Part shown: positions 1 to 64,000 of the stretch, in pieces
Position numbering within the stretch: the first letter of the stretch is position 1
Layout: each line of letters starts with the position of its first letter
IMG/VR virus record: IMGVR_UViG_3300046804_003294
Location: 3,280 to 67,279 of that record
From: a virus
DNA length: 64,000 bases
Direction: 5' to 3' (one strand)
Program-made: the position numbers and the translations under genes
The notes under the pieces: generated by a model
What the model was told of the DNA's origin: nothing
The model's database searches: none
Seen by the model: only the letters and a program-made list of their open reading frames with translations

Positions 1-123
1 ACGTCAGCAAATGGATCAAATGGAACTGCAAATCTTGGAGGTGGTGGAGGTGGTGGCGGCGCATCTCCATTAAACGGTGGTTCCGGCGGCTCTGGTGTAG
101 TTATCCTAAAACTAAACTCATAA
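1..123 (+). CDS. 3' end of glycine-rich tail fibre-like protein (partial)
   Basis: Frame 1 reads ...GTANLGGGGGGGG...GGSGGSGVVILKLNS* (TAA 121-123), a typical C-terminus of phage Gly-rich fibre domains. Confidence 0.65.
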   Translation, partial: TSANGSNGTANLGGGGGGGGASPLNGGSGGSGVVILKLNS

Positions 124-130
124 AGGGAGA

Positions 131-391
131 GTGAGAGTGGAGAAGAAACCGTACATGTTATATGGGATTGATACAGCGATGCACCTGCTACGTCCGGGCG
201 CACGATGGGAGATTACGAACAACTTCTTCAGCGTCTGGGAGGATGAGCGTCCATGCCCGACTATGGAAGAAGTGCATGACACGATGGAAAAGATCAAAGC
301 CTTTGAGGACAGCATCAACACCGTGTGGACAAAGAAGCAACTGGAAGAGCTGTTGGGACGTCAGGCTGAATTTGACAAGGCGGTGGCATGA
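131..391 (+). CDS. hypothetical tail-region protein (XkdW-like)
   Basis: GGAG RBS, ATGA overlap with next gene, LRPGARW...W.DERPCPT motif. Confidence 0.55.
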   Translation: MRVEKKPYMLYGIDTAMHLLRPGARWEITNNFFSVWEDERPCPTMEEVHDTMEKIKAFEDSINTVWTKKQLEELLGRQAEFDKAVA

Positions 392-996
392 ACATCCACA
401 ACTTATTCCCGCTGCCTATCGGCTTCTTCCGTCTGGGTCGTGATCTGACGAAGACAGAGCTGGACTACATTCTTGGTCAGGATAAGTATCCAAACCAAGG
501 AAACATTACCAGCTCAAACCGCACAATTTTGAAGGACAAGGAACTGACAGACATCCGCGACTTTATTGAAGACGCGATGCTGGAATACTTTAAAACCGTG
601 CATGACCCCAAGGGTGATGTTGCGCTGTATGTCACACAGTCGTGGGCTAACTACACTGATCCGGGGCAGTACCACCATAAACATGCCCACCCAAACAGCT
701 TTATCAGTGGTGTGTTCTACCCGCAGGCTGACAGGTCAGTGGACAAGATTTACTTTTACAAGAGCGGCTACGAGCGGATTAAGGTTGCACCGCAAACATG
801 GAATCACTGGAACTCTGAGAGCTGGTGGTTTGAGGTGGGTGCAGGTGACTTGATACTGTTCCCGTCGCATCTTGAGCACATGGTTGAGACGAAGGTCGGC
901 AATGAAACCCGCGTGAGTATCGCGTTTAATACTTTTTTAAAAGGTCACATCGGTGTAGACGAAAGTCTAACTGGACTGCAACTAGGAGAAGAATGA
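388..996 (+). CDS. putative 2OG-Fe(II) oxygenase (TIGR02466-like)
   Basis: SWAN, HAHPNSFISGVFY, LILFPSHLEHMV and RVSIAFN give the HxH...H...R motif set. Confidence 0.85.
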   Translation: MNIHNLFPLPIGFFRLGRDLTKTELDYILGQDKYPNQGNITSSNRTILKDKELTDIRDFIEDAMLEYFKTVHDPKGDVALYVTQSWANYTDPGQYHHKHAHPNSFISGVFYPQADRSVDKIYFYKSGYERIKVAPQTWNHWNSESWWFEVGAGDLILFPSHLEHMVETKVGNETRVSIAFNTFLKGHIGVDESLTGLQLGEE

Positions 997-1361
997 TGGC
1001 GCACTTCGCAAAGCTTGGCCCCGGCAACGTGGTCGAACAAGTGATTGTCGTAGACAACCGTGATACCGCTGACGCGTCCGGTGTGGAAAAGGAACACATA
1101 GGCGCAGCCTTTTGTGAACGCCTTCTAGGCGGTCGCTGGGTACAGACTAGCTACAACGGCAACAAACGCAAGAACTACGCCGGTCAGGGTTACACCTATG
1201 ACGAGCAGCGCGATGCGTTTATCCCTCCCAAACCCTTTGCCTCGTGGGTTTTAAACGAGACTACCTGTCAGTGGACTGCGCCCACGCCGATGCCTGAAGA
1301 TGGCAACATGTATAGCTGGGATGAGGCAACGACTTCATGGAAAGCACAGGAGGCAGCATGA
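993..1361 (+). CDS. conserved phage tail-associated hypothetical protein
   Basis: MAHFAKL...WVQTSYNG..RKNYAG.GYTYD..RDAFIPPKP motif; coupled by ATGA overlaps. Confidence 0.65.
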   Translation: MMAHFAKLGPGNVVEQVIVVDNRDTADASGVEKEHIGAAFCERLLGGRWVQTSYNGNKRKNYAGQGYTYDEQRDAFIPPKPFASWVLNETTCQWTAPTPMPEDGNMYSWDEATTSWKAQEAA

Positions 1362-1522
1362 AAGACTATCTGATTGAACGTGCAAAAGAGCCGTCTACAT
1401 GGCGTGGCTTTATCCTGTTCCTGACCGCTATTGGCGTGCCTATCCACCCTGAGATGCAAACAGCCATTGTGTCCGCTGGTCTTGGTATCGCTGGTCTGAT
1501 CGGTGTTGTAACCAAGGGATGA
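1358..1522 (+). CDS. putative holin
   Basis: 54 aa, ERAKEPSTWRG followed by two hydrophobic segments, directly upstream of the endolysin; start at the ATGA overlap with a GGAGG RBS. Confidence 0.7.
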   Translation: MKDYLIERAKEPSTWRGFILFLTAIGVPIHPEMQTAIVSAGLGIAGLIGVVTKG

Positions 1523-1938
1523 TAAACAGCCGTAGTCTGGATGATTTGATTCCCCCCGCCCGTGTGCGGGTGCAAGCGTTTCTGGACGCCGCCAAAAAAG
1601 AAGGCGTTGACTTGCTGGTAACGAGCACTTACCGGGATAATGCAAGTCAGGACGCGCTGTACGCGCAAGGCCGCACGAAGCCGGGCAGGATAGTGACCAA
1701 CGCTAAAGCAGGACAGTCTTGGCATAACCACCGCTGCGCCGTGGATGTCGTGCCCATAGTGGCTGGCAAACCCCGCTGGGATGTCAAAGATGAGGTCTGG
1801 CAAAAGGTCGGTGCGCTGGGTAAAGCAGCAGGGCTGGAGTGGGCTGGGGATTGGAAACGGTTCAAAGAGTACCCGCACTTTCAGTACACAGGTGGCCTGA
1901 CGTTGGCGCAGTTGCAAACTGGTGCAAAAATCGTTTAA
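1519..1938 (+). CDS. endolysin, M15 family (L-Ala-D-Glu peptidase-like)
   Basis: TYR...Q..LYAQGRT...VTNAKAGQSWHN...AVD...WAGDW..FKEYPHFQ. Confidence 0.9.
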   Translation: MINSRSLDDLIPPARVRVQAFLDAAKKEGVDLLVTSTYRDNASQDALYAQGRTKPGRIVTNAKAGQSWHNHRCAVDVVPIVAGKPRWDVKDEVWQKVGALGKAAGLEWAGDWKRFKEYPHFQYTGGLTLAQLQTGAKIV

Positions 1939-1950
1939 TGCGAGTGTGTA

Positions 1951-4086
1951 ATGCCGCTACAGCTTTTACAGTTTCGCCCCGGTATCAACCGCGAAGGCAC
2001 GACGCTTGCCAATGAGGGTGGTTGGTACGAGTGCGACAAAATTCGTTTTCGTTCCGGCTATCCGCAGAAACTGGGCGGCTGGCAACCTATCTCTTCAAAC
2101 ACGTATCAGGGCGTTGCACGCTCACTAATTAACTGGGTCACGTTAAAAGGCTACAACCTCCTAGGCGTTGGCACTAACCTAAAGTACTACGTTGAGAGCG
2201 GTGGTGTATACAACGACATCACGCCGGTACGTGCAACAGCTACACTAACTAATCCGTTTACTACTACCAACGGTTCAAGAACAGTTACCGTTACTGACGC
2301 TGATCATGGTGCGGTCACTGGCGACTTTGTGACGTTCTCCGGTGCAACGGCTGTGGCAGGCTTGACGCTAAATGGTGAGTTTCAGATCACGTACGTCAAC
2401 ACCAACAGCTACACCATACAGGCACCAGCAGCAGCCAACGCAGACGCAACAGGCGGTGGCACAGTCACAGCTACGTATCAGATCAATACAGGTCTATCTA
2501 CGTACAGCTACTTGACAGGCTGGGGCACGGGTTTGTGGGGCGGCTTTCTTACAGGTACAGCGCAAACGACGTTGACTGTACCGCTTAACTCGTCAAACAC
2601 TAATATCACGGTAGCTTCCACCACCGGGTTCTCCAACGCCACGGGCACGGTGTTAATAGACTCGGAACTAGCAGCCTATACAGGTAACACCGCCGTTTTG
2701 TTTACAGGCGTCACTCGTGGTGCCAACGGCACCATTGCCACTAGCCACTCCAACGGCAGCATTGTTTATAACGCCAACACGTTTACTGGCTGGGGGCAGT
2801 CTTCTGCGCAGGGTATCGGTGTGCAGCTTCGTCTGTGGTCGCAGGCAAACTTTGGTGAGTATTTAATCATCAACCCGCGCAACGGTCCGATCTACATGTG
2901 GGTGCCGCAGTACACCGGGTCAAACGTATTGCTGTTTAACTCCCCGGCTAACCTGCTCTCCAACACCAGCACCGGTATATACCAGACAGACGCTGACTGT
3001 CCAACGGTTGCAGCACAAGTCATGGTGTCGGACTCATCACGGTTTGTGCTTGCGTTTGGAGCAAATGACTACGGCAGCACTACGCAAGACCCCATGCTGA
3101 TTCGCTGGGGGGACCAAGAGAGTTACAGCGTTTGGTCGCCTAGCGCAACCAATCAGGCAGGCAGCTTCAGGCTTTCTTCGGGTTCTACCATTGTTACTGC
3201 CATTCAGACCCGGCAAGAGATCGTTGTGCTCTCAGACGCGGCGGCGTACTCCATGCAGTATTTGGGGCCACCTTACGTATGGGGCTTTAACATCCTGTCA
3301 AACAACATCTCCATCATGGGGCCGAACGCCATCGGTGCGGCGAACAACATTGTGTACTGGATGGGGTTGGACAAGTTCTACGTGTACACCGGTCGCGTGG
3401 AGACGCTGCCTTGCGCGCTGCGCCAGTACGTGTACGGCGACATCAACCTTGAGCAGAACTATCAGGTCTTCTGTGGTAGCAACGAAGGCTATAGCGAAGT
3501 GTGGTGGTTCTACTGCTCAGCTAACAGTAGCACGGTTGATCGTTACGTCATATACAACTACCTTGATAAAGTCTGGTACTACGGCACACTGGCGCGCAGT
3601 GCGTGGCTGGATAGTCCTTTGCGCAACTACCCGATGGGGGCGACGTATAACCACACCATCGTTTACCACGAGAACGGCAATGACGACATTGAAACCAACG
3701 GCACGGTGGTCCCGATCAATGCGTATATCCAATCATCTGACTTTGACATTGGTGATGGGCACAACTTTGGTTTTGTGTGGCGGATTATTCCTGATCTTAC
3801 TTTTGACGGCTCCAGCAATCCTTCGCCTGCCAAACCAGCAGCCGTGTTTACCGTAAGACCACGCCAGAACCCCGGTGCACCGTATGGGGCGGCTGAAGCA
3901 CCAACGGTAACGTCAACACAAAATTACAACAGCGTTAGAAACTACAACGTGCAAGAGTTCACAGAGATTGTGTACACACGCATACGTGGACGGCAGATGG
4001 CATTTAAGATAAGTTCGGATACGGTGGGAACCCAGTGGCAGCTTGGTGTGCCACGAATTGACGTACGTCCTGATGGTCGCAGATGA
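1951..4086 (+). CDS. tail nozzle/hub protein (P22 gp10-like)
   Basis: 711-aa beta-rich protein with Thr-rich insert, upstream of the ejection genes; IRWGDQE and VYWMG..KFYVY patterns. Confidence 0.65.
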   Translation: MPLQLLQFRPGINREGTTLANEGGWYECDKIRFRSGYPQKLGGWQPISSNTYQGVARSLINWVTLKGYNLLGVGTNLKYYVESGGVYNDITPVRATATLTNPFTTTNGSRTVTVTDADHGAVTGDFVTFSGATAVAGLTLNGEFQITYVNTNSYTIQAPAAANADATGGGTVTATYQINTGLSTYSYLTGWGTGLWGGFLTGTAQTTLTVPLNSSNTNITVASTTGFSNATGTVLIDSELAAYTGNTAVLFTGVTRGANGTIATSHSNGSIVYNANTFTGWGQSSAQGIGVQLRLWSQANFGEYLIINPRNGPIYMWVPQYTGSNVLLFNSPANLLSNTSTGIYQTDADCPTVAAQVMVSDSSRFVLAFGANDYGSTTQDPMLIRWGDQESYSVWSPSATNQAGSFRLSSGSTIVTAIQTRQEIVVLSDAAAYSMQYLGPPYVWGFNILSNNISIMGPNAIGAANNIVYWMGLDKFYVYTGRVETLPCALRQYVYGDINLEQNYQVFCGSNEGYSEVWWFYCSANSSTVDRYVIYNYLDKVWYYGTLARSAWLDSPLRNYPMGATYNHTIVYHENGNDDIETNGTVVPINAYIQSSDFDIGDGHNFGFVWRIIPDLTFDGSSNPSPAKPAAVFTVRPRQNPGAPYGAAEAPTVTSTQNYNSVRNYNVQEFTEIVYTRIRGRQMAFKISSDTVGTQWQLGVPRIDVRPDGRR

Positions 4087-4946
4087 CAACACAGATTGTT
4101 ACTACAGAGTCAATTTTACTGACGCGTACCAAAGCGCCTGCGCTACCGCTTGCCCCGACGGAATACAACCGGCAGTACATCGACCAGTTGAACAACGTCT
4201 TGCGGCTGTACTTTGCCCAGTTAGATAACTTCGTTTCTCAGTTAAATGCTGGAGCGCTTAATACGCTGGCGTTACCGCAGGGCGCGTTTTTTCAAGATGG
4301 CGTCACCACGTTGACTTCCAATATAAACAATGCAGTCACAACCATTCCTGTTGCGTCTACGGCGTCTTTTCAAAATACCGGCGCAATAATTATTGGGTCT
4401 GAGGTTATAACGTACACCGGCAAAACAGCCACTTCGTTTACAGGATGCACGCGAGGCCAGTTTGGTTCAAGCAACGCTTCGCATTTGAGTGGGGCGTATG
4501 TAGGTGAAGTGCAATCAGCCACAGCCCCTGTACCGCTTTACATGTCTTCGACAACCAGCAGTAATGGTGTGGCGCTAGATGCGACAGATAAATCCAAGGT
4601 TGTATTTGACACGGCGGGGTACTACAACATCCAGTTCAGCTTGCAGTTATTGTCGTTTGACACTGCGGTTGATAATGTAACGATATGGTTCTCAAAGAAC
4701 GGGACTGATATCGACTACAGCGCAGGACTTGGCACCATCCCCAGCAGGATTACAGCCACCAAGCCCGCTACGGCAATTATCTCGTGGAACATTATCATTC
4801 CGGTAAACGCCAACGATTACATTCAAATTTACTTTGCCTCAGATAGCGGTAATACTTTAGCAGTAACGTACCCACCCGGAACTAGCCCAGCGCACCCTAC
4901 GTCGCCGTCGGTTATTTTAACGGCAACATTTACCTCTGCGCTATGA
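4083..4946 (+). CDS. tail structural protein (needle/short fibre-like)
   Basis: Short N-terminal helical segment then a beta-rich domain; shares the TIPVAST.SF...TG.TRG module with the preceding gene. Confidence 0.55.
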   Translation: MTTQIVTTESILLTRTKAPALPLAPTEYNRQYIDQLNNVLRLYFAQLDNFVSQLNAGALNTLALPQGAFFQDGVTTLTSNINNAVTTIPVASTASFQNTGAIIIGSEVITYTGKTATSFTGCTRGQFGSSNASHLSGAYVGEVQSATAPVPLYMSSTTSSNGVALDATDKSKVVFDTAGYYNIQFSLQLLSFDTAVDNVTIWFSKNGTDIDYSAGLGTIPSRITATKPATAIISWNIIIPVNANDYIQIYFASDSGNTLAVTYPPGTSPAHPTSPSVILTATFTSAL

Positions 4947-4986
4947 CTTACATGCTAAACTTTGACAAATACATTGAAGGTGCGCT

Positions 4987-7900
4987 ATGAGCCTGCAAAA
5001 CTTAGCCAGCCACATCCAAAGCGCCGGGCGCGGCGAAGACAAGATGCTCGTCCACATGACGCCCAAAGAAGTTGCAGGTTTGCAAACTCTTGCTGCTGCG
5101 CATGGTGGATCGCTGACCATTAACCCTGAAACCGGTCTGCCAGAGGCAGGCTTTTTGTCGTCTCTTTTGCCCACTGTGATTGGCGCTGCGTTGGCTCCGG
5201 CTACGGGCGGTGCGTCTTTGGGTTTGACACAAGCTTGGCAAACCGCTGCACTGGTGGGCGGGGCTTATGGTCTGGCAACCGGCAGCTTGAAGAAAGGCTT
5301 GATGGCAGGTCTGGGCGCGTATGGCGGCGCAAGCATGATTCCGGGGGTCATGGAGGCAGGTGCGGCAGCAGCGCCTGCTGCGGTTACTGCCCCTTCTGTT
5401 GTGCCGCCCACGGCGGCTGTACCCAATCCCGGTGCGGCTACGTTAGGTTCTGGCTTTACCAGTTCTGCACCAAACATAACGGAATCTATTACTCCAGCTT
5501 TTAAACCTACTATTGGTGGAACCCCAACAGCTACTGCTGCCGCGCCTGCCGCTGCTGCAGGGGCTACTTTCCCTCCTGCTGCCGTGCGTCCTGACAGCAT
5601 CGTAGCAACCGGTGCTACTCAAGGCGCGCCTAGCGTTCTGGCGCAGACCGGCAGCGGCATCAAGAATCTCCTGTCTGACCCGGAGAAACTCAAAGCTTTC
5701 CTTGGAGATCAAAAGTTCAACCTGCTCTCTTCTGCTGCGTCAGCCATGACGGACTATGAAAAAGAAGAAGAGAAAAGGCAAGCTGCGGCAGCTCCTTTGG
5801 CCACGTATCAATACGCCCCGCGTTATGCGCCGTCTGCACGCGCTGCTGGCAGCACGGCTGAGCGTACTTACTTTGCCGCTGACGGTGGGTTGGCATCCCT
5901 TGGCCCTGTGGAGAACATGTCGCAGCAGAACGCGATGATGGACAACTCTCGCTATCCAATGGCGTTTCAAAACACACCCACATACGCAAGCCCGGCAGAG
6001 CGTCCCATTTCTCAGAACGTCATCTATCCGCCCACCGATGCTGATGTGACGCCGTACAGCGGTACGTTGCGTATGGCCGAAGGCGGCATAGCTATGCTTG
6101 CAGCAGGAGGTAAGTCAGAAGCGCAGATCAGAGAAGAAGACGCGGCTAAAGAATTCCAAGCATGGCTAAAAGCACGTGGTGGTGACAAGACTACAGCCAA
6201 GAAAGAACTTGATGCGCGCATCAACGAGCTGAACAAAGAATATAAAGGCCGGATTGACAACTTTAACAAAGACACACAGGCAGAGTTAAGAGAACGGCAA
6301 AAAAATATTAACGCTGAAAAAGACAAAGCTTCAAAAGCGCAGATGCAAAAAGACCTTGCTGAATGGCAAAAGTCTCGTGCGGCTGAACTAAAAGGTCTTC
6401 AAGGCGAACAAACGTCGGCAGTTAAAGACCGCACAAACGAGTACAACAACCGTATTAAAGAACTGGACGCAGAGATCAAAGAGCGTCAGGCACTGCGCAA
6501 CTTTGAAACGCAGGTGTACAAAACTGGTTATACCGGCGTAGCGGGGGATTTGAAGGCCGATGATCTGACGTCAATTAACAAAGTGTATGGCGCAGAAGTT
6601 GGCAAGCAAAAGAAAGAAATGGAAACGGCTGCAGCCGCGCTGGCTAACGCCAAGAAGACAGGTATTCAAAGTTTGATTGACCGTGCGCAAGAGTTGTACA
6701 ACCAGCAAAAAGCTGAGTACGAAGAAGCAGGCGGCAAGCAAACCGCTCGCATACAGGAGTTTAGAGAGTCCACCAAACGCACCGGCGCATTGGGGCCGCG
6801 TGGGCAGTACACCACCACGCTAGGTGATGTTGACGCTATTAAAAAACAAATTGCCGAGATTAAAGCTAACCCTGCGCAGTCTACTGGCATGGGCGGCGCT
6901 ACATTAAGTGCTGACCAGCAAAGGCAGATTAAAGACCTTGAAGCCAAATTAACTGGCATGTCTGCGGCTGAGAAAGTGTACAACCCCAAGACCGGTCAGT
7001 ACGAAATACCCGCAGGCAGCAAGTTCCAAGAACTGAAAAAAGCGCCGACGTTTGATACGACCAAGAAGATTATGGAAGAAAGTGACATTGCCAACATGTT
7101 TGAGTACATGGCTGGTCGTCGTCCTACCGAAGGGGAGATGGCTAAGTACCTTGGCAAGTCTTTGTCTGAAGCGCAGCTTGCGCAACAGGTTGGCGCTATT
7201 GCTGAGTTGGGGGCAGTACAAAAGTTTACTGATGAAGACTTGAACGCACAGGCGCGCTACTACTGGGGGCGTGATATGTCCCGTGGTGAGCTTGCGTTCT
7301 TCAAAGACCCGGCAAACAGAATTACCAACTTCAACACGCTGCGTAATGCTTTGGTTAACAACTCTGCCTACCTGCAGAACCTTAACAAACTAAACCGTCA
7401 GGCGTTTGAACAACAGCAAGCAGCCGCACAAATTGCCGCTGAAGGACCTGCAGCACTTGAGCAAATTTCTTCTGCTTATCAAGACATCTTGGGCAGACCG
7501 CCCACTGCTGAAGAATTTATCTCTGCGCGTAACTCAAACGCTACTGCGTCACAGCTTGTGCAACAGTTGAAGTCTTCCCCAGCGTATCAAGCCAAGATGA
7601 CACAATCGTTTGTGCCACCTGTGCAGACCCCGGCGGTCAAACCTGTTTCGCAAGAGCAGATCAACCAGTATCGGCAGGCGTACATGGCACCTACAACGCC
7701 TACGTCCGCAGAACCAAGGTTGGCTCCGCTGTTTAGTGGCACTGCAGGTGCAGGCGGCTATACGTTTACACCGCCTCAACAAGAAGCCGCTATTGCAGGC
7801 GCGCTGCCGTATACCGATGTGATTAACCGGTTGGGTATTGGCGGTGTGTATTCACAGATTGCGCAGAAGGCTCCTGAGTTGCAGCCGGGCTTGCGCTTTG

Positions 7901-8277
7901 GTGTACCGCAGACGTATACACCGATTGCTCAACCTGCTACGCAGCCCATGGCTGCTGGTGGTGTCACTGCGTTGGCTGCAGGCGGCAACATGGACCTTGG
8001 TGACTATTCCGATGGTGGGCGTCTTTTGAAAGGACCCGGCGATGGAGTATCTGATTCAATTCCTGCTTCTATTGGGGGCAGGCGCCCTGCTCGTCTTGCT
8101 GATGGTGAGTTTGTGATTCCCGCACGGATTGTGTCCGAGCTTGGCAACGGCAGCACCGAAGCAGGCGCACGCCAGCTTTACGCCATGATGGACAGGGTAC
8201 AGAAACGCCGTCGCAAGAGTGTTGGTAAAAATAAGGTAGCCGTGGATAGCAAAGCAAGCCAGTTGCTACCCGCATGA
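4987..8277 (+). CDS. internal virion/ejection protein
   Basis: N-terminal GRGED.MLVH...TINPETGLPEA, hydrophobic Gly/Ala stretch, coiled coils, C-terminal GPGDGVSDSIPA...ARLADGEFV. Confidence 0.65.
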   Translation: MSLQNLASHIQSAGRGEDKMLVHMTPKEVAGLQTLAAAHGGSLTINPETGLPEAGFLSSLLPTVIGAALAPATGGASLGLTQAWQTAALVGGAYGLATGSLKKGLMAGLGAYGGASMIPGVMEAGAAAAPAAVTAPSVVPPTAAVPNPGAATLGSGFTSSAPNITESITPAFKPTIGGTPTATAAAPAAAAGATFPPAAVRPDSIVATGATQGAPSVLAQTGSGIKNLLSDPEKLKAFLGDQKFNLLSSAASAMTDYEKEEEKRQAAAAPLATYQYAPRYAPSARAAGSTAERTYFAADGGLASLGPVENMSQQNAMMDNSRYPMAFQNTPTYASPAERPISQNVIYPPTDADVTPYSGTLRMAEGGIAMLAAGGKSEAQIREEDAAKEFQAWLKARGGDKTTAKKELDARINELNKEYKGRIDNFNKDTQAELRERQKNINAEKDKASKAQMQKDLAEWQKSRAAELKGLQGEQTSAVKDRTNEYNNRIKELDAEIKERQALRNFETQVYKTGYTGVAGDLKADDLTSINKVYGAEVGKQKKEMETAAAALANAKKTGIQSLIDRAQELYNQQKAEYEEAGGKQTARIQEFRESTKRTGALGPRGQYTTTLGDVDAIKKQIAEIKANPAQSTGMGGATLSADQQRQIKDLEAKLTGMSAAEKVYNPKTGQYEIPAGSKFQELKKAPTFDTTKKIMEESDIANMFEYMAGRRPTEGEMAKYLGKSLSEAQLAQQVGAIAELGAVQKFTDEDLNAQARYYWGRDMSRGELAFFKDPANRITNFNTLRNALVNNSAYLQNLNKLNRQAFEQQQAAAQIAAEGPAALEQISSAYQDILGRPPTAEEFISARNSNATASQLVQQLKSSPAYQAKMTQSFVPPVQTPAVKPVSQEQINQYRQAYMAPTTPTSAEPRLAPLFSGTAGAGGYTFTPPQQEAAIAGALPYTDVINRLGIGGVYSQIAQKAPELQPGLRFGVPQTYTPIAQPATQPMAAGGVTALAAGGNMDLGDYSDGGRLLKGPGDGVSDSIPASIGGRRPARLADGEFVIPARIVSELGNGSTEAGARQLYAMMDRVQKRRRKSVGKNKVAVDSKASQLLPA

Positions 8278-8723
8278 GTATTCGTTATATAAACGCGGAA
8301 CCGTTTTCGTTTTTAAAGGATTTGGAAGCGCTGTTCCCCGCGCACTATGAAGAGCTGTGTGTTACCAAAGATTTTCCGTTGATGCCGGATTATGACGCTT
8401 ACAAGCGGCTGGCAGATGCGGGGCAGCTAGTGTGTATTGTGTGTATGGACGGTGACGAGGTAATTGGTTACATCGTTTTTCTGGTTCAACCGCATCTGCA
8501 CTACAAGACATGTTTAACTGCGTTTGAGGACATTTACTACCTGAAACCTGAGTATCGCAAAGGACGCACGGGAATCAAGATGTTCAAGTACGCAGAAGAA
8601 GTTTTGAAGTCGGTGAATGTTAACCGCATCATCATGCACACCAAAGTGCATCTGGATAACTCCCGGCTGTTTGAATACCTTGGCTATAAGAACAGTGACA
8701 AGCTGTTCACCAAGATACTGTAG
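8274..8723 (+). CDS. GNAT-family acetyltransferase
   Basis: EDIYYLKPEYRKGRTG acetyl-CoA motif A; RLFEYLGY motif B. Confidence 0.8.
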   Translation: MSIRYINAEPFSFLKDLEALFPAHYEELCVTKDFPLMPDYDAYKRLADAGQLVCIVCMDGDEVIGYIVFLVQPHLHYKTCLTAFEDIYYLKPEYRKGRTGIKMFKYAEEVLKSVNVNRIIMHTKVHLDNSRLFEYLGYKNSDKLFTKIL

Positions 8724-8731
8724 AGGCTGAT

Positions 8732-9883
8732 ATGAACTACTCGCGCAGACAACTGGAAGCTTTGGGGGAGCCGTTAGGGGAAAGCGTTACACGCGCTAAA
8801 CCCGGTGGCCGTATATACGGCGGTGGCGGCAGTGCGCCCAGCTCTCCTACAAATGTCACGCAGACCAACCTTAGTTACCCGGCTGAGTTTCAGCCCATGG
8901 TCAGGGAGATGGCTCAGCGCTCACTGGCGCAAGCCTCGTCTCCTTATGTGGCGTACGGTGGTCAGCGTCTGGCTGGGTTTGACCCGCTACAACTAACCGC
9001 CCAGCAGGCGGTCGCTAACATCACGCCGTCTCAGCAACTGGGGCCAGCCACGCAATTTGCCTCGTCAGCAGGCATGAAAGCAGGCGACATCCAGTACACC
9101 CCGATGGGTGTGCAGACCCAATCGTTCTTGCAGCCGGGCATGGCGCAGGCGTACATGTCGCCGTACACCCAGAACGTCGTGGACATACAGGCGCGTGAGG
9201 CGCGCAGGCAGTCCGAGATTGAACGAAACAGAGCGCAGGCACAGGCTGTGGGGCAGGGCGCGTATGGCGGCTCCCGGCAGGCTATTGTGGAGGCAGAGCG
9301 TCAGCGTAACTTGGGGCAGCAGATTGGTGACATCCAGCAGCGTGGCCAGCAGGCAGCGTTTGAGCAAGCGCAAAACCTCTTTGGCAATGAGCAGCAGCGT
9401 GCGCTACAAGCTCAGCAGCAGACCGAGGCATCCCGTCAGTTCGGCGCAGGGCTTGGGTTGCAGGGGTTACAGGCGCAGCTACAAGCAGCGAACCAGCTTG
9501 CTGGCATCGGCGGGCAGCAGTTCCAACAGCAGGCCGACATAATTAACGCGTTATCTGCCGCAGGCCAGCAGCGTCAGGCACTTGAGCAACAGCGCTTGTC
9601 ACAGGACTATCAGGACTTCCTGACACAGAAACAGTTCCCGTACCAGCAGCTTGCCTTTATGGGTGAGATGCTAAAGGGTGTGCCGCAGCAAACCACGCAA
9701 CAGATTTATCAAGCGCCGCCTTCCTTGGTGTCGCAGCTTGGCGGTCTGGGTCTGGCAGCGTACGGTCTGTTTGGCCGCGGCAAAGCCGAAGGCGGTAAGA
9801 TTGCCGAGGATGAATACGAAGAGCGCCCAGCCGGTTTGGGTGAACTGGCACTGCGCAACGCTCAGATGAAAGCGAGGGCCTAA
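8732..9883 (+). CDS. DNA-transfer/ejection protein (P22 gp7-like)
   Basis: Gln/Ala/Gly-rich; leader ending in GGGG; YMSPY..NVVD and GAYGGSRQAI motifs; position in the ejection cluster. Confidence 0.65.
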   Translation: MNYSRRQLEALGEPLGESVTRAKPGGRIYGGGGSAPSSPTNVTQTNLSYPAEFQPMVREMAQRSLAQASSPYVAYGGQRLAGFDPLQLTAQQAVANITPSQQLGPATQFASSAGMKAGDIQYTPMGVQTQSFLQPGMAQAYMSPYTQNVVDIQAREARRQSEIERNRAQAQAVGQGAYGGSRQAIVEAERQRNLGQQIGDIQQRGQQAAFEQAQNLFGNEQQRALQAQQQTEASRQFGAGLGLQGLQAQLQAANQLAGIGGQQFQQQADIINALSAAGQQRQALEQQRLSQDYQDFLTQKQFPYQQLAFMGEMLKGVPQQTTQQIYQAPPSLVSQLGGLGLAAYGLFGRGKAEGGKIAEDEYEERPAGLGELALRNAQMKARA

Positions 9884-9884
9884 T

Positions 9885-11564
9885 ATGCTGACATCACTAC
9901 AAGGCAATGGTCGCGGCATTTCGTTTGACGATTACTTCAAACAGGCATTAAACCTCGACGTAGCCAAACTGGAAGCCATTATCCGTGGGCAGGATCACTC
10001 CATGCCCATCGTCGCTGCAATGGCTGCGTACGAGGTCAAAAAGCCCATGGTAACTGCTGCCGCAGGCCAGCAAGCGCAACAGCAGCTACAGCAAGCACAA
10101 CCCACTGTTCGGCAGGAGATGGAACAGGAGATGAACAAGTCAGGAATGATTCCTGACATGGCGATGCTGCAACAGCAGCGCATGGGTCCGCAGCCTCCAG
10201 TACTACCTGAACAAGCTGGCGTTGGCGCGCTGCCTGCCCCGAACATGCAGGGTATGGCTATGGCGCACGGCGGCATCATTGCGTTTGACGATGGCGGTTA
10301 TGTGCCGGGATACGCTGGGAATAATTTGTTTGCTCGCAGCGATGTTGATGAAGAAGAACTTGCTGCGTTAGAAGAAGAGCAAGTTAGTGCTATGCGTGGC
10401 CGAGGCGCGCAGCCTGTGGGCGGATTGCCAGAAAAAACGCGTAAGGTTTTGGAAAGTAAAGATAAAGTAGAAGAAAAACAAACTAGTGCTATGCGTGGGC
10501 GAGGCGCACCGCCTGTGGGCGGATTGCCAGAAAAAACGCGTAAATTTTTAGAAAACAAAGATAAAGAAAAGCTCAAGACCGATAAAACTCCAACGGAGTT
10601 AAAAGCGGCTAACGCAGCAATAAACGCGGCACTAGCAAAACAGCCTACCTTTACTGAAGTGCCTCCTCGTGCGCCTGCACCTGCGCTAAAACAAAAACCT
10701 GCAAACGTAGTTCCCGGTAGCAAATCTGATATTGACGAAGCTTTGGAAGCATCACGTCGTTTAAGCGGTGGCGCTGCACAAGACTACAAAGCAGCACTTG
10801 CAAACTATGGCGCAGAAGTAAAAACAGGGTTAGATGCACTGGCGGCTGAATATGAACGTGGTAAACCCGCAGGGCAAGCGTATTCAAAGTACGAACAATC
10901 TTTGCTGGCAGACGAAGCTGCAGCCAAAGGCAAAGAAGAACGCAATTTGCAGATGGCGCTTGTCAACGCAGGCTTGGCTATTGCTGGTGGCACATCACAG
11001 TACGCACTGGAGAATATTGGCAAAGGCGCACTGGTTGGCACCAAACAGTATATGGACGGTCTTGACAAACTGGAAGCCGCTGCTAAAGAACGCCAAAAAG
11101 CAATGGCTATGATTGAACAGGAACGCCGTGCTGAAGCTCGTGGAGATTGGAAAGATAAAAATGCTCTTGCTGCACGTCGTACTGAAGCTGAACTTAACGC
11201 TAAAAAGTTTGGCGTTGAAGGTCTAGGCAAAATATTTGAACTTGACACAAAAAGTTCTACAGATATTTATAATAATTTAGTAGCACAAAGGCACGCTGAT
11301 ATTCGTAATGAAAGAATGGCAGGCGTGTATGCTCAACGTCAAGATCCCTACAATGTTGCATGGGACAATGCTACAAAAGCAATGCAAGTATCGTTGCAGG
11401 CTAACCCTATGTTAGCAATGGAATACCAGAGAAATCCGCAGAAGTACCAGCAAGACTTTGATGCGCTGCTACAAAAAGCGCTAAGCAGAAACACACCAAC
11501 TGGCGGTTCTGCGGTTATGCCTAGCCGCAGCGGTCTAAAATTCCTTGGCTTTGAGAAACAATAA
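9885..11564 (+). CDS. internal virion/ejection protein
   Basis: Helical, low-complexity, lies between the gp7-like gene and the giant protein. Confidence 0.55.
   Translation: MLTSLQGNGRGISFDDYFKQALNLDVAKLEAIIRGQDHSMPIVAAMAAYEVKKPMVTAAAGQQAQQQLQQAQPTVRQEMEQEMNKSGMIPDMAMLQQQRMGPQPPVLPEQAGVGALPAPNMQGMAMAHGGIIAFDDGGYVPGYAGNNLFARSDVDEEELAALEEEQVSAMRGRGAQPVGGLPEKTRKVLESKDKVEEKQTSAMRGRGAPPVGGLPEKTRKFLENKDKEKLKTDKTPTELKAANAAINAALAKQPTFTEVPPRAPAPALKQKPANVVPGSKSDIDEALEASRRLSGGAAQDYKAALANYGAEVKTGLDALAAEYERGKPAGQAYSKYEQSLLADEAAAKGKEERNLQMALVNAGLAIAGGTSQYALENIGKGALVGTKQYMDGLDKLEAAAKERQKAMAMIEQERRAEARGDWKDKNALAARRTEAELNAKKFGVEGLGKIFELDTKSSTDIYNNLVAQRHADIRNERMAGVYAQRQDPYNVAWDNATKAMQVSLQANPMLAMEYQRNPQKYQQDFDALLQKALSRNTPTGGSAVMPSRSGLKFLGFEKQ
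10385..10566 (+). repeat. imperfect tandem duplication, 99-bp period (33 aa)
   Basis: SAMRGRGA(Q/P)PVGGLPEKTRK(V/F)LE(S/N)KDK encoded twice, starting at 10386 and 10485. Confidence 0.9.
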
Positions 11565-11567
11565 ATT

Positions 11568-14500
11568 ATGCCAATAGCACGCTTTCAAATGCCCGATGGT
11601 AGGGTGGCACGCTATGAAGTGCCAGAAGGTACTACGCCTGAACAAGCGCAAGTAATGATTGCGCAGGCGTTAGGCATGCAACCAGAAGAAGCCCCCCGTC
11701 GTCCGGGCATTTTGGAAAGCGGGTTAGGAGGGCTTGAAAAATTACTATCTTCGCAACGCACAGCATTAGCTACTCCGTTAGGTGCCCAAGAAGCTGCACG
11801 CGCTGGTCTTGAACGCGCTCGTGCACTGGAAAAAGAATATCCGTCGCAGCTAAGCCTTGAAGCGGTAAAGAAAAAATACGAAGAAGCAGGCGTCTTGCCT
11901 GCGGCTGGTGAAGTGTTACGTCAAGCACCACACTTCATCATGGAGCAAGTTCCACAGCTAGGCGAAATGTTTGCTGGGGGTAGGCTAGGTGCAATGGCTG
12001 GCGCGCCTGCGGGTCCAGTGGGCGCTGGTGTAGGTGCTGTTGTAGGCGCTGTTACGCCACTTGTACTACAAGCGTATGGCGCTGGAGCAGAACGCCGAGA
12101 GTTAGAAGGGCTTGAGCCAGATATAGCTAAGACGGGGACAGCAGCAGTTGCTACCGCCGCTACAGAGTTTGCGGCCACATTGATACCGTTAGGCGGTAAG
12201 TTAGTTAGCCGTTTGGTGGGTTTACCTGAACGCGCATTAACGTCACAGTCCGGGCGCAAACTGGCAGAAGAAAGCTTAGGAAAAATGATAGCCAAAGGAG
12301 CTGTCGTTGGCGCTGGCGCTGAAATACCCGAAGAAGTGGTGCAGCAAATGTTAGAACGCTGGCAAGCTAACCTGCCGTTGACTAACAATGACGCACTAAA
12401 AGAGTATGGTGAAGCTGCGTACGGTGCAACATTGTTTGGCGGTCCTTTTGGTGCAGGTGCAAGGGCAGCACAACGTTCACAAGCACGCAAAGAAGTGGCT
12501 GCAGAAGAAGCTACTGCAGCAAGAGAACGCACACTTGCCGAACAAGAAGAACAACGAAAGTACTTACAATCTGAAGAGTACCTGCTTGGCCTTGAGCCGC
12601 GTATTGCTGAACTTGTTACGCAACGTGACAAATTAAAAACAGAACGTGATGCGGCGGTAGGCAAACGTCCGGGTAAGAAAAACAAAGCTGCGCAGGCTGA
12701 GTATGATGAAGCAGCCGAACCGTTCAACGCACAATTGCGCGACATATACGCCGAACTAAATCCTCTGCAACAAGAGTTCACGCGCAACAAGAACAGGATC
12801 GAAGAACTTAAAGAAGAAGTACGCCTTAGAGGTATTTCTCCAGAAGAGTATTTGCTTGAACAAGCAGGCGTTACGTTCCCTGCTAAAAAAGAAGGTGAAG
12901 CAAAAGAACCCACGGACGAAATTAGCGCGTGGTGGGAAAAAACTGGCAAAGAGAAAAAAATAACGCCAAAGCAAAAAGCGCTTGACGACGCACTTGAAGG
13001 ACTGCGTTACTTTGACAGAATTACTAACCCGCGTGATGTAGCGCAAGTTCTTGCTACTGATCCTGAACTAATTAACGGCATTTTGTCAGAGGAACTGACA
13101 GTCCCTGAATACACGCCAAACCCAAACCCAAAAACTGCGGAAGAAAAGCAAGAAGCAAAACGCGTAAAAAGTAACAAAAAGTTGCTTGATGAGCTACTGC
13201 TTCAATATCAAAAACGTGTTGGTGAAGCTATAGGAGGCCGACGCGAAGCAGGTTTGCGCGCAGCAGAAAAAGAAGAAAAACGGCAAGCAGCTATATTTGA
13301 AGAAGGCGCAGCGCTTCGGCGTATAGGCGCTGTTGACATAGAACGTAAAAAACTTGGACAAACAGCAGTACCTACTTCAGTAACAGCAACGTTGTCACAG
13401 CTTACATCTGCGCTTGAACAAAAAGCTGAAGGCAAAGAACCTGCAGTATCCATTAAAGATTTAGAGGAAGCGCTTCGCGCACCAGAAACACCGCCGTCTG
13501 TGTTATCTGTTGTGCAAGATGTTGTTAAAGAACGTGCCCCGCAGTTCTATGGTGCTCCTGATGAAGAAGGCGTTCGTAAACCTCTAGCAGAAGATGTTGC
13601 TAATAACTTACTTAGGTTGATGTCACGCACAATTGCCAAAGGCATTGAGCAAGACAGAGCCGATGAAGAAATTTACGCTGATCTGACAAACAAAGAAACA
13701 GGCGTGTTGGGCGACACGCTTCGTAAATATTCTGCTAAAGACAGAGAAGTTTTAAAAAATATAATTGCAGACGCGCGCAGTGCTACTGCTGCACCGCCGG
13801 TGACAGAAGAAAAAGCTCCCGCAATAGGAACGGTTAGCCCACTAACAGCACGCGGCACGCGCATGCAAATGCAAAAACGCGCTGATGAATACGCCACGCA
13901 ACGCGATGCTGCACTGGAAGATTTACAAGGGTTTGTGGAAGATATGGCAAGCCGTCGCACGCTTGCGGACGTGCGAGGAAAAGAAGCGTCGTCCACGGAT
14001 AAAACGCTAAACAACAAAATTGAAGCCGCTAAACGCGCATATATAGAAGCTGCAATATATGAAGCAGCGTATCGCAGACAAGCAGACGATCTGCAAGCAT
14101 TAACACAAGAACAAGTAAAAATTGCAGCCAGTTTGTTCAACATGCACTTAAACCGTTTGGTGTTAACGCAAACACCAAGAGCAACGTTACCTGCTGGTGT
14201 TACAGAAGAAAACACAATAAACGCGCTTGAAACTATTCTTGCACGTTTAGCAATACGTCGTCCTGAACCTCGTCGTGTTGAAGCAGAAGGTTTACGCAGA
14301 CAAAGCGCGGCTGGAGAAGCAAGGCGTGTTGAAAAAGCGCGAGGAGAAGAAGAACCTACCCTAGCGAGGGAGTTAGGTAAACGCGAAAAGTATGTTGCGG
14401 ACATGGTAGAACGTGTGCTGCAAACGCGCGTGCCCTCACGGCAGGTAGAGGGGGTAGAAGGTCTACCAGCTAAAGGTAGACGCCAGCTTTACCCAGAACT

Positions 14501-17500
14501 AGAACGCGCGTTTAACACAGCGCTGGACGTGCTGTATCAAAACAAAGCGTCGCGTACGTTACTGGATGCTGTTGAAGATGCAGCAGATCGCACACTGCGT
14601 GGACAAGATGTAACTGACGCCGCTACGCCAATTAACGAAGAACTGCGTTTGTTAAGCGGTCTTGCACAAGAAGTACCGCAGCCTTCGTTGTTTGGTAAAA
14701 AAGAAGACATCGCAATTGTGCGTAACAATTTTAAAAACTTCGCAAAGTTTTTAAAATCTAAAGAAGTTAACACAATTAAAACGCGAGAACAGTTGCGTAA
14801 AGTTTCAGAAGAAGCAAAGTTAATGTCAGTGTATGACACTGATTTAGATGCACGGCAAAAAATTGTTGAAGCTTTGCGTTTGCAAGAAGCGCAGGATGAG
14901 CTTGACCTTTTGCGTTTTTCTGAAGAAGCCGGTGTTGATGTTAACGACTTGCTGACTAACAGAGATTATTCTAGAGCGCAAGACAGGCTGTTAGAAACGC
15001 AAACGCGTTTAGCAAAAATTGAACAGCTTATTGCTGATGCTAACAAAACAAAACGAATTGCAGCGCAAAAAGGACAAACACGTGAATGGCCGCTTGGACG
15101 GCTGCTTACATTAACGTCAGAGCTTAAAGGTGAAATTGCAGACCTGAAGTACAACACCGCTAAAAAAATGACGGAGTTAGAAACAGAAATTCGTGCGTAC
15201 TATGGTAGGCAGCAACGGCTTGAAACTGTTAATGAACTAAAAGCGGAGCTAAAGAACATACGTTTTTGGCGCGATAAAGCAAAAGAACAACTAAATAAAA
15301 TAACAACAGCACTGCGCGGACAAACAGAAGTACCTGCCGTGCAAATGTTATACAACGATGTTGTTGTTTTAGGTAACAAAGCAAAAACGCTAATGCGCGG
15401 GATTGCATTAGCACGCGCAAAAGAAAGATTGTTTTTTGCTAGTGAAAGATCTTTTTTTGAAATTGATGCGTATTACACTGAAGCTGAAAGTGCTTTGCGT
15501 GAGCATATTGGCAAAGGCTACAGCGAAACCAACACGCCTAGCGGGTTAAAGTTTAAACGAGATTTGCTTGAAACCGAACTGCGGCAAATACGCGCACGCG
15601 TTAAAACAGACGCCAATGCACAGCAACTAAAAACAATTGCAGACGCTAAAGTTGCACAGATAAAAGATGTTAATGAACAAATTGATACTGCGCAGCAAGA
15701 GTTAGGGCGTCTGGCAAAAGAACGTGAAAGCGTGCGTGAAGAACAAACGCTTATTTCTATGTTGGCAGCAAACGATAAACGTATTGTTGCAATGAAAGAT
15801 AGGCTTGCTGTTCTTGAAGATAGACTAAAAAGCATTGACTTAACTTCACAAGAACAGCGTGCTGCGGCTAAAGAAGCAGCAGAGTTGCGTCAAAAAGTTG
15901 CCGTTGAAACAAAAGCCGCAGAGCAAGTGCGTGATGCAGCTAACATAAAACGCATGCGGGGAGAAGAAGAACTGCAACGTGGGCTTGGGTTGCCCGGCGC
16001 TATTTATCCGCGGCAACAAGCAACGCAAGCTATGAACATTGTGCGGCGTGCGTTAGCCAGCAGAAAAAAAATTGAAGACAAGATTACGCAACTTGAAGAA
16101 GCGCTTGCAACCGCGCCAGAAGAGAAAAAAGCAACGTTGCAAAAACGGCTAGACAAAGCCAACAAACGTCTTGAAAAATATGAACAGCGCGTGATGCTGC
16201 CTGTAAACGCTGCTGCACGTGCAGCAGGTATTGAAATTACTAAGCCGTTTGAGATGTTTGGTAAGCCGTGGGAAAAATCCGCAGTAAAAGCTAAACCTGT
16301 TACTAAAGCACGCGGTTTGTTTACCGAAGAAACCGAAGCAGAACGCGCAGAACGTTTAGCAGAAGAAAAAGAACTGCCCGGTGTTACAGAAGAACTTAAG
16401 CTGTCTCCGGCAGAGCAAGCGGCTGCGGCAGCAGAAACAGCGCGTGTTTTAGCCGCACAAGCCAAAGAAACACGCATACATCCTACAAAACGGGCGCGGC
16501 CTAAACGTGTTCGTGGAACCGGCGCGCAAGAAGAATACGTACGTAGCTCGCCTCGTTATATTGCAGCGGTAAAAGAATACGGTCCTCGAAGTGCGCAAGC
16601 CATGCGTGCAGCTAAACAGTCTGGCATGGAGTACTTTGTCAAGTTAGGCGCTGGGCTAACAGAAGGTGAATACGCAGAAAAGAAAGGCACTTTCCGTAAA
16701 CAGGTAGAAGCGGGGTTTGCTCCAATTAAAACAAAAACTGCGCAGTTTAAAGAGAAGGACTTGAGTAAAGCTATCAACCAGTTTGTTGTTAGCAAAAAAG
16801 ACGGCACTGTTTTGCGCCTTGGAGAAAAAGTTGTTGCTAACCCAATAAGCAAAGAAGAAGCGCAAAAGTTTGCCGCAAACTTAAAGAAAAACTTACCAAA
16901 GAATATTAAGTTTTACTATACGTATGATGTAAGCGGTGTGCCAGAGCACATACTGGAGCACATGCGTGCGCAAAAAATAAATCTTGCTGACCCAGACTCA
17001 ACAGTTAAAGGTGGCGTTACGCCGGATGGGTCTGTGTTAGTAATTGGTAATCAGCATGAAGACCTGCTTGACTTAGAAGTCACGGCTGCACATGAACTGA
17101 TTGGGCATTACGGTATTGACACCATGCTGGGACGCAAAGGCATGCTGGCTTTGCTAAATGCTGTGGAAAGTAAAAAAGACGGCATGTTGGGTTTTGCCGA
17201 ACAGTTAGGTGTTGAAAAATACGTTGAAGAAATTAACGTAGCAACTGAGAACGAAGTTGCAGCCGCAAAAACACGCGGAGATAGCGCAGCAGAAATACAA
17301 GATATACGTGACCGAGGACGCATGACTGCGTTGCGGGAAATGATTGCGCGCGCCGCAGAGAAACCTGTGCTTGCAGGAAAAACAACCGAACCGGCAAAAG
17401 CCAAAACAGCGCTTAAACAGATTCAAGATTTTATTAAAAATATAATAGCTGCACTTCGTACAGCTATGATCAAGTACGGGTTTAGCAAATACATAAATCT

Positions 17501-20180
17501 TGATACTAATGACATATACAACCTGATTCAGCAGTCTGGGGATAGTATTCAAAATCATACCATTGGTACGTACCGCAACCCGGCTGGTGACATGGTGTTC
17601 AGAAAAGAAGCAGCAATTCCCGGACCTGAATCAAAACCTGCACTACGTGCATTTGCTGACGACTACATACAAGAAGACAGCAGAACTTTTGGAGAACACT
17701 TTTTAACTTCAGCAGGGCTTTCTTTAAAGCAAGCAATTGTTGACCGCTGGGCTGGCGTTGCCGAAGCCGGACGGCGAGGTAAGATGGACGAAAGCGCTTA
17801 TTACCAAATGATGTTTTATGCGCGCGTACATGACAACCGCACATCCGTAACGGCAAATGCGCTAAACAACGGCGCACCTACGTTAGTAAAAGATTCAAAA
17901 GGTAACTATGTGTTATCAGACACGGGCGGAGCTGCACCCAAACAAATGGTTGAAGTTTTAAAACGTGTTAAAGGCATGGGCAATATTGCTGCCATCACAA
18001 AAGATTTTCAAGCTGGGTTAATGGCGTATCGTGCGCGTGATGTAGGACCACAAAGACTTAACTTTGAACGTCCGCCGTCAAAAGAAACATTGCAGCGTAC
18101 CATCGAGGCGTTTGAGTCTGTGCCTGAGTTTGTTAAAGCGCGTGAAATTTACACGGCGTATAACCGTGGTCTGGTGGATTTTTTAATACAGGCAGGTGCC
18201 ATTACTAAAAAGCTAGGAGAATCATTAAAGAAAAGTAACTACGTTCCGTTCTATCGTATGGAAGGTGATTTTGTAGTGCTTGATCTTGGAGATCGTACGT
18301 CTTTAACAATTGGTAATGTGAAAACGCAGCCGTATCTGCATAGCTTAATTGGTGATGATGCAAAAGTTCGCGGCGACTTTTTTGCAACGATAGTACAAAA
18401 CACATCCATGATTGTAGATATGGGGCTTACAAACCTTGCAAGCAAAGAAGTTGCGTTTGGGCTAGAAAGTGTGGGGCTGCTAAAAGGAACATATAACCCG
18501 GAAACCGGCAAAACTAAAATGATATTTGACGGTACTGGACCTGCCAGTGCTGATGCTGACATTTTCCGTTTTAAGATTGATGGGCAAGATAAATTTGTGC
18601 GGGTAGCTACAGAAGCCGTTGGCATACCATCGTCGTTAATTGTCCATGGTATGCACGGAACCACTACCACAATGGGCGCTGGTATGCGCTTGCTTGCAAT
18701 TCCTGCAAAGCTGCTGCGTACGTTAGTTACGCGTTTGCCGTTGTACCCAGCACGCCAAATTGTTCGTGACTCTGCTTCAAACTTTTTAGTTACTGGCGGA
18801 AACATGACACCTGTTCTGAGTTCAGTTAAAGAACTTATTAACATGTACAAAGGAGCTTCGGAAGAAGAAAGAACTTTGCAAAAAGCAGGCGTCCTTGGAG
18901 GTCAAATAATTTCCGGTACGTCAGAAGACATGGAAAAAATTATGTTGCAGTTAATGAAAGGCGACATCAGTCCCCTCGCTAAACTGGACATGCTGGCTAT
19001 GAAAGCCGACGCTTCTTCTCGCGTAGCACTGTATAAGAGCTACCGGCAGCAAGGTTTGTCAGAAATGGAAGCAACACTGGCTGCCATGGAATCTATGAAC
19101 TTCACTAAACGCGGCACTAGCGGTACGTTGTATGCGTTGAATATGATGGTGCCGTTCTTAAATGCGCAGATTCAAGGTTTGAATGTACTGTATGAATCTA
19201 TGCGCGGTAAGTTACCATACGCACAACGTCTTGATGTTCAACGTAAATTAGCAGTGCGCGGCGCTCTGTTAGCAATGGCTACGGTAGCGTACGCAAGCGC
19301 TATGCGAGATGATGATAAATACAAACGCGCTAAATTACGTGACAAACTTACTAATTTCTTTGTGTCAATCCCCGGCGTGGAAGAACCGCTACGTATACCC
19401 ATCCCATATGAAGCTGGTTTAATTTTTAAAGCGTTGCCAGAGGCTATTGTTATAGCCATGGAAAAAGATGAAGATGCTTCAAAAGTAACTAAAGGCTACG
19501 CCGATCTCTTAATGCGTGCGCTGCCGCTTGGACCTACAACGTTTGTGCCACAAGCCGTTAAACCTGTGCTTGAAACAATGCTAAACAAATCGTTCTACAC
19601 CGGCGAAGACATTGAATCCGGCACTGAACAAAGCCTGTTACCGGAAGCACGGGTTAGGGACAAAACGTCAGGTGCAGCGCAGGCAATGGGTAGAGCGTTT
19701 GGTGTATCCCCTGTAAAAGTAGATTATGCAGTGAACGCGTATACAGGCGGGTACGGGCTGCTGCTCATGAACATGATAGGTTCACTGTTGCCAACGACAG
19801 GCCCTGAAGCACCGGCGCGTGCGATGTCTGACATTCCGTTAGTGGGTTCCATGTTCCAGCCGGTTAATGGTATGGGACAGCTCGATGTGTTCTATGAAAA
19901 AGCGGAAGAGTACGGACAGATAAAAGCAACGTTTGATAAGTATGTTCAGCAGGGGCGTGAAAAAGAAGCCATGGAACTAGCAGATGCTTACGGTAAAGAA
20001 ATAGCTATGGATAAACTAGCCGACAAAGTAAAAGCAAAAATGACTGAATTTACAAAAATGGAACGTTTAATACGCGCGTCAGACTTGAACCCGTTGGAAA
20101 AACGCCAGCGGGTAGAAGAAATACGCATGTTTAAAGACGACTTCGCACGAGCGTTTAATACCGCCGCGCGCCTACAGTAA
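11568..20180 (+). CDS. giant ejection/large polyvalent protein (putative zincin-like domain, C-terminal LPD38-like region)
   Basis: 2870 aa; long coiled coils; AAHELIGHYG metal-binding-like motif; C-terminal PFLNAQIQG...RIPIPYEAGLIF...NKSFYTG..I. Confidence 0.7.
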   Translation: MPIARFQMPDGRVARYEVPEGTTPEQAQVMIAQALGMQPEEAPRRPGILESGLGGLEKLLSSQRTALATPLGAQEAARAGLERARALEKEYPSQLSLEAVKKKYEEAGVLPAAGEVLRQAPHFIMEQVPQLGEMFAGGRLGAMAGAPAGPVGAGVGAVVGAVTPLVLQAYGAGAERRELEGLEPDIAKTGTAAVATAATEFAATLIPLGGKLVSRLVGLPERALTSQSGRKLAEESLGKMIAKGAVVGAGAEIPEEVVQQMLERWQANLPLTNNDALKEYGEAAYGATLFGGPFGAGARAAQRSQARKEVAAEEATAARERTLAEQEEQRKYLQSEEYLLGLEPRIAELVTQRDKLKTERDAAVGKRPGKKNKAAQAEYDEAAEPFNAQLRDIYAELNPLQQEFTRNKNRIEELKEEVRLRGISPEEYLLEQAGVTFPAKKEGEAKEPTDEISAWWEKTGKEKKITPKQKALDDALEGLRYFDRITNPRDVAQVLATDPELINGILSEELTVPEYTPNPNPKTAEEKQEAKRVKSNKKLLDELLLQYQKRVGEAIGGRREAGLRAAEKEEKRQAAIFEEGAALRRIGAVDIERKKLGQTAVPTSVTATLSQLTSALEQKAEGKEPAVSIKDLEEALRAPETPPSVLSVVQDVVKERAPQFYGAPDEEGVRKPLAEDVANNLLRLMSRTIAKGIEQDRADEEIYADLTNKETGVLGDTLRKYSAKDREVLKNIIADARSATAAPPVTEEKAPAIGTVSPLTARGTRMQMQKRADEYATQRDAALEDLQGFVEDMASRRTLADVRGKEASSTDKTLNNKIEAAKRAYIEAAIYEAAYRRQADDLQALTQEQVKIAASLFNMHLNRLVLTQTPRATLPAGVTEENTINALETILARLAIRRPEPRRVEAEGLRRQSAAGEARRVEKARGEEEPTLARELGKREKYVADMVERVLQTRVPSRQVEGVEGLPAKGRRQLYPELERAFNTALDVLYQNKASRTLLDAVEDAADRTLRGQDVTDAATPINEELRLLSGLAQEVPQPSLFGKKEDIAIVRNNFKNFAKFLKSKEVNTIKTREQLRKVSEEAKLMSVYDTDLDARQKIVEALRLQEAQDELDLLRFSEEAGVDVNDLLTNRDYSRAQDRLLETQTRLAKIEQLIADANKTKRIAAQKGQTREWPLGRLLTLTSELKGEIADLKYNTAKKMTELETEIRAYYGRQQRLETVNELKAELKNIRFWRDKAKEQLNKITTALRGQTEVPAVQMLYNDVVVLGNKAKTLMRGIALARAKERLFFASERSFFEIDAYYTEAESALREHIGKGYSETNTPSGLKFKRDLLETELRQIRARVKTDANAQQLKTIADAKVAQIKDVNEQIDTAQQELGRLAKERESVREEQTLISMLAANDKRIVAMKDRLAVLEDRLKSIDLTSQEQRAAAKEAAELRQKVAVETKAAEQVRDAANIKRMRGEEELQRGLGLPGAIYPRQQATQAMNIVRRALASRKKIEDKITQLEEALATAPEEKKATLQKRLDKANKRLEKYEQRVMLPVNAAARAAGIEITKPFEMFGKPWEKSAVKAKPVTKARGLFTEETEAERAERLAEEKELPGVTEELKLSPAEQAAAAAETARVLAAQAKETRIHPTKRARPKRVRGTGAQEEYVRSSPRYIAAVKEYGPRSAQAMRAAKQSGMEYFVKLGAGLTEGEYAEKKGTFRKQVEAGFAPIKTKTAQFKEKDLSKAINQFVVSKKDGTVLRLGEKVVANPISKEEAQKFAANLKKNLPKNIKFYYTYDVSGVPEHILEHMRAQKINLADPDSTVKGGVTPDGSVLVIGNQHEDLLDLEVTAAHELIGHYGIDTMLGRKGMLALLNAVESKKDGMLGFAEQLGVEKYVEEINVATENEVAAAKTRGDSAAEIQDIRDRGRMTALREMIARAAEKPVLAGKTTEPAKAKTALKQIQDFIKNIIAALRTAMIKYGFSKYINLDTNDIYNLIQQSGDSIQNHTIGTYRNPAGDMVFRKEAAIPGPESKPALRAFADDYIQEDSRTFGEHFLTSAGLSLKQAIVDRWAGVAEAGRRGKMDESAYYQMMFYARVHDNRTSVTANALNNGAPTLVKDSKGNYVLSDTGGAAPKQMVEVLKRVKGMGNIAAITKDFQAGLMAYRARDVGPQRLNFERPPSKETLQRTIEAFESVPEFVKAREIYTAYNRGLVDFLIQAGAITKKLGESLKKSNYVPFYRMEGDFVVLDLGDRTSLTIGNVKTQPYLHSLIGDDAKVRGDFFATIVQNTSMIVDMGLTNLASKEVAFGLESVGLLKGTYNPETGKTKMIFDGTGPASADADIFRFKIDGQDKFVRVATEAVGIPSSLIVHGMHGTTTTMGAGMRLLAIPAKLLRTLVTRLPLYPARQIVRDSASNFLVTGGNMTPVLSSVKELINMYKGASEEERTLQKAGVLGGQIISGTSEDMEKIMLQLMKGDISPLAKLDMLAMKADASSRVALYKSYRQQGLSEMEATLAAMESMNFTKRGTSGTLYALNMMVPFLNAQIQGLNVLYESMRGKLPYAQRLDVQRKLAVRGALLAMATVAYASAMRDDDKYKRAKLRDKLTNFFVSIPGVEEPLRIPIPYEAGLIFKALPEAIVIAMEKDEDASKVTKGYADLLMRALPLGPTTFVPQAVKPVLETMLNKSFYTGEDIESGTEQSLLPEARVRDKTSGAAQAMGRAFGVSPVKVDYAVNAYTGGYGLLLMNMIGSLLPTTGPEAPARAMSDIPLVGSMFQPVNGMGQLDVFYEKAEEYGQIKATFDKYVQQGREKEAMELADAYGKEIAMDKLADKVKAKMTEFTKMERLIRASDLNPLEKRQRVEEIRMFKDDFARAFNTAARLQ

Positions 20181-20373
20181 ACAACAGGCCGATCTTGCCA
20201 TCCACGATGGCAGGTTCGACTTTCCCGCGGATGCGGTAACGTAGCCCTTCCTTCAACCCTTCCTCACGGGTCTTGGCAAAGTTCAGCGTTGGGACAAAAA
20301 AGCCCCCGTAAGGGGGCAAGTCCAACCACGGATATTTAATCGTCAGCTTCTTTGATGAGGGCATCGAACTCAT
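20155..20373 (-). CDS. hypothetical protein
   Basis: Last gene of the leftward run; YPW..L..YGGFFVP motif. Confidence 0.55.
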   Translation of the reverse strand: MSSMPSSKKLTIKYPWLDLPPYGGFFVPTLNFAKTREEGLKEGLRYRIRGKVEPAIVDGKIGLLFTVGARRY

Positions 20374-23266
20374 TCTTTGGTTGACTGATCTTCAGTACGT
20401 TCACGCGCATCGGTGGTCCGTTGGTCTTGCGTAACAGGTCAAAGCGTTTGACGTATTCCACGCGGTAGCGAATCTCCAGTTCAGCCCTGAAGTCCAGATA
20501 CCCATAGCCCAGCGCTGCGCAGTGACCCTTCAACTGCTGCTCTTCAATGTAGAAGTCCACGTACCCCGGTGATACCTCGTGCTCCACCCGCCCCGCGACC
20601 TTGGTTCGCAGGGTGTTCTTCTCTACCAGCGTATCGTCGCCAAACCGTGCGCCGATGGGGTCAGCCGCCGAGAACACCACCAGATTGCCGTAGAAGGTCG
20701 TGGTGTAGTCAGCCAGCACATCTTCTGCCGTACGCACGGAGAGCTGCATCTGGCCACGCTGGTCAGTCACCATCTTCTTCAGTGACTTGATGATGCCCTC
20801 AACCGGCAGGTTGATGATGCCTGCGTAGTTGTCGCCCAGCAGGATGGCAGCGGTCACGTTGGCCGTGCAGCCTGCCAACCAGAAGCGCTCGTCGTCCACG
20901 ATGTCGAACTCTTTCTTCAGACGGGCGCTGACTTTAGCCAGCATATCAATGACAACCTCGCGGTTCTGCATGACCCACCGGACAAAAAGTGGACCCGCTA
21001 TTCCGTAATTCTCCTCGTACGTCTTGATCAGTGCCAGTTCGGCATCGTTCCAGCGCAGCTTGATGCGTGGGTTGTACTCCAGCATACGCCGCAGTTCGCC
21101 CTCAGATGAGTGCTTGCGAGCGCCGGTCATGTAGTCCAGCACGATGGTGTTGGAGGCCATCAAGCACTGGCCTTTCCAGAACGACGTGTTAATCCGTTCC
21201 TTGTTGGCACCGCCCTCCATCCTGTCCTTGCCGCCGCCCTCGCTGTAGCTGAAGACGAAGCTAGGGAACCACTCCAGCTTCTCCCGGTTCTTGGTCGTGA
21301 TTTCGTCCGAGATCAGCGGCTCGCTGTTTAAGAGGCCAGCACGCTGGAGCATGGCCACGTCAGAGGTCGATGCGTTGACCCGGTAGCGGTTAGGATGCCC
21401 CCAGATAGACGCCGCCATGCGCAGCGTGTACGACTTGCCGGTGCCGGACTCCCGATGGCCAAGGTGGAATGTCATGCCGTCAATGCCGGTGAACTCCATC
21501 AAGGCTGAACCGAACCCTGACATGGCGCAGGCCAGCAAGGGATGCAGCACGTCCACGCTGTTGTACGCCGAGGCAGATAGCAAGGCAAAGCGCTTTCTCC
21601 AACCGTCCAGCGTGCCGTCCCGGTCGGTGGCCTGATAGACGTTCTCCAGCCCCGGCATGGGTATTTTGCGCAGCTCTCCTGTGGGCGTGTAAATCGTGTT
21701 GTGGTGCACGAACGTGCCATCTTTCTGCCAGCCATAGTTCGCTGGCACCCCCACCGCCCCACGCTCCGCGCTGTAGTTCTCCACACACGCACGTACATAC
21801 GTGAAGAGATGCGCGTCATTCCCGGCACCGAACGCTGCGATGATGTTCTGCGCTGCCAGCGCCTTTGCCAGTTCATCCTTGCTGATAATAACCTTCTGCG
21901 GGAACAGGATGTCCACCGCACCTTCAGGACGCAGCGCGACCATGTGAACCGTATGATCGCCGCCCACCGGCTTTAAGATGTCCATGATGAACAAATCATA
22001 CGACAAGATCATCTTCATCTCTTTGGTCGTGTCCCCCGCTTCGGTCGGAATCTCGACTTCCCGGTAAATACCACCCTTACCACCGTACGCGAATCCCCGT
22101 GGAGGTGACGGCCTAACATACGTAATCTGCGCTGCCTCGGCAACGTCAACAGCGTTTTGATTAGCAGGCGTTGCCGTGAGTATCTTTTCCTCAGTCTCAA
22201 CTTTCACCTCGCGTCCAAGCGCCAAAGGGTTGGTGATTTTCCCAAAGTGTTTGCATCCTGCGCACACGCCGGGGTTCTCGCTGTCAAACTTTACGCAGGG
22301 GTAAGGTCCCTTAATTTCGCGCAGCTTTTGCGCCATCCTCTCTTTTGTGTACGGGTGTCGGTCTGTAAGAAAGTTTGCTGCCTTTACTCCGTCCTCGCAC
22401 TTGACGGCGATGGACAAGAGGCCGCGCCACAGAGGCTCCATGCCGTCTTCTTGCGCGTTGTCCAGATAGTATTTGAGTTGGCCGCAGCCTTCCCCTTTCG
22501 CAGTTTTTTGTAGGATTGATTTGAAAAACGTCGCTGAATTTTCAAACAGCTTCAGGGTCGTTGCGTTCTTGGGCAACGACGGTTTCTTTCCGGGCAGTGT
22601 GTCAAAGACCGGCACGGGGTCGGTCAGGTTTTCCTTGACCAGCGTGGCGAACTCGTTGAAGTCAAACGTCTCTGGCTTGGGTTCTTGCCAGACCACCACT
22701 GGCAGCGTGATGCCATACTTCCTGACGCGCTTCCAGTTGGTAGTACCCGGCACACGCAAGACCCGCGCTGCATCGGCAGGCACAGAGAAGTCAATACGCA
22801 ACCCTTCCTGCTTGCACAGGCGCTTGAAGTTCTCTGCTACCGGCTTCCACTGAGCGATGTCGATGTTGGCAGTGAGCGGCCAGTACACATGGTAGCCCCC
22901 GCCTGAATCAACAACGAGAGGCACGCCCAGCTTGTCTAGCCCGGTCTTGGTGAGAAAAGCATTGAAGGCAGCGATACCCAGCTCTTTATTAGCGTACGTC
23001 TTGGGTCCGTCTTCCGCGCAGTCTATGTCGAGAAAGAACGAACGCATGACTTTGGCGTTCTCCGCCGTGCGGTCACCTGAGTGCTTGTACGCTGCCAGTG
23101 CAAAGTACGCATCCTTCTGGTCGCGGTCGAACTGTGCAGCATTAGCCGCAAGCTCTTCTAGCGAACTGCCGAAGATGTGCTCTTTCTGGCGAGAGTCGAA
23201 TTCTGCGACGCAGTAATAATTTTCTGCGAACGGCAGTACTGCCGCCAGAAACTCTAGCGGTTCCAT
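20336..23266 (-). CDS. primase-helicase (AEP/RepB-like N-terminus, DUF927-like ATPase C-terminus)
   Basis: FLDID, SGGGYHVYW and RVLRVPGT primase motifs; Cys cluster; YGW; Walker A ESGTGKS; Walker B ISDE. Confidence 0.85.
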   Translation of the reverse strand: MEPLEFLAAVLPFAENYYCVAEFDSRQKEHIFGSSLEELAANAAQFDRDQKDAYFALAAYKHSGDRTAENAKVMRSFFLDIDCAEDGPKTYANKELGIAAFNAFLTKTGLDKLGVPLVVDSGGGYHVYWPLTANIDIAQWKPVAENFKRLCKQEGLRIDFSVPADAARVLRVPGTTNWKRVRKYGITLPVVVWQEPKPETFDFNEFATLVKENLTDPVPVFDTLPGKKPSLPKNATTLKLFENSATFFKSILQKTAKGEGCGQLKYYLDNAQEDGMEPLWRGLLSIAVKCEDGVKAANFLTDRHPYTKERMAQKLREIKGPYPCVKFDSENPGVCAGCKHFGKITNPLALGREVKVETEEKILTATPANQNAVDVAEAAQITYVRPSPPRGFAYGGKGGIYREVEIPTEAGDTTKEMKMILSYDLFIMDILKPVGGDHTVHMVALRPEGAVDILFPQKVIISKDELAKALAAQNIIAAFGAGNDAHLFTYVRACVENYSAERGAVGVPANYGWQKDGTFVHHNTIYTPTGELRKIPMPGLENVYQATDRDGTLDGWRKRFALLSASAYNSVDVLHPLLACAMSGFGSALMEFTGIDGMTFHLGHRESGTGKSYTLRMAASIWGHPNRYRVNASTSDVAMLQRAGLLNSEPLISDEITTKNREKLEWFPSFVFSYSEGGGKDRMEGGANKERINTSFWKGQCLMASNTIVLDYMTGARKHSSEGELRRMLEYNPRIKLRWNDAELALIKTYEENYGIAGPLFVRWVMQNREVVIDMLAKVSARLKKEFDIVDDERFWLAGCTANVTAAILLGDNYAGIINLPVEGIIKSLKKMVTDQRGQMQLSVRTAEDVLADYTTTFYGNLVVFSAADPIGARFGDDTLVEKNTLRTKVAGRVEHEVSPGYVDFYIEEQQLKGHCAALGYGYLDFRAELEIRYRVEYVKRFDLLRKTNGPPMRVNVLKISQPKNEFDALIKEADD

Positions 23267-23281
23267 GATTGCCCCCATAAG

Positions 23282-23440
23282 TTAGCGCCAGTCGCTGCGG
23301 GGTTCGGAATGTATAAGGCGTTCGAGACGCTTAAGTATTTCTTCCTGCCACTCCTTATCTAGTTTTCCTTCATCTAACAACATGTCGGCATACCTGATCA
23401 GTTCGCTATCTGTCAGGTTGGAAGGTTGAACGCTGAACAT
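23282..23440 (-). CDS. small hypothetical protein (52 aa, not in ORF track)
   Basis: MFSVQPSNLTDSELIRYADMLLDEG...DWR*, GGAG RBS, fills the gap in the operon. Confidence 0.65.
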   Translation of the reverse strand: MFSVQPSNLTDSELIRYADMLLDEGKLDKEWQEEILKRLERLIHSEPRSDWR

Positions 23441-23691
23441 ATTCTTCTCCGTGCCTCCTCCAGCGTGGGGGAGGTTTGTAGTATTTGTAAAAGGGACGAG
23501 ACAGCGCTGCGGTACGGCTGCAATATCTCACCGCCAGAGAACCAGTTATAGACCGTCTGGCGCGTGGCACCAGTGGCGTTTGCAATAAGCAGGACAGGCA
23601 CATCGAGATGCACGCAGTACCGCCCAAGCTGATTACCCAGCGTCTTGGGGGACTTCATTATCCTGTCAGTAACAGTGGGTGAATAAGGCAT
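23413..23691 (-). CDS. HTH (Cro/XRE-like) DNA-binding protein
   Basis: IANATGATRQTVYNWFSG helix-turn-helix. Confidence 0.75.
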   Translation of the reverse strand: MPYSPTVTDRIMKSPKTLGNQLGRYCVHLDVPVLLIANATGATRQTVYNWFSGGEILQPYRSAVSSLLQILQTSPTLEEARRRICSAFNLPT

Positions 23692-23713
23692 AGGTATGTT
23701 GTGTAGTTAAGGG

Positions 23714-23795
23714 TGCGGGGTCACTGGCCGAGGTGACAGCCTTGAAAGGGGTAGCCAGCCCCCGCTGCCGGTGTTATTAGCGCCACCTCCGGCTG
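23714..23795 (-). ncRNA. candidate structured intergenic RNA (two stem-loops)
   Basis: GCGGGG/CCCCGC plus CTGGC/GCCAG nested stems, and a GCCGG/CCGGC hairpin, in a 115-nt non-coding gap. Confidence 0.4.
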
Positions 23796-23807
23796 GGCTA
23801 CGAAGCG

Positions 23808-24722
23808 TTAATCGTCAGTGTCGTCCCACGCATCCACGATCTTCGACAGATCAGCGCCTGCTTTGGGTACGTTGGCAGAAGCGCTTGTCTCCTTGCGCAC
23901 TGCCGGTTCACTTGTCTCTTCCTCTTCCTCGACCTTGGGCTTGGTCTGCTTGGCAGGTTTAGCTGCCTTGGGTGCAGTGCCTGCCACTTCCGTCTGCGCA
24001 ATCGACTTGGTGTCGGTCTGAGCAACCGTCATCGTGACAGCGTTAATCGCCTCACGAGTCTGGCCTTTCTCCACCGCGACGGCGTACTCGTCATCGGTCA
24101 ACCAGCGCTTAGCTTCAAAGAACAGCTTGGGCACAGGTGCCTTGGTGTCGAACTTCAGACGTGTCACCACAGCGTCAGGGCCAGCGCCCATCGCTGCCAT
24201 GTAGCGAGCGTATGCCTGCAGAGGACGGTTCTTGCCTTCCTCTTTGCCGAAGATAGACTGCGCAGGAAGTGATAGCTGCATCACGTCACCACTCATATCG
24301 TTCTCCAGCACCACAGCGAGACGCTGGCTGTAGCGGCATGCGCGGCTGGTGCCGTCACCTGAACCCGCGATGTTCTGAGGGCAGGATGCGCATGTGCTTG
24401 ACTGTGGCTTCTCAGCCTGCGGAGAAGGGCGCTCACCATCAGGCGACCAGCAATCAGGGGCACTTGTCTTGCCCTCTTCATACTTGCCCATATAGAACGT
24501 GCGCGAAACCTTCGGTGCAGCGTGAACAATCACCACATCAAGAAAACGCTCGTCAATGGACGCGATCTCTTCACCGGCAGAGTACAGACGGAATACACCA
24601 CCCTTGATAGAGATACGCTTGCCACCGCCTTCACCGGCCAGTGCTTTGGTAACAGCGGAGACAGCGCCACGCTTGACGAACGATGGAAGAGTCTGAGGAT
24701 TGAATTCAACGATATTTGACAT
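23808..24722 (-). CDS. putative ssDNA-binding/annealing protein
   Basis: Replication-module position, Cys motif PDCWS...CASCPQN...RAC, flexible linker, acidic/aromatic tail WDDTDD. Confidence 0.6.
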   Translation of the reverse strand: MSNIVEFNPQTLPSFVKRGAVSAVTKALAGEGGGKRISIKGGVFRLYSAGEEIASIDERFLDVVIVHAAPKVSRTFYMGKYEEGKTSAPDCWSPDGERPSPQAEKPQSSTCASCPQNIAGSGDGTSRACRYSQRLAVVLENDMSGDVMQLSLPAQSIFGKEEGKNRPLQAYARYMAAMGAGPDAVVTRLKFDTKAPVPKLFFEAKRWLTDDEYAVAVEKGQTREAINAVTMTVAQTDTKSIAQTEVAGTAPKAAKPAKQTKPKVEEEEETSEPAVRKETSASANVPKAGADLSKIVDAWDDTDD

Positions 24723-24730
24723 AGGTTTAC

Positions 24731-25135
24731 TCACTTAGAAGGTTTACGAACACTAATCTGATACTGCGTATCAGCGTTAAGTCCCGGCGGTACTTTGTCG
24801 GGATTTTCTTCAAGGAACTGCGCCATGTTGCGCTGGGCAATACGGCGCTCCAGAAGATCAACGGCGTCGTTCTTGATGACGAACTCCTTGAACGACCCCC
24901 AATCTTGTGTGGTGTAGCGGGTTTTGGTGCCGAGCATTACGGTGCCAGCGTCGGTGCGCATGGACTTCGTGCCCATCGCCAGCATCTGATCTTTCATGGC
25001 GGCTTCAAGCTGGTTCTCCTGCTCGTCCAGCGTAGCCATCTCATCTTCGTACTTCTGGGTCAGCTCGCTTTTTGCATTGCGTATCTTCAAGTACGCCTTG
25101 GCGAGCTTATCCATAGGGATAATCTCTGTGTTCAT
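24731..25135 (-). CDS. conserved phage replication-module hypothetical protein
   Basis: Coiled coil plus DW.SF..FV...DLLERRI...PPGLN; strong AGGAG RBS. Confidence 0.7.
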   Translation of the reverse strand: MNTEIIPMDKLAKAYLKIRNAKSELTQKYEDEMATLDEQENQLEAAMKDQMLAMGTKSMRTDAGTVMLGTKTRYTTQDWGSFKEFVIKNDAVDLLERRIAQRNMAQFLEENPDKVPPGLNADTQYQISVRKPSK

Positions 25136-25160
25136 ACTTTCTCCTGTGGTTGGGTACTAC

Positions 25161-25198
25161 TGTCAAACATTTTACAACTGGCTTTTAGAACCTGCAAG
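25161..25198 (-). promoter_or_regulatory. putative sigma70 promoter overlapped by TGT-N10-ACA operator
   Basis: Minus strand TTGCAG-17-TAAAAT; TGTCAAACATTTTACA at 25161-25176. Confidence 0.45.
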
Positions 25199-26746
25199 CT
25201 CTTCTTCATACAGCTTGACCAGCAACGCATGGTCATCCACGCGGCTTGCCAATCTTTTAAACATTCTCTTTTCAAGTTCGCTACCTTCGATGTGCACGAT
25301 GGTCACCTTGTCAGAGGTCTGCCCCACGCGGTCAGTGCGTGCGCAGCACTGCAAGTAAGTCTCCACGCTCATCACAGGCCCCCAGAACACTACTGTGTCA
25401 GCGGCAGTCAGCGTGACTCCGTGCGATGCAGCCTGTGGCTGAATGATCAGTACACGAGGTGACTGAGTAGTCTGAAACTGTTTGAAGATCAACGTGCGTT
25501 TGGCCGGTGTAACGTCGCCGTGTATCTGTGCGCAGTCGATCTGATGCTTTTGTAGAAAGTCCGTGATGGTGTCGATGCTGTGTCGGTACGGCGCAAAGAC
25601 CAGCACCTTACGCGTTGTCTCTTCCAGCACCTCCAAGAGCACGTTCAAGCGCGGGGAGCAATCGAACTCCACCACCTCGGCATTGTCCGTGTAGGCCGCG
25701 CCTGCGCTGATCTGAAGCAGCTTGTTGACGCCAGCCGCAGCGTTGACTGCGGTAATTGTCTCGCCTGCTGCCTGCATCACCATGCGGTCTTTCAGCATCG
25801 CGTAGTACTTGTTCTGCTGGGCAGTTAGTGGCACCTCACGCGTGACCGTGATTACCGGGGGCAGGTCAAGACACTGTTCTTTTGTAAAGCGGATCGCTGG
25901 CTGCAGCGCCTCGTGCACATCGTCACTGGATGTGGGTTTGGGTAGCCACTTAAAACGTGAGGCCTGATACATCACCTTGTCGCGCCAGCCTGTGTAGAAC
26001 TTCGGCACACCTGTGGGATTGACCAGCTTGGCCAGACCGTACGCATCCAGCGGTGACTGCGCTGCCGGGGTGCCCGTCATCATCCAGAGATACGTTGTGG
26101 GTTTCAAGATCATCTGCAAGGACTTGAAGCGCTTGGTGCTGACGTTCTTGTAAGCGTTGGCTTCATCCACAATCACCAGATCAAACGTGCCGTCCTTGAC
26201 GATCTCATCAGCAATTAAGTTCAGCCCATCGTAGTTGGTGATGACGAACTCATAATCACCCTTGACCATCTCCAGCCTGCGCGCAGCCTGCGAGTGGTGC
26301 GCCACGATAGCGCTTCTGTGGATGATGCTGTTGTTCAAGTCCTGCATCCACGCCGAGGTCATGATGGACAGCGGACACAGTATGAGAACGCGCCGCACCT
26401 CGTTTATCTTCATGAGGTAGTCAGCCGCCCACAGCGCTGACATAGTTTTGCCAGTGCCGGGTTCAGAGAATACAAATGCTTTGCGATTGAGCGTTAGGAA
26501 CGACGCAGTTTCACGTTGGTGCGCAAAAGGCTGGAAGCGTCCCGGCCAATCATATTTGCCATCAATGGGCGAGACAACCTTCTTGACGCCCAGATTGCGT
26601 AAGACCCGCGCCTCGTCCAAGCCGAAGTGAACAGCAACTTCATAGATACCATCTTTTTCGCCTACGATTTTATGTTTAGGAATGATTGAAAACTTATCAG
26701 GATTACGTGTGCGTAAGAGAAATAACTTGTTGTCAATGATTTGCAT
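25172..26746 (-). CDS. SNF2-family helicase
   Basis: EPGTGKT, VDEA, MTGTP, HGVTLTAA, QCCARTDRVGQ (motifs I-VI). Confidence 0.9.
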   Translation of the reverse strand: MQIIDNKLFLLRTRNPDKFSIIPKHKIVGEKDGIYEVAVHFGLDEARVLRNLGVKKVVSPIDGKYDWPGRFQPFAHQRETASFLTLNRKAFVFSEPGTGKTMSALWAADYLMKINEVRRVLILCPLSIMTSAWMQDLNNSIIHRSAIVAHHSQAARRLEMVKGDYEFVITNYDGLNLIADEIVKDGTFDLVIVDEANAYKNVSTKRFKSLQMILKPTTYLWMMTGTPAAQSPLDAYGLAKLVNPTGVPKFYTGWRDKVMYQASRFKWLPKPTSSDDVHEALQPAIRFTKEQCLDLPPVITVTREVPLTAQQNKYYAMLKDRMVMQAAGETITAVNAAAGVNKLLQISAGAAYTDNAEVVEFDCSPRLNVLLEVLEETTRKVLVFAPYRHSIDTITDFLQKHQIDCAQIHGDVTPAKRTLIFKQFQTTQSPRVLIIQPQAASHGVTLTAADTVVFWGPVMSVETYLQCCARTDRVGQTSDKVTIVHIEGSELEKRMFKRLASRVDDHALLVKLYEEELAGSKSQL

Positions 26747-26979
26747 TATTTATTGTCTCCCTGATTAGCGCTCTTTGCGCGCAGCCGCAGGTTGCCTTTG
26801 GTTGACTTGCCGCCTTTGCGCAATGGTTTGATGTGGTCGATGTCTTTCCCGCTACGGTCAACACCCAGTTTGTCGTACATGCGACGCGCTCTCTGGCGCT
26901 CATGCTGGGCACTGCCGGGACCGGACTTGCCGGTCTGTAAGTCACGCTTGTATTCCTTCTTGTAGTCTCTGGTTGCCAT
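26746..26979 (-). CDS. small HNH-motif protein
   Basis: DIDHIKPLRKGG...NLR...N. Confidence 0.7.
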   Translation of the reverse strand: MATRDYKKEYKRDLQTGKSGPGSAQHERQRARRMYDKLGVDRSGKDIDHIKPLRKGGKSTKGNLRLRAKSANQGDNK

Positions 26980-26988
26980 GCTGGCCTC

Positions 26989-27660
26989 CTAATGCTTTGG
27001 ATTATGCTCACACGTTGTAACCGGGCACCAGCCACATAACGGCGTTGGGTTGGGGTTCCACACATCGTTGCTGTGACACGCCGACAATCTAGCTACGCGT
27101 TCCCGGTATCTCCACCACGCAGCTTCTTCCTCATCAATGGTCATTTCATGCTTGACCATCGTATTCTTGACCACAAACAGCAGCGCTGACTTCACGCGCT
27201 TGATGTGTGGGAAATGCTTGAACACCATCAGCGACATCAACACAAGCTGGTCACGGTCTGGATACTTGTCGTTGCCTGTCTTGTAGTCCACGACATACGC
27301 TGTGAAGTTATCGTCGTTAACGATAACCAAGTCAGCGATGCCTCGCACCCACACGTTCTCACTCTTGAAGCCGCAAGGGTTTAACTCTTCCGTCAACCCC
27401 ATCTCGTACTCAACAAACTTTCTCCCCGGCTTGGCAAGCAGCGAGTCCAGCACAGGCTTTACGTATTCGAACTGCGGCGGCATCTCCACGTTGTCGCGCA
27501 CGTACTTCTCTGCTGCTTCGTGCAACTGCGTGCCATACCGGATTTGTTCTGTGTCAGGGAACGGATACTTCTTCAACACCTTGACTTCGTAATAGCGTCT
27601 TGCACAACCTTCAAAATCTTTAAGCGCACTGTGCGACCACTTAACTTTTTCCATTTTCAC
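26989..27660 (-). CDS. PD-(D/E)XK exonuclease (RecB/Cas4-like fold)
   Basis: WSHS..K.FE.C, G...H, RGIADL, VVDYKTG, C-terminal C.WCP...C. Confidence 0.85.
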   Translation of the reverse strand: MKMEKVKWSHSALKDFEGCARRYYEVKVLKKYPFPDTEQIRYGTQLHEAAEKYVRDNVEMPPQFEYVKPVLDSLLAKPGRKFVEYEMGLTEELNPCGFKSENVWVRGIADLVIVNDDNFTAYVVDYKTGNDKYPDRDQLVLMSLMVFKHFPHIKRVKSALLFVVKNTMVKHEMTIDEEEAAWWRYRERVARLSACHSNDVWNPNPTPLCGWCPVTTCEHNPKH

Positions 27661-29624
27661 TTGGCTTCTCCATAGCGTACAGCAGCATCAATATCTGCTT
27701 TCAACGGTATCCCCGGCATGTAATCCGGGTCAGCGACCATCTGGTCGTACACCCACGGCATATCGTCTGAAACCGAAGTTTCAGGACACAGCACTACCAC
27801 CTCATCATGTACCGTCAGGACACACTGCAGACGCTCTTGTATGCGCAGCATACCGTCTGTCATTACGCAACGAGCCACTGCCTGAACGATGTTTTCAGTC
27901 AGCTTCCCGCCGTACAGCTTGATCTTGTCTTCGCCATAGACCCACTGTTTGCGGCCTTGCTCGTCAAGCTCAAACTGCAGATCAGGATAGCGCAGAGACA
28001 GGCCGCTTGGCAAGACCACCTCGCCCTTCCTGAAGATCAAACACTTGTGCCTGTACTCTTTGCCAAGATATAAACTATGCTCAATCAAGTTCTGGCACAT
28101 GTCCCAAAACATCTTAACCGGTTGCGCTGCGTCTCGATAACGATCAATAATCTCTTTGGCAACTACGCAGTGCACCAGCAACTCCTCTTCCGTGCAGGTG
28201 TGGGGTATCTCTGCCATCTTCTTCAAGTTCACATCCCACTCAACGAAGCGGTGTACTTTCTCCGCTGTGATACCCAGTGTGCGAGCGTCTTGCTTGGTGT
28301 AGCGCAAGGGCTTAGCGCCAAGGAACCCCGTCAGAAGCTGCGCTGCGAACGACGCCCAACCTAGCCCATAGCCTGCGCCAAGAAGCGCGGACTTGGCAGA
28401 CTGCCGCTCAACCGGATGGGAGTCCTTAGTCATGCCGGGGATGTTGAACATGCGCGCGCCGAAGAGCGAGTACGGGTCGTCACCTGATTGGAAGATCAGC
28501 ATCATGTCTTGGTAGTCAGCCAGATACGCAAGCACCCGCGGCTCGATCTGCGAGAGGTCACTGACGATCAGCTTGTATCCAGCAGGCGCAAGGATGGACT
28601 TGCGCAAGAACGACTCACGCTTCATGTTCTGCATGTTGATGCCACTGCCCCGGCTGGCAGACCAGCGCCCAGTATGCGCGCCGTAATAGTTCAGCGGGAC
28701 GGGGAGTGTTCCTCTTCTGGCGATATCAAGAAATCGCTGCGCTCGCGTACGCTCCAGTGTTGACTTGACTCGCAGTCGTGCCTCACACAAGAGTCGAATG
28801 TCTTCTCGCTCACTACTAAGTAAGGCTTGGAAGTGCGCGTCTTTTTTAGATAGTGCAAGCGTCTTTTTATTCGTTGTTTTGCTAACTTTGTATGGTACGT
28901 TGCATCCCAGAGACTCCAATAAACTTGCGAATTGAGGATTACTCGCAAGCGTTTTATCTTCCACTCCAAGGCGTGCAAGAAGCGCTTCACGTTGATCACG
29001 CTCTTCATTGACTGCCTCCTCTAACATCACAGGGTCTAACAACAACTTAGGCTCAGTGAACATCCTGAGCGTTAAGTCAATGAGCTGTAGCTCTTTGCGT
29101 GGGTAGCCTTTAACTAGCCTCCTAAACACTTCCACGCAGAGAAACACATCGTGCTTGCAGTACTCAGCAAGCTCTTCTTCTACTTCTTCGGTAAGGTGGG
29201 AAAGTCCATCTGTGGAGTGTACGGCTCGTCCCTTCGGGGGAAGGCCATAGCTCTCAGCCAGTACAGCAAGGCTATTACCAGATTCAACCCCACGTAAAGC
29301 GCGAGCCATAGAAAGGCTATCAAATATGAAAGCAGGACGTACACCGTAGTGCCATGAAAGTATCGCCACATCGAACTGAGCGTTATGAGCAAGAATGGCA
29401 GTCCGACCCCAATCAATAGTTCCCAGAAAAGTGGGGATGTCTTCGTGAGACACCCACGTAGTTGTTTCATAATCAGTTCCTAACCAGTAATAACAAAGCC
29501 CAAACGCCTTGAAGCGCTCGTCACGGATGTATTCTTCCGTGGTCAGCTTCGATAGCGTGTACTCCTTGCTTGACCAACGTGTCTCGAAGTCAATGCAGAT
29601 GATGTTGTCGTACGGCTTCTTCAA
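27657..29624 (-). CDS. family A DNA polymerase with 3'-5' exonuclease
   Basis: DFET, AHNAQFD, YCKHD (exo I-III); DLSQIE, RQSAKSALLGAGYG, VHDE (pol A-C). Confidence 0.93.
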   Translation of the reverse strand: MKKPYDNIICIDFETRWSSKEYTLSKLTTEEYIRDERFKAFGLCYYWLGTDYETTTWVSHEDIPTFLGTIDWGRTAILAHNAQFDVAILSWHYGVRPAFIFDSLSMARALRGVESGNSLAVLAESYGLPPKGRAVHSTDGLSHLTEEVEEELAEYCKHDVFLCVEVFRRLVKGYPRKELQLIDLTLRMFTEPKLLLDPVMLEEAVNEERDQREALLARLGVEDKTLASNPQFASLLESLGCNVPYKVSKTTNKKTLALSKKDAHFQALLSSEREDIRLLCEARLRVKSTLERTRAQRFLDIARRGTLPVPLNYYGAHTGRWSASRGSGINMQNMKRESFLRKSILAPAGYKLIVSDLSQIEPRVLAYLADYQDMMLIFQSGDDPYSLFGARMFNIPGMTKDSHPVERQSAKSALLGAGYGLGWASFAAQLLTGFLGAKPLRYTKQDARTLGITAEKVHRFVEWDVNLKKMAEIPHTCTEEELLVHCVVAKEIIDRYRDAAQPVKMFWDMCQNLIEHSLYLGKEYRHKCLIFRKGEVVLPSGLSLRYPDLQFELDEQGRKQWVYGEDKIKLYGGKLTENIVQAVARCVMTDGMLRIQERLQCVLTVHDEVVVLCPETSVSDDMPWVYDQMVADPDYMPGIPLKADIDAAVRYGEAK

Positions 29625-29887
29625 TTCAGCACCCGCTTGGGACCGCCTTCGGACTCAACGATCATCTCGTAAGCGCTGGTCAGCATCATGGACAGTATCG
29701 TCATGTTGGCGTTGAAGGTGTACGTCTGCATCCTGCCATCCGCGTCATCCATCACAAGAAAGACAGCGTGCTTGCTCTTTGTAGTCTCAAGCAACGCTTT
29801 GCGAAAAGCGTTCACGGCTTCTTCAATGAAGCGCTCTTTGTCGTGCCCTGTGCTTTCCGTAATAACTTTTTGTAGTTCTTCGTTCAT
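29621..29887 (-). CDS. hypothetical protein
   Basis: ATGA-coupled on both sides. Confidence 0.65.
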   Translation of the reverse strand: MNEELQKVITESTGHDKERFIEEAVNAFRKALLETTKSKHAVFLVMDDADGRMQTYTFNANMTILSMMLTSAYEMIVESEGGPKRVLN

Positions 29888-30156
29888 AAGGCGTCCAGTT
29901 CATATAGGTTGTCTTCGTTGATTACATAGGTCATACCACCGGACTCACGAATCTTCTGCATCTCCGCTTCCTGCAACGGCGTGGGTTTGTTCTTGCCTGC
30001 CTTGCACTCGATGCCGACGAACGTGCCTCTGTAACAACAGATTATGTCCGGTACTCCTGATCTGCCGTAGCCTCCTGTCTGCGGCGTAAAGTAATAAATC
30101 TTTTTCTCTTTGAGTATCTTGTATACCTTTGCTTTAACTTTGGCTTCCGGGGTCAT
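29884..30156 (-). CDS. VRR-NUC nuclease (putative resolvase)
   Basis: TPEAKVK, GVPDII, GIECKAGKNKPTPLQ. Confidence 0.85.
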   Translation of the reverse strand: MTPEAKVKAKVYKILKEKKIYYFTPQTGGYGRSGVPDIICCYRGTFVGIECKAGKNKPTPLQEAEMQKIRESGGMTYVINEDNLYELDAL

Positions 30157-31081
30157 AGTGCTCCAGCAGTTGATCTGCTTCCTTGAAAATGGTTTCGAGG
30201 GAGGTCATCTGTGGTTGGTAGCCAAGCTCTGCTGCTTTATAGTTTTTTGAATAATAGTTTGGTTTCACGCCGGTCGGAGCTATGATGATGCGCTCCGTGA
30301 TAGCGTACCGCAAGTTATACCGCGCGCTCATCGACTCAAGCAAGTCGTGCTTGCTTATTGGCGCTTTTGTGTACGCGTCCACCGCGCCGTTGAACCCCGG
30401 CGCATTTAGAATACAGAAGATCAGGCGGTGCAGGTCTTCGGGTCCGATGTAGTCGCGCATCAGCGGTGTGTCATCAATCGCATAGGGCGTGCCGTTTAAC
30501 CCCTGCAAACGAATGACTGCCCTTAACATCTCCATGATCATGTAGCGTAGCTCAAGCGACTGCGTGTGGCTGAAGTAATTAAACACACGCAAGTCCACTA
30601 TGTGTTTCTGAAACAGCGTGCGGTGTTTGATCTCAGCCAGCCACTTCGCCAGCCCATAGTAGTGCTGCTTCTCAATGCGCTGCGGATACGTGACAGGTGT
30701 GTTGGGTTCTGCTGGCTTATCAAACGTGCCGCCGTACGCTGCCCCGCTGGAGATAAAGATGTACTTGGTATCAGGGCGGCGCATAAACTGCAGCGCTAAC
30801 TCATCGTACGTTCTAGTCAGATCAAACATGGCGTCCTGCATGGTCGCCAGCTTCGCCGGGTCGCCTATACCCACGAAGTTAATCACCGCGTCAACGTAGA
30901 ACTGCCTGCCACGCAGCACATGGTAGTGCATGGACGTGAAGCTCTTGTATCCAATGTCGAACATGAACTGCTGCACGCTATCAGGGTTGCGCGAGAACAG
31001 CAAGAGCGTGTGCTCATCGTTACACTGAACGATAAAGTCTTTTGCGATTTGGCTGGTAGCTCCAAGGATAGCTATCTTCAT
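30134..31081 (-). CDS. NAD-dependent epimerase/dehydratase/reductase (extended SDR)
   Basis: ILGATSQIA Rossmann loop, FISSGAAYG, YGLAK (YxxxK), RVFNYF, RDYI. Confidence 0.85.
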   Translation of the reverse strand: MKIAILGATSQIAKDFIVQCNDEHTLLLFSRNPDSVQQFMFDIGYKSFTSMHYHVLRGRQFYVDAVINFVGIGDPAKLATMQDAMFDLTRTYDELALQFMRRPDTKYIFISSGAAYGGTFDKPAEPNTPVTYPQRIEKQHYYGLAKWLAEIKHRTLFQKHIVDLRVFNYFSHTQSLELRYMIMEMLRAVIRLQGLNGTPYAIDDTPLMRDYIGPEDLHRLIFCILNAPGFNGAVDAYTKAPISKHDLLESMSARYNLRYAITERIIIAPTGVKPNYYSKNYKAAELGYQPQMTSLETIFKEADQLLEHYDPGSQS

Positions 31082-31809
31082 TTGTTCACCATCTCAGCGG
31101 CTAGTTCTTCGTCAGACAGGAAAGGCACCATGTCATGCAGGGGCGCTTGCTTGCCGTCTTTAAAGCCCTGCGACGGCAGGATTTGTTGTGTACGCAAACA
31201 CAGAACGCCCACGATATACGGGCTTGGCGCTGAAAATATAGTGGGCAAATGCTTTTTCATAACAGCAACGCACCACGTATCAACGAACGGAATACCAAAC
31301 GCTTTTGCAATATTTGCAAAGTCCGGGAACCATACGCCAGTATCGCTGTCCACGCCATGCACGTTGCCATAGAACCTTGATTGTGTGTTCTTAATACTGA
31401 GATACCCGCGGTTGTTCAGTATGATGACCTTGATCGGTAGTTTATGTTCTTTAATTACAGCCAGCTCCTGCATGTTGGACATGAAGCTGCCATCACCAAC
31501 GATACAGATGACATTCTTAGCGCCTGCTTTAGCCACGCCGATGGCAGCAGGTAGTGCCCACCCCATATCGCCCTGTGACTGACTCATTACCAGCCGTTGT
31601 GTGCCTTTGAACTTGTACGCCTGCGGCACCATGTAAAACGCGCTGCCAGCGTCGCACATGATTACAGCATCGTCTGCGCTGTGCTGATGAATGGCTTCAA
31701 GGACTGTGTAAATGTTCAGGCCATGCGTGTCGTCCATATACTCAGGCTGCATCACAGGCCACTTGGCCTTCCAGTGCTGGCACTTTGCTACCCATTCTTC
31801 CCGCGTCAT
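31078..31809 (-). CDS. ThDP-dependent enzyme, C-terminal (PP) subunit; YerE/AHAS-like
   Basis: GDMGWALPAAIG, GDGSFMSNMQEL...ILNNRGY ThDP motif; own GGAG RBS and ATGA overlap. Confidence 0.85.
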   Translation of the reverse strand: MTREEWVAKCQHWKAKWPVMQPEYMDDTHGLNIYTVLEAIHQHSADDAVIMCDAGSAFYMVPQAYKFKGTQRLVMSQSQGDMGWALPAAIGVAKAGAKNVICIVGDGSFMSNMQELAVIKEHKLPIKVIILNNRGYLSIKNTQSRFYGNVHGVDSDTGVWFPDFANIAKAFGIPFVDTWCVAVMKKHLPTIFSAPSPYIVGVLCLRTQQILPSQGFKDGKQAPLHDMVPFLSDEELAAEMVNK

Positions 31810-32813
31810 AGCATGGCTCCAAAGAAATTCTGAACGCTTGTATGTATCTTCCAATCCACCGGGATGATGTCTTTGTTCAGTTCATCCTGTTCGATGTCCA
31901 CGTATATCTTGTAGGCCGTGGGGTTGAACTGCTTGGGGTCGTAGCCGATGACAGGCGCGCCCAATGACGTGCCCAAGAACAACAGCAGGTCAGCGTTCTG
32001 CATGGCGAAGTTACCCGCGCGGTTACCACGCACACCGGGTGTGCCGATGTTTAGTGGGTGATCGTACGGCGCGTAGTCCTGTGCGCCATAAGTGGTGACG
32101 AAAGGTATCTGGTACTTTTCTACAAAATCCCTGAACGCAACCACGCGGTTCGCTTGCCGTATACCCACACCAGCGACAATCAAAGGCCGGTCGCTTGCAT
32201 AAATCTTTTTCCACACATCAGCCGCGTCAACAGGTGCAGCGGCAAACTCTTTGTAGTTAAGGTTTCGGAGTTCCGGCATCTGTGCGGTCTGGACGTTAGC
32301 AGGTATGTCCACCCACACGGGGCCGGGACGTCCGGTTGTGGCAAAAAACACAGCAGCTTTTAAGGCATCCTCAACAACTTCAGGGCTGCTTACAAAATAT
32401 GAATCCTTAGTGATGGACTCCATAGTGCTAACTATATTGTGCTCTTGTGCGCCGTAGTGCCTGATGCGTATGTTCCGTTCTTTGTTAATATATTGCGCAG
32501 TGTTGTCCAGCCTCACGTTGCCCGATAGAAAAAGAACAGGAACACCGTCCTGATAACCATTAAGGACACTGGTACTGCAGTTAGTCCCAGCACAGCCAGT
32601 TGTAGGGTTAACAACAGCCAGTTGACCTGTGTACTTTGCTTCTCCGAGTGCTGCATGGCCTGCTCCTTGCTCGTGGTGATAACAAATGTATTCAATGCCG
32701 GGGTGCTTGATGAAGCCATCATTCAGCCCCGCTGCACCCCCGCCCATCAACCCATGCACACGCCGCACGCCTATGCTGTGCAGGTACTCAGCTATCCAAT
32801 CAGCTACTCTCAT
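31806..32813 (-). CDS. ThDP-dependent enzyme, N-terminal (PYR plus middle) subunit; YerE/AHAS-like
   Basis: MRVADWIA, HHEQGAGHAA catalytic Glu, GRPGPVWVDIP, GNRAGNFAMQNADLLL. Confidence 0.87.
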   Translation of the reverse strand: MRVADWIAEYLHSIGVRRVHGLMGGGAAGLNDGFIKHPGIEYICYHHEQGAGHAALGEAKYTGQLAVVNPTTGCAGTNCSTSVLNGYQDGVPVLFLSGNVRLDNTAQYINKERNIRIRHYGAQEHNIVSTMESITKDSYFVSSPEVVEDALKAAVFFATTGRPGPVWVDIPANVQTAQMPELRNLNYKEFAAAPVDAADVWKKIYASDRPLIVAGVGIRQANRVVAFRDFVEKYQIPFVTTYGAQDYAPYDHPLNIGTPGVRGNRAGNFAMQNADLLLFLGTSLGAPVIGYDPKQFNPTAYKIYVDIEQDELNKDIIPVDWKIHTSVQNFFGAML

Positions 32814-34048
32814 CAGAAGTGCCCCATAAATTCGTCAATCTTCTCCACCATGTACGACAGCATCTCCGCAGTCAGCGCAGGCTGCACGCCAACCCACAGC
32901 AGGTTCTTCATGATGTCGTCCGAGATACGCAGGTCACCCACTACACGATAGTTCCTGCCCTGCATGTACGGCTGCTTGGTCACGTTGCCAGCGAACAGCA
33001 AACGTGTGCCGATGTTGTTGTCGTTCAGGTAGCGCACAAACGTATCCCGATCAAAGTTAACATCAGTCAACCAGATGGGGTAGCCAAACCATGAAGGGTT
33101 GGCGTCAGGGTAGACCGTGGGCGAGACAAGGTTTAATGCGTGCTCGCTTAGCTCGTGGTTCAGGTACTCAAAGTTGCGCCTGCGTGCTGCAACAAAGTTC
33201 TCCACCTGCTCAAGCTGTGCCACGCCACACGCTGCCTGCATCTCGGTGATCTTCAGGTTGTAGCCGAGATGACTGAAGATGTACTTGTGGTCATACCCGC
33301 AGGGAAGCTCGCCCATCTGCCAATCAAAGCGCTTGCCACACGTGTTGTCCTTGCCCGGTGAGCACCAGCAGTCACGCCCCCAATCCCTGAACGACTCCAC
33401 CGCACGAACGAGAGACGTGTCGTTGATGATGACCGCCCCGCCCTCGCCCATCGTGATGTGGTGCGCCGGGAAGAAAGATAGCGTAGCCAGATGGCCGAAG
33501 GTGCCAACCTTCTGGTTTCTCCACGTCGCGCCCAGTGCGTCGCAGCAGTCCTCGATCAGCCACAGGTCATGCCGCTCGGCAAACGGTACAACTTCCTCAA
33601 GATTGAAGGGGTTGCCCAGTGTGTGCGCAATCATGATGGCGCGGGTCTTGGGCGAGATGGCATCCTCCAGCGTTCTGGTGTCGATGTTCAACGTGCTGTT
33701 GACATCCACAAACACAGGCACACAGCCGTTCTGGATGATGGGATTGATGGTCGTGGGGAAGCCGCAGGCCACAGTGATGACCTCATCACCGGGCTTGATG
33801 GCACGCGACCCCAGAGTGGGAGAAGTTAGCGCAGTAAACGCCAGCAGGTTGGCAGAGCTACCTGAGTTCGTGGTGCGCACCATAGGCGGCACACCAAAAC
33901 CATGACCTAGATATTCACCCAGCCTGCTCTCGAACTGCGCGTTGTAAGCGCCAGCAGTAAGCCAGCCAACGTCAACAGCGTTGTGCATCAGCTCTTTCTC
34001 ACGCTCACCGATGACCTGCCCGGAGGCAGGAATGAATGTGTTTCTCAT
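32813..34048 (-). CDS. rfbH: CDP-4-keto-6-deoxy-D-glucose 3-dehydratase (E1, RfbH/DdhC/AscC)
   Basis: DegT fold (NSGSSANL); SFFPAHHITMGEGG with His in place of the Schiff-base Lys; EDCCDALG and RDCWC..GKDNTCGKRF Fe-S cysteines; YDHKY.FSHLGYNLK. Confidence 0.9.
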   Translation of the reverse strand: MRNTFIPASGQVIGEREKELMHNAVDVGWLTAGAYNAQFESRLGEYLGHGFGVPPMVRTTNSGSSANLLAFTALTSPTLGSRAIKPGDEVITVACGFPTTINPIIQNGCVPVFVDVNSTLNIDTRTLEDAISPKTRAIMIAHTLGNPFNLEEVVPFAERHDLWLIEDCCDALGATWRNQKVGTFGHLATLSFFPAHHITMGEGGAVIINDTSLVRAVESFRDWGRDCWCSPGKDNTCGKRFDWQMGELPCGYDHKYIFSHLGYNLKITEMQAACGVAQLEQVENFVAARRRNFEYLNHELSEHALNLVSPTVYPDANPSWFGYPIWLTDVNFDRDTFVRYLNDNNIGTRLLFAGNVTKQPYMQGRNYRVVGDLRISDDIMKNLLWVGVQPALTAEMLSYMVEKIDEFMGHF

Positions 34049-34839
34049 ACAGGCGTCCGTTCCGGTAAGGCTGCGGGTTGTTCTTGCTTGACATACACAT
34101 CAGGCGGCGGGGTCAACACACCGTCAAAGATGTGCGTACCGACGTGCCCAAGCTGCGCCCACGGTGCAGCCCATACCTGACCACCGCACTTCTCACGCCA
34201 CATCTTGCAGAAGTAATAGTCCTCAGACAGCAGACGCTCGCCCATCGGCTCGATGCTGGTTGCGAAGTACTCGACGATGCGGTCTTGTCCTATGGTGCCG
34301 CCCAGATCGTTGGTGTCGTTGATGTAGCTTGGCAGCTTGTCTTTCAGTTGCTCAAAGACCTCACGCTTGATCAGCATGAACCCAGTGCCGCCGTTCCATA
34401 TCTCAACAGGCTCGTTGAGATTGACTTGTACTTGATCAGCATAACCAACAAGGTTGACCACGAACGAACCAGAGAACATGCGCAGCTTCTCTGCTGGCAC
34501 ACCAGCTATCGCAGCCTTTCGCACCTGCTCCCAGTTGATTTCCTTCTTGGGATAGATGCCACAGATGATGGGCTTGTCAGCGTGAATCATGCGTAAGATG
34601 TCTTGCGGATTAAACCTGATGTCCGCGTCGATGAACATCATGTGCGTGAAGTCAGTACGCATAAAACCATGCGCCAGTGCATTGCGCGCACGCTGAATGA
34701 GCGACTCGTTAAAGAGGTACGACACAGCGGTGTTGATGCCGTTCTGCCCCATCAGCGCTTGCAGTTGCAGCATGGACTGACTGAAGTAGCCATAGTTCTG
34801 GCCTCCGTACATTGGCGTGGCGATGAATAGCTTGGTCAT
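34045..34839 (-). CDS. GT-A fold glycosyltransferase-like protein
   Basis: IATPMYGG, RARN, FIDAD (DxD), GTGFMLI, SEDYYFC, LGHVG. Confidence 0.75.
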   Translation of the reverse strand: MTKLFIATPMYGGQNYGYFSQSMLQLQALMGQNGINTAVSYLFNESLIQRARNALAHGFMRTDFTHMMFIDADIRFNPQDILRMIHADKPIICGIYPKKEINWEQVRKAAIAGVPAEKLRMFSGSFVVNLVGYADQVQVNLNEPVEIWNGGTGFMLIKREVFEQLKDKLPSYINDTNDLGGTIGQDRIVEYFATSIEPMGERLLSEDYYFCKMWREKCGGQVWAAPWAQLGHVGTHIFDGVLTPPPDVYVKQEQPAALPERTPV

Positions 34840-34847
34840 GTGTGCTC

Positions 34848-35567
34848 CTAGTATTTAAAGATGGATTTTTGTAGCCACGCAAAGTCGGGCATCTTGTTAC
34901 GCATGTATTCGTTGTTGCCTAAAAACTTCTCCGCTGTCATACCCCCTGTGCCATCACGCGATAGCCTGTAGTTGACTGAGTGCTTGCCTGTGGCGCCGCA
35001 TGAAACCTTCGCCTGACACAGCGCGCGCATGAACGCCCTGTCAGATACCACTGGTACATACCACTCATGGCTGTGTTTCTTAGCCACGTCATTGCGCACC
35101 GCATAGCACGAGTTGTCCACGAGGTAGTGGTTGTGTGAGTTAGGATGCAGCCCCAGTGATTCGCAGTTGTCATCGCATATCCAGTTGCCATCAGCGTCAA
35201 CGATACGGCGCAGGCTGTACGCCCAGCCAAGATCGTGCTCTTCGATCATGCCCACCAGTTCCTCGATGTGCGTTGGCTCGTACCAGTTGTCGTCATCCAG
35301 ATAGAAGATCACGTCCTCATCTACAAGGAAAGGAGAAGCAGCAAAGACAGGAGCCATACCATAACCACCACCTCCGTTGGCAGCAGGCAGATAAACAACA
35401 TCAACGTCACAGCCCTCTGTAGAAGCCGATACAGCGTCCCAACAATCTTTGCCGTGTGCGAAGACATAGTGTCGTGCTCCTCGTGTTTGTGCCTTGACGC
35501 TTTCAATCGCCTGCCTGATCAGCGGACGACCGCGTGTGCTGGTTACTACTGCTACAGATAACGTCAT
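34848..35567 (-). CDS. glycosyltransferase family 2
   Basis: VAVVT...AIESVKAQT, YLDDDNW (DxD), SD motif, NYR. Confidence 0.85.
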   Translation of the reverse strand: MTLSVAVVTSTRGRPLIRQAIESVKAQTRGARHYVFAHGKDCWDAVSASTEGCDVDVVYLPAANGGGGYGMAPVFAASPFLVDEDVIFYLDDDNWYEPTHIEELVGMIEEHDLGWAYSLRRIVDADGNWICDDNCESLGLHPNSHNHYLVDNSCYAVRNDVAKKHSHEWYVPVVSDRAFMRALCQAKVSCGATGKHSVNYRLSRDGTGGMTAEKFLGNNEYMRNKMPDFAWLQKSIFKY

Positions 35568-36328
35568 GTATTGTTCCTTCCTGCTCTCATCAAGTCACCT
35601 GCATAGACGTGCTGCCCCACATGGCGCAGCTCTATCGTTGGGTCAGCGTATATGTGTCCGCCTTCTTTTTTCCACAGCTCACAAAAATGATAGTCCTCGG
35701 ATAGCAGAAGCCCAAGCTCTGTGATAGACGTGCCGAAGAACTCGCGTGTAAGCGGTGCCAAGAACTGTCCGTTAGCCGGGTTGGTAATTAGTGACGTGCG
35801 ATAGGTCGGCACCTTAAAGCGCAGCACCTTGAACACATCTCTGTGTATCAGCATGAACCCTGTGCCACCGTGCAGCACCTCGACCAGACCATCCTCACCA
35901 ACAGGCACCTTGTCACCATCGTCAGCCACAGCGTTTAGCACATAGCTGCAACCGAACTTGTCAATGTCTGTCTCACCGCGCAGCGCTGCTTCGCGGATGC
36001 GATCCCAGAACAAAAACTTCTTGGGGTACACACCGCAGCAGATAGACTTGTTGTGCTCCAGCAGGCGGTAGATAGCGTCTGTGGGGAACCAAATGTCCGC
36101 GTCAATGAACATCAGGTAGTCATCCCTCGTTTCATCTAGGAAGTATCTGACTATCTCGTTTCTCGCGCGGGTAATCAGGGCTTCCTTGTTCATGAACTGC
36201 CAGCGCGTCTTGATGCCCTTGCTTTCCAAGAAGCTGACGTTGCGCAGCAAGCTGTCCGTGTATTCCATGAAGGATGCGCCACCGTACATCGGTGTGCCGA
36301 TCATGATCGTTGGCTTGCCGTCTATCAT
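35564..36328 (-). CDS. GT-A fold glycosyltransferase-like protein (paralog of 34045-34839)
   Basis: IGTPMYGG, RARN, FIDAD, GTGFMLI, SEDYHFC, LRHVG. Confidence 0.75.
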   Translation of the reverse strand: MIDGKPTIMIGTPMYGGASFMEYTDSLLRNVSFLESKGIKTRWQFMNKEALITRARNEIVRYFLDETRDDYLMFIDADIWFPTDAIYRLLEHNKSICCGVYPKKFLFWDRIREAALRGETDIDKFGCSYVLNAVADDGDKVPVGEDGLVEVLHGGTGFMLIHRDVFKVLRFKVPTYRTSLITNPANGQFLAPLTREFFGTSITELGLLLSEDYHFCELWKKEGGHIYADPTIELRHVGQHVYAGDLMRAGRNNT

Positions 36329-37263
36329 GCTGCCTCCATGTGCTTGATCATCATGTCAACGAAGTGCGTGTTGTAGAACTGCTCCGCTTGCGGCGAGGCA
36401 ATGAAGTCGTGCATCGCTGTCATGTACTTCATGTAGTCGTCGTATGTGATGTCGTTCAAGAACTCCAGCAGGTCTTCGTAAAACTTGAAGCGGCGCATGT
36501 CAATGAAGCACTCAGCCGGTATGTGGTCAGTCACGTTAGGCGCACCCCAGTACACAGGCACAACGCCTGCCAGCAGGCAGTCCAGCATCTTCTCTGTGAT
36601 GTAACCTCGCGCATGGTTGCAGTTCTCGAACGCTATGCAGAAGCGGTAGTTCTTCAAGACCTGCATCTTGTTCTCTGCTGCACCACGCCATGATGGGAAG
36701 CCTTGCCAGTTCCTGCCCCACAGATCGAACATGCCTGACGCTTTGCCTTCAAAGAACCTGATGATGTTCTCGCGCTTGCCATACAGGCTGCTCGGATGGT
36801 CGTTGCGCTTTCTCGTTTGCATCAGAACGATGGGCTTTCTCAGCATGAACTGCTCGCGTGTTAGCGCCAGTGGGCGAGCGTCTTGCAGGTCGGCCGTGAA
36901 GTTGTGTTTGAAATACTTCACGTTGTCCACCAGCCGGTCATCCCATGTGAACACCTTGTCGCAGTGGTCGTGGAAAGTCTTGTTCCAGTTCTGCGGAATC
37001 AACATGTCCGGTTCATAAATGAGAAAGAACGTGCGCTTGGACTCAGGCGCAGGCTGGCTAGGGTAGTCCATCAGGATTAACAGATCAGCTTCGTTTTCAT
37101 TGAACTGGTCAGGCGTGTATAGCTTGATGCCGCGCTCGTCCGCCGCCAAGAACAGATCGTTGAAAGGCTTCAACAGGTTGTAACCAATGTCGCTTTCCTT
37201 GTTCGTGAACAAGTAACCGTTGGTCGTGATGAAGCTGTAATGGTTTTGTATGACGACATTCAT
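36325..37263 (-). CDS. GT10 (alpha-1,3-fucosyltransferase-like) glycosyltransferase
   Basis: YRFCIAFEN...GYITEK..D...AG.VPVYWGAPNV...IP..CFID. Confidence 0.88.
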   Translation of the reverse strand: MNVVIQNHYSFITTNGYLFTNKESDIGYNLLKPFNDLFLAADERGIKLYTPDQFNENEADLLILMDYPSQPAPESKRTFFLIYEPDMLIPQNWNKTFHDHCDKVFTWDDRLVDNVKYFKHNFTADLQDARPLALTREQFMLRKPIVLMQTRKRNDHPSSLYGKRENIIRFFEGKASGMFDLWGRNWQGFPSWRGAAENKMQVLKNYRFCIAFENCNHARGYITEKMLDCLLAGVVPVYWGAPNVTDHIPAECFIDMRRFKFYEDLLEFLNDITYDDYMKYMTAMHDFIASPQAEQFYNTHFVDMMIKHMEAA

Positions 37264-37484
37264 GTGTTCTTCTCTTTTAGTATTCGCTCAATTACATCAA
37301 ATGCATCCGAAATACTTATCTGGTTTGTGTGTAAAGGAATTCCAGCTATACGTTTATCTTCTGGGGTCAGCCCAACCCACGTGTCACCGCCTTCCCACGG
37401 CAGCGGACGCCCGGACAACTCATAGGCTTTGTGTCGCCAGTTTCTTGCGCTTTCCTTGTAGCGTTCGCAGTCAGGGCATGTCAT
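37260..37484 (-). CDS. small hypothetical protein (WVGLT...LKEKNT type)
   Basis: ATGA-coupled; shares its C-terminus with the next gene. Confidence 0.7.
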   Translation of the reverse strand: MTCPDCERYKESARNWRHKAYELSGRPLPWEGGDTWVGLTPEDKRIAGIPLHTNQISISDAFDVIERILKEKNT

Positions 37485-37801
37485 GTGTTCTTCTCCTTCA
37501 GCTTGGCTTCAACCATTGCTGCAACATATCCTCGTTCTGACGGTTCGCAGGAGAACAATATTTCGAGCACTTCATCTTTACTTAGACCCTGCCATTCGCG
37601 CGCCAACGTGACCTCTACCCCCTCGTCTACACGATGGTCGTAACACGCGCACCCGCGCTCCCAACATGCTTTCTCTACGATCATTGTTTCCACCCGCATG
37701 GCAAACGCTTCCAGATGCGCCAGCGCTGACTCATGCCACGGCTTGCCGCTGTCGTCTCCCCATACTTCTTTCGCTATTCTGATGACGTCTTCTTTTTTCA
37801 T
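37481..37801 (-). CDS. small hypothetical protein (WQGLS...LKEKNT type)
   Basis: Start at ATGA overlap 37798-37801. Confidence 0.7.
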   Translation of the reverse strand: MKKEDVIRIAKEVWGDDSGKPWHESALAHLEAFAMRVETMIVEKACWERGCACYDHRVDEGVEVTLAREWQGLSKDEVLEILFSCEPSERGYVAAMVEAKLKEKNT

Positions 37802-38085
37802 GTCGCCCCCCATGTTCTGTGCTTCTCGGCAACCCATTCCATGCCGTCGTATTCTTCTATCTGCCACTGGACACCATCTGGTATTTCGACAATGCCTAAG
37901 CTTGCGAACTGTCCACCTGCTGCATCACCCATTTCTTCTACTACTTGAATAAGCACTGGGTCATTACGCTCCACGCCACGACAGTTCCACCCCTCACCCT
38001 CACTGCCTTTAAGTTCTGCGTACCGTTTCGTAGCTTCATCAGACAAACTGAATCCGCCGTAGTCTTTGTTTATAACTATTTTCAT
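37798..38085 (-). CDS. conserved phage hypothetical protein
   Basis: KIVIN..YGGFSLS...R.DP.L..VVEE...IVEIP...W.IEEYDG.E. Confidence 0.75.
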   Translation of the reverse strand: MKIVINKDYGGFSLSDEATKRYAELKGSEGEGWNCRGVERNDPVLIQVVEEMGDAAGGQFASLGIVEIPDGVQWQIEEYDGMEWVAEKHRTWGAT

Positions 38086-39104
38086 ATCAGTGCATACCTA
38101 TAGACAGGGTTGTATGTGTTGTGATTAAAGTTGTCGTTGCTGCGTGTCCAATGCGCAGCGTTGACGAGGTTGGCTGAAGGACATGACACGCTCTCAAGGC
38201 AGTCCACGATAGCGAGATAGTTCTTCAGGATTGGCAAGCAGGAGACTTTCTCTCCGTACTTGTGGTGATAGCCCCTGTGTTGCATGGGCGTGATGTTGAT
38301 AGCTGTTGTGCCCCTGCTGAGTTTGCGCGCCAGTTCCCACTGGTCAGACAACACAACCGTGCGTGAGCAACGCCGAGCCAGTGCCTCAATGTCGTGCAGA
38401 TAGTGGGCGTATGGTTGCACTGGTGCTTCCGCATACGCTTTGTCGCCGCCTCGTATGAACACCAGACCAGAGCGTGACACGTTAAACAGGTCGCCCTTGT
38501 AATAGCGTCTGATGTCCTTCTCGATCTCCTTGTACTTGGCTTCCTTGAACTGATAGAACTGGCGCAGGTACACCTCGCCGCCCTTGAAAATAAAGTCACG
38601 CATGGACTCGAAGTGCACGGCTTGCGCGTTGTTGGGTAGCTTGTCAAGCAGGTTAAAGCCGAACGTATTGCGGAAGATGTCACCGAACGCTTCCTCGTAG
38701 CCCCACCAGTTGTATGTGTTGTCAATCACCAGCGCCTTGTTCGACAAGCGCGCAACGTATGACGCCACGATGATGTTCTCGATGATGGAGAAAAAGCCAG
38801 AGTCGCGTGGCTGGTAGACCATCGTGCCAGTGGGTATGAACGAAGGCAATAGGTCGTTGTTGTCGTTGAATCCGAGGTAAAAGAAGTATTGCTCGTCGGA
38901 GAGGTTGTAGAACGCGCAAGCGCGCTCCATGCCGAGACACGCAACGATCTCTTGCGCGTAGAAAATATTGGGCGGGAGAGTTTGAGGCAGGCGGGTCTGA
39001 AGGTCAGCCCATGAGAGCTGACCCCAGAAGAATTGACGAGCAGCGATAGCTGCCATGCGAGCAGCATCGCCGTCAGGTGCAGAGTATTTGTGGAATTGAA
39101 TCAT
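38082..39104 (-). CDS. putative GT-B fucosyltransferase-like protein (GT23/NodZ/FUT8-like)
   Basis: GFFS N-terminal loop, FIRGGDK..EA (cf. HVRRxDK..EA), VVLSD, SANL. Confidence 0.55.
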   Translation of the reverse strand: MIQFHKYSAPDGDAARMAAIAARQFFWGQLSWADLQTRLPQTLPPNIFYAQEIVACLGMERACAFYNLSDEQYFFYLGFNDNNDLLPSFIPTGTMVYQPRDSGFFSIIENIIVASYVARLSNKALVIDNTYNWWGYEEAFGDIFRNTFGFNLLDKLPNNAQAVHFESMRDFIFKGGEVYLRQFYQFKEAKYKEIEKDIRRYYKGDLFNVSRSGLVFIRGGDKAYAEAPVQPYAHYLHDIEALARRCSRTVVLSDQWELARKLSRGTTAINITPMQHRGYHHKYGEKVSCLPILKNYLAIVDCLESVSCPSANLVNAAHWTRSNDNFNHNTYNPVYRYALI

Positions 39105-39107
39105 CAG

Positions 39108-39269
39108 TTACCAAAGAGCACGCCCATGTGTTTCAGGCGTTGGGTTAGGTTTAACTACGCGCGGCTGAATGACGAGCGTCCAGCCATCCTGCAAGAACCG
39201 CTGCGCTGATTCTTTATCCCAGAACTTGCGCAGCAGCTTGCCATCCTCGTCGATGACGAGATACCTCAT
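39108..39269 (-). CDS. small hypothetical protein (53 aa, not in ORF track)
   Basis: MRYLVIDEDGKLLRKFWDK...RALW*; ATGA overlap with upstream gene. Confidence 0.65.
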   Translation of the reverse strand: MRYLVIDEDGKLLRKFWDKESAQRFLQDGWTLVIQPRVVKPNPTPETHGRALW

Positions 39270-39448
39270 ATACGAAGCATCAGGCCGAAGAACTTCGACA
39301 GTAACGATTGATGCGCTTGCCGATGCTCAAGCAACAAGCTCTGCGCGAAGCGCTCTTCTGGCGTGTGATCTTCTTCCTTGAACTTCGGGATGTAGAACCG
39401 TCCGATCTTGGGCGGTTCTTCCTTGATGAATTTTCCGTCTTTAAGCAT
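39266..39448 (-). CDS. hypothetical protein
   Basis: TAATG coupling with upstream gene. Confidence 0.6.
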   Translation of the reverse strand: MLKDGKFIKEEPPKIGRFYIPKFKEEDHTPEERFAQSLLLEHRQAHQSLLSKFFGLMLRI

Positions 39449-39756
39449 TAGATACCCCACTTGTCTTTATCGAAGTCCTCGTCCTCGATGTAGTACATGG
39501 ACACGCGGTCGCGCCGCTTGGCTTGAATGTCCTCGGCCTTACGGCGAGCCGCAACCTTTTCCGCTTTCGCTTTTGCTGCCTCAAGAGGCGTGTAGATGGG
39601 TTTGACAGGCACGGCAGGCTTCTTTGCCTCCAGCACCGACTCAAGTGTCGAGAACCGCACACCGCAGGTGAAGCACTTGCGACGACGCAGAACGCCGCCG
39701 CTTTCATGCTTCATTGTGGTTGTCACATAAGTCTGCCCACCGCACTTGCATTTCAT
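39448..39756 (-). CDS. NrdR-like zinc-ribbon protein
   Basis: MKCKCG...V...RRRKCFTCGVRFSTLE; no ATP-cone. Confidence 0.75.
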   Translation of the reverse strand: MKCKCGGQTYVTTTMKHESGGVLRRRKCFTCGVRFSTLESVLEAKKPAVPVKPIYTPLEAAKAKAEKVAARRKAEDIQAKRRDRVSMYYIEDEDFDKDKWGI

Positions 39757-39766
39757 CTATAGCCTC

Positions 39767-40279
39767 TTAATCATCAGGCGGCATCAGGAACGCGCCCTCG
39801 GTCTGGCGGTTGTGGCCGCCGCTGTTACTGGGCGCAAGCAGGCTGTTCTTCTCCATCCCGGCAGGCAAGCGCCAGACCTCAAGCATGGTCTTGTCTGCGT
39901 TCATCACGCAGCTTGCTGCGCCCTTGCCCCACATCTTTGATGAGTGGGCAGAGATCGCCCCTTGCAGGGCGTGGGCATCGAAGTCACCCACTGGAATCTG
40001 CACCAGATCGTCAGGCTGCAAGTCCTTGATGAAAGGCAGGTAGTAAGTGACCAGCGTGCCGTAAGGCAGCTTGCTCTGGCGGGTACGCTGGCGTTGGGGC
40101 TTGAGTGCCTTGGTTAAGTCAATCGTGCCTTCCGTGATGCCGTACTTCTCGGAGTGAATGGCAAAGTCCACACCGGACTTGGCGTGGATTAACTTGAGCG
40201 TATGTATAGCACGGTCAAGCATGGATTGGACGGTCAGAGGTAAATCTGCAACGGTAAGGGTCTTGGGCTTTTTAGCCAT
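39767..40279 (-). CDS. hypothetical early/middle protein
   Basis: AGGAG RBS before ATG 40279; own promoter upstream. Confidence 0.65.
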   Translation of the reverse strand: MAKKPKTLTVADLPLTVQSMLDRAIHTLKLIHAKSGVDFAIHSEKYGITEGTIDLTKALKPQRQRTRQSKLPYGTLVTYYLPFIKDLQPDDLVQIPVGDFDAHALQGAISAHSSKMWGKGAASCVMNADKTMLEVWRLPAGMEKNSLLAPSNSGGHNRQTEGAFLMPPDD

Positions 40280-40305
40280 GACGTTCTCCTGTGGTTGGTG
40301 TGTGA

Positions 40306-40343
40306 ATAATACAGATGTGGTACTGCATGTCAAGCTTTCGACA
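40306..40343 (-). promoter_or_regulatory. sigma70-like promoter with overlapping TGT-N10-ACA operator
   Basis: Minus strand TTGACA-16-TATTAT; TGTCAAGCTTTCGACA at 40328-40343. Confidence 0.6.
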
Positions 40344-40956
40344 ATAGATTTAATAAATCTATTGATCTTTGCCACGCCTCACGGCGTACATCAGACTTCT
40401 TGCGTAACGCGTCAACCTCCATGTCACTGAATTTCTCCAGCCCATCGAGTATCTTGATTAACGTGTCATTCTTGAAGGCTGCGTTGTTGAACGCGCGGAA
40501 CAGCCTCACCTCGTTGGTCAAGCCGGTCAACGTGCTCTGATACAAGCGTCCACGCTTGCTTTCCTCGCCTGCGTACTCGGACTTTAACGCCTCGTTCAAG
40601 TCGTCCAGCACCAGCCCTAGCCTGTGGCAAACATCGGTGTACATGATGTTGGTTCTGCGCCTCAGTTCATCCTTTGTGGCCTCGAACAGATCAGGCTGGC
40701 TTGTGTACGGCTTGCGGTCTGGGTACGGCAGGTAATGTACAGCTACGCTACAGAATTCTGACAGGTTATCCTGAAACCTGTCCACGCCTTCTGCAAACTC
40801 AGACCATAGCTCGATTGGCAGTACGCGCAGGCCATCGCTGCCCCACATCATCGTGTGACGGTAGACGTAGCCACGGAACAGCGCGCTTTTGGCGTTGGCT
40901 ACCTTTGCGTTGGGTGCTTTGCGGTCGTAGCTGACTTTGGTTTCGACTAAGATCAT
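40330..40956 (-). CDS. hypothetical protein (possibly DUF3150-like)
   Basis: GGAG RBS; T..W..DG.RVLP and LR...DVRR patterns. Confidence 0.55.
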   Translation of the reverse strand: MILVETKVSYDRKAPNAKVANAKSALFRGYVYRHTMMWGSDGLRVLPIELWSEFAEGVDRFQDNLSEFCSVAVHYLPYPDRKPYTSQPDLFEATKDELRRRTNIMYTDVCHRLGLVLDDLNEALKSEYAGEESKRGRLYQSTLTGLTNEVRLFRAFNNAAFKNDTLIKILDGLEKFSDMEVDALRKKSDVRREAWQRSIDLLNLLSKA

Positions 40957-41186
40957 TCTCTGCTCCTGATGCGTGATGCTGCGTGTTGGATGGTCAGACA
41001 TAGCTCGCGCACTTGCTCATACGTTGGCTCGCCATGCAGGTTTTCTACTATGTGGTTGGCGTGCAGGATGGCTCGCGTGAGTTCTCCGTGCGTCACAAGA
41101 GCAGACACAATGCTGTTTAACTGATACTCCAGTTGCTGCACCATGCTGATCAAGTCCTCCTTACTCAGTTCCTGTAGTTCGCTCAT
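40953..41186 (-). CDS. hypothetical protein
   Basis: GGAGG RBS, coupled to neighbours. Confidence 0.65.
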   Translation of the reverse strand: MSELQELSKEDLISMVQQLEYQLNSIVSALVTHGELTRAILHANHIVENLHGEPTYEQVRELCLTIQHAASRIRSRE

Positions 41187-41379
41187 TGCTATCCTCCGTT
41201 GGGTCTACGCGGAACCGGATGGTGTCCACGTTAAAGTTGTCAAGGTCACGCTGCGAGATAGCATCAAGCCCTGCGTGTATAGCGTCCTCAACCGTGTCGG
41301 CAAATACGTTCAAGGTTTTGTCAAAGTCAGCTTTGCCCTTGATGCGTACGGTGTATTCTTGTTTTACTTTCCTGTTCAT
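41161..41379 (-). CDS. hypothetical protein
   Basis: GGAGG RBS before MNRKVKQEY. Confidence 0.65.
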   Translation of the reverse strand: MNRKVKQEYTVRIKGKADFDKTLNVFADTVEDAIHAGLDAISQRDLDNFNVDTIRFRVDPTEDSNERTTGTE

Positions 41380-41387
41380 ACTTCCTC

Positions 41388-41522
41388 CTAAAAGAATAAA
41401 AGCCGCCAGAACGGCGGCACAAATGCAAGCGCAAGATACGCAAGCGCAGCACCAGTCATCATCAAAACCATGACCGCGACCACGACTACGCAAACGTCAC
41501 GCAACAAATTTTCATCGTGCAT
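41388..41522 (-). CDS. small membrane protein
   Basis: GGAGG RBS; 44 aa, almost entirely hydrophobic. Confidence 0.5.
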   Translation of the reverse strand: MHDENLLRDVCVVVVAVMVLMMTGAALAYLALAFVPPFWRLLFF

Positions 41523-41562
41523 AAAGCCTCCAAAAAGAGAATGACACCCGTCAAAAGAGAGG

Positions 41563-41829
41563 CTAGTGCCTCGCCTTCTCAATGGCGTCAAAGGTAGCAA
41601 CAACCGCGGTTGCGGTCTGTCGTGCGTAGTCAACCTCACTGATGACTTGGCTATACACTTCAGCCAGCTTGATGTGGTCAATCCCATCTTCCAACGCTTG
41701 ACCCAACACATAGCCCACGGTGAAGTTCAGCGCAGGTAGAGCAATGTGCGGCTCGATGTTGTCGTCGTCAGTTCTGATTGCTTTCATCAGACGGTGCATC
41801 ATTTGCAAAGTCTTTTCTCTCTCTTCCAT
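41563..41829 (-). CDS. hypothetical protein
   Basis: GGAGGT RBS just downstream of a 21-bp palindrome. Confidence 0.7.
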   Translation of the reverse strand: MEEREKTLQMMHRLMKAIRTDDDNIEPHIALPALNFTVGYVLGQALEDGIDHIKLAEVYSQVISEVDYARQTATAVVATFDAIEKARH

Positions 41830-41847
41830 TTCACACCTCCATAAATT

Positions 41848-41868
41848 AGCGGGACAGGGTGTCCCGCT
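41848..41868. repeat. 21-bp palindrome, copy 1
   Basis: AGCGGGACA-GGG-TGTCCCGCT. Confidence 0.9.
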
Positions 41869-41877
41869 TTCTCACAA

Positions 41878-42876
41878 TTAGTTAGCGATATCCTTGTCCA
41901 GATTGCCGCCGTCAAACAGATCGAACAACCACGTTGCTGCCTCTTCAGGATCAGAGTCAACGAGCACACGCATCTCGCCCTCTTCCTTCTCGCCATAGCT
42001 CTCGATCAGCAGGTACTCTGCCTTGTCCGGTGCAGCAACAACCCAGTCAACAAGCTGGTGCATACCGCGGCGATAGCAGTTGTGTGCAGCCTTGACTACC
42101 TTGTCGATGTTGAACTTCTTGGGCTTGACGTTGACGTCATACACCTCGTACGCATCGTCATAGTCACCGTACGCTGCACCGCCTGTGTCGTACTGCGATG
42201 ATGCAGAGAGTGACTTGCTTGAGTGCTTGGTCGGATACATCGTATAGCCAGTGCCATAGCTGTCGCCATAGTAGTCATAGCGACTGTTGTAGCCAGCGTA
42301 TGCAGCGCGGCGACCATGACCATGCTTGTGTGCAGACCATGCGTATGTGTTGGACAGCCACGCGCCTTGATGCTCGACGCCTGCATCGTAGTTGAGCACG
42401 ACAACCTCACCGCTACTGTGCAGGAAAGCGAACTTGTTAGTTGCGCCGATCATCTTCTCGATGTACCGCTGATAGTCAGGGTCAAGGATGATGTTCGGGT
42501 TGTGCAGCATGGCAGGCTTCAAGATGTACTCGATGAAGTGCCATGTGTCAGAACGCTTGGGGTCGATGGGGTTACCCATTGACAGGATGCCGTTGTGCGC
42601 CATCCACAGATCGTCAGTGACTTTGTATGGATGGCAGTTGTCCATGTCGATGTCGCCGTGAGTTTTCATGCGGTAGTGAATGATGCACTCACGACCCTTC
42701 AGTGTGTCACGGTACAGCGTGTTGATCTCGGCAGGTTTGCCAAGCGTCTTGATCACAACGATGCTGCCGTTCTCGACGTACATAGCACCGAAGCCGTCAG
42801 AGTTGTAGGAATAGAAGTCGTTCAACAGAGCGTCATTGAACGCGACGTTAGCTGGATGATGAATGAGTATGCACAT
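41878..42876 (-). CDS. class II (Ntn) glutamine amidotransferase
   Basis: N-terminal Cys2 (MCIL), NSDGFG, IHYRMKTHG, NCHPY, AHNG, SDT. Confidence 0.88.
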   Translation of the reverse strand: MCILIHHPANVAFNDALLNDFYSYNSDGFGAMYVENGSIVVIKTLGKPAEINTLYRDTLKGRECIIHYRMKTHGDIDMDNCHPYKVTDDLWMAHNGILSMGNPIDPKRSDTWHFIEYILKPAMLHNPNIILDPDYQRYIEKMIGATNKFAFLHSSGEVVVLNYDAGVEHQGAWLSNTYAWSAHKHGHGRRAAYAGYNSRYDYYGDSYGTGYTMYPTKHSSKSLSASSQYDTGGAAYGDYDDAYEVYDVNVKPKKFNIDKVVKAAHNCYRRGMHQLVDWVVAAPDKAEYLLIESYGEKEEGEMRVLVDSDPEEAATWLFDLFDGGNLDKDIAN

Positions 42877-42914
42877 AGTTAGTTCTCCTTAGTGTGGTTG
42901 GAAATAAAACTCGG

Positions 42915-44717
42915 TTACGATGTGTAACCGACATGGGTTAGATACTTGCGCAGGTTGCGCGTGTCTGCCTTCATCATGTTGCTGTTGATGAAGTCCATGA
43001 AGTGATGCGCGTCCATCATGAAGCCAGCAGGCGACGCTGGCGCAGTGAACTTGATCAGCGCATTGGTGAACTCAAGGGCAGCAAGCATGGACTCGTGCTT
43101 CAGTGTGCCTTTGAATATGCGCATCTCGATGGTGCGACGGTTAGTCAGGTTGACTGCCTCGTAACGCTGATCGCTGCGTGACGCATGATGCGCAGTTGCC
43201 AGCTTCTTGTCGTGCATCGACGCATAGCCAACACCATAACGACGAGCAATCGCTTTGATCAGGTTGCGATTGTCAGGCGCGTGAATGAACGTGACAATCT
43301 TGTTGGTCTGCATCTTGGTGATGTTGTCGTTGTTCACATGGATGTGCAAGCCACAGGTTGATGTGTCGTGACTGCGCAAGTCTTTGGTCAGCGTCTTGTC
43401 AGTGAGCCACTCCCAGAACTGATAGTGAGTGTCAAGACCCATCGGCTGCGTGATGATCTCGAAGCCATGCGAGAGACTGCCATCCTCCTCGAAGAAGCAA
43501 CGCTGACCCAGCTTGCCATCGTTCAACGCATCGTTGAGTCGATCAGCGTGCTCGCCGGGATAACCCTTGCGGCACTCGACCTCAAGCTCGATACCGAAGA
43601 AGCGCTCGTTGCGATCCGACCAATCCGAATGAATGAGCCGGTATGACTCATTGTTCTTGGCGTTGTGATAGCGACGCAGCGTTTTGCTTGGCCGTTGAAA
43701 GTCAACGTGAACATAGCAGTCCTCTTCATCATCCCACTCGAAGTTGCCGTCGCCGATTGTGCTGTCGTGAACGTAGTCACTCTCACCGTCACGACCAATG
43801 ATGCGCACTGCGCTGTTCTCATGCACATGCTGATCGTGATAGTCAGAGTACACATAGTCGCGGTCGATGCAACTACGACACACACGCTCATCGTGATAGG
43901 TGCGACTTGAATAGTTCTGCGACTCCCACTCGCCACAGTCCTCGCACTGCTCGAAGTTGTAGTTCTCAGTGATGTGGTCTGCGATCTCACTCTCATCATC
44001 GAACGACAGGATGTCGCTCATGGTACTGCGTATGCTTCTGAGTTGACCATGCGACGATTCAGTAATGCTGCTGTCAGTCAAGTTGCCGTACCGCAAGTGA
44101 TGCAGCGCATACAGTATGCCGACGTTGGTGTACACGCTGGCTTGACGCATCATCTCGCCCAGTATGTCCAGCACCACACGACGCATGGCAATAGCGGTTG
44201 TGTGATCAAACGTATACGAGCTTGCTTCCGCACGCATCTGTCGCGCCTCGATGATGAAGCCATGCACGACGTTGGTGTAGAAGGTAACAAGCAACTTGTT
44301 CGCCTTGCCGCAATACTGAGTATCAGACACATCCCTGTCATCGAACGCTTTGCGTACAACGCTGCCCATCGCATTAGCGCAGTTAGTCAGTGCCTCTCGC
44401 GCCTCGTCGATAGTAGCGGTGCTGTAGTTAAGCGCGATGTCTTCACGTTTGGGTGCGTGTCCCGAGTTGACAAACGAGTCGTTGTCGATGAGCGCCTTCA
44501 TCGTGCGATGCTGCACCAGTATGCGGAAGTGGCGCGCCAAGCGGTGATAGTACGGCACGAGGTTGAAGTTAAGCGCGTCACCGTTGTCCGCGTTGACGTC
44601 GGTGAACAAGAACTTCAGCCTCTCGGACAACTCGACACGGCTATCGTCGAAGTCAGAGTTGTTTGTGCCGTCTTCGTCGTAGCGTGCGTTGCCGCTAGTG
44701 TTTCTGATGTATGGCAT
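42915..44717 (-). CDS. putative amidoligase (COOH-NH2 ligase) with Cys/His-rich zinc-finger-like repeats
   Basis: FGIELEVE, EDGSL..GFEIITQP, TCGLHIHV, RYEAVN, TIEMRIF; CEDC and CRSC upstream. Confidence 0.85.
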   Translation of the reverse strand: MPYIRNTSGNARYDEDGTNNSDFDDSRVELSERLKFLFTDVNADNGDALNFNLVPYYHRLARHFRILVQHRTMKALIDNDSFVNSGHAPKREDIALNYSTATIDEAREALTNCANAMGSVVRKAFDDRDVSDTQYCGKANKLLVTFYTNVVHGFIIEARQMRAEASSYTFDHTTAIAMRRVVLDILGEMMRQASVYTNVGILYALHHLRYGNLTDSSITESSHGQLRSIRSTMSDILSFDDESEIADHITENYNFEQCEDCGEWESQNYSSRTYHDERVCRSCIDRDYVYSDYHDQHVHENSAVRIIGRDGESDYVHDSTIGDGNFEWDDEEDCYVHVDFQRPSKTLRRYHNAKNNESYRLIHSDWSDRNERFFGIELEVECRKGYPGEHADRLNDALNDGKLGQRCFFEEDGSLSHGFEIITQPMGLDTHYQFWEWLTDKTLTKDLRSHDTSTCGLHIHVNNDNITKMQTNKIVTFIHAPDNRNLIKAIARRYGVGYASMHDKKLATAHHASRSDQRYEAVNLTNRRTIEMRIFKGTLKHESMLAALEFTNALIKFTAPASPAGFMMDAHHFMDFINSNMMKADTRNLRKYLTHVGYTS

Positions 44718-44745
44718 GATTGCCTCCATGTGGTTGGTTGATGGA

Positions 44746-44937
44746 TTACTGCTTTACTTCTACTGCCTCGCTACTGGCGGTCTGCGCCGCCTCAATCAAT
44801 TCTAACAGGTTATCCAGTTGCTTTTCGTAGTTTGCCTTCTTCTGGTTTAACCTGTCAAGTTCCCTGTTGGCCTTGTTGATCAATAGTTGCTTCAGCCCAG
44901 CCTGCGCCATGAGCGCATCGATCTTTGTTTGTGTCAT
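44746..44937 (-). CDS. small coiled-coil protein
   Basis: GGAG RBS downstream of palindrome copy 2. Confidence 0.6.
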   Translation of the reverse strand: MTQTKIDALMAQAGLKQLLINKANRELDRLNQKKANYEKQLDNLLELIEAAQTASSEAVEVKQ

Positions 44938-44962
44938 GCCACTTCTCCCTTCATTTAAAAAT

Positions 44963-44983
44963 AGCGGGACACCATGTCCCGCT
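44963..44983. repeat. 21-bp palindrome, copy 2
   Basis: AGCGGGACA-CCA-TGTCCCGCT. Confidence 0.9.
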
Positions 44984-45759
44984 TACGCTGCTCCATCTGC
45001 CTTTGCCGTCACCAGCTTGCGCCAGTGTGGTGTGATGCGTTTGTCTTTGGGTGCGGCTTCGAGCTTGGTGATTGCCAGCCGTATGCGCTCGGCTTGGCGT
45101 ACCTCGTACTCGCGTCGGTCTGTGCCGTCGCGGTCAATTACATTCTGTAACTGAGTTAACTCGTCAATCCACATCTGACGCACGCGCCAGTGCTGGTCAA
45201 GGATGGTTTTGTTTGGCTCACGCTGGAAGATCAACGTCAAGCGTCTGGTTCTGGTTGCAAGGTTTGCGTGTGCTCGCATGAACTCGCGTTTGATTTTGTG
45301 CGGAACCCAATCAGACCAGTGCAGGCCAAGAGACACCCGTTGAAGAGAGTTTGGCAGTATGCCCTCGTCGCTCAGGTTGACGGCGCGCGCTTTTGCCGTT
45401 GGGTCTAGTTCCTGCCGTTGGTACGCGCGCAGGATGTCGCGCACTTTTAATAGGGCAGACAGGTATGCGCTGAAGAACGTGAATAGTTCGGTGCTCTCGC
45501 GCTTTTTCCACTGCGCCACGCGTGTGCGGACAGAGTTTATTTCTTTTGACAATGGTTCGATGACTATCCTCCACTTGTCCTTGTGTGCAGTGTTCTTGCG
45601 GCGCAGTTCGCGCTCGGCCTTGCGCTTCTCCATGTAGTGATCAACTATCTTCTTGACTGACGATGGCGGTACGCCAGCGCAGTTTTTATACTTGCGATTC
45701 AACCGCGTGATGATCTGCTTGCGCGTCATATCGCGCCAGCGTTTGTACTTATCAGGCAT
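44983..45759 (-). CDS. basic hypothetical early protein
   Basis: GGAGG RBS before MPDKYKRW; Arg/Lys-rich. Confidence 0.65.
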   Translation of the reverse strand: MPDKYKRWRDMTRKQIITRLNRKYKNCAGVPPSSVKKIVDHYMEKRKAERELRRKNTAHKDKWRIVIEPLSKEINSVRTRVAQWKKRESTELFTFFSAYLSALLKVRDILRAYQRQELDPTAKARAVNLSDEGILPNSLQRVSLGLHWSDWVPHKIKREFMRAHANLATRTRRLTLIFQREPNKTILDQHWRVRQMWIDELTQLQNVIDRDGTDRREYEVRQAERIRLAITKLEAAPKDKRITPHWRKLVTAKADGAA

Positions 45760-45769
45760 GATGGCCTCC

Positions 45770-46155
45770 ATACAAAATAACGTGTCAGTTTTGTGTACGA
45801 TACTCGCAGGTTGTACCGAACGAGAGCACCGCACGAGTATGTTGCGTATGCGTTTGATCTATAACATTTTTTACCTCCATGAAAATTGCCTTTGTCCCGA
45901 TGTCAATGTTTTTGGGAAGTATATGTGGGTCTAGGATTAAATACTTGGAGATTATATTTGATGTTTGCTTGTGTTCAAAGTATTTTTTCCAGACCCATAT
46001 ATTGTGTTGAAAACCATTGACAAGTGCACACAGGGATATAACTACTACTATAAATATATTTAAATACATATAGTTAGATAAGATAATCTGCTGGTGCACT
46101 CGTCGGTACAAGCGCCGAGTATTGAACATTTTTATTTGGCAGTCCTATTTCTAGC
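45770..46155. other. AT-rich non-coding region (possible origin or promoter region)
   Basis: Sharp drop in GC relative to flanks, e.g. TATAAATATATTTAAATACATATA; no convincing ORF. Confidence 0.5.
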
Positions 46156-46347
46156 TTAACGCGTTAAACTAGAATTAGCTTGCCATCTTGCGAAGCGTTC
46201 TTGGTAATAGTCGCGCTCGAACTGCGACAACGACTCCCATGAAGGTTTGTCATCGCTGGTATAGCGGGACACGCTGTCCCGCTTGATTTCTTTTTCTGCC
46301 TTGAACCCTGCGCGTAGCAGGGCTTGCCTCAATTGATCGTTGCGCAT
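46156..46347 (-). CDS. small hypothetical early protein
   Basis: AAGGA RBS before MRNDQLRQ. Confidence 0.55.
   Translation of the reverse strand: MRNDQLRQALLRAGFKAEKEIKRDSVSRYTSDDKPSWESLSQFERDYYQERFARWQANSSLTR
46263..46283. repeat. 21-bp palindrome, copy 3 (intragenic)
   Basis: AGCGGGACA-CGC-TGTCCCGCT. Confidence 0.9.
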
Positions 46348-46364
46348 GATCATTCCTTTCAGGG

Positions 46365-46523
46365 TTAGTCGCACTTACGCACCATTTTGTCGAGCAGGTC
46401 GCTGATTTCCCGCCGGTCTTGATCCCTGCCGTCGCACTCCGCCAGATGTAGTGCATCCTGCAAGGCGTAATACAAGGCAATTGCTTGCCTGTTGTTTAGT
46501 GTGAGATTGAGTTCGTTGATCAT
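46365..46523 (-). CDS. small hypothetical early protein (52 aa, not in ORF track)
   Basis: AAGGA RBS; MINELNLTLNNRQAIALYYALQDAL...CD*. Confidence 0.6.
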   Translation of the reverse strand: MINELNLTLNNRQAIALYYALQDALHLAECDGRDQDRREISDLLDKMVRKCD

Positions 46524-46549
46524 GATGATTCCTTTCGTTTGACATGATT

Positions 46550-46583
46550 GAAAACCCGCGCAAGACCCTGTTGTCCTGCGCGG
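46550..46583 (-). terminator. possible intrinsic terminator or processing hairpin
   Basis: Minus strand CCGCGCAGGAC-AACAGG-GTCTTGCGCGG followed by GTTTT. Confidence 0.45.
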
Positions 46584-46592
46584 TTCGGGGAA

Positions 46593-46613
46593 AGCGGGAC
46601 ACGTTGTCTCGCT
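46593..46613. repeat. 21-bp palindrome, copy 4 (one mismatch)
   Basis: AGCGGGACA-CGT-TGTCTCGCT. Confidence 0.85.
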
Positions 46614-47011
46614 TAGATTTGCTCCTGCAAATACTTGATGTACTTCTTGATCTGCGCTGCAGTGTGAGACTTGGCGAAACGCTCTGCGCTTGCGAGCAGA
46701 GGGTCTTTGTCTAACACATGCGATGTGGTCTTCGTACCAAAGCCCATACGAGCGAGGATACGATTCTTGCGCTTCTTGATTGCTGCGAACTCTGGATGCT
46801 CTGGATCAAGACCCTTGACCTTCTTCTTGTGGTCGAGTGTGTCAACGATCTCGATGCCAAAGCGCTCGTTCGCCCATTTGAGAATTAACTCGTTAGCCGC
46901 AACACGCGTGTTTGCGCCAAGCGATTTCGCTTCGCGTACGATAGCGTCGAGGTCGTTCTTGTCGAACGACAAAACGTCGAAGCACTCAAACAGTTGGCTT
47001 TGCTTGCTCAT
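46613..47011 (-). CDS. first gene of leftward arm, hypothetical
   Basis: GGAGGT RBS before MSKQSQL. Confidence 0.7.
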   Translation of the reverse strand: MSKQSQLFECFDVLSFDKNDLDAIVREAKSLGANTRVAANELILKWANERFGIEIVDTLDHKKKVKGLDPEHPEFAAIKKRKNRILARMGFGTKTTSHVLDKDPLLASAERFAKSHTAAQIKKYIKYLQEQI

Positions 47012-47032
47012 GGTGCACCTCCAAAAAAAGAA

Positions 47033-47053
47033 AGCGGGACACGCTGTCCCGCT
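47033..47053. repeat. 21-bp palindrome, copy 5
   Basis: AGCGGGACA-CGC-TGTCCCGCT. Confidence 0.9.
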
Positions 47054-47095
47054 TCGTGTCGTTGCAGAGCGAAGTGCTCTCAAACCGACAACTAT

Positions 47096-47125
47096 ATTTT
47101 ACCATACACGTTATTTTTTAACGTG
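47096..47125 (-). promoter_or_regulatory. putative leftward early promoter with inverted repeat
   Basis: Extended -10 TGGTAAAAT (47104-47096); CACGTTA-N5-TAACGTG at 47107-47125. Confidence 0.5.
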
Positions 47126-47280
47126 CTATTTCCAGTAGCGCGACCCCACCATACCCCATCCCCCACAAAAATATGCAGCGGTCGCGGTCCGACCCAATCA
47201 CTAATCCCCAACCACACTCCACATTTTTGTTAAAATCATGACAACAGCCCAAAAATTTTTCAAAAAATTAAATTCAACTC

Positions 47281-47296
47281 TGTCTAATATTAGACA
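47281..47296. promoter_or_regulatory. perfect 16-bp palindrome, putative operator
   Basis: TGTCTAATATTAGACA. Confidence 0.55.
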
Positions 47297-47305
47297 TACC
47301 AGCAG

Positions 47306-47331
47306 AAAAAAAATCCCCGCCGAAGCGGGGA
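47306..47331 (-). terminator. rho-independent terminator
   Basis: Minus strand CCCCGC-TTCG-GCGGGG-A-T8 (cUUCGg tetraloop). Confidence 0.75.
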
Positions 47332-47384
47332 AAAAAGCCCATCAGGCCTTTAGCGAGAATCTCCAACCACGGAGACAGCCACCG

Positions 47385-47422
47385 TGTAAAAATTTACACA
47401 GCGACAAAATGAAGTATATACT
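47385..47422 (+). promoter_or_regulatory. putative rightward (packaging/late) promoter with operator
   Basis: TTTACA-18-TATACT; TGTAAAAATTTACACA at 47385-47400 overlaps the -35. Confidence 0.5.
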
Positions 47423-47453
47423 CCGCCCAACGGGACTGCAACGGTCTGCGCTT

Positions 47454-48077
47454 ATGTTAGAGCACTTGTTGGACGAAACCATCTTTACTCCTGACGTGCT
47501 CCCCACGCCAGCGGCTAAACTCGTCTCCAAAGCTTCCCCCAAAGACATACTTGATGCGCAGGTCGAGACATCAAAATGGTTGGAAGAGCTGGGAGCCACG
47601 CCAGACGAGGACGTTTTTGATCAGATGCAGGAGCAAACCGCACGCGAGGCGTTCGCGGTGATGACGCAAAGCGCGGACCCCAAGCAGCAACGCGCCGCCT
47701 TGTCCAAGATCGAGACGCCAGAAGCGGTAAAACATCTGGTGGGCATGCTAACTGCCTACGATTGGCACTTTGTCGAGCAGGCCAAGGAGATCAGAGGCTA
47801 CGCTGTGGCCAAGCTGGTGGAGGAAACCGCCCACCCCGACGCAAAAATCCGGCTACGCGCGCTGGAGTTGCTGGGGAAAGTCACAGAAGTCGCGCTTTTC
47901 ACCGACCGCGTGGAGGTCAAGAAGACAGATTTGTCGGATTCCGAGCTGGAAGAGCGCATAAAAGAGAAGTTGGCGCGCATGGCACAGATAGTTGACGTCA
48001 CAGACGTCACAGACGTGACGGAAACAACCGCTGAAATCACAGAAACCCCTGATGAATCTGACGAAACAGGAGATTGA
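47454..48077 (+). CDS. terminase small subunit (putative)
   Basis: Directly upstream of terL; helical, RLRALELLGK...LFTDRVEV; start uncertain. Confidence 0.65.
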   Translation: MLEHLLDETIFTPDVLPTPAAKLVSKASPKDILDAQVETSKWLEELGATPDEDVFDQMQEQTAREAFAVMTQSADPKQQRAALSKIETPEAVKHLVGMLTAYDWHFVEQAKEIRGYAVAKLVEETAHPDAKIRLRALELLGKVTEVALFTDRVEVKKTDLSDSELEERIKEKLARMAQIVDVTDVTDVTETTAEITETPDESDETGD

Positions 48078-49590
48078 CGCGTTAAAACGCGTACTGCCCA
48101 CGCTTTCTCCAGAGGAAAAGGCGGAGTTGCTCGCTGATTTGGAAGAAAGGGCAGCGCGTGCGTCAAAGACTGCGGCAAAAACGTCTCTTCTGGGCTTTGC
48201 CACGCAGGTCTACCCCGGCTTCAAGATAGGACCCCACCACAGGAAGCTCTCAAAGATATTCACGGACGTGATCGAGGGCAGGAAAAAGCGGGTCATCATC
48301 AACATCGCGCCGCGTATGGGTAAGTCGGAGTTCTCCTCCTACCTGTTCCCGGCGTACTTCATGGGGCACTACCCTGAGAAGAAGATCATCATGGGCACGC
48401 ATACCGCGTCCCTCTCTGAAGACTTCGGTCGTCGCGTAAAGAACTTAATTGACAGTGAAGAATACCAAGAGATTTTCCCAAACACCCAGATCGCGGAAGA
48501 CCAGAAAGCCGCAGGTAAATGGTCCACAATGGCCGGAGGCCAGTATTACGCAGCAGGCGTTGGTGGAGCACTGGCCGGTCGTGGTGCAGACCTTTTTGTT
48601 ATCGACGACCCGCACTCAGAACAAGACATGAAGGCAAACAGCCGTCTGGCGTTTGACTCGGCATGGCAGTGGTTCCAGCAAGGTCCCTTGCAGCGTTTGA
48701 TGCCCAACGGGGCAATCATAGTAATTATGACGCGCTGGTCGCTGCTTGACCTGACTGGTCGGTTGATTGACTACCAGATCAAGAACCCTGATAGTGAGCC
48801 GTGGGAGATCGTGGAGCTGCCTGCGATACTGAACGAGGGCGACGAGAACGAGAAAAGCCTGTGGCCAGAGCAGTGGCCACTGGAGGTGTTGAAGTCCAAG
48901 AAGAGCGCGATGGACCCCCGGTACTGGAACGCGCAGTACATGCAGAACCCCACCGCTGAAGCATCCGCCATCATCAGCCGTGGCATGTGGAAGATATGGG
49001 AAGAGGACGAACCCCCACAATGTGAATACGTTATCCAGAGCTGGGATACCGCGCACGAGCAGAAAACCTCCGCTGACTACAGCGCCTGCACCACGTGGGG
49101 CGTGTTCTATAACGACGAGGACGGCGGGGCACCTAACCTGATACTGCTGGACGCGTTCAAGGACAGGATGATGTTTCCTGAACTAAAGCAGGTGGCGTAC
49201 AAACACTGGAAGGAGTGGGAGCCGGATGCGTTCATTGTGGAGAAAAAGGCAGCAGGTGCCCCGCTTATTCAAGAATTTAGGGCAATGGGTATTCCCGTGG
49301 ACGAGTTCACGCCAAGCCGAGGCAAGCAACGAGGCACCACAGACAAGACCGCACGACTTAACGCTGTCGCTGACTTCTTCTACAGTGGCAAGGTCTGGGC
49401 ACCAGATACACGATGGGCAAGAGAAGTAATTGAGGAACTCGCTGCCTTCCCCGTGGGCGAGCATGACGATTACGTCGATACGATCTCACAAGCGCTATTG
49501 CGCTACCGGCAAGGTGGGTTCATACGCCTGCCTTCGGACTACGAGGACGATCCGATATTTTTTAAGCGCAAGGCGCACGCATACTATTAA
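48052..49590 (+). CDS. terL: terminase large subunit
   Basis: APRMGKS Walker A, FVIDDPH Walker B, MTRW, QSWDTA nuclease, HDDYVD. Confidence 0.95.
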   Translation: MNLTKQEIDALKRVLPTLSPEEKAELLADLEERAARASKTAAKTSLLGFATQVYPGFKIGPHHRKLSKIFTDVIEGRKKRVIINIAPRMGKSEFSSYLFPAYFMGHYPEKKIIMGTHTASLSEDFGRRVKNLIDSEEYQEIFPNTQIAEDQKAAGKWSTMAGGQYYAAGVGGALAGRGADLFVIDDPHSEQDMKANSRLAFDSAWQWFQQGPLQRLMPNGAIIVIMTRWSLLDLTGRLIDYQIKNPDSEPWEIVELPAILNEGDENEKSLWPEQWPLEVLKSKKSAMDPRYWNAQYMQNPTAEASAIISRGMWKIWEEDEPPQCEYVIQSWDTAHEQKTSADYSACTTWGVFYNDEDGGAPNLILLDAFKDRMMFPELKQVAYKHWKEWEPDAFIVEKKAAGAPLIQEFRAMGIPVDEFTPSRGKQRGTTDKTARLNAVADFFYSGKVWAPDTRWAREVIEELAAFPVGEHDDYVDTISQALLRYRQGGFIRLPSDYEDDPIFFKRKAHAYY

Positions 49591-49599
49591 GGAGCCATC

Positions 49600-52086
49600 A
49601 TGGCTATAGACAAGGCACTGTATCAAGCACCGCTGGGCATGGACGCGCTGGCCAACGAGCCGGACATCGAGATTGAGATCGAGGACCCGGAGGCGGTCAA
49701 CATCCGCGCAGATGGGGTAGAGATAGAGATACGTCCCGGCGAGGAAGAGGGCGAGTTCAACGCCAACCTTGCTGAGCAGATGGATGCAGGCGAGCTGTCG
49801 TCATTAGTCGGTGAGCTGTTGGATGACGTCAAGAACGACCTGTCCGCACGCAAGGATTGGGAAGACATCTATAAAGACGGCTTGACCTTGCTGGGTCTGA
49901 AGTACGAGGAGAGGACAGAGCCGTGGGCTGGCGCGTGTGGTGTGTACCACCCCATGATCACAGAAGCGGTTATCCGGTTTCAGTCAGAGACAATAACTGA
50001 GACGTTCCCGGCCAAGGGACCAGCCAAGACCAAGATCATTGGCGACGAGACGCCAGAGAAAAAAGAGTCGGCAGTTCGTGTGGAAGAAGACATGAACTAC
50101 TACTTAACCGACAAGATGGCGGAGTTTCGCCCAGAGCATGAGAGGATGCTCTTCTCGCTGCCAGCCGCAGGCTCAGCGTTCAAGAAAGTCTATTTTGATG
50201 TGAACACCGAGCGGCCTGTGTCGCTATTTGTTCCGGCTGAAGACATCATCATTCCTTACGGCACCACTGAGCTGGCTACTTGTCCGCGGCTAACGCACCG
50301 GATGCGAAAGACTGAGAATGAGATCACAAAGCTACAAAAAGCTGGGTTCTATCGTGAGGTGGAGCTTGGTGAACCGCCGAAAGTCACTAACGAAATACAA
50401 CAGAAGAAAGACAAGGAAACGGGCATATCGGCGTCGTTTGATGACCGCTACGAGATATATGAGATTCACGCTGATCTTGATCTGCCGGGCTTCGAAGACA
50501 AAGATAAGGATGGCGAGCTTACAGGCATTGCGCTGCCGTACGTAGTTACTATCCTAAAAGGCTCTGACGAGGTGCTGTCTATCCGCCGCAACTGGCGAGA
50601 AGATGATGAGCTTAAACAGAAACGCCAACACTTTGTACACTATGTATATGTCCCCGGCTTGGGTCCGTACGGCTTTGGTTTGTTCCATTTAATTGGTGGC
50701 TACGCTAAATCAGCGACATCGCTGATGAGGCAACTGGTTGATGCAGGCACGCTGTCGAACTTGCCGGGCGGCTTGAAGTCCAGAGGACTACGAATTAAAG
50801 GTGATGACACGCCGATTGCTCCGGGCGAATGGCGTGACGTAGATACAGGTTCAGGAGCCATCCGTGACAACATACTGCCGCTACCTTACAAAGAACCATC
50901 GGCCACTCTATACAGCCTCCTTGGTACTATCGTTGAGGAGGGCAGACGTTTCGCAGCGACTGCCGACATCCAAGTGTCCGATATGTCGGCTAATACGCCG
51001 GTGGGAACAACTCTGGCCGTACTTGAGCGAACCCTCAAGGTTATGTCTGCCGTCCAAGCGCGGATACACTACTCGCTCAAACAAGAACTCAGACTGATCA
51101 AAGACATCATCCGGGACTACACCCCGGACGAGTACAGCTATCAGCCGGAGTACGGCACACCCCGCGCCAAGCGCGAGGACTACGATGATGTAGACATCAT
51201 CCCCGTCTCAGACCCTAACGCTGCGACCATGAGTCAACGCGTGGTGCAGCACCAAGCAGCGTTGCAACTGGCGCAAACCGCACCGCAGATATACGACATG
51301 CCACTCCTGCACCGTCAAATGCTGGAGACACTGGGCTTCAAGGACTTCCAAAAACTTGTCCCCATCGACGACGACATGAAGCCAACCGACCCCATATCCG
51401 AGAACATGAACATCCTGCGCCTAAAGCCGGTCAAAGCGTTCATGTATCAGGATCATGAGGCGCATATCAAGGTGCACATGAACGCCTTGAAAGACCCGCT
51501 GATTCAACAGATGGTGGGGCAGAACCCGCAAGCGCCGATGATTCAACAGGCGATGATGGCGCACTTGATGGAGCACATTGCGTTTGCATACCGCAGCAAG
51601 ATCGAGAAAGCACTGGGGGCGGACTTGCCGATGCCAGACGAGCCGATGAATCCGGCAGTGGAGGTGCAGCTCTCGCGTTTGGTGGCACAAGCCTCTCCCA
51701 TGGTGTTGCAGGAAAGCCAGAACATCGTGGCGCAACAACAAGCTGCTGCACAACAGCAGGCCATGGCACAAGACCCGATGCTCATGCTTCAGCAAGCAGA
51801 ACTGCAGTTGCGTCAGCAAGAGATCGAGATCAAACGCGCCAAGATGCAGGCAGACGCTGCGGCAGAAGCAGACAAGATCGAGCTGGAGAAAGACAAGCTC
51901 GCAGCCCAGATGGAGCTAGAAGGCTTGAAGGTTGGCTCCAAGATCAAGATAGACGAAGCAAAAATGAACGCCGACAACGAGCGCGAGGGAGTTCGTATCG
52001 GTGCAGAGATCGCGAAAAATCGCGCAGACCTGTCGATTAAACGTCGTCAGGCAGATAAACCTCAAGCCAAACCCAAAGGAGGCTAA
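49600..52086 (+). CDS. portal protein (P22-like, with C-terminal coiled-coil barrel)
   Basis: 828 aa after terL; GSAFKKVY, YGFGL, long Gln-rich coiled C-terminus. Confidence 0.88.
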   Translation: MAIDKALYQAPLGMDALANEPDIEIEIEDPEAVNIRADGVEIEIRPGEEEGEFNANLAEQMDAGELSSLVGELLDDVKNDLSARKDWEDIYKDGLTLLGLKYEERTEPWAGACGVYHPMITEAVIRFQSETITETFPAKGPAKTKIIGDETPEKKESAVRVEEDMNYYLTDKMAEFRPEHERMLFSLPAAGSAFKKVYFDVNTERPVSLFVPAEDIIIPYGTTELATCPRLTHRMRKTENEITKLQKAGFYREVELGEPPKVTNEIQQKKDKETGISASFDDRYEIYEIHADLDLPGFEDKDKDGELTGIALPYVVTILKGSDEVLSIRRNWREDDELKQKRQHFVHYVYVPGLGPYGFGLFHLIGGYAKSATSLMRQLVDAGTLSNLPGGLKSRGLRIKGDDTPIAPGEWRDVDTGSGAIRDNILPLPYKEPSATLYSLLGTIVEEGRRFAATADIQVSDMSANTPVGTTLAVLERTLKVMSAVQARIHYSLKQELRLIKDIIRDYTPDEYSYQPEYGTPRAKREDYDDVDIIPVSDPNAATMSQRVVQHQAALQLAQTAPQIYDMPLLHRQMLETLGFKDFQKLVPIDDDMKPTDPISENMNILRLKPVKAFMYQDHEAHIKVHMNALKDPLIQQMVGQNPQAPMIQQAMMAHLMEHIAFAYRSKIEKALGADLPMPDEPMNPAVEVQLSRLVAQASPMVLQESQNIVAQQQAAAQQQAMAQDPMLMLQQAELQLRQQEIEIKRAKMQADAAAEADKIELEKDKLAAQMELEGLKVGSKIKIDEAKMNADNEREGVRIGAEIAKNRADLSIKRRQADKPQAKPKGG

Positions 52087-52301
52087 TGTCCACTATCCAC
52101 GAGTACACATCGTTCGTTGACGTCCTGCGCAAGAAAATTCGGGATGACATGAACAACTATTGTGACGATCTCGCAGGCGGTGCCTGTGCTGACTATGCGG
52201 CTTATACAAAGCTTTGCGGTGTGATTCAAGGTCTAGCTATCGCAGAGCGCCATTTACTTGACCTTGCTGAGAAAGCCCTTAAGGACGACGAAGATGAGTG
52301 A
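52086..52301 (+). CDS. small conserved head-module protein
   Basis: DYAAY.KLCG.IQGL motif between portal and the GroES-like gene. Confidence 0.7.
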   Translation: MSTIHEYTSFVDVLRKKIRDDMNNYCDDLAGGACADYAAYTKLCGVIQGLAIAERHLLDLAEKALKDDEDE

Positions 52302-52731
52302 TCTACTTCTTCCGCAATACCTGAAAGACCTGATTGACGCTGAAAAGAAAATTGACGAAGAACGAGTGGATGCACCCGGCGATGCGGCAAAAGCACGCCA
52401 GTTGCCAAGACCTACGGGATTTAAAGTCCTGTGCGTCGTGCCACCTGCTGATGACACCTTCGAGGATTCGATGTTGGTGAAATCAACTATGTCGCAGCGT
52501 ATTGAAGAGCAAACCACAACGGTGCTGTTTGTTGTGGCAGTTGGACCTGATGCCTATAAAGACCCGGTGAAGTTCCCATCTGGTCCGTGGTGCAAGGAAG
52601 GGGATTTTGTTCTGGTGCGCGCATACAGCGGCACACGGTTCACAATCCATGGGCGTGAATTCCGCATGATTAACGACGATCAGGTGGACGGCACGGTGGA
52701 AGACCCGCGCGGTTACGCACGCGCAGCGTAA
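52294..52731 (+). CDS. groES: GroES/Cpn10-like co-chaperonin
   Basis: PTGFKVL, VVAVGPDAY, CKEGDFVL...YSGT, EFRMINDD.V. Confidence 0.8.
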   Translation: MSDLLLPQYLKDLIDAEKKIDEERVDAPGDAAKARQLPRPTGFKVLCVVPPADDTFEDSMLVKSTMSQRIEEQTTTVLFVVAVGPDAYKDPVKFPSGPWCKEGDFVLVRAYSGTRFTIHGREFRMINDDQVDGTVEDPRGYARAA

Positions 52732-52741
52732 GGAGAGATGT

Positions 52742-53740
52742 ATGGCTAATGAAGAGTACATGACGGAGCTAAAGGTTCCGGGTCGTGACGATGACGACTT
52801 GCCGGATATTCGCAGACCTGAAGAGGATGACATCGAGATTGATGTCAGCGCCGAGTCCGATGTTGAGATCGAAATAGAAGACGATACCCCGCCCGACGAC
52901 AGAGGCCGAAAGCCGCTGGATAGGGATGTAACTGACCCGTCCGATGACGAGATTGAGCAGTACAGCGACAAGGTGCAAAAGCGCATCAAGGAGCTGGCTC
53001 ATGCCCGTCACGACGAGCGCCGCGCCAAGGAAGCCGCCCTGCGAGAGCGGGAAGAGGCTATCCGGGTTGCCCAGCAGCTTGTGGAGGAGAACAAGAAGCT
53101 GCGTGGCTATGTCAATACAGGGGAGCAGACTTTTGCCGAGGTGTTGAAGTCCAAGGCAGAGGCCGATCTTGAGATGGCTCGCCGCAAGTACAAAGAGGCA
53201 GCGGAGGCGTACGACACCGACGGGATGTTGGCCGCACAGGAGGAACTGGCCGACGCCAAGCTGCGGCTTGACAAGGCAGTAAATTTTAAGCCGACCTCTT
53301 TACAAGAAGAACCAGAACAGGTATATAGTCAGCCATCACCTCCGCCAGAGGTGCGCCCGGACGAAAAAACCCTGCGCTGGCAGGCAAGAAACCAGTGGTT
53401 CGGAGCACCCGGTTACGAGGAAGTCACCGCGATGGCACTCGCTACTCATCAGCGCCTAACCGCCGAGCGTGGGCTGGAATTTGCCCGGACTGACGAATAC
53501 TTCGAGCGTATTGACGCTCGCCTCAGAGAAAAGTTCCCGGAAGTATTTGGGGAACCGCAGAAGTCACAAGCTCCCACTTCTAAAAGACCAGCCGCGACAG
53601 TTGTCGCACCCGCTGCGCGTTCTGCTGCAACCAAGAAGGTTAAGTTAACAAAATCGCAAGAAGTGATAGCGGCAAAGCTTGGCTTAACCCCTAAACAGTA
53701 CGCAATTGAACTTATGAAGCTGGAGGCTCGAAATGGCTAA
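52742..53740 (+). CDS. capsid scaffolding protein
   Basis: Acidic N-terminus, coiled coil, C-terminal LTKSQ..IA.KLGLTPKQYA. Confidence 0.75.
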   Translation: MANEEYMTELKVPGRDDDDLPDIRRPEEDDIEIDVSAESDVEIEIEDDTPPDDRGRKPLDRDVTDPSDDEIEQYSDKVQKRIKELAHARHDERRAKEAALREREEAIRVAQQLVEENKKLRGYVNTGEQTFAEVLKSKAEADLEMARRKYKEAAEAYDTDGMLAAQEELADAKLRLDKAVNFKPTSLQEEPEQVYSQPSPPPEVRPDEKTLRWQARNQWFGAPGYEEVTAMALATHQRLTAERGLEFARTDEYFERIDARLREKFPEVFGEPQKSQAPTSKRPAATVVAPAARSAATKKVKLTKSQEVIAAKLGLTPKQYAIELMKLEARNG

Positions 53741-54173
53741 TACCCCACGTATTCCCCGTGAACTAGAAACACGCGAAAAAGAAACTCGGATTGACTACAA
53801 ACCGCCGAGCGTTTTGCCAGACCCAACCCCTGATCCTGATTATGGGTACCGCTGGATTGCTACGCATATCGTCAGCCAAGCTGCCCCGTCTCACGTGTCA
53901 AAACAGATTCGTGATGGCTGGGAACCAGTAAGAGCTGAAGATCATCCTGAACTGATGTTGCCTGCTAACGCAAATGGCAACGTCGAAATGGGCGGCTTGA
54001 TGCTGTGCCGCATGCCCAAGGAAAAGATCAACGCGCGTAACGAGTATTACCAGCGACAGGCCGAGGGCTGGATGCAATCAGTTGATAACAACCTGATGCG
54101 TCAAAGCGACCCGCGGATGCCAATCTTCAACGAGCGGAAATCCACGACTAGCTTTGGCAAAGGTACGAAGTAA
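53733..54173 (+). CDS. conserved head-module hypothetical protein
   Basis: YRWI...GWEPV...GGLMLC motif. Confidence 0.7.
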   Translation: MANTPRIPRELETREKETRIDYKPPSVLPDPTPDPDYGYRWIATHIVSQAAPSHVSKQIRDGWEPVRAEDHPELMLPANANGNVEMGGLMLCRMPKEKINARNEYYQRQAEGWMQSVDNNLMRQSDPRMPIFNERKSTTSFGKGTK

Positions 54174-54195
54174 ATACTAACCTTGGAGTGAAGCT

Positions 54196-54840
54196 ATGGC
54201 ATATCCCACAGTTGACAAGCCGTACGGCTTGCAGCCGGTCAATCTGATCGGCGGTCAGCCCTATGCCGGTTCCACTCGCCTGATGTCTATTGCCAATGGT
54301 TATGGCACGGACCTCTTTTATGGCGATGTGGTAAAGCGTGTGTCCAACGGTACCGTCGAGAAAGACACTGGTACCAGCACCGCTACCCCGGTGGGCATTT
54401 TTGTAGGTTGCACCTACACTAACCCCTCTACTAAGCAGAAGCAATTTGCCCAGAACTGGCCAGCCGGTACGCAAGCAACTGACGCCCAAGCTTATGTCGT
54501 GGATGATCCTGATGTTCTGTTCAAAGTGGCAACGGTTTCGACCGGCACCACTGTCGCTTTCTATGGTCCCAACCTAGTTGGCGAGAACGCAGTTCTAGTT
54601 CAGAACGCTGGCTCGAACACCACCGGCGACTCTGCCGTTGGCATCTTCGGCGGTAACACTGCAACTACTGCTTCGTTCCCGATCCGTATTGTTGATCTGG
54701 TACCTGACACTGGCAACGGCTCCAACGGCTATTGCGAGTTCATTTGCAAGTTCAACGCACCATACGCGGCTTCGAACAACAGCGGTACCGTAGTTACCAT
54801 GACCGGCGGTCATCAGTATCTCAACCCGACAGGCGTATAA
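54196..54840 (+). CDS. putative capsid decoration/minor capsid protein
   Basis: Beta-rich; immediately upstream of the major capsid gene; strong RBS. Confidence 0.65.
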   Translation: MAYPTVDKPYGLQPVNLIGGQPYAGSTRLMSIANGYGTDLFYGDVVKRVSNGTVEKDTGTSTATPVGIFVGCTYTNPSTKQKQFAQNWPAGTQATDAQAYVVDDPDVLFKVATVSTGTTVAFYGPNLVGENAVLVQNAGSNTTGDSAVGIFGGNTATTASFPIRIVDLVPDTGNGSNGYCEFICKFNAPYAASNNSGTVVTMTGGHQYLNPTGV

Positions 54841-54850
54841 GGAGTAAACC

Positions 54851-55759
54851 ATGGCTATTTCACGCGCTCAATTGCTTAAAGAGCTGCTGCCCGGCCTGAA
54901 CGCCCTGTTCGGTCTGGAGTACGCACGCTACGGCGAAGAACACAAGGAAATCTACGAAACCGAGACTTCTGAGCGTTCGTTCGAAGAAGAAACCAAGCTG
55001 TCAGGCTTTACTGCCGCACCTGTCAAAAACGAAGGTAGTGCAATTCGTTACGACAATGCGCAGGAAGCATGGACTGCTCGATATAATCACGAGACTATCG
55101 CTCAGGGCTTCTCCCTGACCGAAGAGGCCATTGAAGATAACCTGTACGACTCGCTGTCGTCGCGTTACACCAAGGCTCTCGCACGCTCGATGGCTTATAC
55201 CAAGCAGGTCAAGGCAGCGGCTGTTCTGAACAACGGCTTCTCCTCCAGCTACACTGGCGGCGATGGCGTCTCCCTGTTCAGCTCTCAGCACCCGCTGGTA
55301 TCTGGTGGCACCAACAGCAACATTCCGACGACCCCTGCAGACCTGAACGAGACTTCGCTTGAAGCCGCCGTTATTCAGATTGCTGCTTGGACTGACGAAC
55401 GTGGTCTGCTGATTGCCGCTAAGCCCCGCAAGCTGATCATCCCGTCGGCTCTGCAGTTCGTTGCTACTCGTCTGTTGGAAACCAGCCTGCGCGTTGGTAC
55501 CACCGACAACGACATCAACGCCCTGAAGAACAACGGTTCGATTCCAGAAGGCTACGCAATCAACCACTTCTTGACCGACACGAACGCATGGTTCCTGACC
55601 ACTGATGTTCCCAACGGCATGAAGCACTTTGTACGCGTTCCCATGTCAACTGGAATGGACGGAGATTTTGACACTGGCAACGTGCGCTACAAGGCACGTG
55701 AGCGTTATTCGTTCGGCTGGTCAGATCCTCTGGGCATGTACGGCTCGCAAGGCGCGTAA
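54851..55759 (+). CDS. major capsid protein (HK97 fold, Mu gpT-like)
   Basis: MAISRAQLLKELLPGLNALFG, GGDGVSLFS..HP, YKARERYSFGWSD; strong codon bias; followed by a terminator. Confidence 0.9.
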   Translation: MAISRAQLLKELLPGLNALFGLEYARYGEEHKEIYETETSERSFEEETKLSGFTAAPVKNEGSAIRYDNAQEAWTARYNHETIAQGFSLTEEAIEDNLYDSLSSRYTKALARSMAYTKQVKAAAVLNNGFSSSYTGGDGVSLFSSQHPLVSGGTNSNIPTTPADLNETSLEAAVIQIAAWTDERGLLIAAKPRKLIIPSALQFVATRLLETSLRVGTTDNDINALKNNGSIPEGYAINHFLTDTNAWFLTTDVPNGMKHFVRVPMSTGMDGDFDTGNVRYKARERYSFGWSDPLGMYGSQGA

Positions 55760-55760
55760 G

Positions 55761-55787
55761 AAGAGGGGGCTTTACGCCCCCTCTTTT
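55761..55787 (+). terminator. rho-independent terminator after capsid gene
   Basis: AAGAGGGGGC-TTTAC-GCCCCCTCTT-TT. Confidence 0.85.
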
Positions 55788-55800
55788 GTAGGTTATAAAG

Positions 55801-55883
55801 CGGTATCTCCGGGAACCCCCGGTACGGCAAACAGCTCCCGGCTGATTACATGCAAATTGCCATACCGAACTCGCATGTGAGGA
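55801..55883 (+). ncRNA. candidate pseudoknotted RNA element
   Basis: Three interleaved helices (see findings). Confidence 0.45.
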
Positions 55884-55892
55884 CAATTTAAA

Positions 55893-56363
55893 ATGGGCAT
55901 CTCTACTACCCAAAGCATCTGGCGCTCCGGCGGCAACGATCCGACGCGTCAAGCTTACTGCGGCTCAGCACTGCTGGCTGCCACTTTCTATTCTGCTAAC
56001 GCTGCAGCTAGTTCCAATGCCGTTGTGGCCTTGGGGCAAACCGCAGAAGTTACGCTCCCGGCAAACGCCGTGGTTGTGTCTATCTTAGTTACTGACCCAA
56101 CTTCCGCAGGTGCGATCAATGTTGGCTACACCATTGTTGGTGGCGCGTCCAACGCTTCGTACTTTGTGTCTGGCTTGACTGCTACTGGTGCAAAGACGGT
56201 TACTCCCGGCGCAACTAACGCTGGTGGTGGCATGGGTATTACGCCTTCGGCAAGTGATAACTTTACCATCACAGTCTCAGACGGTGGTTCGGCTTCGGGC
56301 AATGTTGGCGGAATTATTCAGTACTACGTAGCTGATTATCTGTTCGGCCAGCAAAACGTCTGA
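55893..56363 (+). CDS. putative virion structural protein
   Basis: Small-residue, beta-rich; GAGG RBS. Confidence 0.65.
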   Translation: MGISTTQSIWRSGGNDPTRQAYCGSALLAATFYSANAAASSNAVVALGQTAEVTLPANAVVVSILVTDPTSAGAINVGYTIVGGASNASYFVSGLTATGAKTVTPGATNAGGGMGITPSASDNFTITVSDGGSASGNVGGIIQYYVADYLFGQQNV

Positions 56364-56375
56364 TAGGAGGCCATC

Positions 56376-56645
56376 ATGGCTATGCAAACAGACGTTAAAG
56401 CCAAGAGTATTAGCTCTACGGGATTGGTATATGAAGGGCGTACAAGGGTCAAGAGCGTGCTCATTGGCCCAACGTCCAACGCAGGGAATGTCACGTTGGT
56501 TGATGGGGGAACAAATGTGTTTGTTGTTCCCACAACAGCTAACGGCGAAACCTTTGCTTTTTTGATCCCCGATCAAGGCGTGCTGTTCCAAACGAACGTA
56601 TCAGCTATTTTGGTCAACGCATCTTTAACGGTGTTCTATGGCTAA
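56376..56645 (+). CDS. putative virion structural protein
   Basis: GGAGG RBS; IPDQGVLF...LTVFYG. Confidence 0.65.
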   Translation: MAMQTDVKAKSISSTGLVYEGRTRVKSVLIGPTSNAGNVTLVDGGTNVFVVPTTANGETFAFLIPDQGVLFQTNVSAILVNASLTVFYG

Positions 56646-56892
56646 GAGTCCGGCATGGCAGAGGAAAGAAGGCAAGAATCCCAAGGGCGGGTTGAACGCC
56701 AAAGGGCGAGCCTCTTACAACGCGGCAAACCCCGGCAAGCCGGGGCTGAAGGCTCCTCAACCAGAGGGGGGTCCACGAAAGCGTTCCTTCTGCGCGCGCA
56801 TGGAAGGGATGAAAAAGAAATTAACTTCATCCAAAACAGCCAGCGACCCGAACAGTCGTATTAACAAGTCTTTAAGGGCATGGAAGTGTTAA
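56638..56892 (+). CDS. basic conserved phage protein (DUF6321-like)
   Basis: GGLNAKGR...RKRSFCARM.G...SRINKSLRAWKC. Confidence 0.7.
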   Translation: MAKSPAWQRKEGKNPKGGLNAKGRASYNAANPGKPGLKAPQPEGGPRKRSFCARMEGMKKKLTSSKTASDPNSRINKSLRAWKC

Positions 56893-56894
56893 GC

Positions 56895-57134
56895 ATGACT
56901 CCCGAAATTGAAACGGCGCGTGAGCTTGCAACTCACGCGAACGACATCAAGCATTTGCAGGACGACATGGACTCCATGAAGGAGGACGTTGCCGCCATTC
57001 GCAAATCAATTGAGGAAATAAACAAGACGCTTTCTGAGGCAAAGGGTGGTTGGAAAGTGTTGATGTGGGCTGGCGGTGCGGCTAGTGGCATGTCTGCGCT
57101 TGTTGGGTTTCTATCAGGCAAGTGGAGTAACTAA
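56895..57134 (+). CDS. coiled-coil protein with C-terminal membrane segment
   Basis: Heptad region followed by GGWKVLMWAGG hydrophobic tail. Confidence 0.65.
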   Translation: MTPEIETARELATHANDIKHLQDDMDSMKEDVAAIRKSIEEINKTLSEAKGGWKVLMWAGGAASGMSALVGFLSGKWSN

Positions 57135-57535
57135 TGCCTGCCGTTAGTAAAAAGCAGGAAAGGTTCATGCAAGCAGTGGCGCATAACCCAAAGTTTGCAA
57201 AGAAAGCAGGCGTGCCGCAATCCGTGGGACGCGAATTTACCAAAGCCGGAGGAGGCGAAATGAAAGAGCCAAAAGGAATGATGAAAAAAGAGATCGGTTT
57301 CATGAAGAAAAAGGGCGCGCCAAAGTCCATGATCAAGCATGAGATGAAAGAAGCTGGCATGAAAAAAGGCGGCATGGCTAAGTACGCCAACGGCGGCATG
57401 ACTTCATCGAAGATGGGCGCGGTCAAGACTGCAGCTCCTAGCCGTGATGGTGTTGCTGAGCGTGGCAAAACCAAAGGTAAGCAAATCGTCATGGCCGGTG
57501 GCAAAGGTATGAAGTACGGCGGCAAGGCTTGCTGA
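57134..57535 (+). CDS. Lys/Met/Gly-rich basic protein
   Basis: TAATG-coupled; repeated xxKGG/xxNGG motifs. Confidence 0.7.
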   Translation: MPAVSKKQERFMQAVAHNPKFAKKAGVPQSVGREFTKAGGGEMKEPKGMMKKEIGFMKKKGAPKSMIKHEMKEAGMKKGGMAKYANGGMTSSKMGAVKTAAPSRDGVAERGKTKGKQIVMAGGKGMKYGGKAC

Positions 57536-57536
57536 G

Positions 57537-57872
57537 ATGAGGCCATCACGCGGCATGGGGGCAATCAATCCCTCTAAGATGCCCGGCGCTAAAACAAAAG
57601 CGCGCCGGGATGACACTGACTTTACGCAGTACGCCAAAGGCGGCTCCGTCAGGTTGGGTAAGCCTTCTGTGGAGGATGCCGTGAGAAAAGCTGCTACCAA
57701 GTCCAAGGTAAACCAAGCTGGCAACTACACCAAGCCGGGTATGAGAAAAGCGCTCTTCAGTAAGATCAAGAACTCAGCGGTGCAAGGTACCGCTGCAGGG
57801 CAGTGGTCGGCAAGGAAAGCGCAGCTACTGGCAAAACGGTACAAAGCTGCTGGCGGGGGCTACAAGGGATGA
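57537..57872 (+). CDS. basic protein (DUF5872-like N-terminal part)
   Basis: GQWSARKAQLLAKRYKAAGGGY. Confidence 0.65.
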   Translation: MRPSRGMGAINPSKMPGAKTKARRDDTDFTQYAKGGSVRLGKPSVEDAVRKAATKSKVNQAGNYTKPGMRKALFSKIKNSAVQGTAAGQWSARKAQLLAKRYKAAGGGYKG

Positions 57873-58102
57873 AGGCACCGCAACAAAGCCTGAAGAACTG
57901 GACGGAGCAGAAATGGCGTACAAAGTCAGGCAAGCCTTCAAGCAAGACCGGCGAGAGGTATCTCCCGGAAAACGCAATCAAGGCGCTAAGCCCAGCCGAG
58001 TATGCCGCCACCACGAAGGCAAAGCGGGTAGGGAAGGCAAAAGGCAAGCAGTTTGTTAAGCAGCCAAAAGGCATAGCTCAGAAGACAGCGAGGTTCAGAT
58101 AA
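57869..58102 (+). CDS. basic protein (DUF5872-like C-terminal part)
   Basis: QQSLKNWTEQKWRTKSG...RYLP..A...LS..EY; ATGA overlap. Confidence 0.65.
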   Translation: MKAPQQSLKNWTEQKWRTKSGKPSSKTGERYLPENAIKALSPAEYAATTKAKRVGKAKGKQFVKQPKGIAQKTARFR

Positions 58103-58530
58103 TGGCTAAGTATGGAAGAGAAACAAACGACACCGCCATACGTGCGCGGCAGCAACGTGATCTTGATAAAGCCTCTAAGATGATGGAAGAGGATCGCAAT
58201 CCAGAAACACGTAAAAAATACACGGCAGATCAGTTAAAAGAAAGACTTAACTTTATGACTGATGCCATGCGTAATGCCGAGAGCCAAAGAAAATATGACG
58301 CTGAAGTAGCAGACAAACCACAACGCGAAGCAGCCGATGAGTTTCGTCGTGAAACTCGTGGCGGTAAACCCCCAGAGTTAAGTGGTTTTGGCCCGAAATT
58401 AACTTTTCTTACTCCTGAGCGCCTTGCTAAGTCTAGAGAAGCTATGGGGGGTATGAAAAAAGGCGGCAAAGTTAAATCCGCGTCAGCACGTGCTGATGGC
58501 ATTGCAATACGTGGCAGAACAAGGGCGTAA
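58102..58530 (+). CDS. charged protein with C-terminal MKKGG...RADGIA.RG.T motif
   Basis: TAATG-coupled. Confidence 0.65.
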   Translation: MAKYGRETNDTAIRARQQRDLDKASKMMEEDRNPETRKKYTADQLKERLNFMTDAMRNAESQRKYDAEVADKPQREAADEFRRETRGGKPPELSGFGPKLTFLTPERLAKSREAMGGMKKGGKVKSASARADGIAIRGRTRA

Positions 58531-58532
58531 AC

Positions 58533-59276
58533 GTGGCATACACCACCGACACAACAACTTTCAACCCAACGCTCAACGAGTACTTTGAGGAGGCGTTTGA
58601 GCGTTGTGGTATTGAGATGCGCACTGGCTACCATTTCAGGACGGCCCGGCGCAGCTTGAACCTGTTGTTGAACGAGTGGGCTAACCGCGGTGTTAACTTG
58701 TGGACGATTGAGCAAGGCTCAATCAACATGGTGCAAGGACAGACGACCTATGATCTCCCTGATGATACTGTTGACTTACTTGAGCATGTTATTCGTACAC
58801 AATCTGGTGACGTGCCCAACCAAACTGATCTGAACATCACGCGCATTTCCGTCTCCACGTACTCCACCATCCCTAACAAACTGGCGCAAGGCAGACCCAT
58901 TCAGGTGTGGATAAACCGCCAAAGTGGGCAGCGGGTGGGGTCAACTACAGGCGATGTTGCGCATCCTCAGATCAATGTCTGGCCAGCGCCAGACCAAGGT
59001 ACGGAAGCCAATCCGTACTACGTGTTTTATTACTGGCGTCTTAGGCGCATATTTGACGCAGGGAGCGGTGTGAACGCAGTGGACATTCCGTTTCGTTTTA
59101 CCAATGCGCTGGTTGCGGGGTTGGCGTACATGCTTTCAGTCAAACTGCCGGGCGTAGATGGCATGCGTATTCAGGCGTTGAAGCTGATGTACGACGAGGC
59201 ATGGGATTTGGCAGCAGGTGAAGACCGCGAGAAAGCAGCGGAGCGTCTGGTGCCGCGGCAGATGTTTATCACGTAA
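58533..59276 (+). CDS. head-tail adaptor/connector protein (putative)
   Basis: EEAFERCG...ARRSLNLL..EWANRG.NLW; DIPFRF..ALVAGLAY. Confidence 0.7.
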   Translation: MAYTTDTTTFNPTLNEYFEEAFERCGIEMRTGYHFRTARRSLNLLLNEWANRGVNLWTIEQGSINMVQGQTTYDLPDDTVDLLEHVIRTQSGDVPNQTDLNITRISVSTYSTIPNKLAQGRPIQVWINRQSGQRVGSTTGDVAHPQINVWPAPDQGTEANPYYVFYYWRLRRIFDAGSGVNAVDIPFRFTNALVAGLAYMLSVKLPGVDGMRIQALKLMYDEAWDLAAGEDREKAAERLVPRQMFIT

Positions 59277-59698
59277 TGGGCAACAGATTTTCGTCAGGCC
59301 GCTTCAGTATTGCGGAGTGCGACCGGTGTGGTCAGCGCTACAAGCTGAAGGAGCTAAAAAAGCTCGTGATCAAGACCAAGCAGGTCACGATCAAGGTGTG
59401 CCAGACATGCTGGGAGCCTGACCAGCCGCAGTTGCAGTTAGGTATGTATCCGGTGGACGACCCGCAAGCCGTGCGGGAGCCGCGCAGAGACAACAGCTAC
59501 ATTCAGTCCGGTTACAGTGGGCTGCAGGTTTTGGCAAATGCTTCGCCAGTGCTGTTGTCAGATGGTACGCCGTCAGGCGGTAGTCGTATCATCCAGTGGG
59601 GCTGGGCACCGGTAGGTGGGGCAAGAGCAGATGACGCAGGGCTAACGCCTAACTATCTGGTGGCGCAGACAACAGTAGCAAACGTAACAATTAACTAG
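59276..59698 (+). CDS. conserved hypothetical protein with CxxC...CxxC
   Basis: AECDRCG...VCQTCWEPDQPQL...DPQA. Confidence 0.7.
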   Translation: MGNRFSSGRFSIAECDRCGQRYKLKELKKLVIKTKQVTIKVCQTCWEPDQPQLQLGMYPVDDPQAVREPRRDNSYIQSGYSGLQVLANASPVLLSDGTPSGGSRIIQWGWAPVGGARADDAGLTPNYLVAQTTVANVTIN

Positions 59699-59707
59699 GA
59701 GTGCAGC

Positions 59708-59863
59708 ATGGACAACATGAGAAAAGTGGCGCGGCAGGAAGTCAAAGCCCACGAGAAGCGCATGCACAAAGGCAAGGGCATGGCAAAAGGTGGCGTGACC
59801 ACTGATCAGATGAAAAAGCTAGGGCGCAACCTTGCGCGTGTTGCCAACCAAAAAACCGGTTAA
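59708..59863 (+). CDS. small basic protein (51 aa, not in ORF track)
   Basis: GGAG RBS; MDNMRKVARQEVKAHEKRMHKGKGMAKGGVT... Confidence 0.7.
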   Translation: MDNMRKVARQEVKAHEKRMHKGKGMAKGGVTTDQMKKLGRNLARVANQKTG

Positions 59864-59872
59864 GGAGCAGTC

Positions 59873-60070
59873 ATGGCTAAGAACGGAATCAAGCAAGTGA
59901 TGGCAACTGCCTCAAAAAGTGAGTCAGGCGCTAAACGGCTAACGCAGATCAATCCGTCTGTGGACGGTATCAGCAAAGGCAACTACCCTGAAGTCAAAAC
60001 TTCTGGCATAAAAATTCGTGGCACTGGCGCTGCAACCAAAGGCGTCATGGCGCGTGGACCGATGGGCTGA
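59873..60070 (+). CDS. small basic protein
   Basis: AAGGAG RBS; IRGTGAATKG. Confidence 0.65.
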   Translation: MAKNGIKQVMATASKSESGAKRLTQINPSVDGISKGNYPEVKTSGIKIRGTGAATKGVMARGPMG

Positions 60071-60072
60071 AA

Positions 60073-60756
60073 ATGACGTACACCGAGCTTGTTAACGCGA
60101 TACAGGAGTACACCGAGAACTACGAAGCTGTCTTCGTAGCGAATATTCCTGTCTTCATCCAGCAGACGGAGACGCGGGTTTACAACGCGGTTCAGTTGCC
60201 GTCCCTGCGTAAAAACGTCACGGGACCGATGAAAGCGAACAACAAGTACTTGCCATGCCCCGGTGATTTTCTTGCGTCTTACTCGCTGGCGGTTATTGAG
60301 GCATACGGCACGGCAAACGAAACATACCACTACCTCTTGAACAAGGATGTGAATTACATCCGTGAGGCTTACCCCACCCCTGCTGACACAGGGCTTCCCC
60401 AGTACTACGCACTGTTTGGTCCTGCTACCAGCGGCAACGTCATTACAGATGAGCTGTCATTCATCTTTGGCCCCACGCCTGACTCAGCGTATACGCTGGA
60501 GTTGCATTATTACTATTACCCTGAGTCAATCACGGTAGCAGCAGATGGCAGGACGTGGTTGGGTGACAACTATGATCCGGTGTTGTTGTATGGTGCACTG
60601 CGGGAAGCTTATTTGTTCATGAAAGGTGAGACAGATTTGATTCAGAACGTCGAGGCTAAGTACAATGAAGCCATGGCGGAATTGAAGCGTTTGGGTGATG
60701 GTCTGGAGCGTCAGGATGCGTACCGCAGTGGACAAGTTAGGGTGCCGGTGACGTAA
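60073..60756 (+). CDS. adaptor/tail tubular-like structural protein
   Basis: MTY.EL...IQ.Y.E, G.PQYYA, PTPD..Y, LLYGAL.EAY.FMKG. Confidence 0.7.
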   Translation: MTYTELVNAIQEYTENYEAVFVANIPVFIQQTETRVYNAVQLPSLRKNVTGPMKANNKYLPCPGDFLASYSLAVIEAYGTANETYHYLLNKDVNYIREAYPTPADTGLPQYYALFGPATSGNVITDELSFIFGPTPDSAYTLELHYYYYPESITVAADGRTWLGDNYDPVLLYGALREAYLFMKGETDLIQNVEAKYNEAMAELKRLGDGLERQDAYRSGQVRVPVT

Positions 60757-61181
60757 TGACTATTCGCCAAGGATTGACAACAAGCTTCAAGCTTGACATG
60801 GTGAACGGACGGCAGAATGTCGCCTCTGATGCACTGAAGATAGCGCTGTACACAGCGTTTGCAGACATTAACGAGAATACAACAGTGTATTCTTCGGACA
60901 ACGAGATTAGTGGTACAGGGTACACCGCTGGTGGGCAGGCACTGTCAAATGTGACAGTCAACTCAACCAGCAACGGGATAGTATATGTGAGCTTCTCAAA
61001 CCCGGTGTGGGACCCTGCGCAGTTTACGGCACGTGGTGCTTTGATATACAACACGACAAGGAGTAACGCGTCAATTGCTGTGCTGGATTTTGGGTCTGAC
61101 AAGACACAGGCAGGCAACAACACGTTTACTGTGACTTTACCCCCTGACACAGCGTCCAGTGCGCTGATACGTATTAACTAA
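60756..61181 (+). CDS. tail structural protein
   Basis: LKIALYT...E..GTGYTAGG...ARGALIYN...VLDFG.DKT. Confidence 0.7.
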   Translation: MTIRQGLTTSFKLDMVNGRQNVASDALKIALYTAFADINENTTVYSSDNEISGTGYTAGGQALSNVTVNSTSNGIVYVSFSNPVWDPAQFTARGALIYNTTRSNASIAVLDFGSDKTQAGNNTFTVTLPPDTASSALIRIN

Positions 61182-61190
61182 GGAGTAATC

Positions 61191-61766
61191 ATGAGCATTG
61201 AAACTTCTAAAACAAGTGAAACCGTGGGCGCTGCTGTTGAGCGCAAAACGGGCTTTGCTGAAGGCGCGTCTGGCGGTGGTGTGTTTACCGTGACTTGCTT
61301 TGACAGCAACGGCAATGAAAAGTGGGTTGAGATTGCGCCTAACCTTGTGGTCAACACAGGTCTGCAGGACATGAATACCAAGTTCTTTTCAGGCTCCGCC
61401 TATACCGCTGCTTGGTATCTGGGTCTGGTCAACGGCACCTCGGCGTCAACTACTTTTTCTGGTGGCGACACGTTGGCTACACACGCAGGTTGGACGGAAA
61501 ACTCAAGCTACACCGGCAACCGCAAAGCTGTTACGTTTGGCGCAGCTACGCTGGCTGATCCGTCTAATATCAACAACGCATCGTCTGCTGCTTCGTTCAC
61601 TATGAACGCTAACGCGACTATTGCAGGCGCGTTTTTGACCAATGTAGCTACAGGTACAACTGGTTTGTTGTTTTCGGTGTCTGACTTCCAATCGCCGGGC
61701 GACCGTACTGTGGTCAGTGGCGACGTGTTGAACATCACGTACTCGTTCAACCTTGACGCAGCGTAA
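61191..61766 (+). CDS. tail structural protein
   Basis: NLVVNTG...WYLGL...GDVLNITY. Confidence 0.7.
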   Translation: MSIETSKTSETVGAAVERKTGFAEGASGGGVFTVTCFDSNGNEKWVEIAPNLVVNTGLQDMNTKFFSGSAYTAAWYLGLVNGTSASTTFSGGDTLATHAGWTENSSYTGNRKAVTFGAATLADPSNINNASSAASFTMNANATIAGAFLTNVATGTTGLLFSVSDFQSPGDRTVVSGDVLNITYSFNLDAA

Positions 61767-61778
61767 TAGGAGCTAATC

Positions 61779-61955
61779 ATGGCGGCATTTCAAAAAGGTC
61801 AGGCTGTTCGCGTAAACGCTACTATTCCTCAAGGTCCCGTACAAAAGATGCGTATGGATGAGGACGGGGTTGTCTGGTATCTGATTGAATGGTCAGATGG
61901 TACTGTTACGCAAGAACGCTGGTTTGCTGAGCACGAGCTTGTCTCTGCGGAGTAA
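61779..61955 (+). CDS. small SH3-like protein (58 aa, not in ORF track)
   Basis: AGGAG RBS; FQKGQAVRV...YLIEW...RWFAEHEL. Confidence 0.65.
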   Translation: MAAFQKGQAVRVNATIPQGPVQKMRMDEDGVVWYLIEWSDGTVTQERWFAEHELVSAE

Positions 61956-61958
61956 TGA

Positions 61959-62921
61959 GTGGCTATTGTCGATGGCGGCTACAGCAGCGGCACATGGGGC
62001 GAAGCAGGGTGGGGCTGTTCGGTTTACTACCCGCTAGTCTCCAATGGCGGCTGGGGTAACGGTCCATGGGGCAGTGATGGTTGGGGGCTTGGCAATGGTG
62101 GTTTAGTTGTTGCGTCCGAAGAATACAACACCGCTGCGCCCATAATAGCTACCATCATTGAAACAGTAGTTGCATCAGATGAACTGACAACAGCGCTGCC
62201 TCAACTGGGAACGGTAAGTGAAACTGTTACTGCTACTGATGTTGTATCTGGTGCTCTTACCCTGCCCGTATCTGTACTTGAAACGGCAAATGTCAGTGAA
62301 ACAGTAGCAGGCGCAGTAGTACTAGTTGGTACAGTTAATGAAACAGCAAATGGTAGTGAAACTGTATCAAGCTTGTTTATTGTCAACGGACAAGTAACAG
62401 AGACGTTAACTACAACAGACAGCTTGACCACGCAGGTGGTTTTGGGCACTGCGGTAAGTGAGACGGCAACAGGTAGCGACGAAGCAAGTGCAACACCGCA
62501 GTATCCGGGCAACGTCAGTGAAACGGCAACAGGCAGTGACACGGTAGCAGGCGCACCTGCTTATGTGGCAAATGTGGCAGAGACTGTCACGGCGTCTGAA
62601 GCGCTTACAAGCGCGTTTGGTGTACCGGCGTTTGTAACAGAAAGCGCTAATGTAAGTATTGCAGTGTCTGGATTGGTGGTGCTGCAGACGTTGATTGAAG
62701 AAGCAATTGCCGCGGCAGAAACAGCAGCAGCGTTGGCTGAATTCCAAGCCGCCGTAGCCGAAGATGCAACAGGCAGCGATTTGTTAGATGTAACAGGCAC
62801 AATACGAATTAGCATTGCTGAGAGTGTAACGGCGTCGGATACTACATCGCGGCGGCTGCAGTGGGAGTTGATTGATACAGGCGTAACCGAGGATTGGTCG
62901 CTGATTAACACTAATGAGTAA
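61959..62921 (+). CDS. repetitive tail-fibre-like protein
   Basis: Trp/Gly N-terminus then about 19-aa repeats of V.ET.T.S(D/E). Confidence 0.7.
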   Translation: MAIVDGGYSSGTWGEAGWGCSVYYPLVSNGGWGNGPWGSDGWGLGNGGLVVASEEYNTAAPIIATIIETVVASDELTTALPQLGTVSETVTATDVVSGALTLPVSVLETANVSETVAGAVVLVGTVNETANGSETVSSLFIVNGQVTETLTTTDSLTTQVVLGTAVSETATGSDEASATPQYPGNVSETATGSDTVAGAPAYVANVAETVTASEALTSAFGVPAFVTESANVSIAVSGLVVLQTLIEEAIAAAETAAALAEFQAAVAEDATGSDLLDVTGTIRISIAESVTASDTTSRRLQWELIDTGVTEDWSLINTNE

Positions 62922-62930
62922 GGAAGAACC

Positions 62931-63527
62931 ATGGCAAGTACATATTCCGCGCTAAAGATCGAGCTGATCGGCACCGGCGATCAGGCGGGTACGTGGGGTG
63001 CCACTACAAACGTCAACCTCGGCACAGCTCTTGAAGAAGCTATCACTGGTTCTGCCAACGTCACGTTTGCAAGCTCGAACACGGCGATTGCACTAACGGA
63101 CACAAACGCCACACAGACCGCACGTAACCTGCGGCTTAATCTGGTAGGCACAATCACAAATCAGCAGACGCTGTTCATCCCGGCGATAGAGAAGCAGTAC
63201 ATTGTCACGAATGGCCTGTCAAACTCGGTAGTCATCTCGAACGGAAGCAACGCTACTCCAACGGGTACGACTGTCACGGTTCCTGCTGGTAAGTCAATGC
63301 TACTGTTTAATGATGGTTCAAACGTGGCAGACGTCATCACGCAGCTTGTATCGTTGGCGCTGACAAACCCGCTAGGCATCGCAAGCGGCGGCACAGGCTT
63401 GGCTACAATTGGTTCAAACGGTACTGTGCTGACCTCTAACGGCACTGTGGCTTCATGGCAAACGCCTGCTGCTGGTGGTATCACTACAGGCAAATCTATC
63501 GCGATGGCGATGATCTTCGGCTTCTGA
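62931..63527 (+). CDS. tail fibre/baseplate-like protein
   Basis: MASTYS.LKIEL..TG.QAGTWG.TTN.N; GGTG and VLTSNG..ASW motifs. Confidence 0.7.
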   Translation: MASTYSALKIELIGTGDQAGTWGATTNVNLGTALEEAITGSANVTFASSNTAIALTDTNATQTARNLRLNLVGTITNQQTLFIPAIEKQYIVTNGLSNSVVISNGSNATPTGTTVTVPAGKSMLLFNDGSNVADVITQLVSLALTNPLGIASGGTGLATIGSNGTVLTSNGTVASWQTPAAGGITTGKSIAMAMIFGF

Positions 63528-63538
63528 GGAGTATATAA

Positions 63539-63940
63539 ATGGCAAATCCCAATATCGTTAACGTCACGCAGATTTACGGTCAGACCACATACCTGACACC
63601 TGCAAACACGGCAAGCTTTGTGTTAGTGACAAACACAGTTAACTCTGGCAACGTATTCAAGCTTGACCAGATTGTTGCTGCTAACCAGACAAACACGGCG
63701 GCGAACGTGACTGTTTCTCTCTTTACCAGCGGCAACGTAGTGGCAGGTAACGCTGTTGTGACTAGTAGCAGCAATGCGTTCCCGATCGCGTCAAACATTT
63801 CTGTTCCTGCTTTCGCTTCTTTGATCGTCATGGACAAGACAACGGCTACTTACCTGTTGGAAGACAAAGCTATTGTTGTGTCCAGCGGCACAAACAGCGC
63901 AATCACTTTCTCAGTCAGCTACGAACAGATCAGCTCGTAA
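63539..63940 (+). CDS. tail-associated structural protein
   Basis: MANPNIVNVT.I.G...SYEQIS. Confidence 0.7.
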   Translation: MANPNIVNVTQIYGQTTYLTPANTASFVLVTNTVNSGNVFKLDQIVAANQTNTAANVTVSLFTSGNVVAGNAVVTSSSNAFPIASNISVPAFASLIVMDKTTATYLLEDKAIVVSSGTNSAITFSVSYEQISS

Positions 63941-63949
63941 GGGTAGAAC

Positions 63950-64000
63950 ATGGCACTTCACGGGTATCCCGGCAACATTATCAGCGCGAGTTCTCCGCTG
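63950..64000 (+). CDS. 5' end of next tail gene (partial)
   Basis: ATG 63950, MALHGYPGNIISASSPL open to the window end. Confidence 0.5.
   Translation, partial: MALHGYPGNIISASSPL

Follow-up and report, generated by a model that had tools for sequence, protein, structure and literature searches.

A phage operon predicted to carry out late reactions of acyl-branched 3,6-dideoxyhexose synthesis with a two-polypeptide ThDP carboligase

We describe a four-gene module from an uncultured aquatic phage (virus record of 67,279 bp) that probably carries out the later reactions in the synthesis of an acyl-branched 3,6-dideoxyhexose resembling yersiniose, erwiniose or caryophyllose; judging from homology and genomic context, we put the probability of this reading at roughly 70%. 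The module occupies positions 30134-34048 on the minus strand of the window, that is, the whole stretch of 64,000 nucleotides analysed, and consists of overlapping genes for an E1/RfbH-type 3-dehydratase, a ThDP enzyme made of two polypeptides and an extended SDR (Table 1). A preliminary description had placed the four genes at this position, correctly so. The module would be a phage version of a known branched-sugar pathway, differing from it in the two-polypeptide carboligase and in being encoded by a phage.

Table 1. Genes of the sugar module and of the coupled run upstream of it (positions in the window).
Feature	Position	Strand	Basis
Conserved protein, unknown family, 340 aa	38082..39104	-	Head of coupled run; no Pfam/NCBIfam/PHROG match
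GT10-like (fucosyltransferase-type) glycosyltransferase, 312 aa	36325..37263	-	Pfam Glyco_transf_10
GT-A type glycosyltransferase-like protein, 254 aa	35564..36328	-	Paralogue of 34045-34839; sub-cut-off Glycos_transf_2
GT2 glycosyltransferase, 239 aa	34848..35567	-	Pfam Glycos_transf_2
Anp1-like nucleotide-diphospho-sugar transferase, 264 aa	34045..34839	-	Sub-threshold Pfam Anp1; ESM Atlas neighbours
E1/RfbH-type PMP- and [2Fe-2S]-dependent NDP-4-keto-6-deoxyhexose 3-dehydratase, 411 aa	32813..34048	-	NF011936, 3bcx
ThDP carboligase large subunit (PYR + middle domain), 335 aa	31806..32813	-	TPP_enzyme_N, TPP_enzyme_M
ThDP carboligase small subunit (PP domain), 243 aa	31078..31809	-	TPP_enzyme_C; ATG of ATGA overlap
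Extended SDR, 315 aa, putative NADPH-dependent ketoreductase for branched NDP-sugar (YerF analogue)	30134..31081	-	Conserved residues, AF2 fold, context

The module is part of a phage operon

Four glycosyltransferase-like genes and one conserved gene of unknown family lie upstream of the module. From the last of these, the Anp1-like gene, through RfbH and the two ThDP genes to the SDR gene, successive genes overlap by 4, 1, 4 and 4 nt, and the island as a whole sits inside one overlapping operon that continues into nuclease, PolA, exonuclease and SNF2 genes. The module had been described as running straight into VRR-NUC and PolA. The run-on to PolA stands and the VRR-NUC label is not supported: the Pfam scan of the window ORFs returned no VRR-NUC match, the ORF after the SDR gene (29884-30156) gave only a sub-threshold Hjc match (20.4 bits, cut-off 21.1), and an 88-aa ORF (29621-29887) intervenes between that ORF and PolA.

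Host DNA under phage names does occur: in a collection of 50,697 phage records, the 58.7% RfbH match, on a record of 2,570 bp, and all ThDP matches look like such DNA. A host or chimeric origin of the island itself is nevertheless extremely improbable, as it belongs to a single operon with the nuclease, PolA, exonuclease and SNF2 genes, its GC content (0.51-0.55) is uniform and within the range of the window, and the viral ThDP contigs are 57-95% identical to one another, whereas the closest cellular homologues reach only 35-41%. The order RfbH, ThDP N, ThDP C, SDR, nuclease, PolA, SNF2 is moreover kept in three other IMG/VR records (L001, L009 and L035). A chimeric assembly is excluded by this shared order in independent contigs, and the search of viral databases for the same gene set, proposed in the preliminary description, did find it.

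The first gene encodes an E1/RfbH-type 3-dehydratase

The first enzyme of the module matches DegT in Pfam (E 8.7e-92) and scores 634.5 bits with the NCBIfam RfbH equivalog NF011936 (cut-off 423). Among solved structures it comes closest to Yersinia E1 (3bcx, 528 bits), whereas ColD reaches 170 bits. The usual Lys position reads SFFPAHHITMGEGG, that is, His for Lys, and an alignment with 3bcx shows four conserved cysteines, C169, C227, C229 and C237 (C-X57-C-X1-C-X7-C). According to passages of PMC8987622, E1 and SpnQ are told apart from ColD and aminotransferases by the four cysteines and the catalytic His. Equivalog score, 3bcx match and four-cysteine motif together bear out the earlier naming of the gene as an RfbH/E1 with His for Lys and Fe-S cysteines.

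Phage-borne genes of the E1 family are already present in GenBank, with about 34% identity to the RfbH of the window. Cultured cyanophages such as Synechococcus phage S-H68 resemble the window phage in carrying an RfbH-like gene (annotated as CDP-4-dehydro-6-deoxy-D-glucose 3-dehydratase); unlike in the window phage, this family's ThDP carboligase was not found among the 50,697 phage records, where the best ThDP matches were bacterial AHAS at most 35% identical.

The ThDP carboligase is split into two subunits

The N and middle ThDP domains are found in one ORF (Pfam TPP_enzyme_N, 2e-27; TPP_enzyme_M, 6e-29) and the PP domain in the next (TPP_enzyme_C, E 1.4e-32). The junction reads ...GCC ATG CTA TGA CGC..., so that the ATG at 31809 and the stop codon ending the first ORF share an ATGA; we therefore start the second subunit there and not at the TTG at 31854 given by the program's ORF list. 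The catalytic-Glu motif HHEQ is conserved in the large subunit and GDG-X24-NN is intact in the small one. The same 4-nt stop/start overlap occurs in 62 of 78 related viral loci (61 ATGA, 1 TTGA), and the split viral forms group in a single clade (support 99) whose sister group is the fused viral forms (100). The split is real, and the earlier reading of two subunits is confirmed by the division of domains between the ORFs and by the overlap common to so many loci. So far the two-piece enzyme has been seen almost exclusively in viral contigs.

Among solved structures, JanthE (8rph) is the best match for both halves, with 143.7 bits for the N half (AHAS I, 138; PpYerE 5ahk, 117.4) and 129.6 bits for the C half (best AHAS, 86.3; PpYerE 5ahk, 59.8). 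In the N half JanthE is ahead of AHAS I only narrowly, and with either half PpYerE scores less than AHAS of E. coli or plants. JanthE is described as YerE-like in the accessible sections of PMC12188165, which also report an unusual CDG motif; that of the phage enzyme is the standard GDG. The whole family stands apart from E. coli IlvI, IlvB, Gcl and PoxB with support of 100 (FastTree, 117 rows) and 99 (IQ-TREE quick, 46 rows), these four E. coli proteins being the only references from outside the family and the other rows context-labelled homologues. A phylogeny against YerE, AHAS, YerF and RfbH had been suggested earlier; its AHAS part is answered by this clade apart from IlvB and IlvI, within that set of E. 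coli references and context-labelled homologues. Probable membership of the YerE-type family is supported by the JanthE match, the genomic context and the outgroups.

Acetolactate synthase (IlvB, IlvI, IlvG with small subunits) shares superfamily, domain order, catalytic Glu and GDG-NN motif with the phage enzyme; the top NCBIfam names are acetolactate synthase large subunits, and JGI annotates relatives accordingly. A role as acetolactate synthase, with the genes carried for branched-chain amino acid metabolism, is however highly improbable. With these very models the enzyme scores 171.8 and 122.5 bits (equivalog cut-offs 970 and 976), the RFDDR and QHQMW motifs are absent, Pfam scans found no regulatory-subunit domain, both trees place it in a separate clade, and its genes are translationally coupled to E1. 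Scores, missing motifs, missing regulatory subunit and separate clade rule against an ordinary AHAS, and the lines of evidence taken together support a YerE-type branching pathway as the likely role.

The neighbourhoods of bacterial homologues point the same way. An RfbH of at least 45% identity lies within 10 kb of 46 out of 72 full-length bacterial ThDP homologues; at most 8 kb from the ThDP gene, families resembling glucose-1-phosphate cytidylyltransferase, HpcH/HpaI aldolase and 4-hydroxy-2-oxovalerate aldolase occur in 37, 19 and 12 of 74 bacterial loci, respectively, among which no E3-like family stood out. These neighbourhoods match published acyl-branched-sugar clusters (PMC9306805): as in the clusters of ErwE (Pectobacterium), MMAR_2332 (M. 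marinum) and MyGE (M. gastri), the bacterial relatives have RfbH, cytidylyltransferase, aldolase and reductase beside the ThDP gene.

The SDR follows the carboligase in gene order

The SDR has a weak Pfam Epimerase match (E 1e-7) and invariant residues G7, R31, S111/S112, Y142 and K146, with no sequence match in the PDB or in the 50,697 phage records. Its AF2 model (pLDDT 90) has a predicted NDP-sugar SDR fold; the top Foldseek match of the model is 8v4h, a C. jejuni NADP-dependent reductase of CDP-glucitol synthesis (TM 0.81), and NDP-sugar epimerases and reductases come next. Across 43 assessable metagenome loci of the SDR family, RfbH is present in 38, and RfbH plus a ThDP carboligase precede the SDR in 36: a YerE-like ThDP gene lies at most 3.5 kb upstream in 25, and a split transketolase takes its place in 11, in contigs such as L178 exactly between the RfbH and SDR homologues. 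In five further loci the ThDP enzyme is elsewhere in the DNA examined. The earlier assignment of the gene as the SDR of the module held up.

From the SDR data alone, the protein could be a C4 reductase. The pathway would then yield an unbranched 3,6-dideoxyhexose such as abequose, paratose or ascarylose, with the ThDP enzyme serving some other purpose. The classical route, as given in passages of PMC8987622, runs from E1 to an SDR 4-reductase, and the modelled fold resembles NDP-sugar 4-reductases and epimerases equally well as side-chain reductases. We consider this quite unlikely: the ThDP genes stand between E1 and SDR with overlaps of 1-4 nt, and the order RfbH-ThDP-SDR is kept with two non-homologous ThDP types in mid-position, a pattern that makes little sense if the SDR does not act on what the carboligase has made. 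We accordingly regard the SDR as a putative side-chain ketoreductase of the branching pathway.

Two-component ThDP branch installers of the split transketolase/PDH-E1-like kind lie by deoxysugar genes, and those of Gram-positive antibiotic pathways have been contrasted with single-chain YerE (PMC4753412). Like them, the phage would use a two-subunit enzyme to install a C4 acyl branch; its subunits, in contrast, are halves of an AHAS/YerE-type protein (TPP_enzyme_N + M; TPP_enzyme_C) and not transketolase domains, and would therefore represent an independent way of being two-component.

Proposed pathway and its substrates

The closest known system is the yersiniose A pathway of Yersinia pseudotuberculosis, with E1/E3, YerE and YerF (Chen et al. 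1998, via PMC9306805). Both have an E1-type 3-dehydratase, then an AHAS-like three-domain ThDP carboligase, then an NAD(P)H reductase, and the predicted acceptor is in both an NDP-4-keto-3,6-dideoxyhexose; they differ in that the Yersinia carboligase is one polypeptide, and in that RfbF, RfbG and E3 are absent from the phage. The preliminary description had noted this absence for the window, and it extends to the whole 67,279-bp record, across which PF00483, TIGR02622 and PF00175 gave no match. With no cytidylyltransferase, 4,6-dehydratase or E3-type reductase in the 67-kb phage, the host must supply them.

We infer all steps from homology and context. The host would provide an NDP-4-keto-6-deoxyhexose, most likely CDP-4-keto-6-deoxy-D-glucose, and electrons would come from a host E3-type or general ferredoxin/flavodoxin reductase. 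The phage E1/RfbH would take off the C3 hydroxyl to give NDP-4-keto-3,6-dideoxyhexose; the two ThDP subunits, as a heteromer equivalent to single-chain YerE, would decarboxylate a 2-oxo acid and put the acyl anion on the C4 ketone; and the SDR would reduce the side-chain ketone to a hydroxyalkyl branch. As donor, pyruvate would be the simplest assumption, since Pfam scans found no donor-forming aldolase or transaminase in the window phage, which in this respect differs from the ErwE, MMAR_2332 and MyGE clusters with their functionalised donors. Finally, four or five soluble glycosyltransferase-like proteins may draw on the branched and further sugar nucleotides to assemble a glycan, whether on the virion, the host surface or DNA. 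The diversion of a host NDP-4-keto-6-deoxysugar to a branched sugar, as proposed at the outset, is supported, since all gene assignments held, the context is of the YerE type and RfbH-ThDP-SDR recurs.

Pyruvate as donor (a C2 branch, yersiniose proper), CDP as nucleotide and the targets of the transferases are details that we infer. The same enzymes might instead act on a dTDP or GDP sugar or take a donor longer than pyruvate, and the product would then depart from yersiniose in its details. A 4,6-dehydratase encoded next to the genes of the larger viral group gives its top score with the dTDP-glucose type (TIGR01181, 295 bits; CDP type, 70.8), and in that group a class I/II aminotransferase gene lies between the RfbH-like and ThDP genes. 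The fused viral forms are neighboured by panB-like and AroB-like genes. ErwE does not accept pyruvate, MyGE takes C3 to C8 donors (PMC9306805), and JanthE accepts many donors according to passages of PMC12188165. Against this, the window E1 aligns over residues 4-409 with the CDP-specific Yersinia enzyme, the phage is without a donor-forming enzyme, and the top structural match of the SDR model binds a CDP-sugar, so that we hold another substrate to be unlikely.

Glycosyltransferase-like genes upstream

The GT10-like protein matches Glyco_transf_10 (E 6.1e-18, 65.5 bits, cut-off 23.9) and the GT2 protein Glycos_transf_2 (E 1.3e-6, 28.9 bits, cut-off 23.3). The 254-aa protein stays below the latter cut-off (21.4 bits); it carries DxD motifs and groups with the 264-aa Anp1-like protein in family F12. 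Neither these two Pfam-supported proteins nor the 254-aa protein has a hydrophobic segment (the maximum 19-residue Kyte-Doolittle mean of the GT10-like protein is 1.21). The Anp1 match of the 264-aa protein is sub-threshold (20.7 bits, cut-off 28.8), and its Atlas neighbours, at 0.98-0.99, are viral clusters labelled 'putative Anp1' or nucleotide-diphospho-sugar transferase.

The 340-aa protein may be a fifth glycosyltransferase. The ESM Atlas offers a lead only, in viral clusters of which one has FUT8_N_cat on 12% of its members, and the AF2 model (pLDDT 57.6) is too poor for a structure search. Homologues occur in L001, L004, L009 and L035, and in L004 the gene directly follows that of the ThDP C subunit.

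Genome and gene order of the phage

The window covers 64,000 of the 67,279 bases of the IMG/VR record, for which CheckV gives a completeness of 100%. From its gene content, including the large terminase, portal, head, primase/helicase and exonuclease genes listed in the table together with a family-A DNA polymerase and an SNF2 helicase, the record is classified as a tailed phage. No tRNA genes were found in it. The closest cultured terminases (45-52% identity) are those of phages of Pelagibacter, Synechococcus and Planktothrix and of lake phages, which makes an aquatic bacterium the probable host, as opposed to Salmonella or Yersinia. On the minus strand, the genes from 39104 to 25172 are tightly packed: all boundaries but one are stop/start overlaps or gaps of at most 9 nt, and most are overlaps of 1-4 nt. 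Only at 37798-37867 do two genes overlap by as much as 70 nt, and the gene start there is uncertain. The interval of the preliminary description (30134-34048) contains four genes of this run.

Predicted features of the phage genome, in window coordinates
Feature	Position	Strand	Match or location
2OG-Fe(II) oxygenase	388-996	+	PF13759, 74.8 bits; virion/tail gene block
GNAT acetyltransferase	8274-8723	+	PF00583, 33.6 bits; virion/tail gene block
2,870-aa ORF	11568-20180	+	structural block
Primase/helicase	20336-23278		
Exonuclease	26989-27660		
Extended SDR	30134-31081	-	
Second ThDP subunit	start at 31809	-	TPP_enzyme_C
First ThDP subunit	31806-32813	-	TPP_enzyme_N, TPP_enzyme_M
E1/RfbH-type 3-dehydratase	32813-34048	-	NF011936
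p340, conserved 340-aa protein	38082-39104	-	head of the coupled run
102-aa ORF	39448-39756	-	NrdR-like zinc ribbon, sub-threshold (25.3 bits, cut-off 27.2)
Amidoligase pair	41878-44729	-	early region
Large terminase	48052-49590		
Portal	49600-52086		
Head protein	54851-55759		

A 3-dehydratase of the E1/RfbH type

The first gene of the module scores 634.5 bits on the NCBIfam equivalog model for RfbH, whose cut-off is 423. Among solved structures, the phage protein matches Yersinia E1 (3bcx) at 528 bits and ColD at 170 bits. The alignment to 3bcx places a His at the position of the aminotransferase Lys, the stretch AHHITMGEGG agrees with E1 residue by residue, and C169, C227, C229 and C237 are conserved. 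The spacing of these cysteines, C-X57-C-X1-C-X7-C, is identical to that reportedly found for the [2Fe-2S] cysteines of E1. A review (PMC8987622) sets E1 and SpnQ apart from ColD by the four-cysteine [2Fe-2S] site together with the catalytic His (H220 of E1), and names E3 as the electron source of E1 and general ferredoxin or flavodoxin reductase pairs as that of SpnQ. On these features the protein is an E1/RfbH-type 3-dehydratase, predicted to carry out the 3-deoxygenation of CDP-4-keto-6-deoxyglucose, and the preliminary description, which had recognized an RfbH/E1 protein with His for Lys and Fe-S cysteines, is confirmed on each of these points.

RfbH-like genes are also present in cultured cyanophages, at about 34% identity to the E1 of the window. 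Separately, a number of phage-named records, short or very long (OR851175.1, OR845443.1, AFYI01000003.1 and others), contain rfbH or ilv genes of bacterial type and resemble host DNA; such host-like records under phage names can mislead hunts for phage-borne metabolic genes.

The ThDP enzyme as a probable YerE-like carboligase

The PYR, middle and PP domains of the ThDP enzyme are complete over two polypeptides, and the catalytic Glu (HHEQ) and the GDG-X24-NN motif are kept. The top solved match of both halves is 8rph (143.7 bits for the N half, 129.6 bits for the C half), which is JanthE, described as a YerE-like enzyme coupling 2-oxo acids to ketones (PMC12188165). The scores against solved enzymes point both ways: for the N half, JanthE is ahead of AHAS I by a small margin (143.7 vs 138 bits), and AHAS, at 138 (N) and 86.3 bits (C), scores higher than PpYerE (5ahk; 117.4 and 59.8 bits). 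A catalytic subunit of AHAS itself is unlikely on three grounds. The best scores on AHAS equivalog models are 171.8 bits for the N half and 122.5 bits for the C half, where those models have cut-offs of 970 and 976, and both halves are also below 509 bits, the lowest cut-off among the NCBIfam AHAS equivalogs listed (NF006187). Where E. coli AHAS has RFDDR and QHQMW/F, motifs whose residues have known roles in AHAS, the phage enzyme reads SLGAPV and SAFYMV. Finally, no AHAS regulatory small subunit or ACT domain was found in Pfam scans of 69 window ORFs.

Phylogenetic analysis joined 113 viral and bacterial homologues in one clade apart from IlvI, IlvB, Gcl and PoxB of E. coli, the only four non-family references in the trees, with a support of 100 (FastTree, 117 rows) and 99 (IQ-TREE quick LG+G4, 46 rows hand-picked to span all clades of the 117). 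For the tree input, 32 of 149 rows were dropped because a retained row was 90% identical or more; also left out were the truncated or broken viral genes of L069, L071, L072, L074, L076 and L077 and eight bacterial loci in which no ORF of 560 aa or longer was called. The YerE-type assignment made earlier stands in so far as the enzyme lies apart from E. coli AHAS and groups with homologues from deoxysugar clusters, a placement read against four E. coli proteins only.

YerE-like carboligases are single-chain flavoproteins, whereas the phage enzyme consists of two chains, cut between the middle and PP domains. Because of this cut we file it as a split variant, which should work like YerE, outside the canonical single-chain members. 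The ThDP pair should, by prediction, couple a 2-oxo acid to an NDP-4-keto-3,6-dideoxyhexose.

A two-subunit form shared by many uncultured phages

Pfam places the N and middle domains of the enzyme in one ORF and the C domain in the next, as the preliminary description of two subunits had it; the junction between the two subunits reads ATGCTATGACG. We took the ATG of the ATGA overlap as the start of the second subunit and set aside the upstream TTG proposed by automatic ORF calling. A scan of IMG/VR for the ThDP enzyme gave 78 loci. In 62 of them the enzyme is divided between two ORFs that share this 4-nt overlap (61 ATGA, 1 TTGA), with N subunits 57-95% identical to that of the window. Another 14 loci have a single ORF, mostly of 590-597 aa and 36-52% identical. 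Of the remaining two, one ends ahead of the second gene and the other is broken (L072:8001-10654, on a 61-kb viral contig): its ThDP gene is fragmented, with a gap of 710 nt separating the matched ORFs, which means that the copy has decayed or that the assembly is at fault. According to the alignment, the split point in the window and the 62 viral loci falls in the variable stretch that links the middle domain to the PP domain. A programmed frameshift or a sequencing error as the source of the split was rejected, the overlap start codon being kept in 62 loci at identities down to 57%.

When the N subunit was used to query a collection of 5.8 billion proteins, the best 120 matches were all 265-343 aa long; clustered at 90% identity, the subunit falls into at least 120 groups of proteins. 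The closest cellular homologues of the ThDP enzyme are 35-41% identical and single-chain, with two exceptions encoded in two ORFs, one on a 2.4-kb MAG fragment (L079) and one in a Bacteroidales MAG (L092). Split forms make up one clade in both trees (support 99), with one group of fused viral forms as sister (support 100), and a single origin would suffice to account for the split given this one clade. Carriers of the split enzyme are genomes of 61-67 kb like that of the window as well as large phages, among which are complete records measuring 202, 222 and 337 kb; terminal repeats are present in two of these. Of the 34 carrier records searched, 12 gave a terminase, as did six of the seven that are at least 90% complete. 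With at least 62 viral loci and at least 120 clusters at 90% identity, the split enzyme is a common trait of uncultured aquatic phages and no one-off.

The SDR follows ThDP carboligases of two kinds

Sequence searches of the PDB gave no match to the SDR. Its catalytic Ser, Tyr and Lys residues are invariant (S111/S112, Y142 and K146, the last two in YxxxK), and its AF2 model (pLDDT 90) has the Rossmann fold of NDP-sugar-binding SDRs. The top Foldseek match is a Campylobacter NADP-dependent CDP-sugar reductase (8v4h, TM 0.81), and the next ones are NDP-sugar epimerases, reductases and dehydratases. The protein is thus a divergent extended SDR.

The SDR gene of the window overlaps the preceding ThDP subunit gene by 4 nt. 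A metagenome scan with the SDR alignment gave 80 loci, 43 of them assessable with at least 2 kb of upstream sequence. A ThDP carboligase precedes the SDR in 36 of the 43: a YerE-like gene lies at most 3.5 kb upstream in 25, and a split transketolase occupies exactly the position of the YerE-like gene in 11. Five further loci have a ThDP enzyme elsewhere in the sequenced DNA and two have none; RfbH is present in 38 of the 43. The SDR is also encoded directly after the ThDP gene in three bacterial loci (L080, L090 and L130).

The metagenome locus L178 (2927-6933) and 10 more have RfbH, the split transketolase and an SDR of this family in succession. Pfam divides the transketolase of L178 into Transketolase_N and Transket_pyr plus Transketolase_C, and a second, unrelated two-subunit ThDP enzyme thus fills the YerE slot in loci of this type. 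Since the SDR family follows two unrelated kinds of ThDP carboligase, we argue that it acts on the carboligase product, as YerF does.

Missing steps and related clusters

No match to a nucleotidyltransferase (PF00483), a CDP-glucose 4,6-dehydratase (TIGR02622) or the NAD_binding_1 domain of E3-type reductases (PF00175) was found in the whole phage genome, so that the absence of RfbF, RfbG and E3 noted earlier holds genome-wide. Pfam scans of 69 window ORFs likewise found no aldolase or donor-forming transaminase. With the genes for precursor, electron supply and donor absent from the phage, the predicted pathway must draw its 4-keto-6-deoxy sugar nucleotide, electrons and 2-oxo acid from the host. 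Pyruvate is the simplest donor candidate, as the phage has no donor-forming enzyme.

In bacteria, an RfbH with an identity of 45% or more lies no further than 10 kb from 46 of 72 full-length ThDP homologues, a lower bound given that many bacterial contigs are short. Families encoded within 8 kb of the ThDP gene in 74 bacterial loci are RfbH (46 loci), glucose-1-phosphate cytidylyltransferase-like (37), HpcH/HpaI aldolase-like (19), NeuB-like (16), AroB-like (15) and 4-hydroxy-2-oxovalerate aldolase-like (12). These loci share their layout with the clusters for erwiniose, caryophyllose and related sugars described by Steitz et al. (PMC9306805), in which the 2-oxo acid donor comes from an aldolase or a transaminase, its addition to CDP-4-keto-3,6-dideoxyglucose is the work of a YerE-like enzyme, and the branch is completed by a reductase.

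Viral contigs of jumbo-phage size (L011-L059, e.g., L023:5522-10438, and L060-L078) have the cluster in larger versions. The RfbH-like gene of this larger viral group keeps the His, has a longer Cys motif (CYC...C-X2-C) and scores 437-472 bits, just over the cut-off; a class I/II aminotransferase often lies between it and the ThDP genes. The group also carries a short SDR, a dTDP-glucose-4,6-dehydratase-like gene, an FkbM methyltransferase and an NAD-synthase-like gene. Viral contigs with the fused enzyme have panB-like and AroB-like neighbours. Judging from these gene sets, phages of the larger group and those with the fused form probably differ in their donors and may differ in the nucleotide as well.

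Novelty of the proposed pathway

The module had no megablast match in the phage collection. Among 50,697 GenBank phage records, from which close neighbours of the window's genome may have been excluded, the ThDP subunit had no match above 35% identity, and the SDR had no match. The ThDP matches are to AHAS of bacteria, in records with the look of host DNA. A literature search, which left most subscription journals outside, found no paper on a branched-sugar (yersiniose/YerE/RfbH) pathway in a phage, consistent with the claim that it is undescribed. Acyl-branched 3,6-dideoxyhexoses are rare, and the papers cited here (PMC9306805, PMC4753412) report them from bacterial O-antigens, mycobacterial lipooligosaccharides and some antibiotics only. 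What is known here is the logic of the YerE chemistry; what is new is that a phage carries it, that it depends on the host and that its enzyme is heteromeric. If the pathway is phage-borne, phages take over the closing steps, which define the structure, of an exotic sugar pathway and leave the precursors to the host. It would also provide a natural heteromeric form of the ketone-accepting ThDP carboligases, which are sought for making tertiary alcohols by asymmetric synthesis (PMC12188165).

Possible targets of the sugar

Upstream of the module lie four glycosyltransferase-like genes, namely one GT10-like, one GT2 and two Anp1-like paralogues. The conserved protein p340 has a FUT8-like lead only (AF2 pLDDT 57.6 from a 5-sequence alignment), and its glycosyltransferase nature is accordingly given as a lead. 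In L004, an IMG/VR relative, a p340 homologue (9730-10722) directly follows the ThDP small subunit, in the place of the SDR, of which no homologue was found in the sequenced DNA of that locus.

None of the nine proteins (p340, the four glycosyltransferase-like proteins, E1/RfbH, both ThDP subunits and the SDR) has a hydrophobic segment, and we reject on this ground the assembly of a host-membrane glycan by membrane enzymes of the phage itself. Glycosylation of virion proteins, for which mycobacteriophages and giant viruses provide precedents, fits the soluble transferases and is a tentative reading. We hold a remodelling of the host surface glycan just as tentatively, because such sugars are known only from O-antigens and lipooligosaccharides and because the transferase content varies between relatives, as it does in O-antigen loci. 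DNA ranks lowest as a target and seems improbable: the module genes do lie in the replication block, but no thymidylate-synthase/hydroxymethylase homologue (PF00303) was found, and Pfam scans of 69 window ORFs, about 20 of which have no family, gave no methyltransferase, TET/JBP or TGT family. Another target altogether is unlikely.

Taken more broadly, we put at roughly 0.3 the probability that the two-subunit YerE-type carboligase is specific to viruses and the mark of a glycan system widespread among phages, in which soluble transferases put the phage's own acyl-branched dideoxy sugars on phage material (virion proteins or DNA) and not on host LPS. The carriers of this proposed system are 60-kb podovirus-like phages and complete jumbo phages of 200-340 kb. 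If true, a chemically exotic coat would hide the particle or the genome from host defences or receptor-binding competitors.

Other genes of the phage

The amidoligase pair consists of a 604-aa Amidoligase_2 protein, also named 'amidoligase enzyme' by PHROG, and an adjoining 332-aa protein with a match to class-II glutamine amidotransferases (GATase_4). A joint Pfam scan of 49 ORFs gave one match to LPD38 (large polyvalent protein domain) and two to the SU10 adaptor family, and the structural block includes one very long ORF (see table). The 102-aa ORF with the NrdR-like match lies a short way upstream of the glycosylation genes and is a candidate for a small regulator. The 2OG-Fe(II) oxygenase and the GNAT acetyltransferase could serve in the modification of structural proteins.
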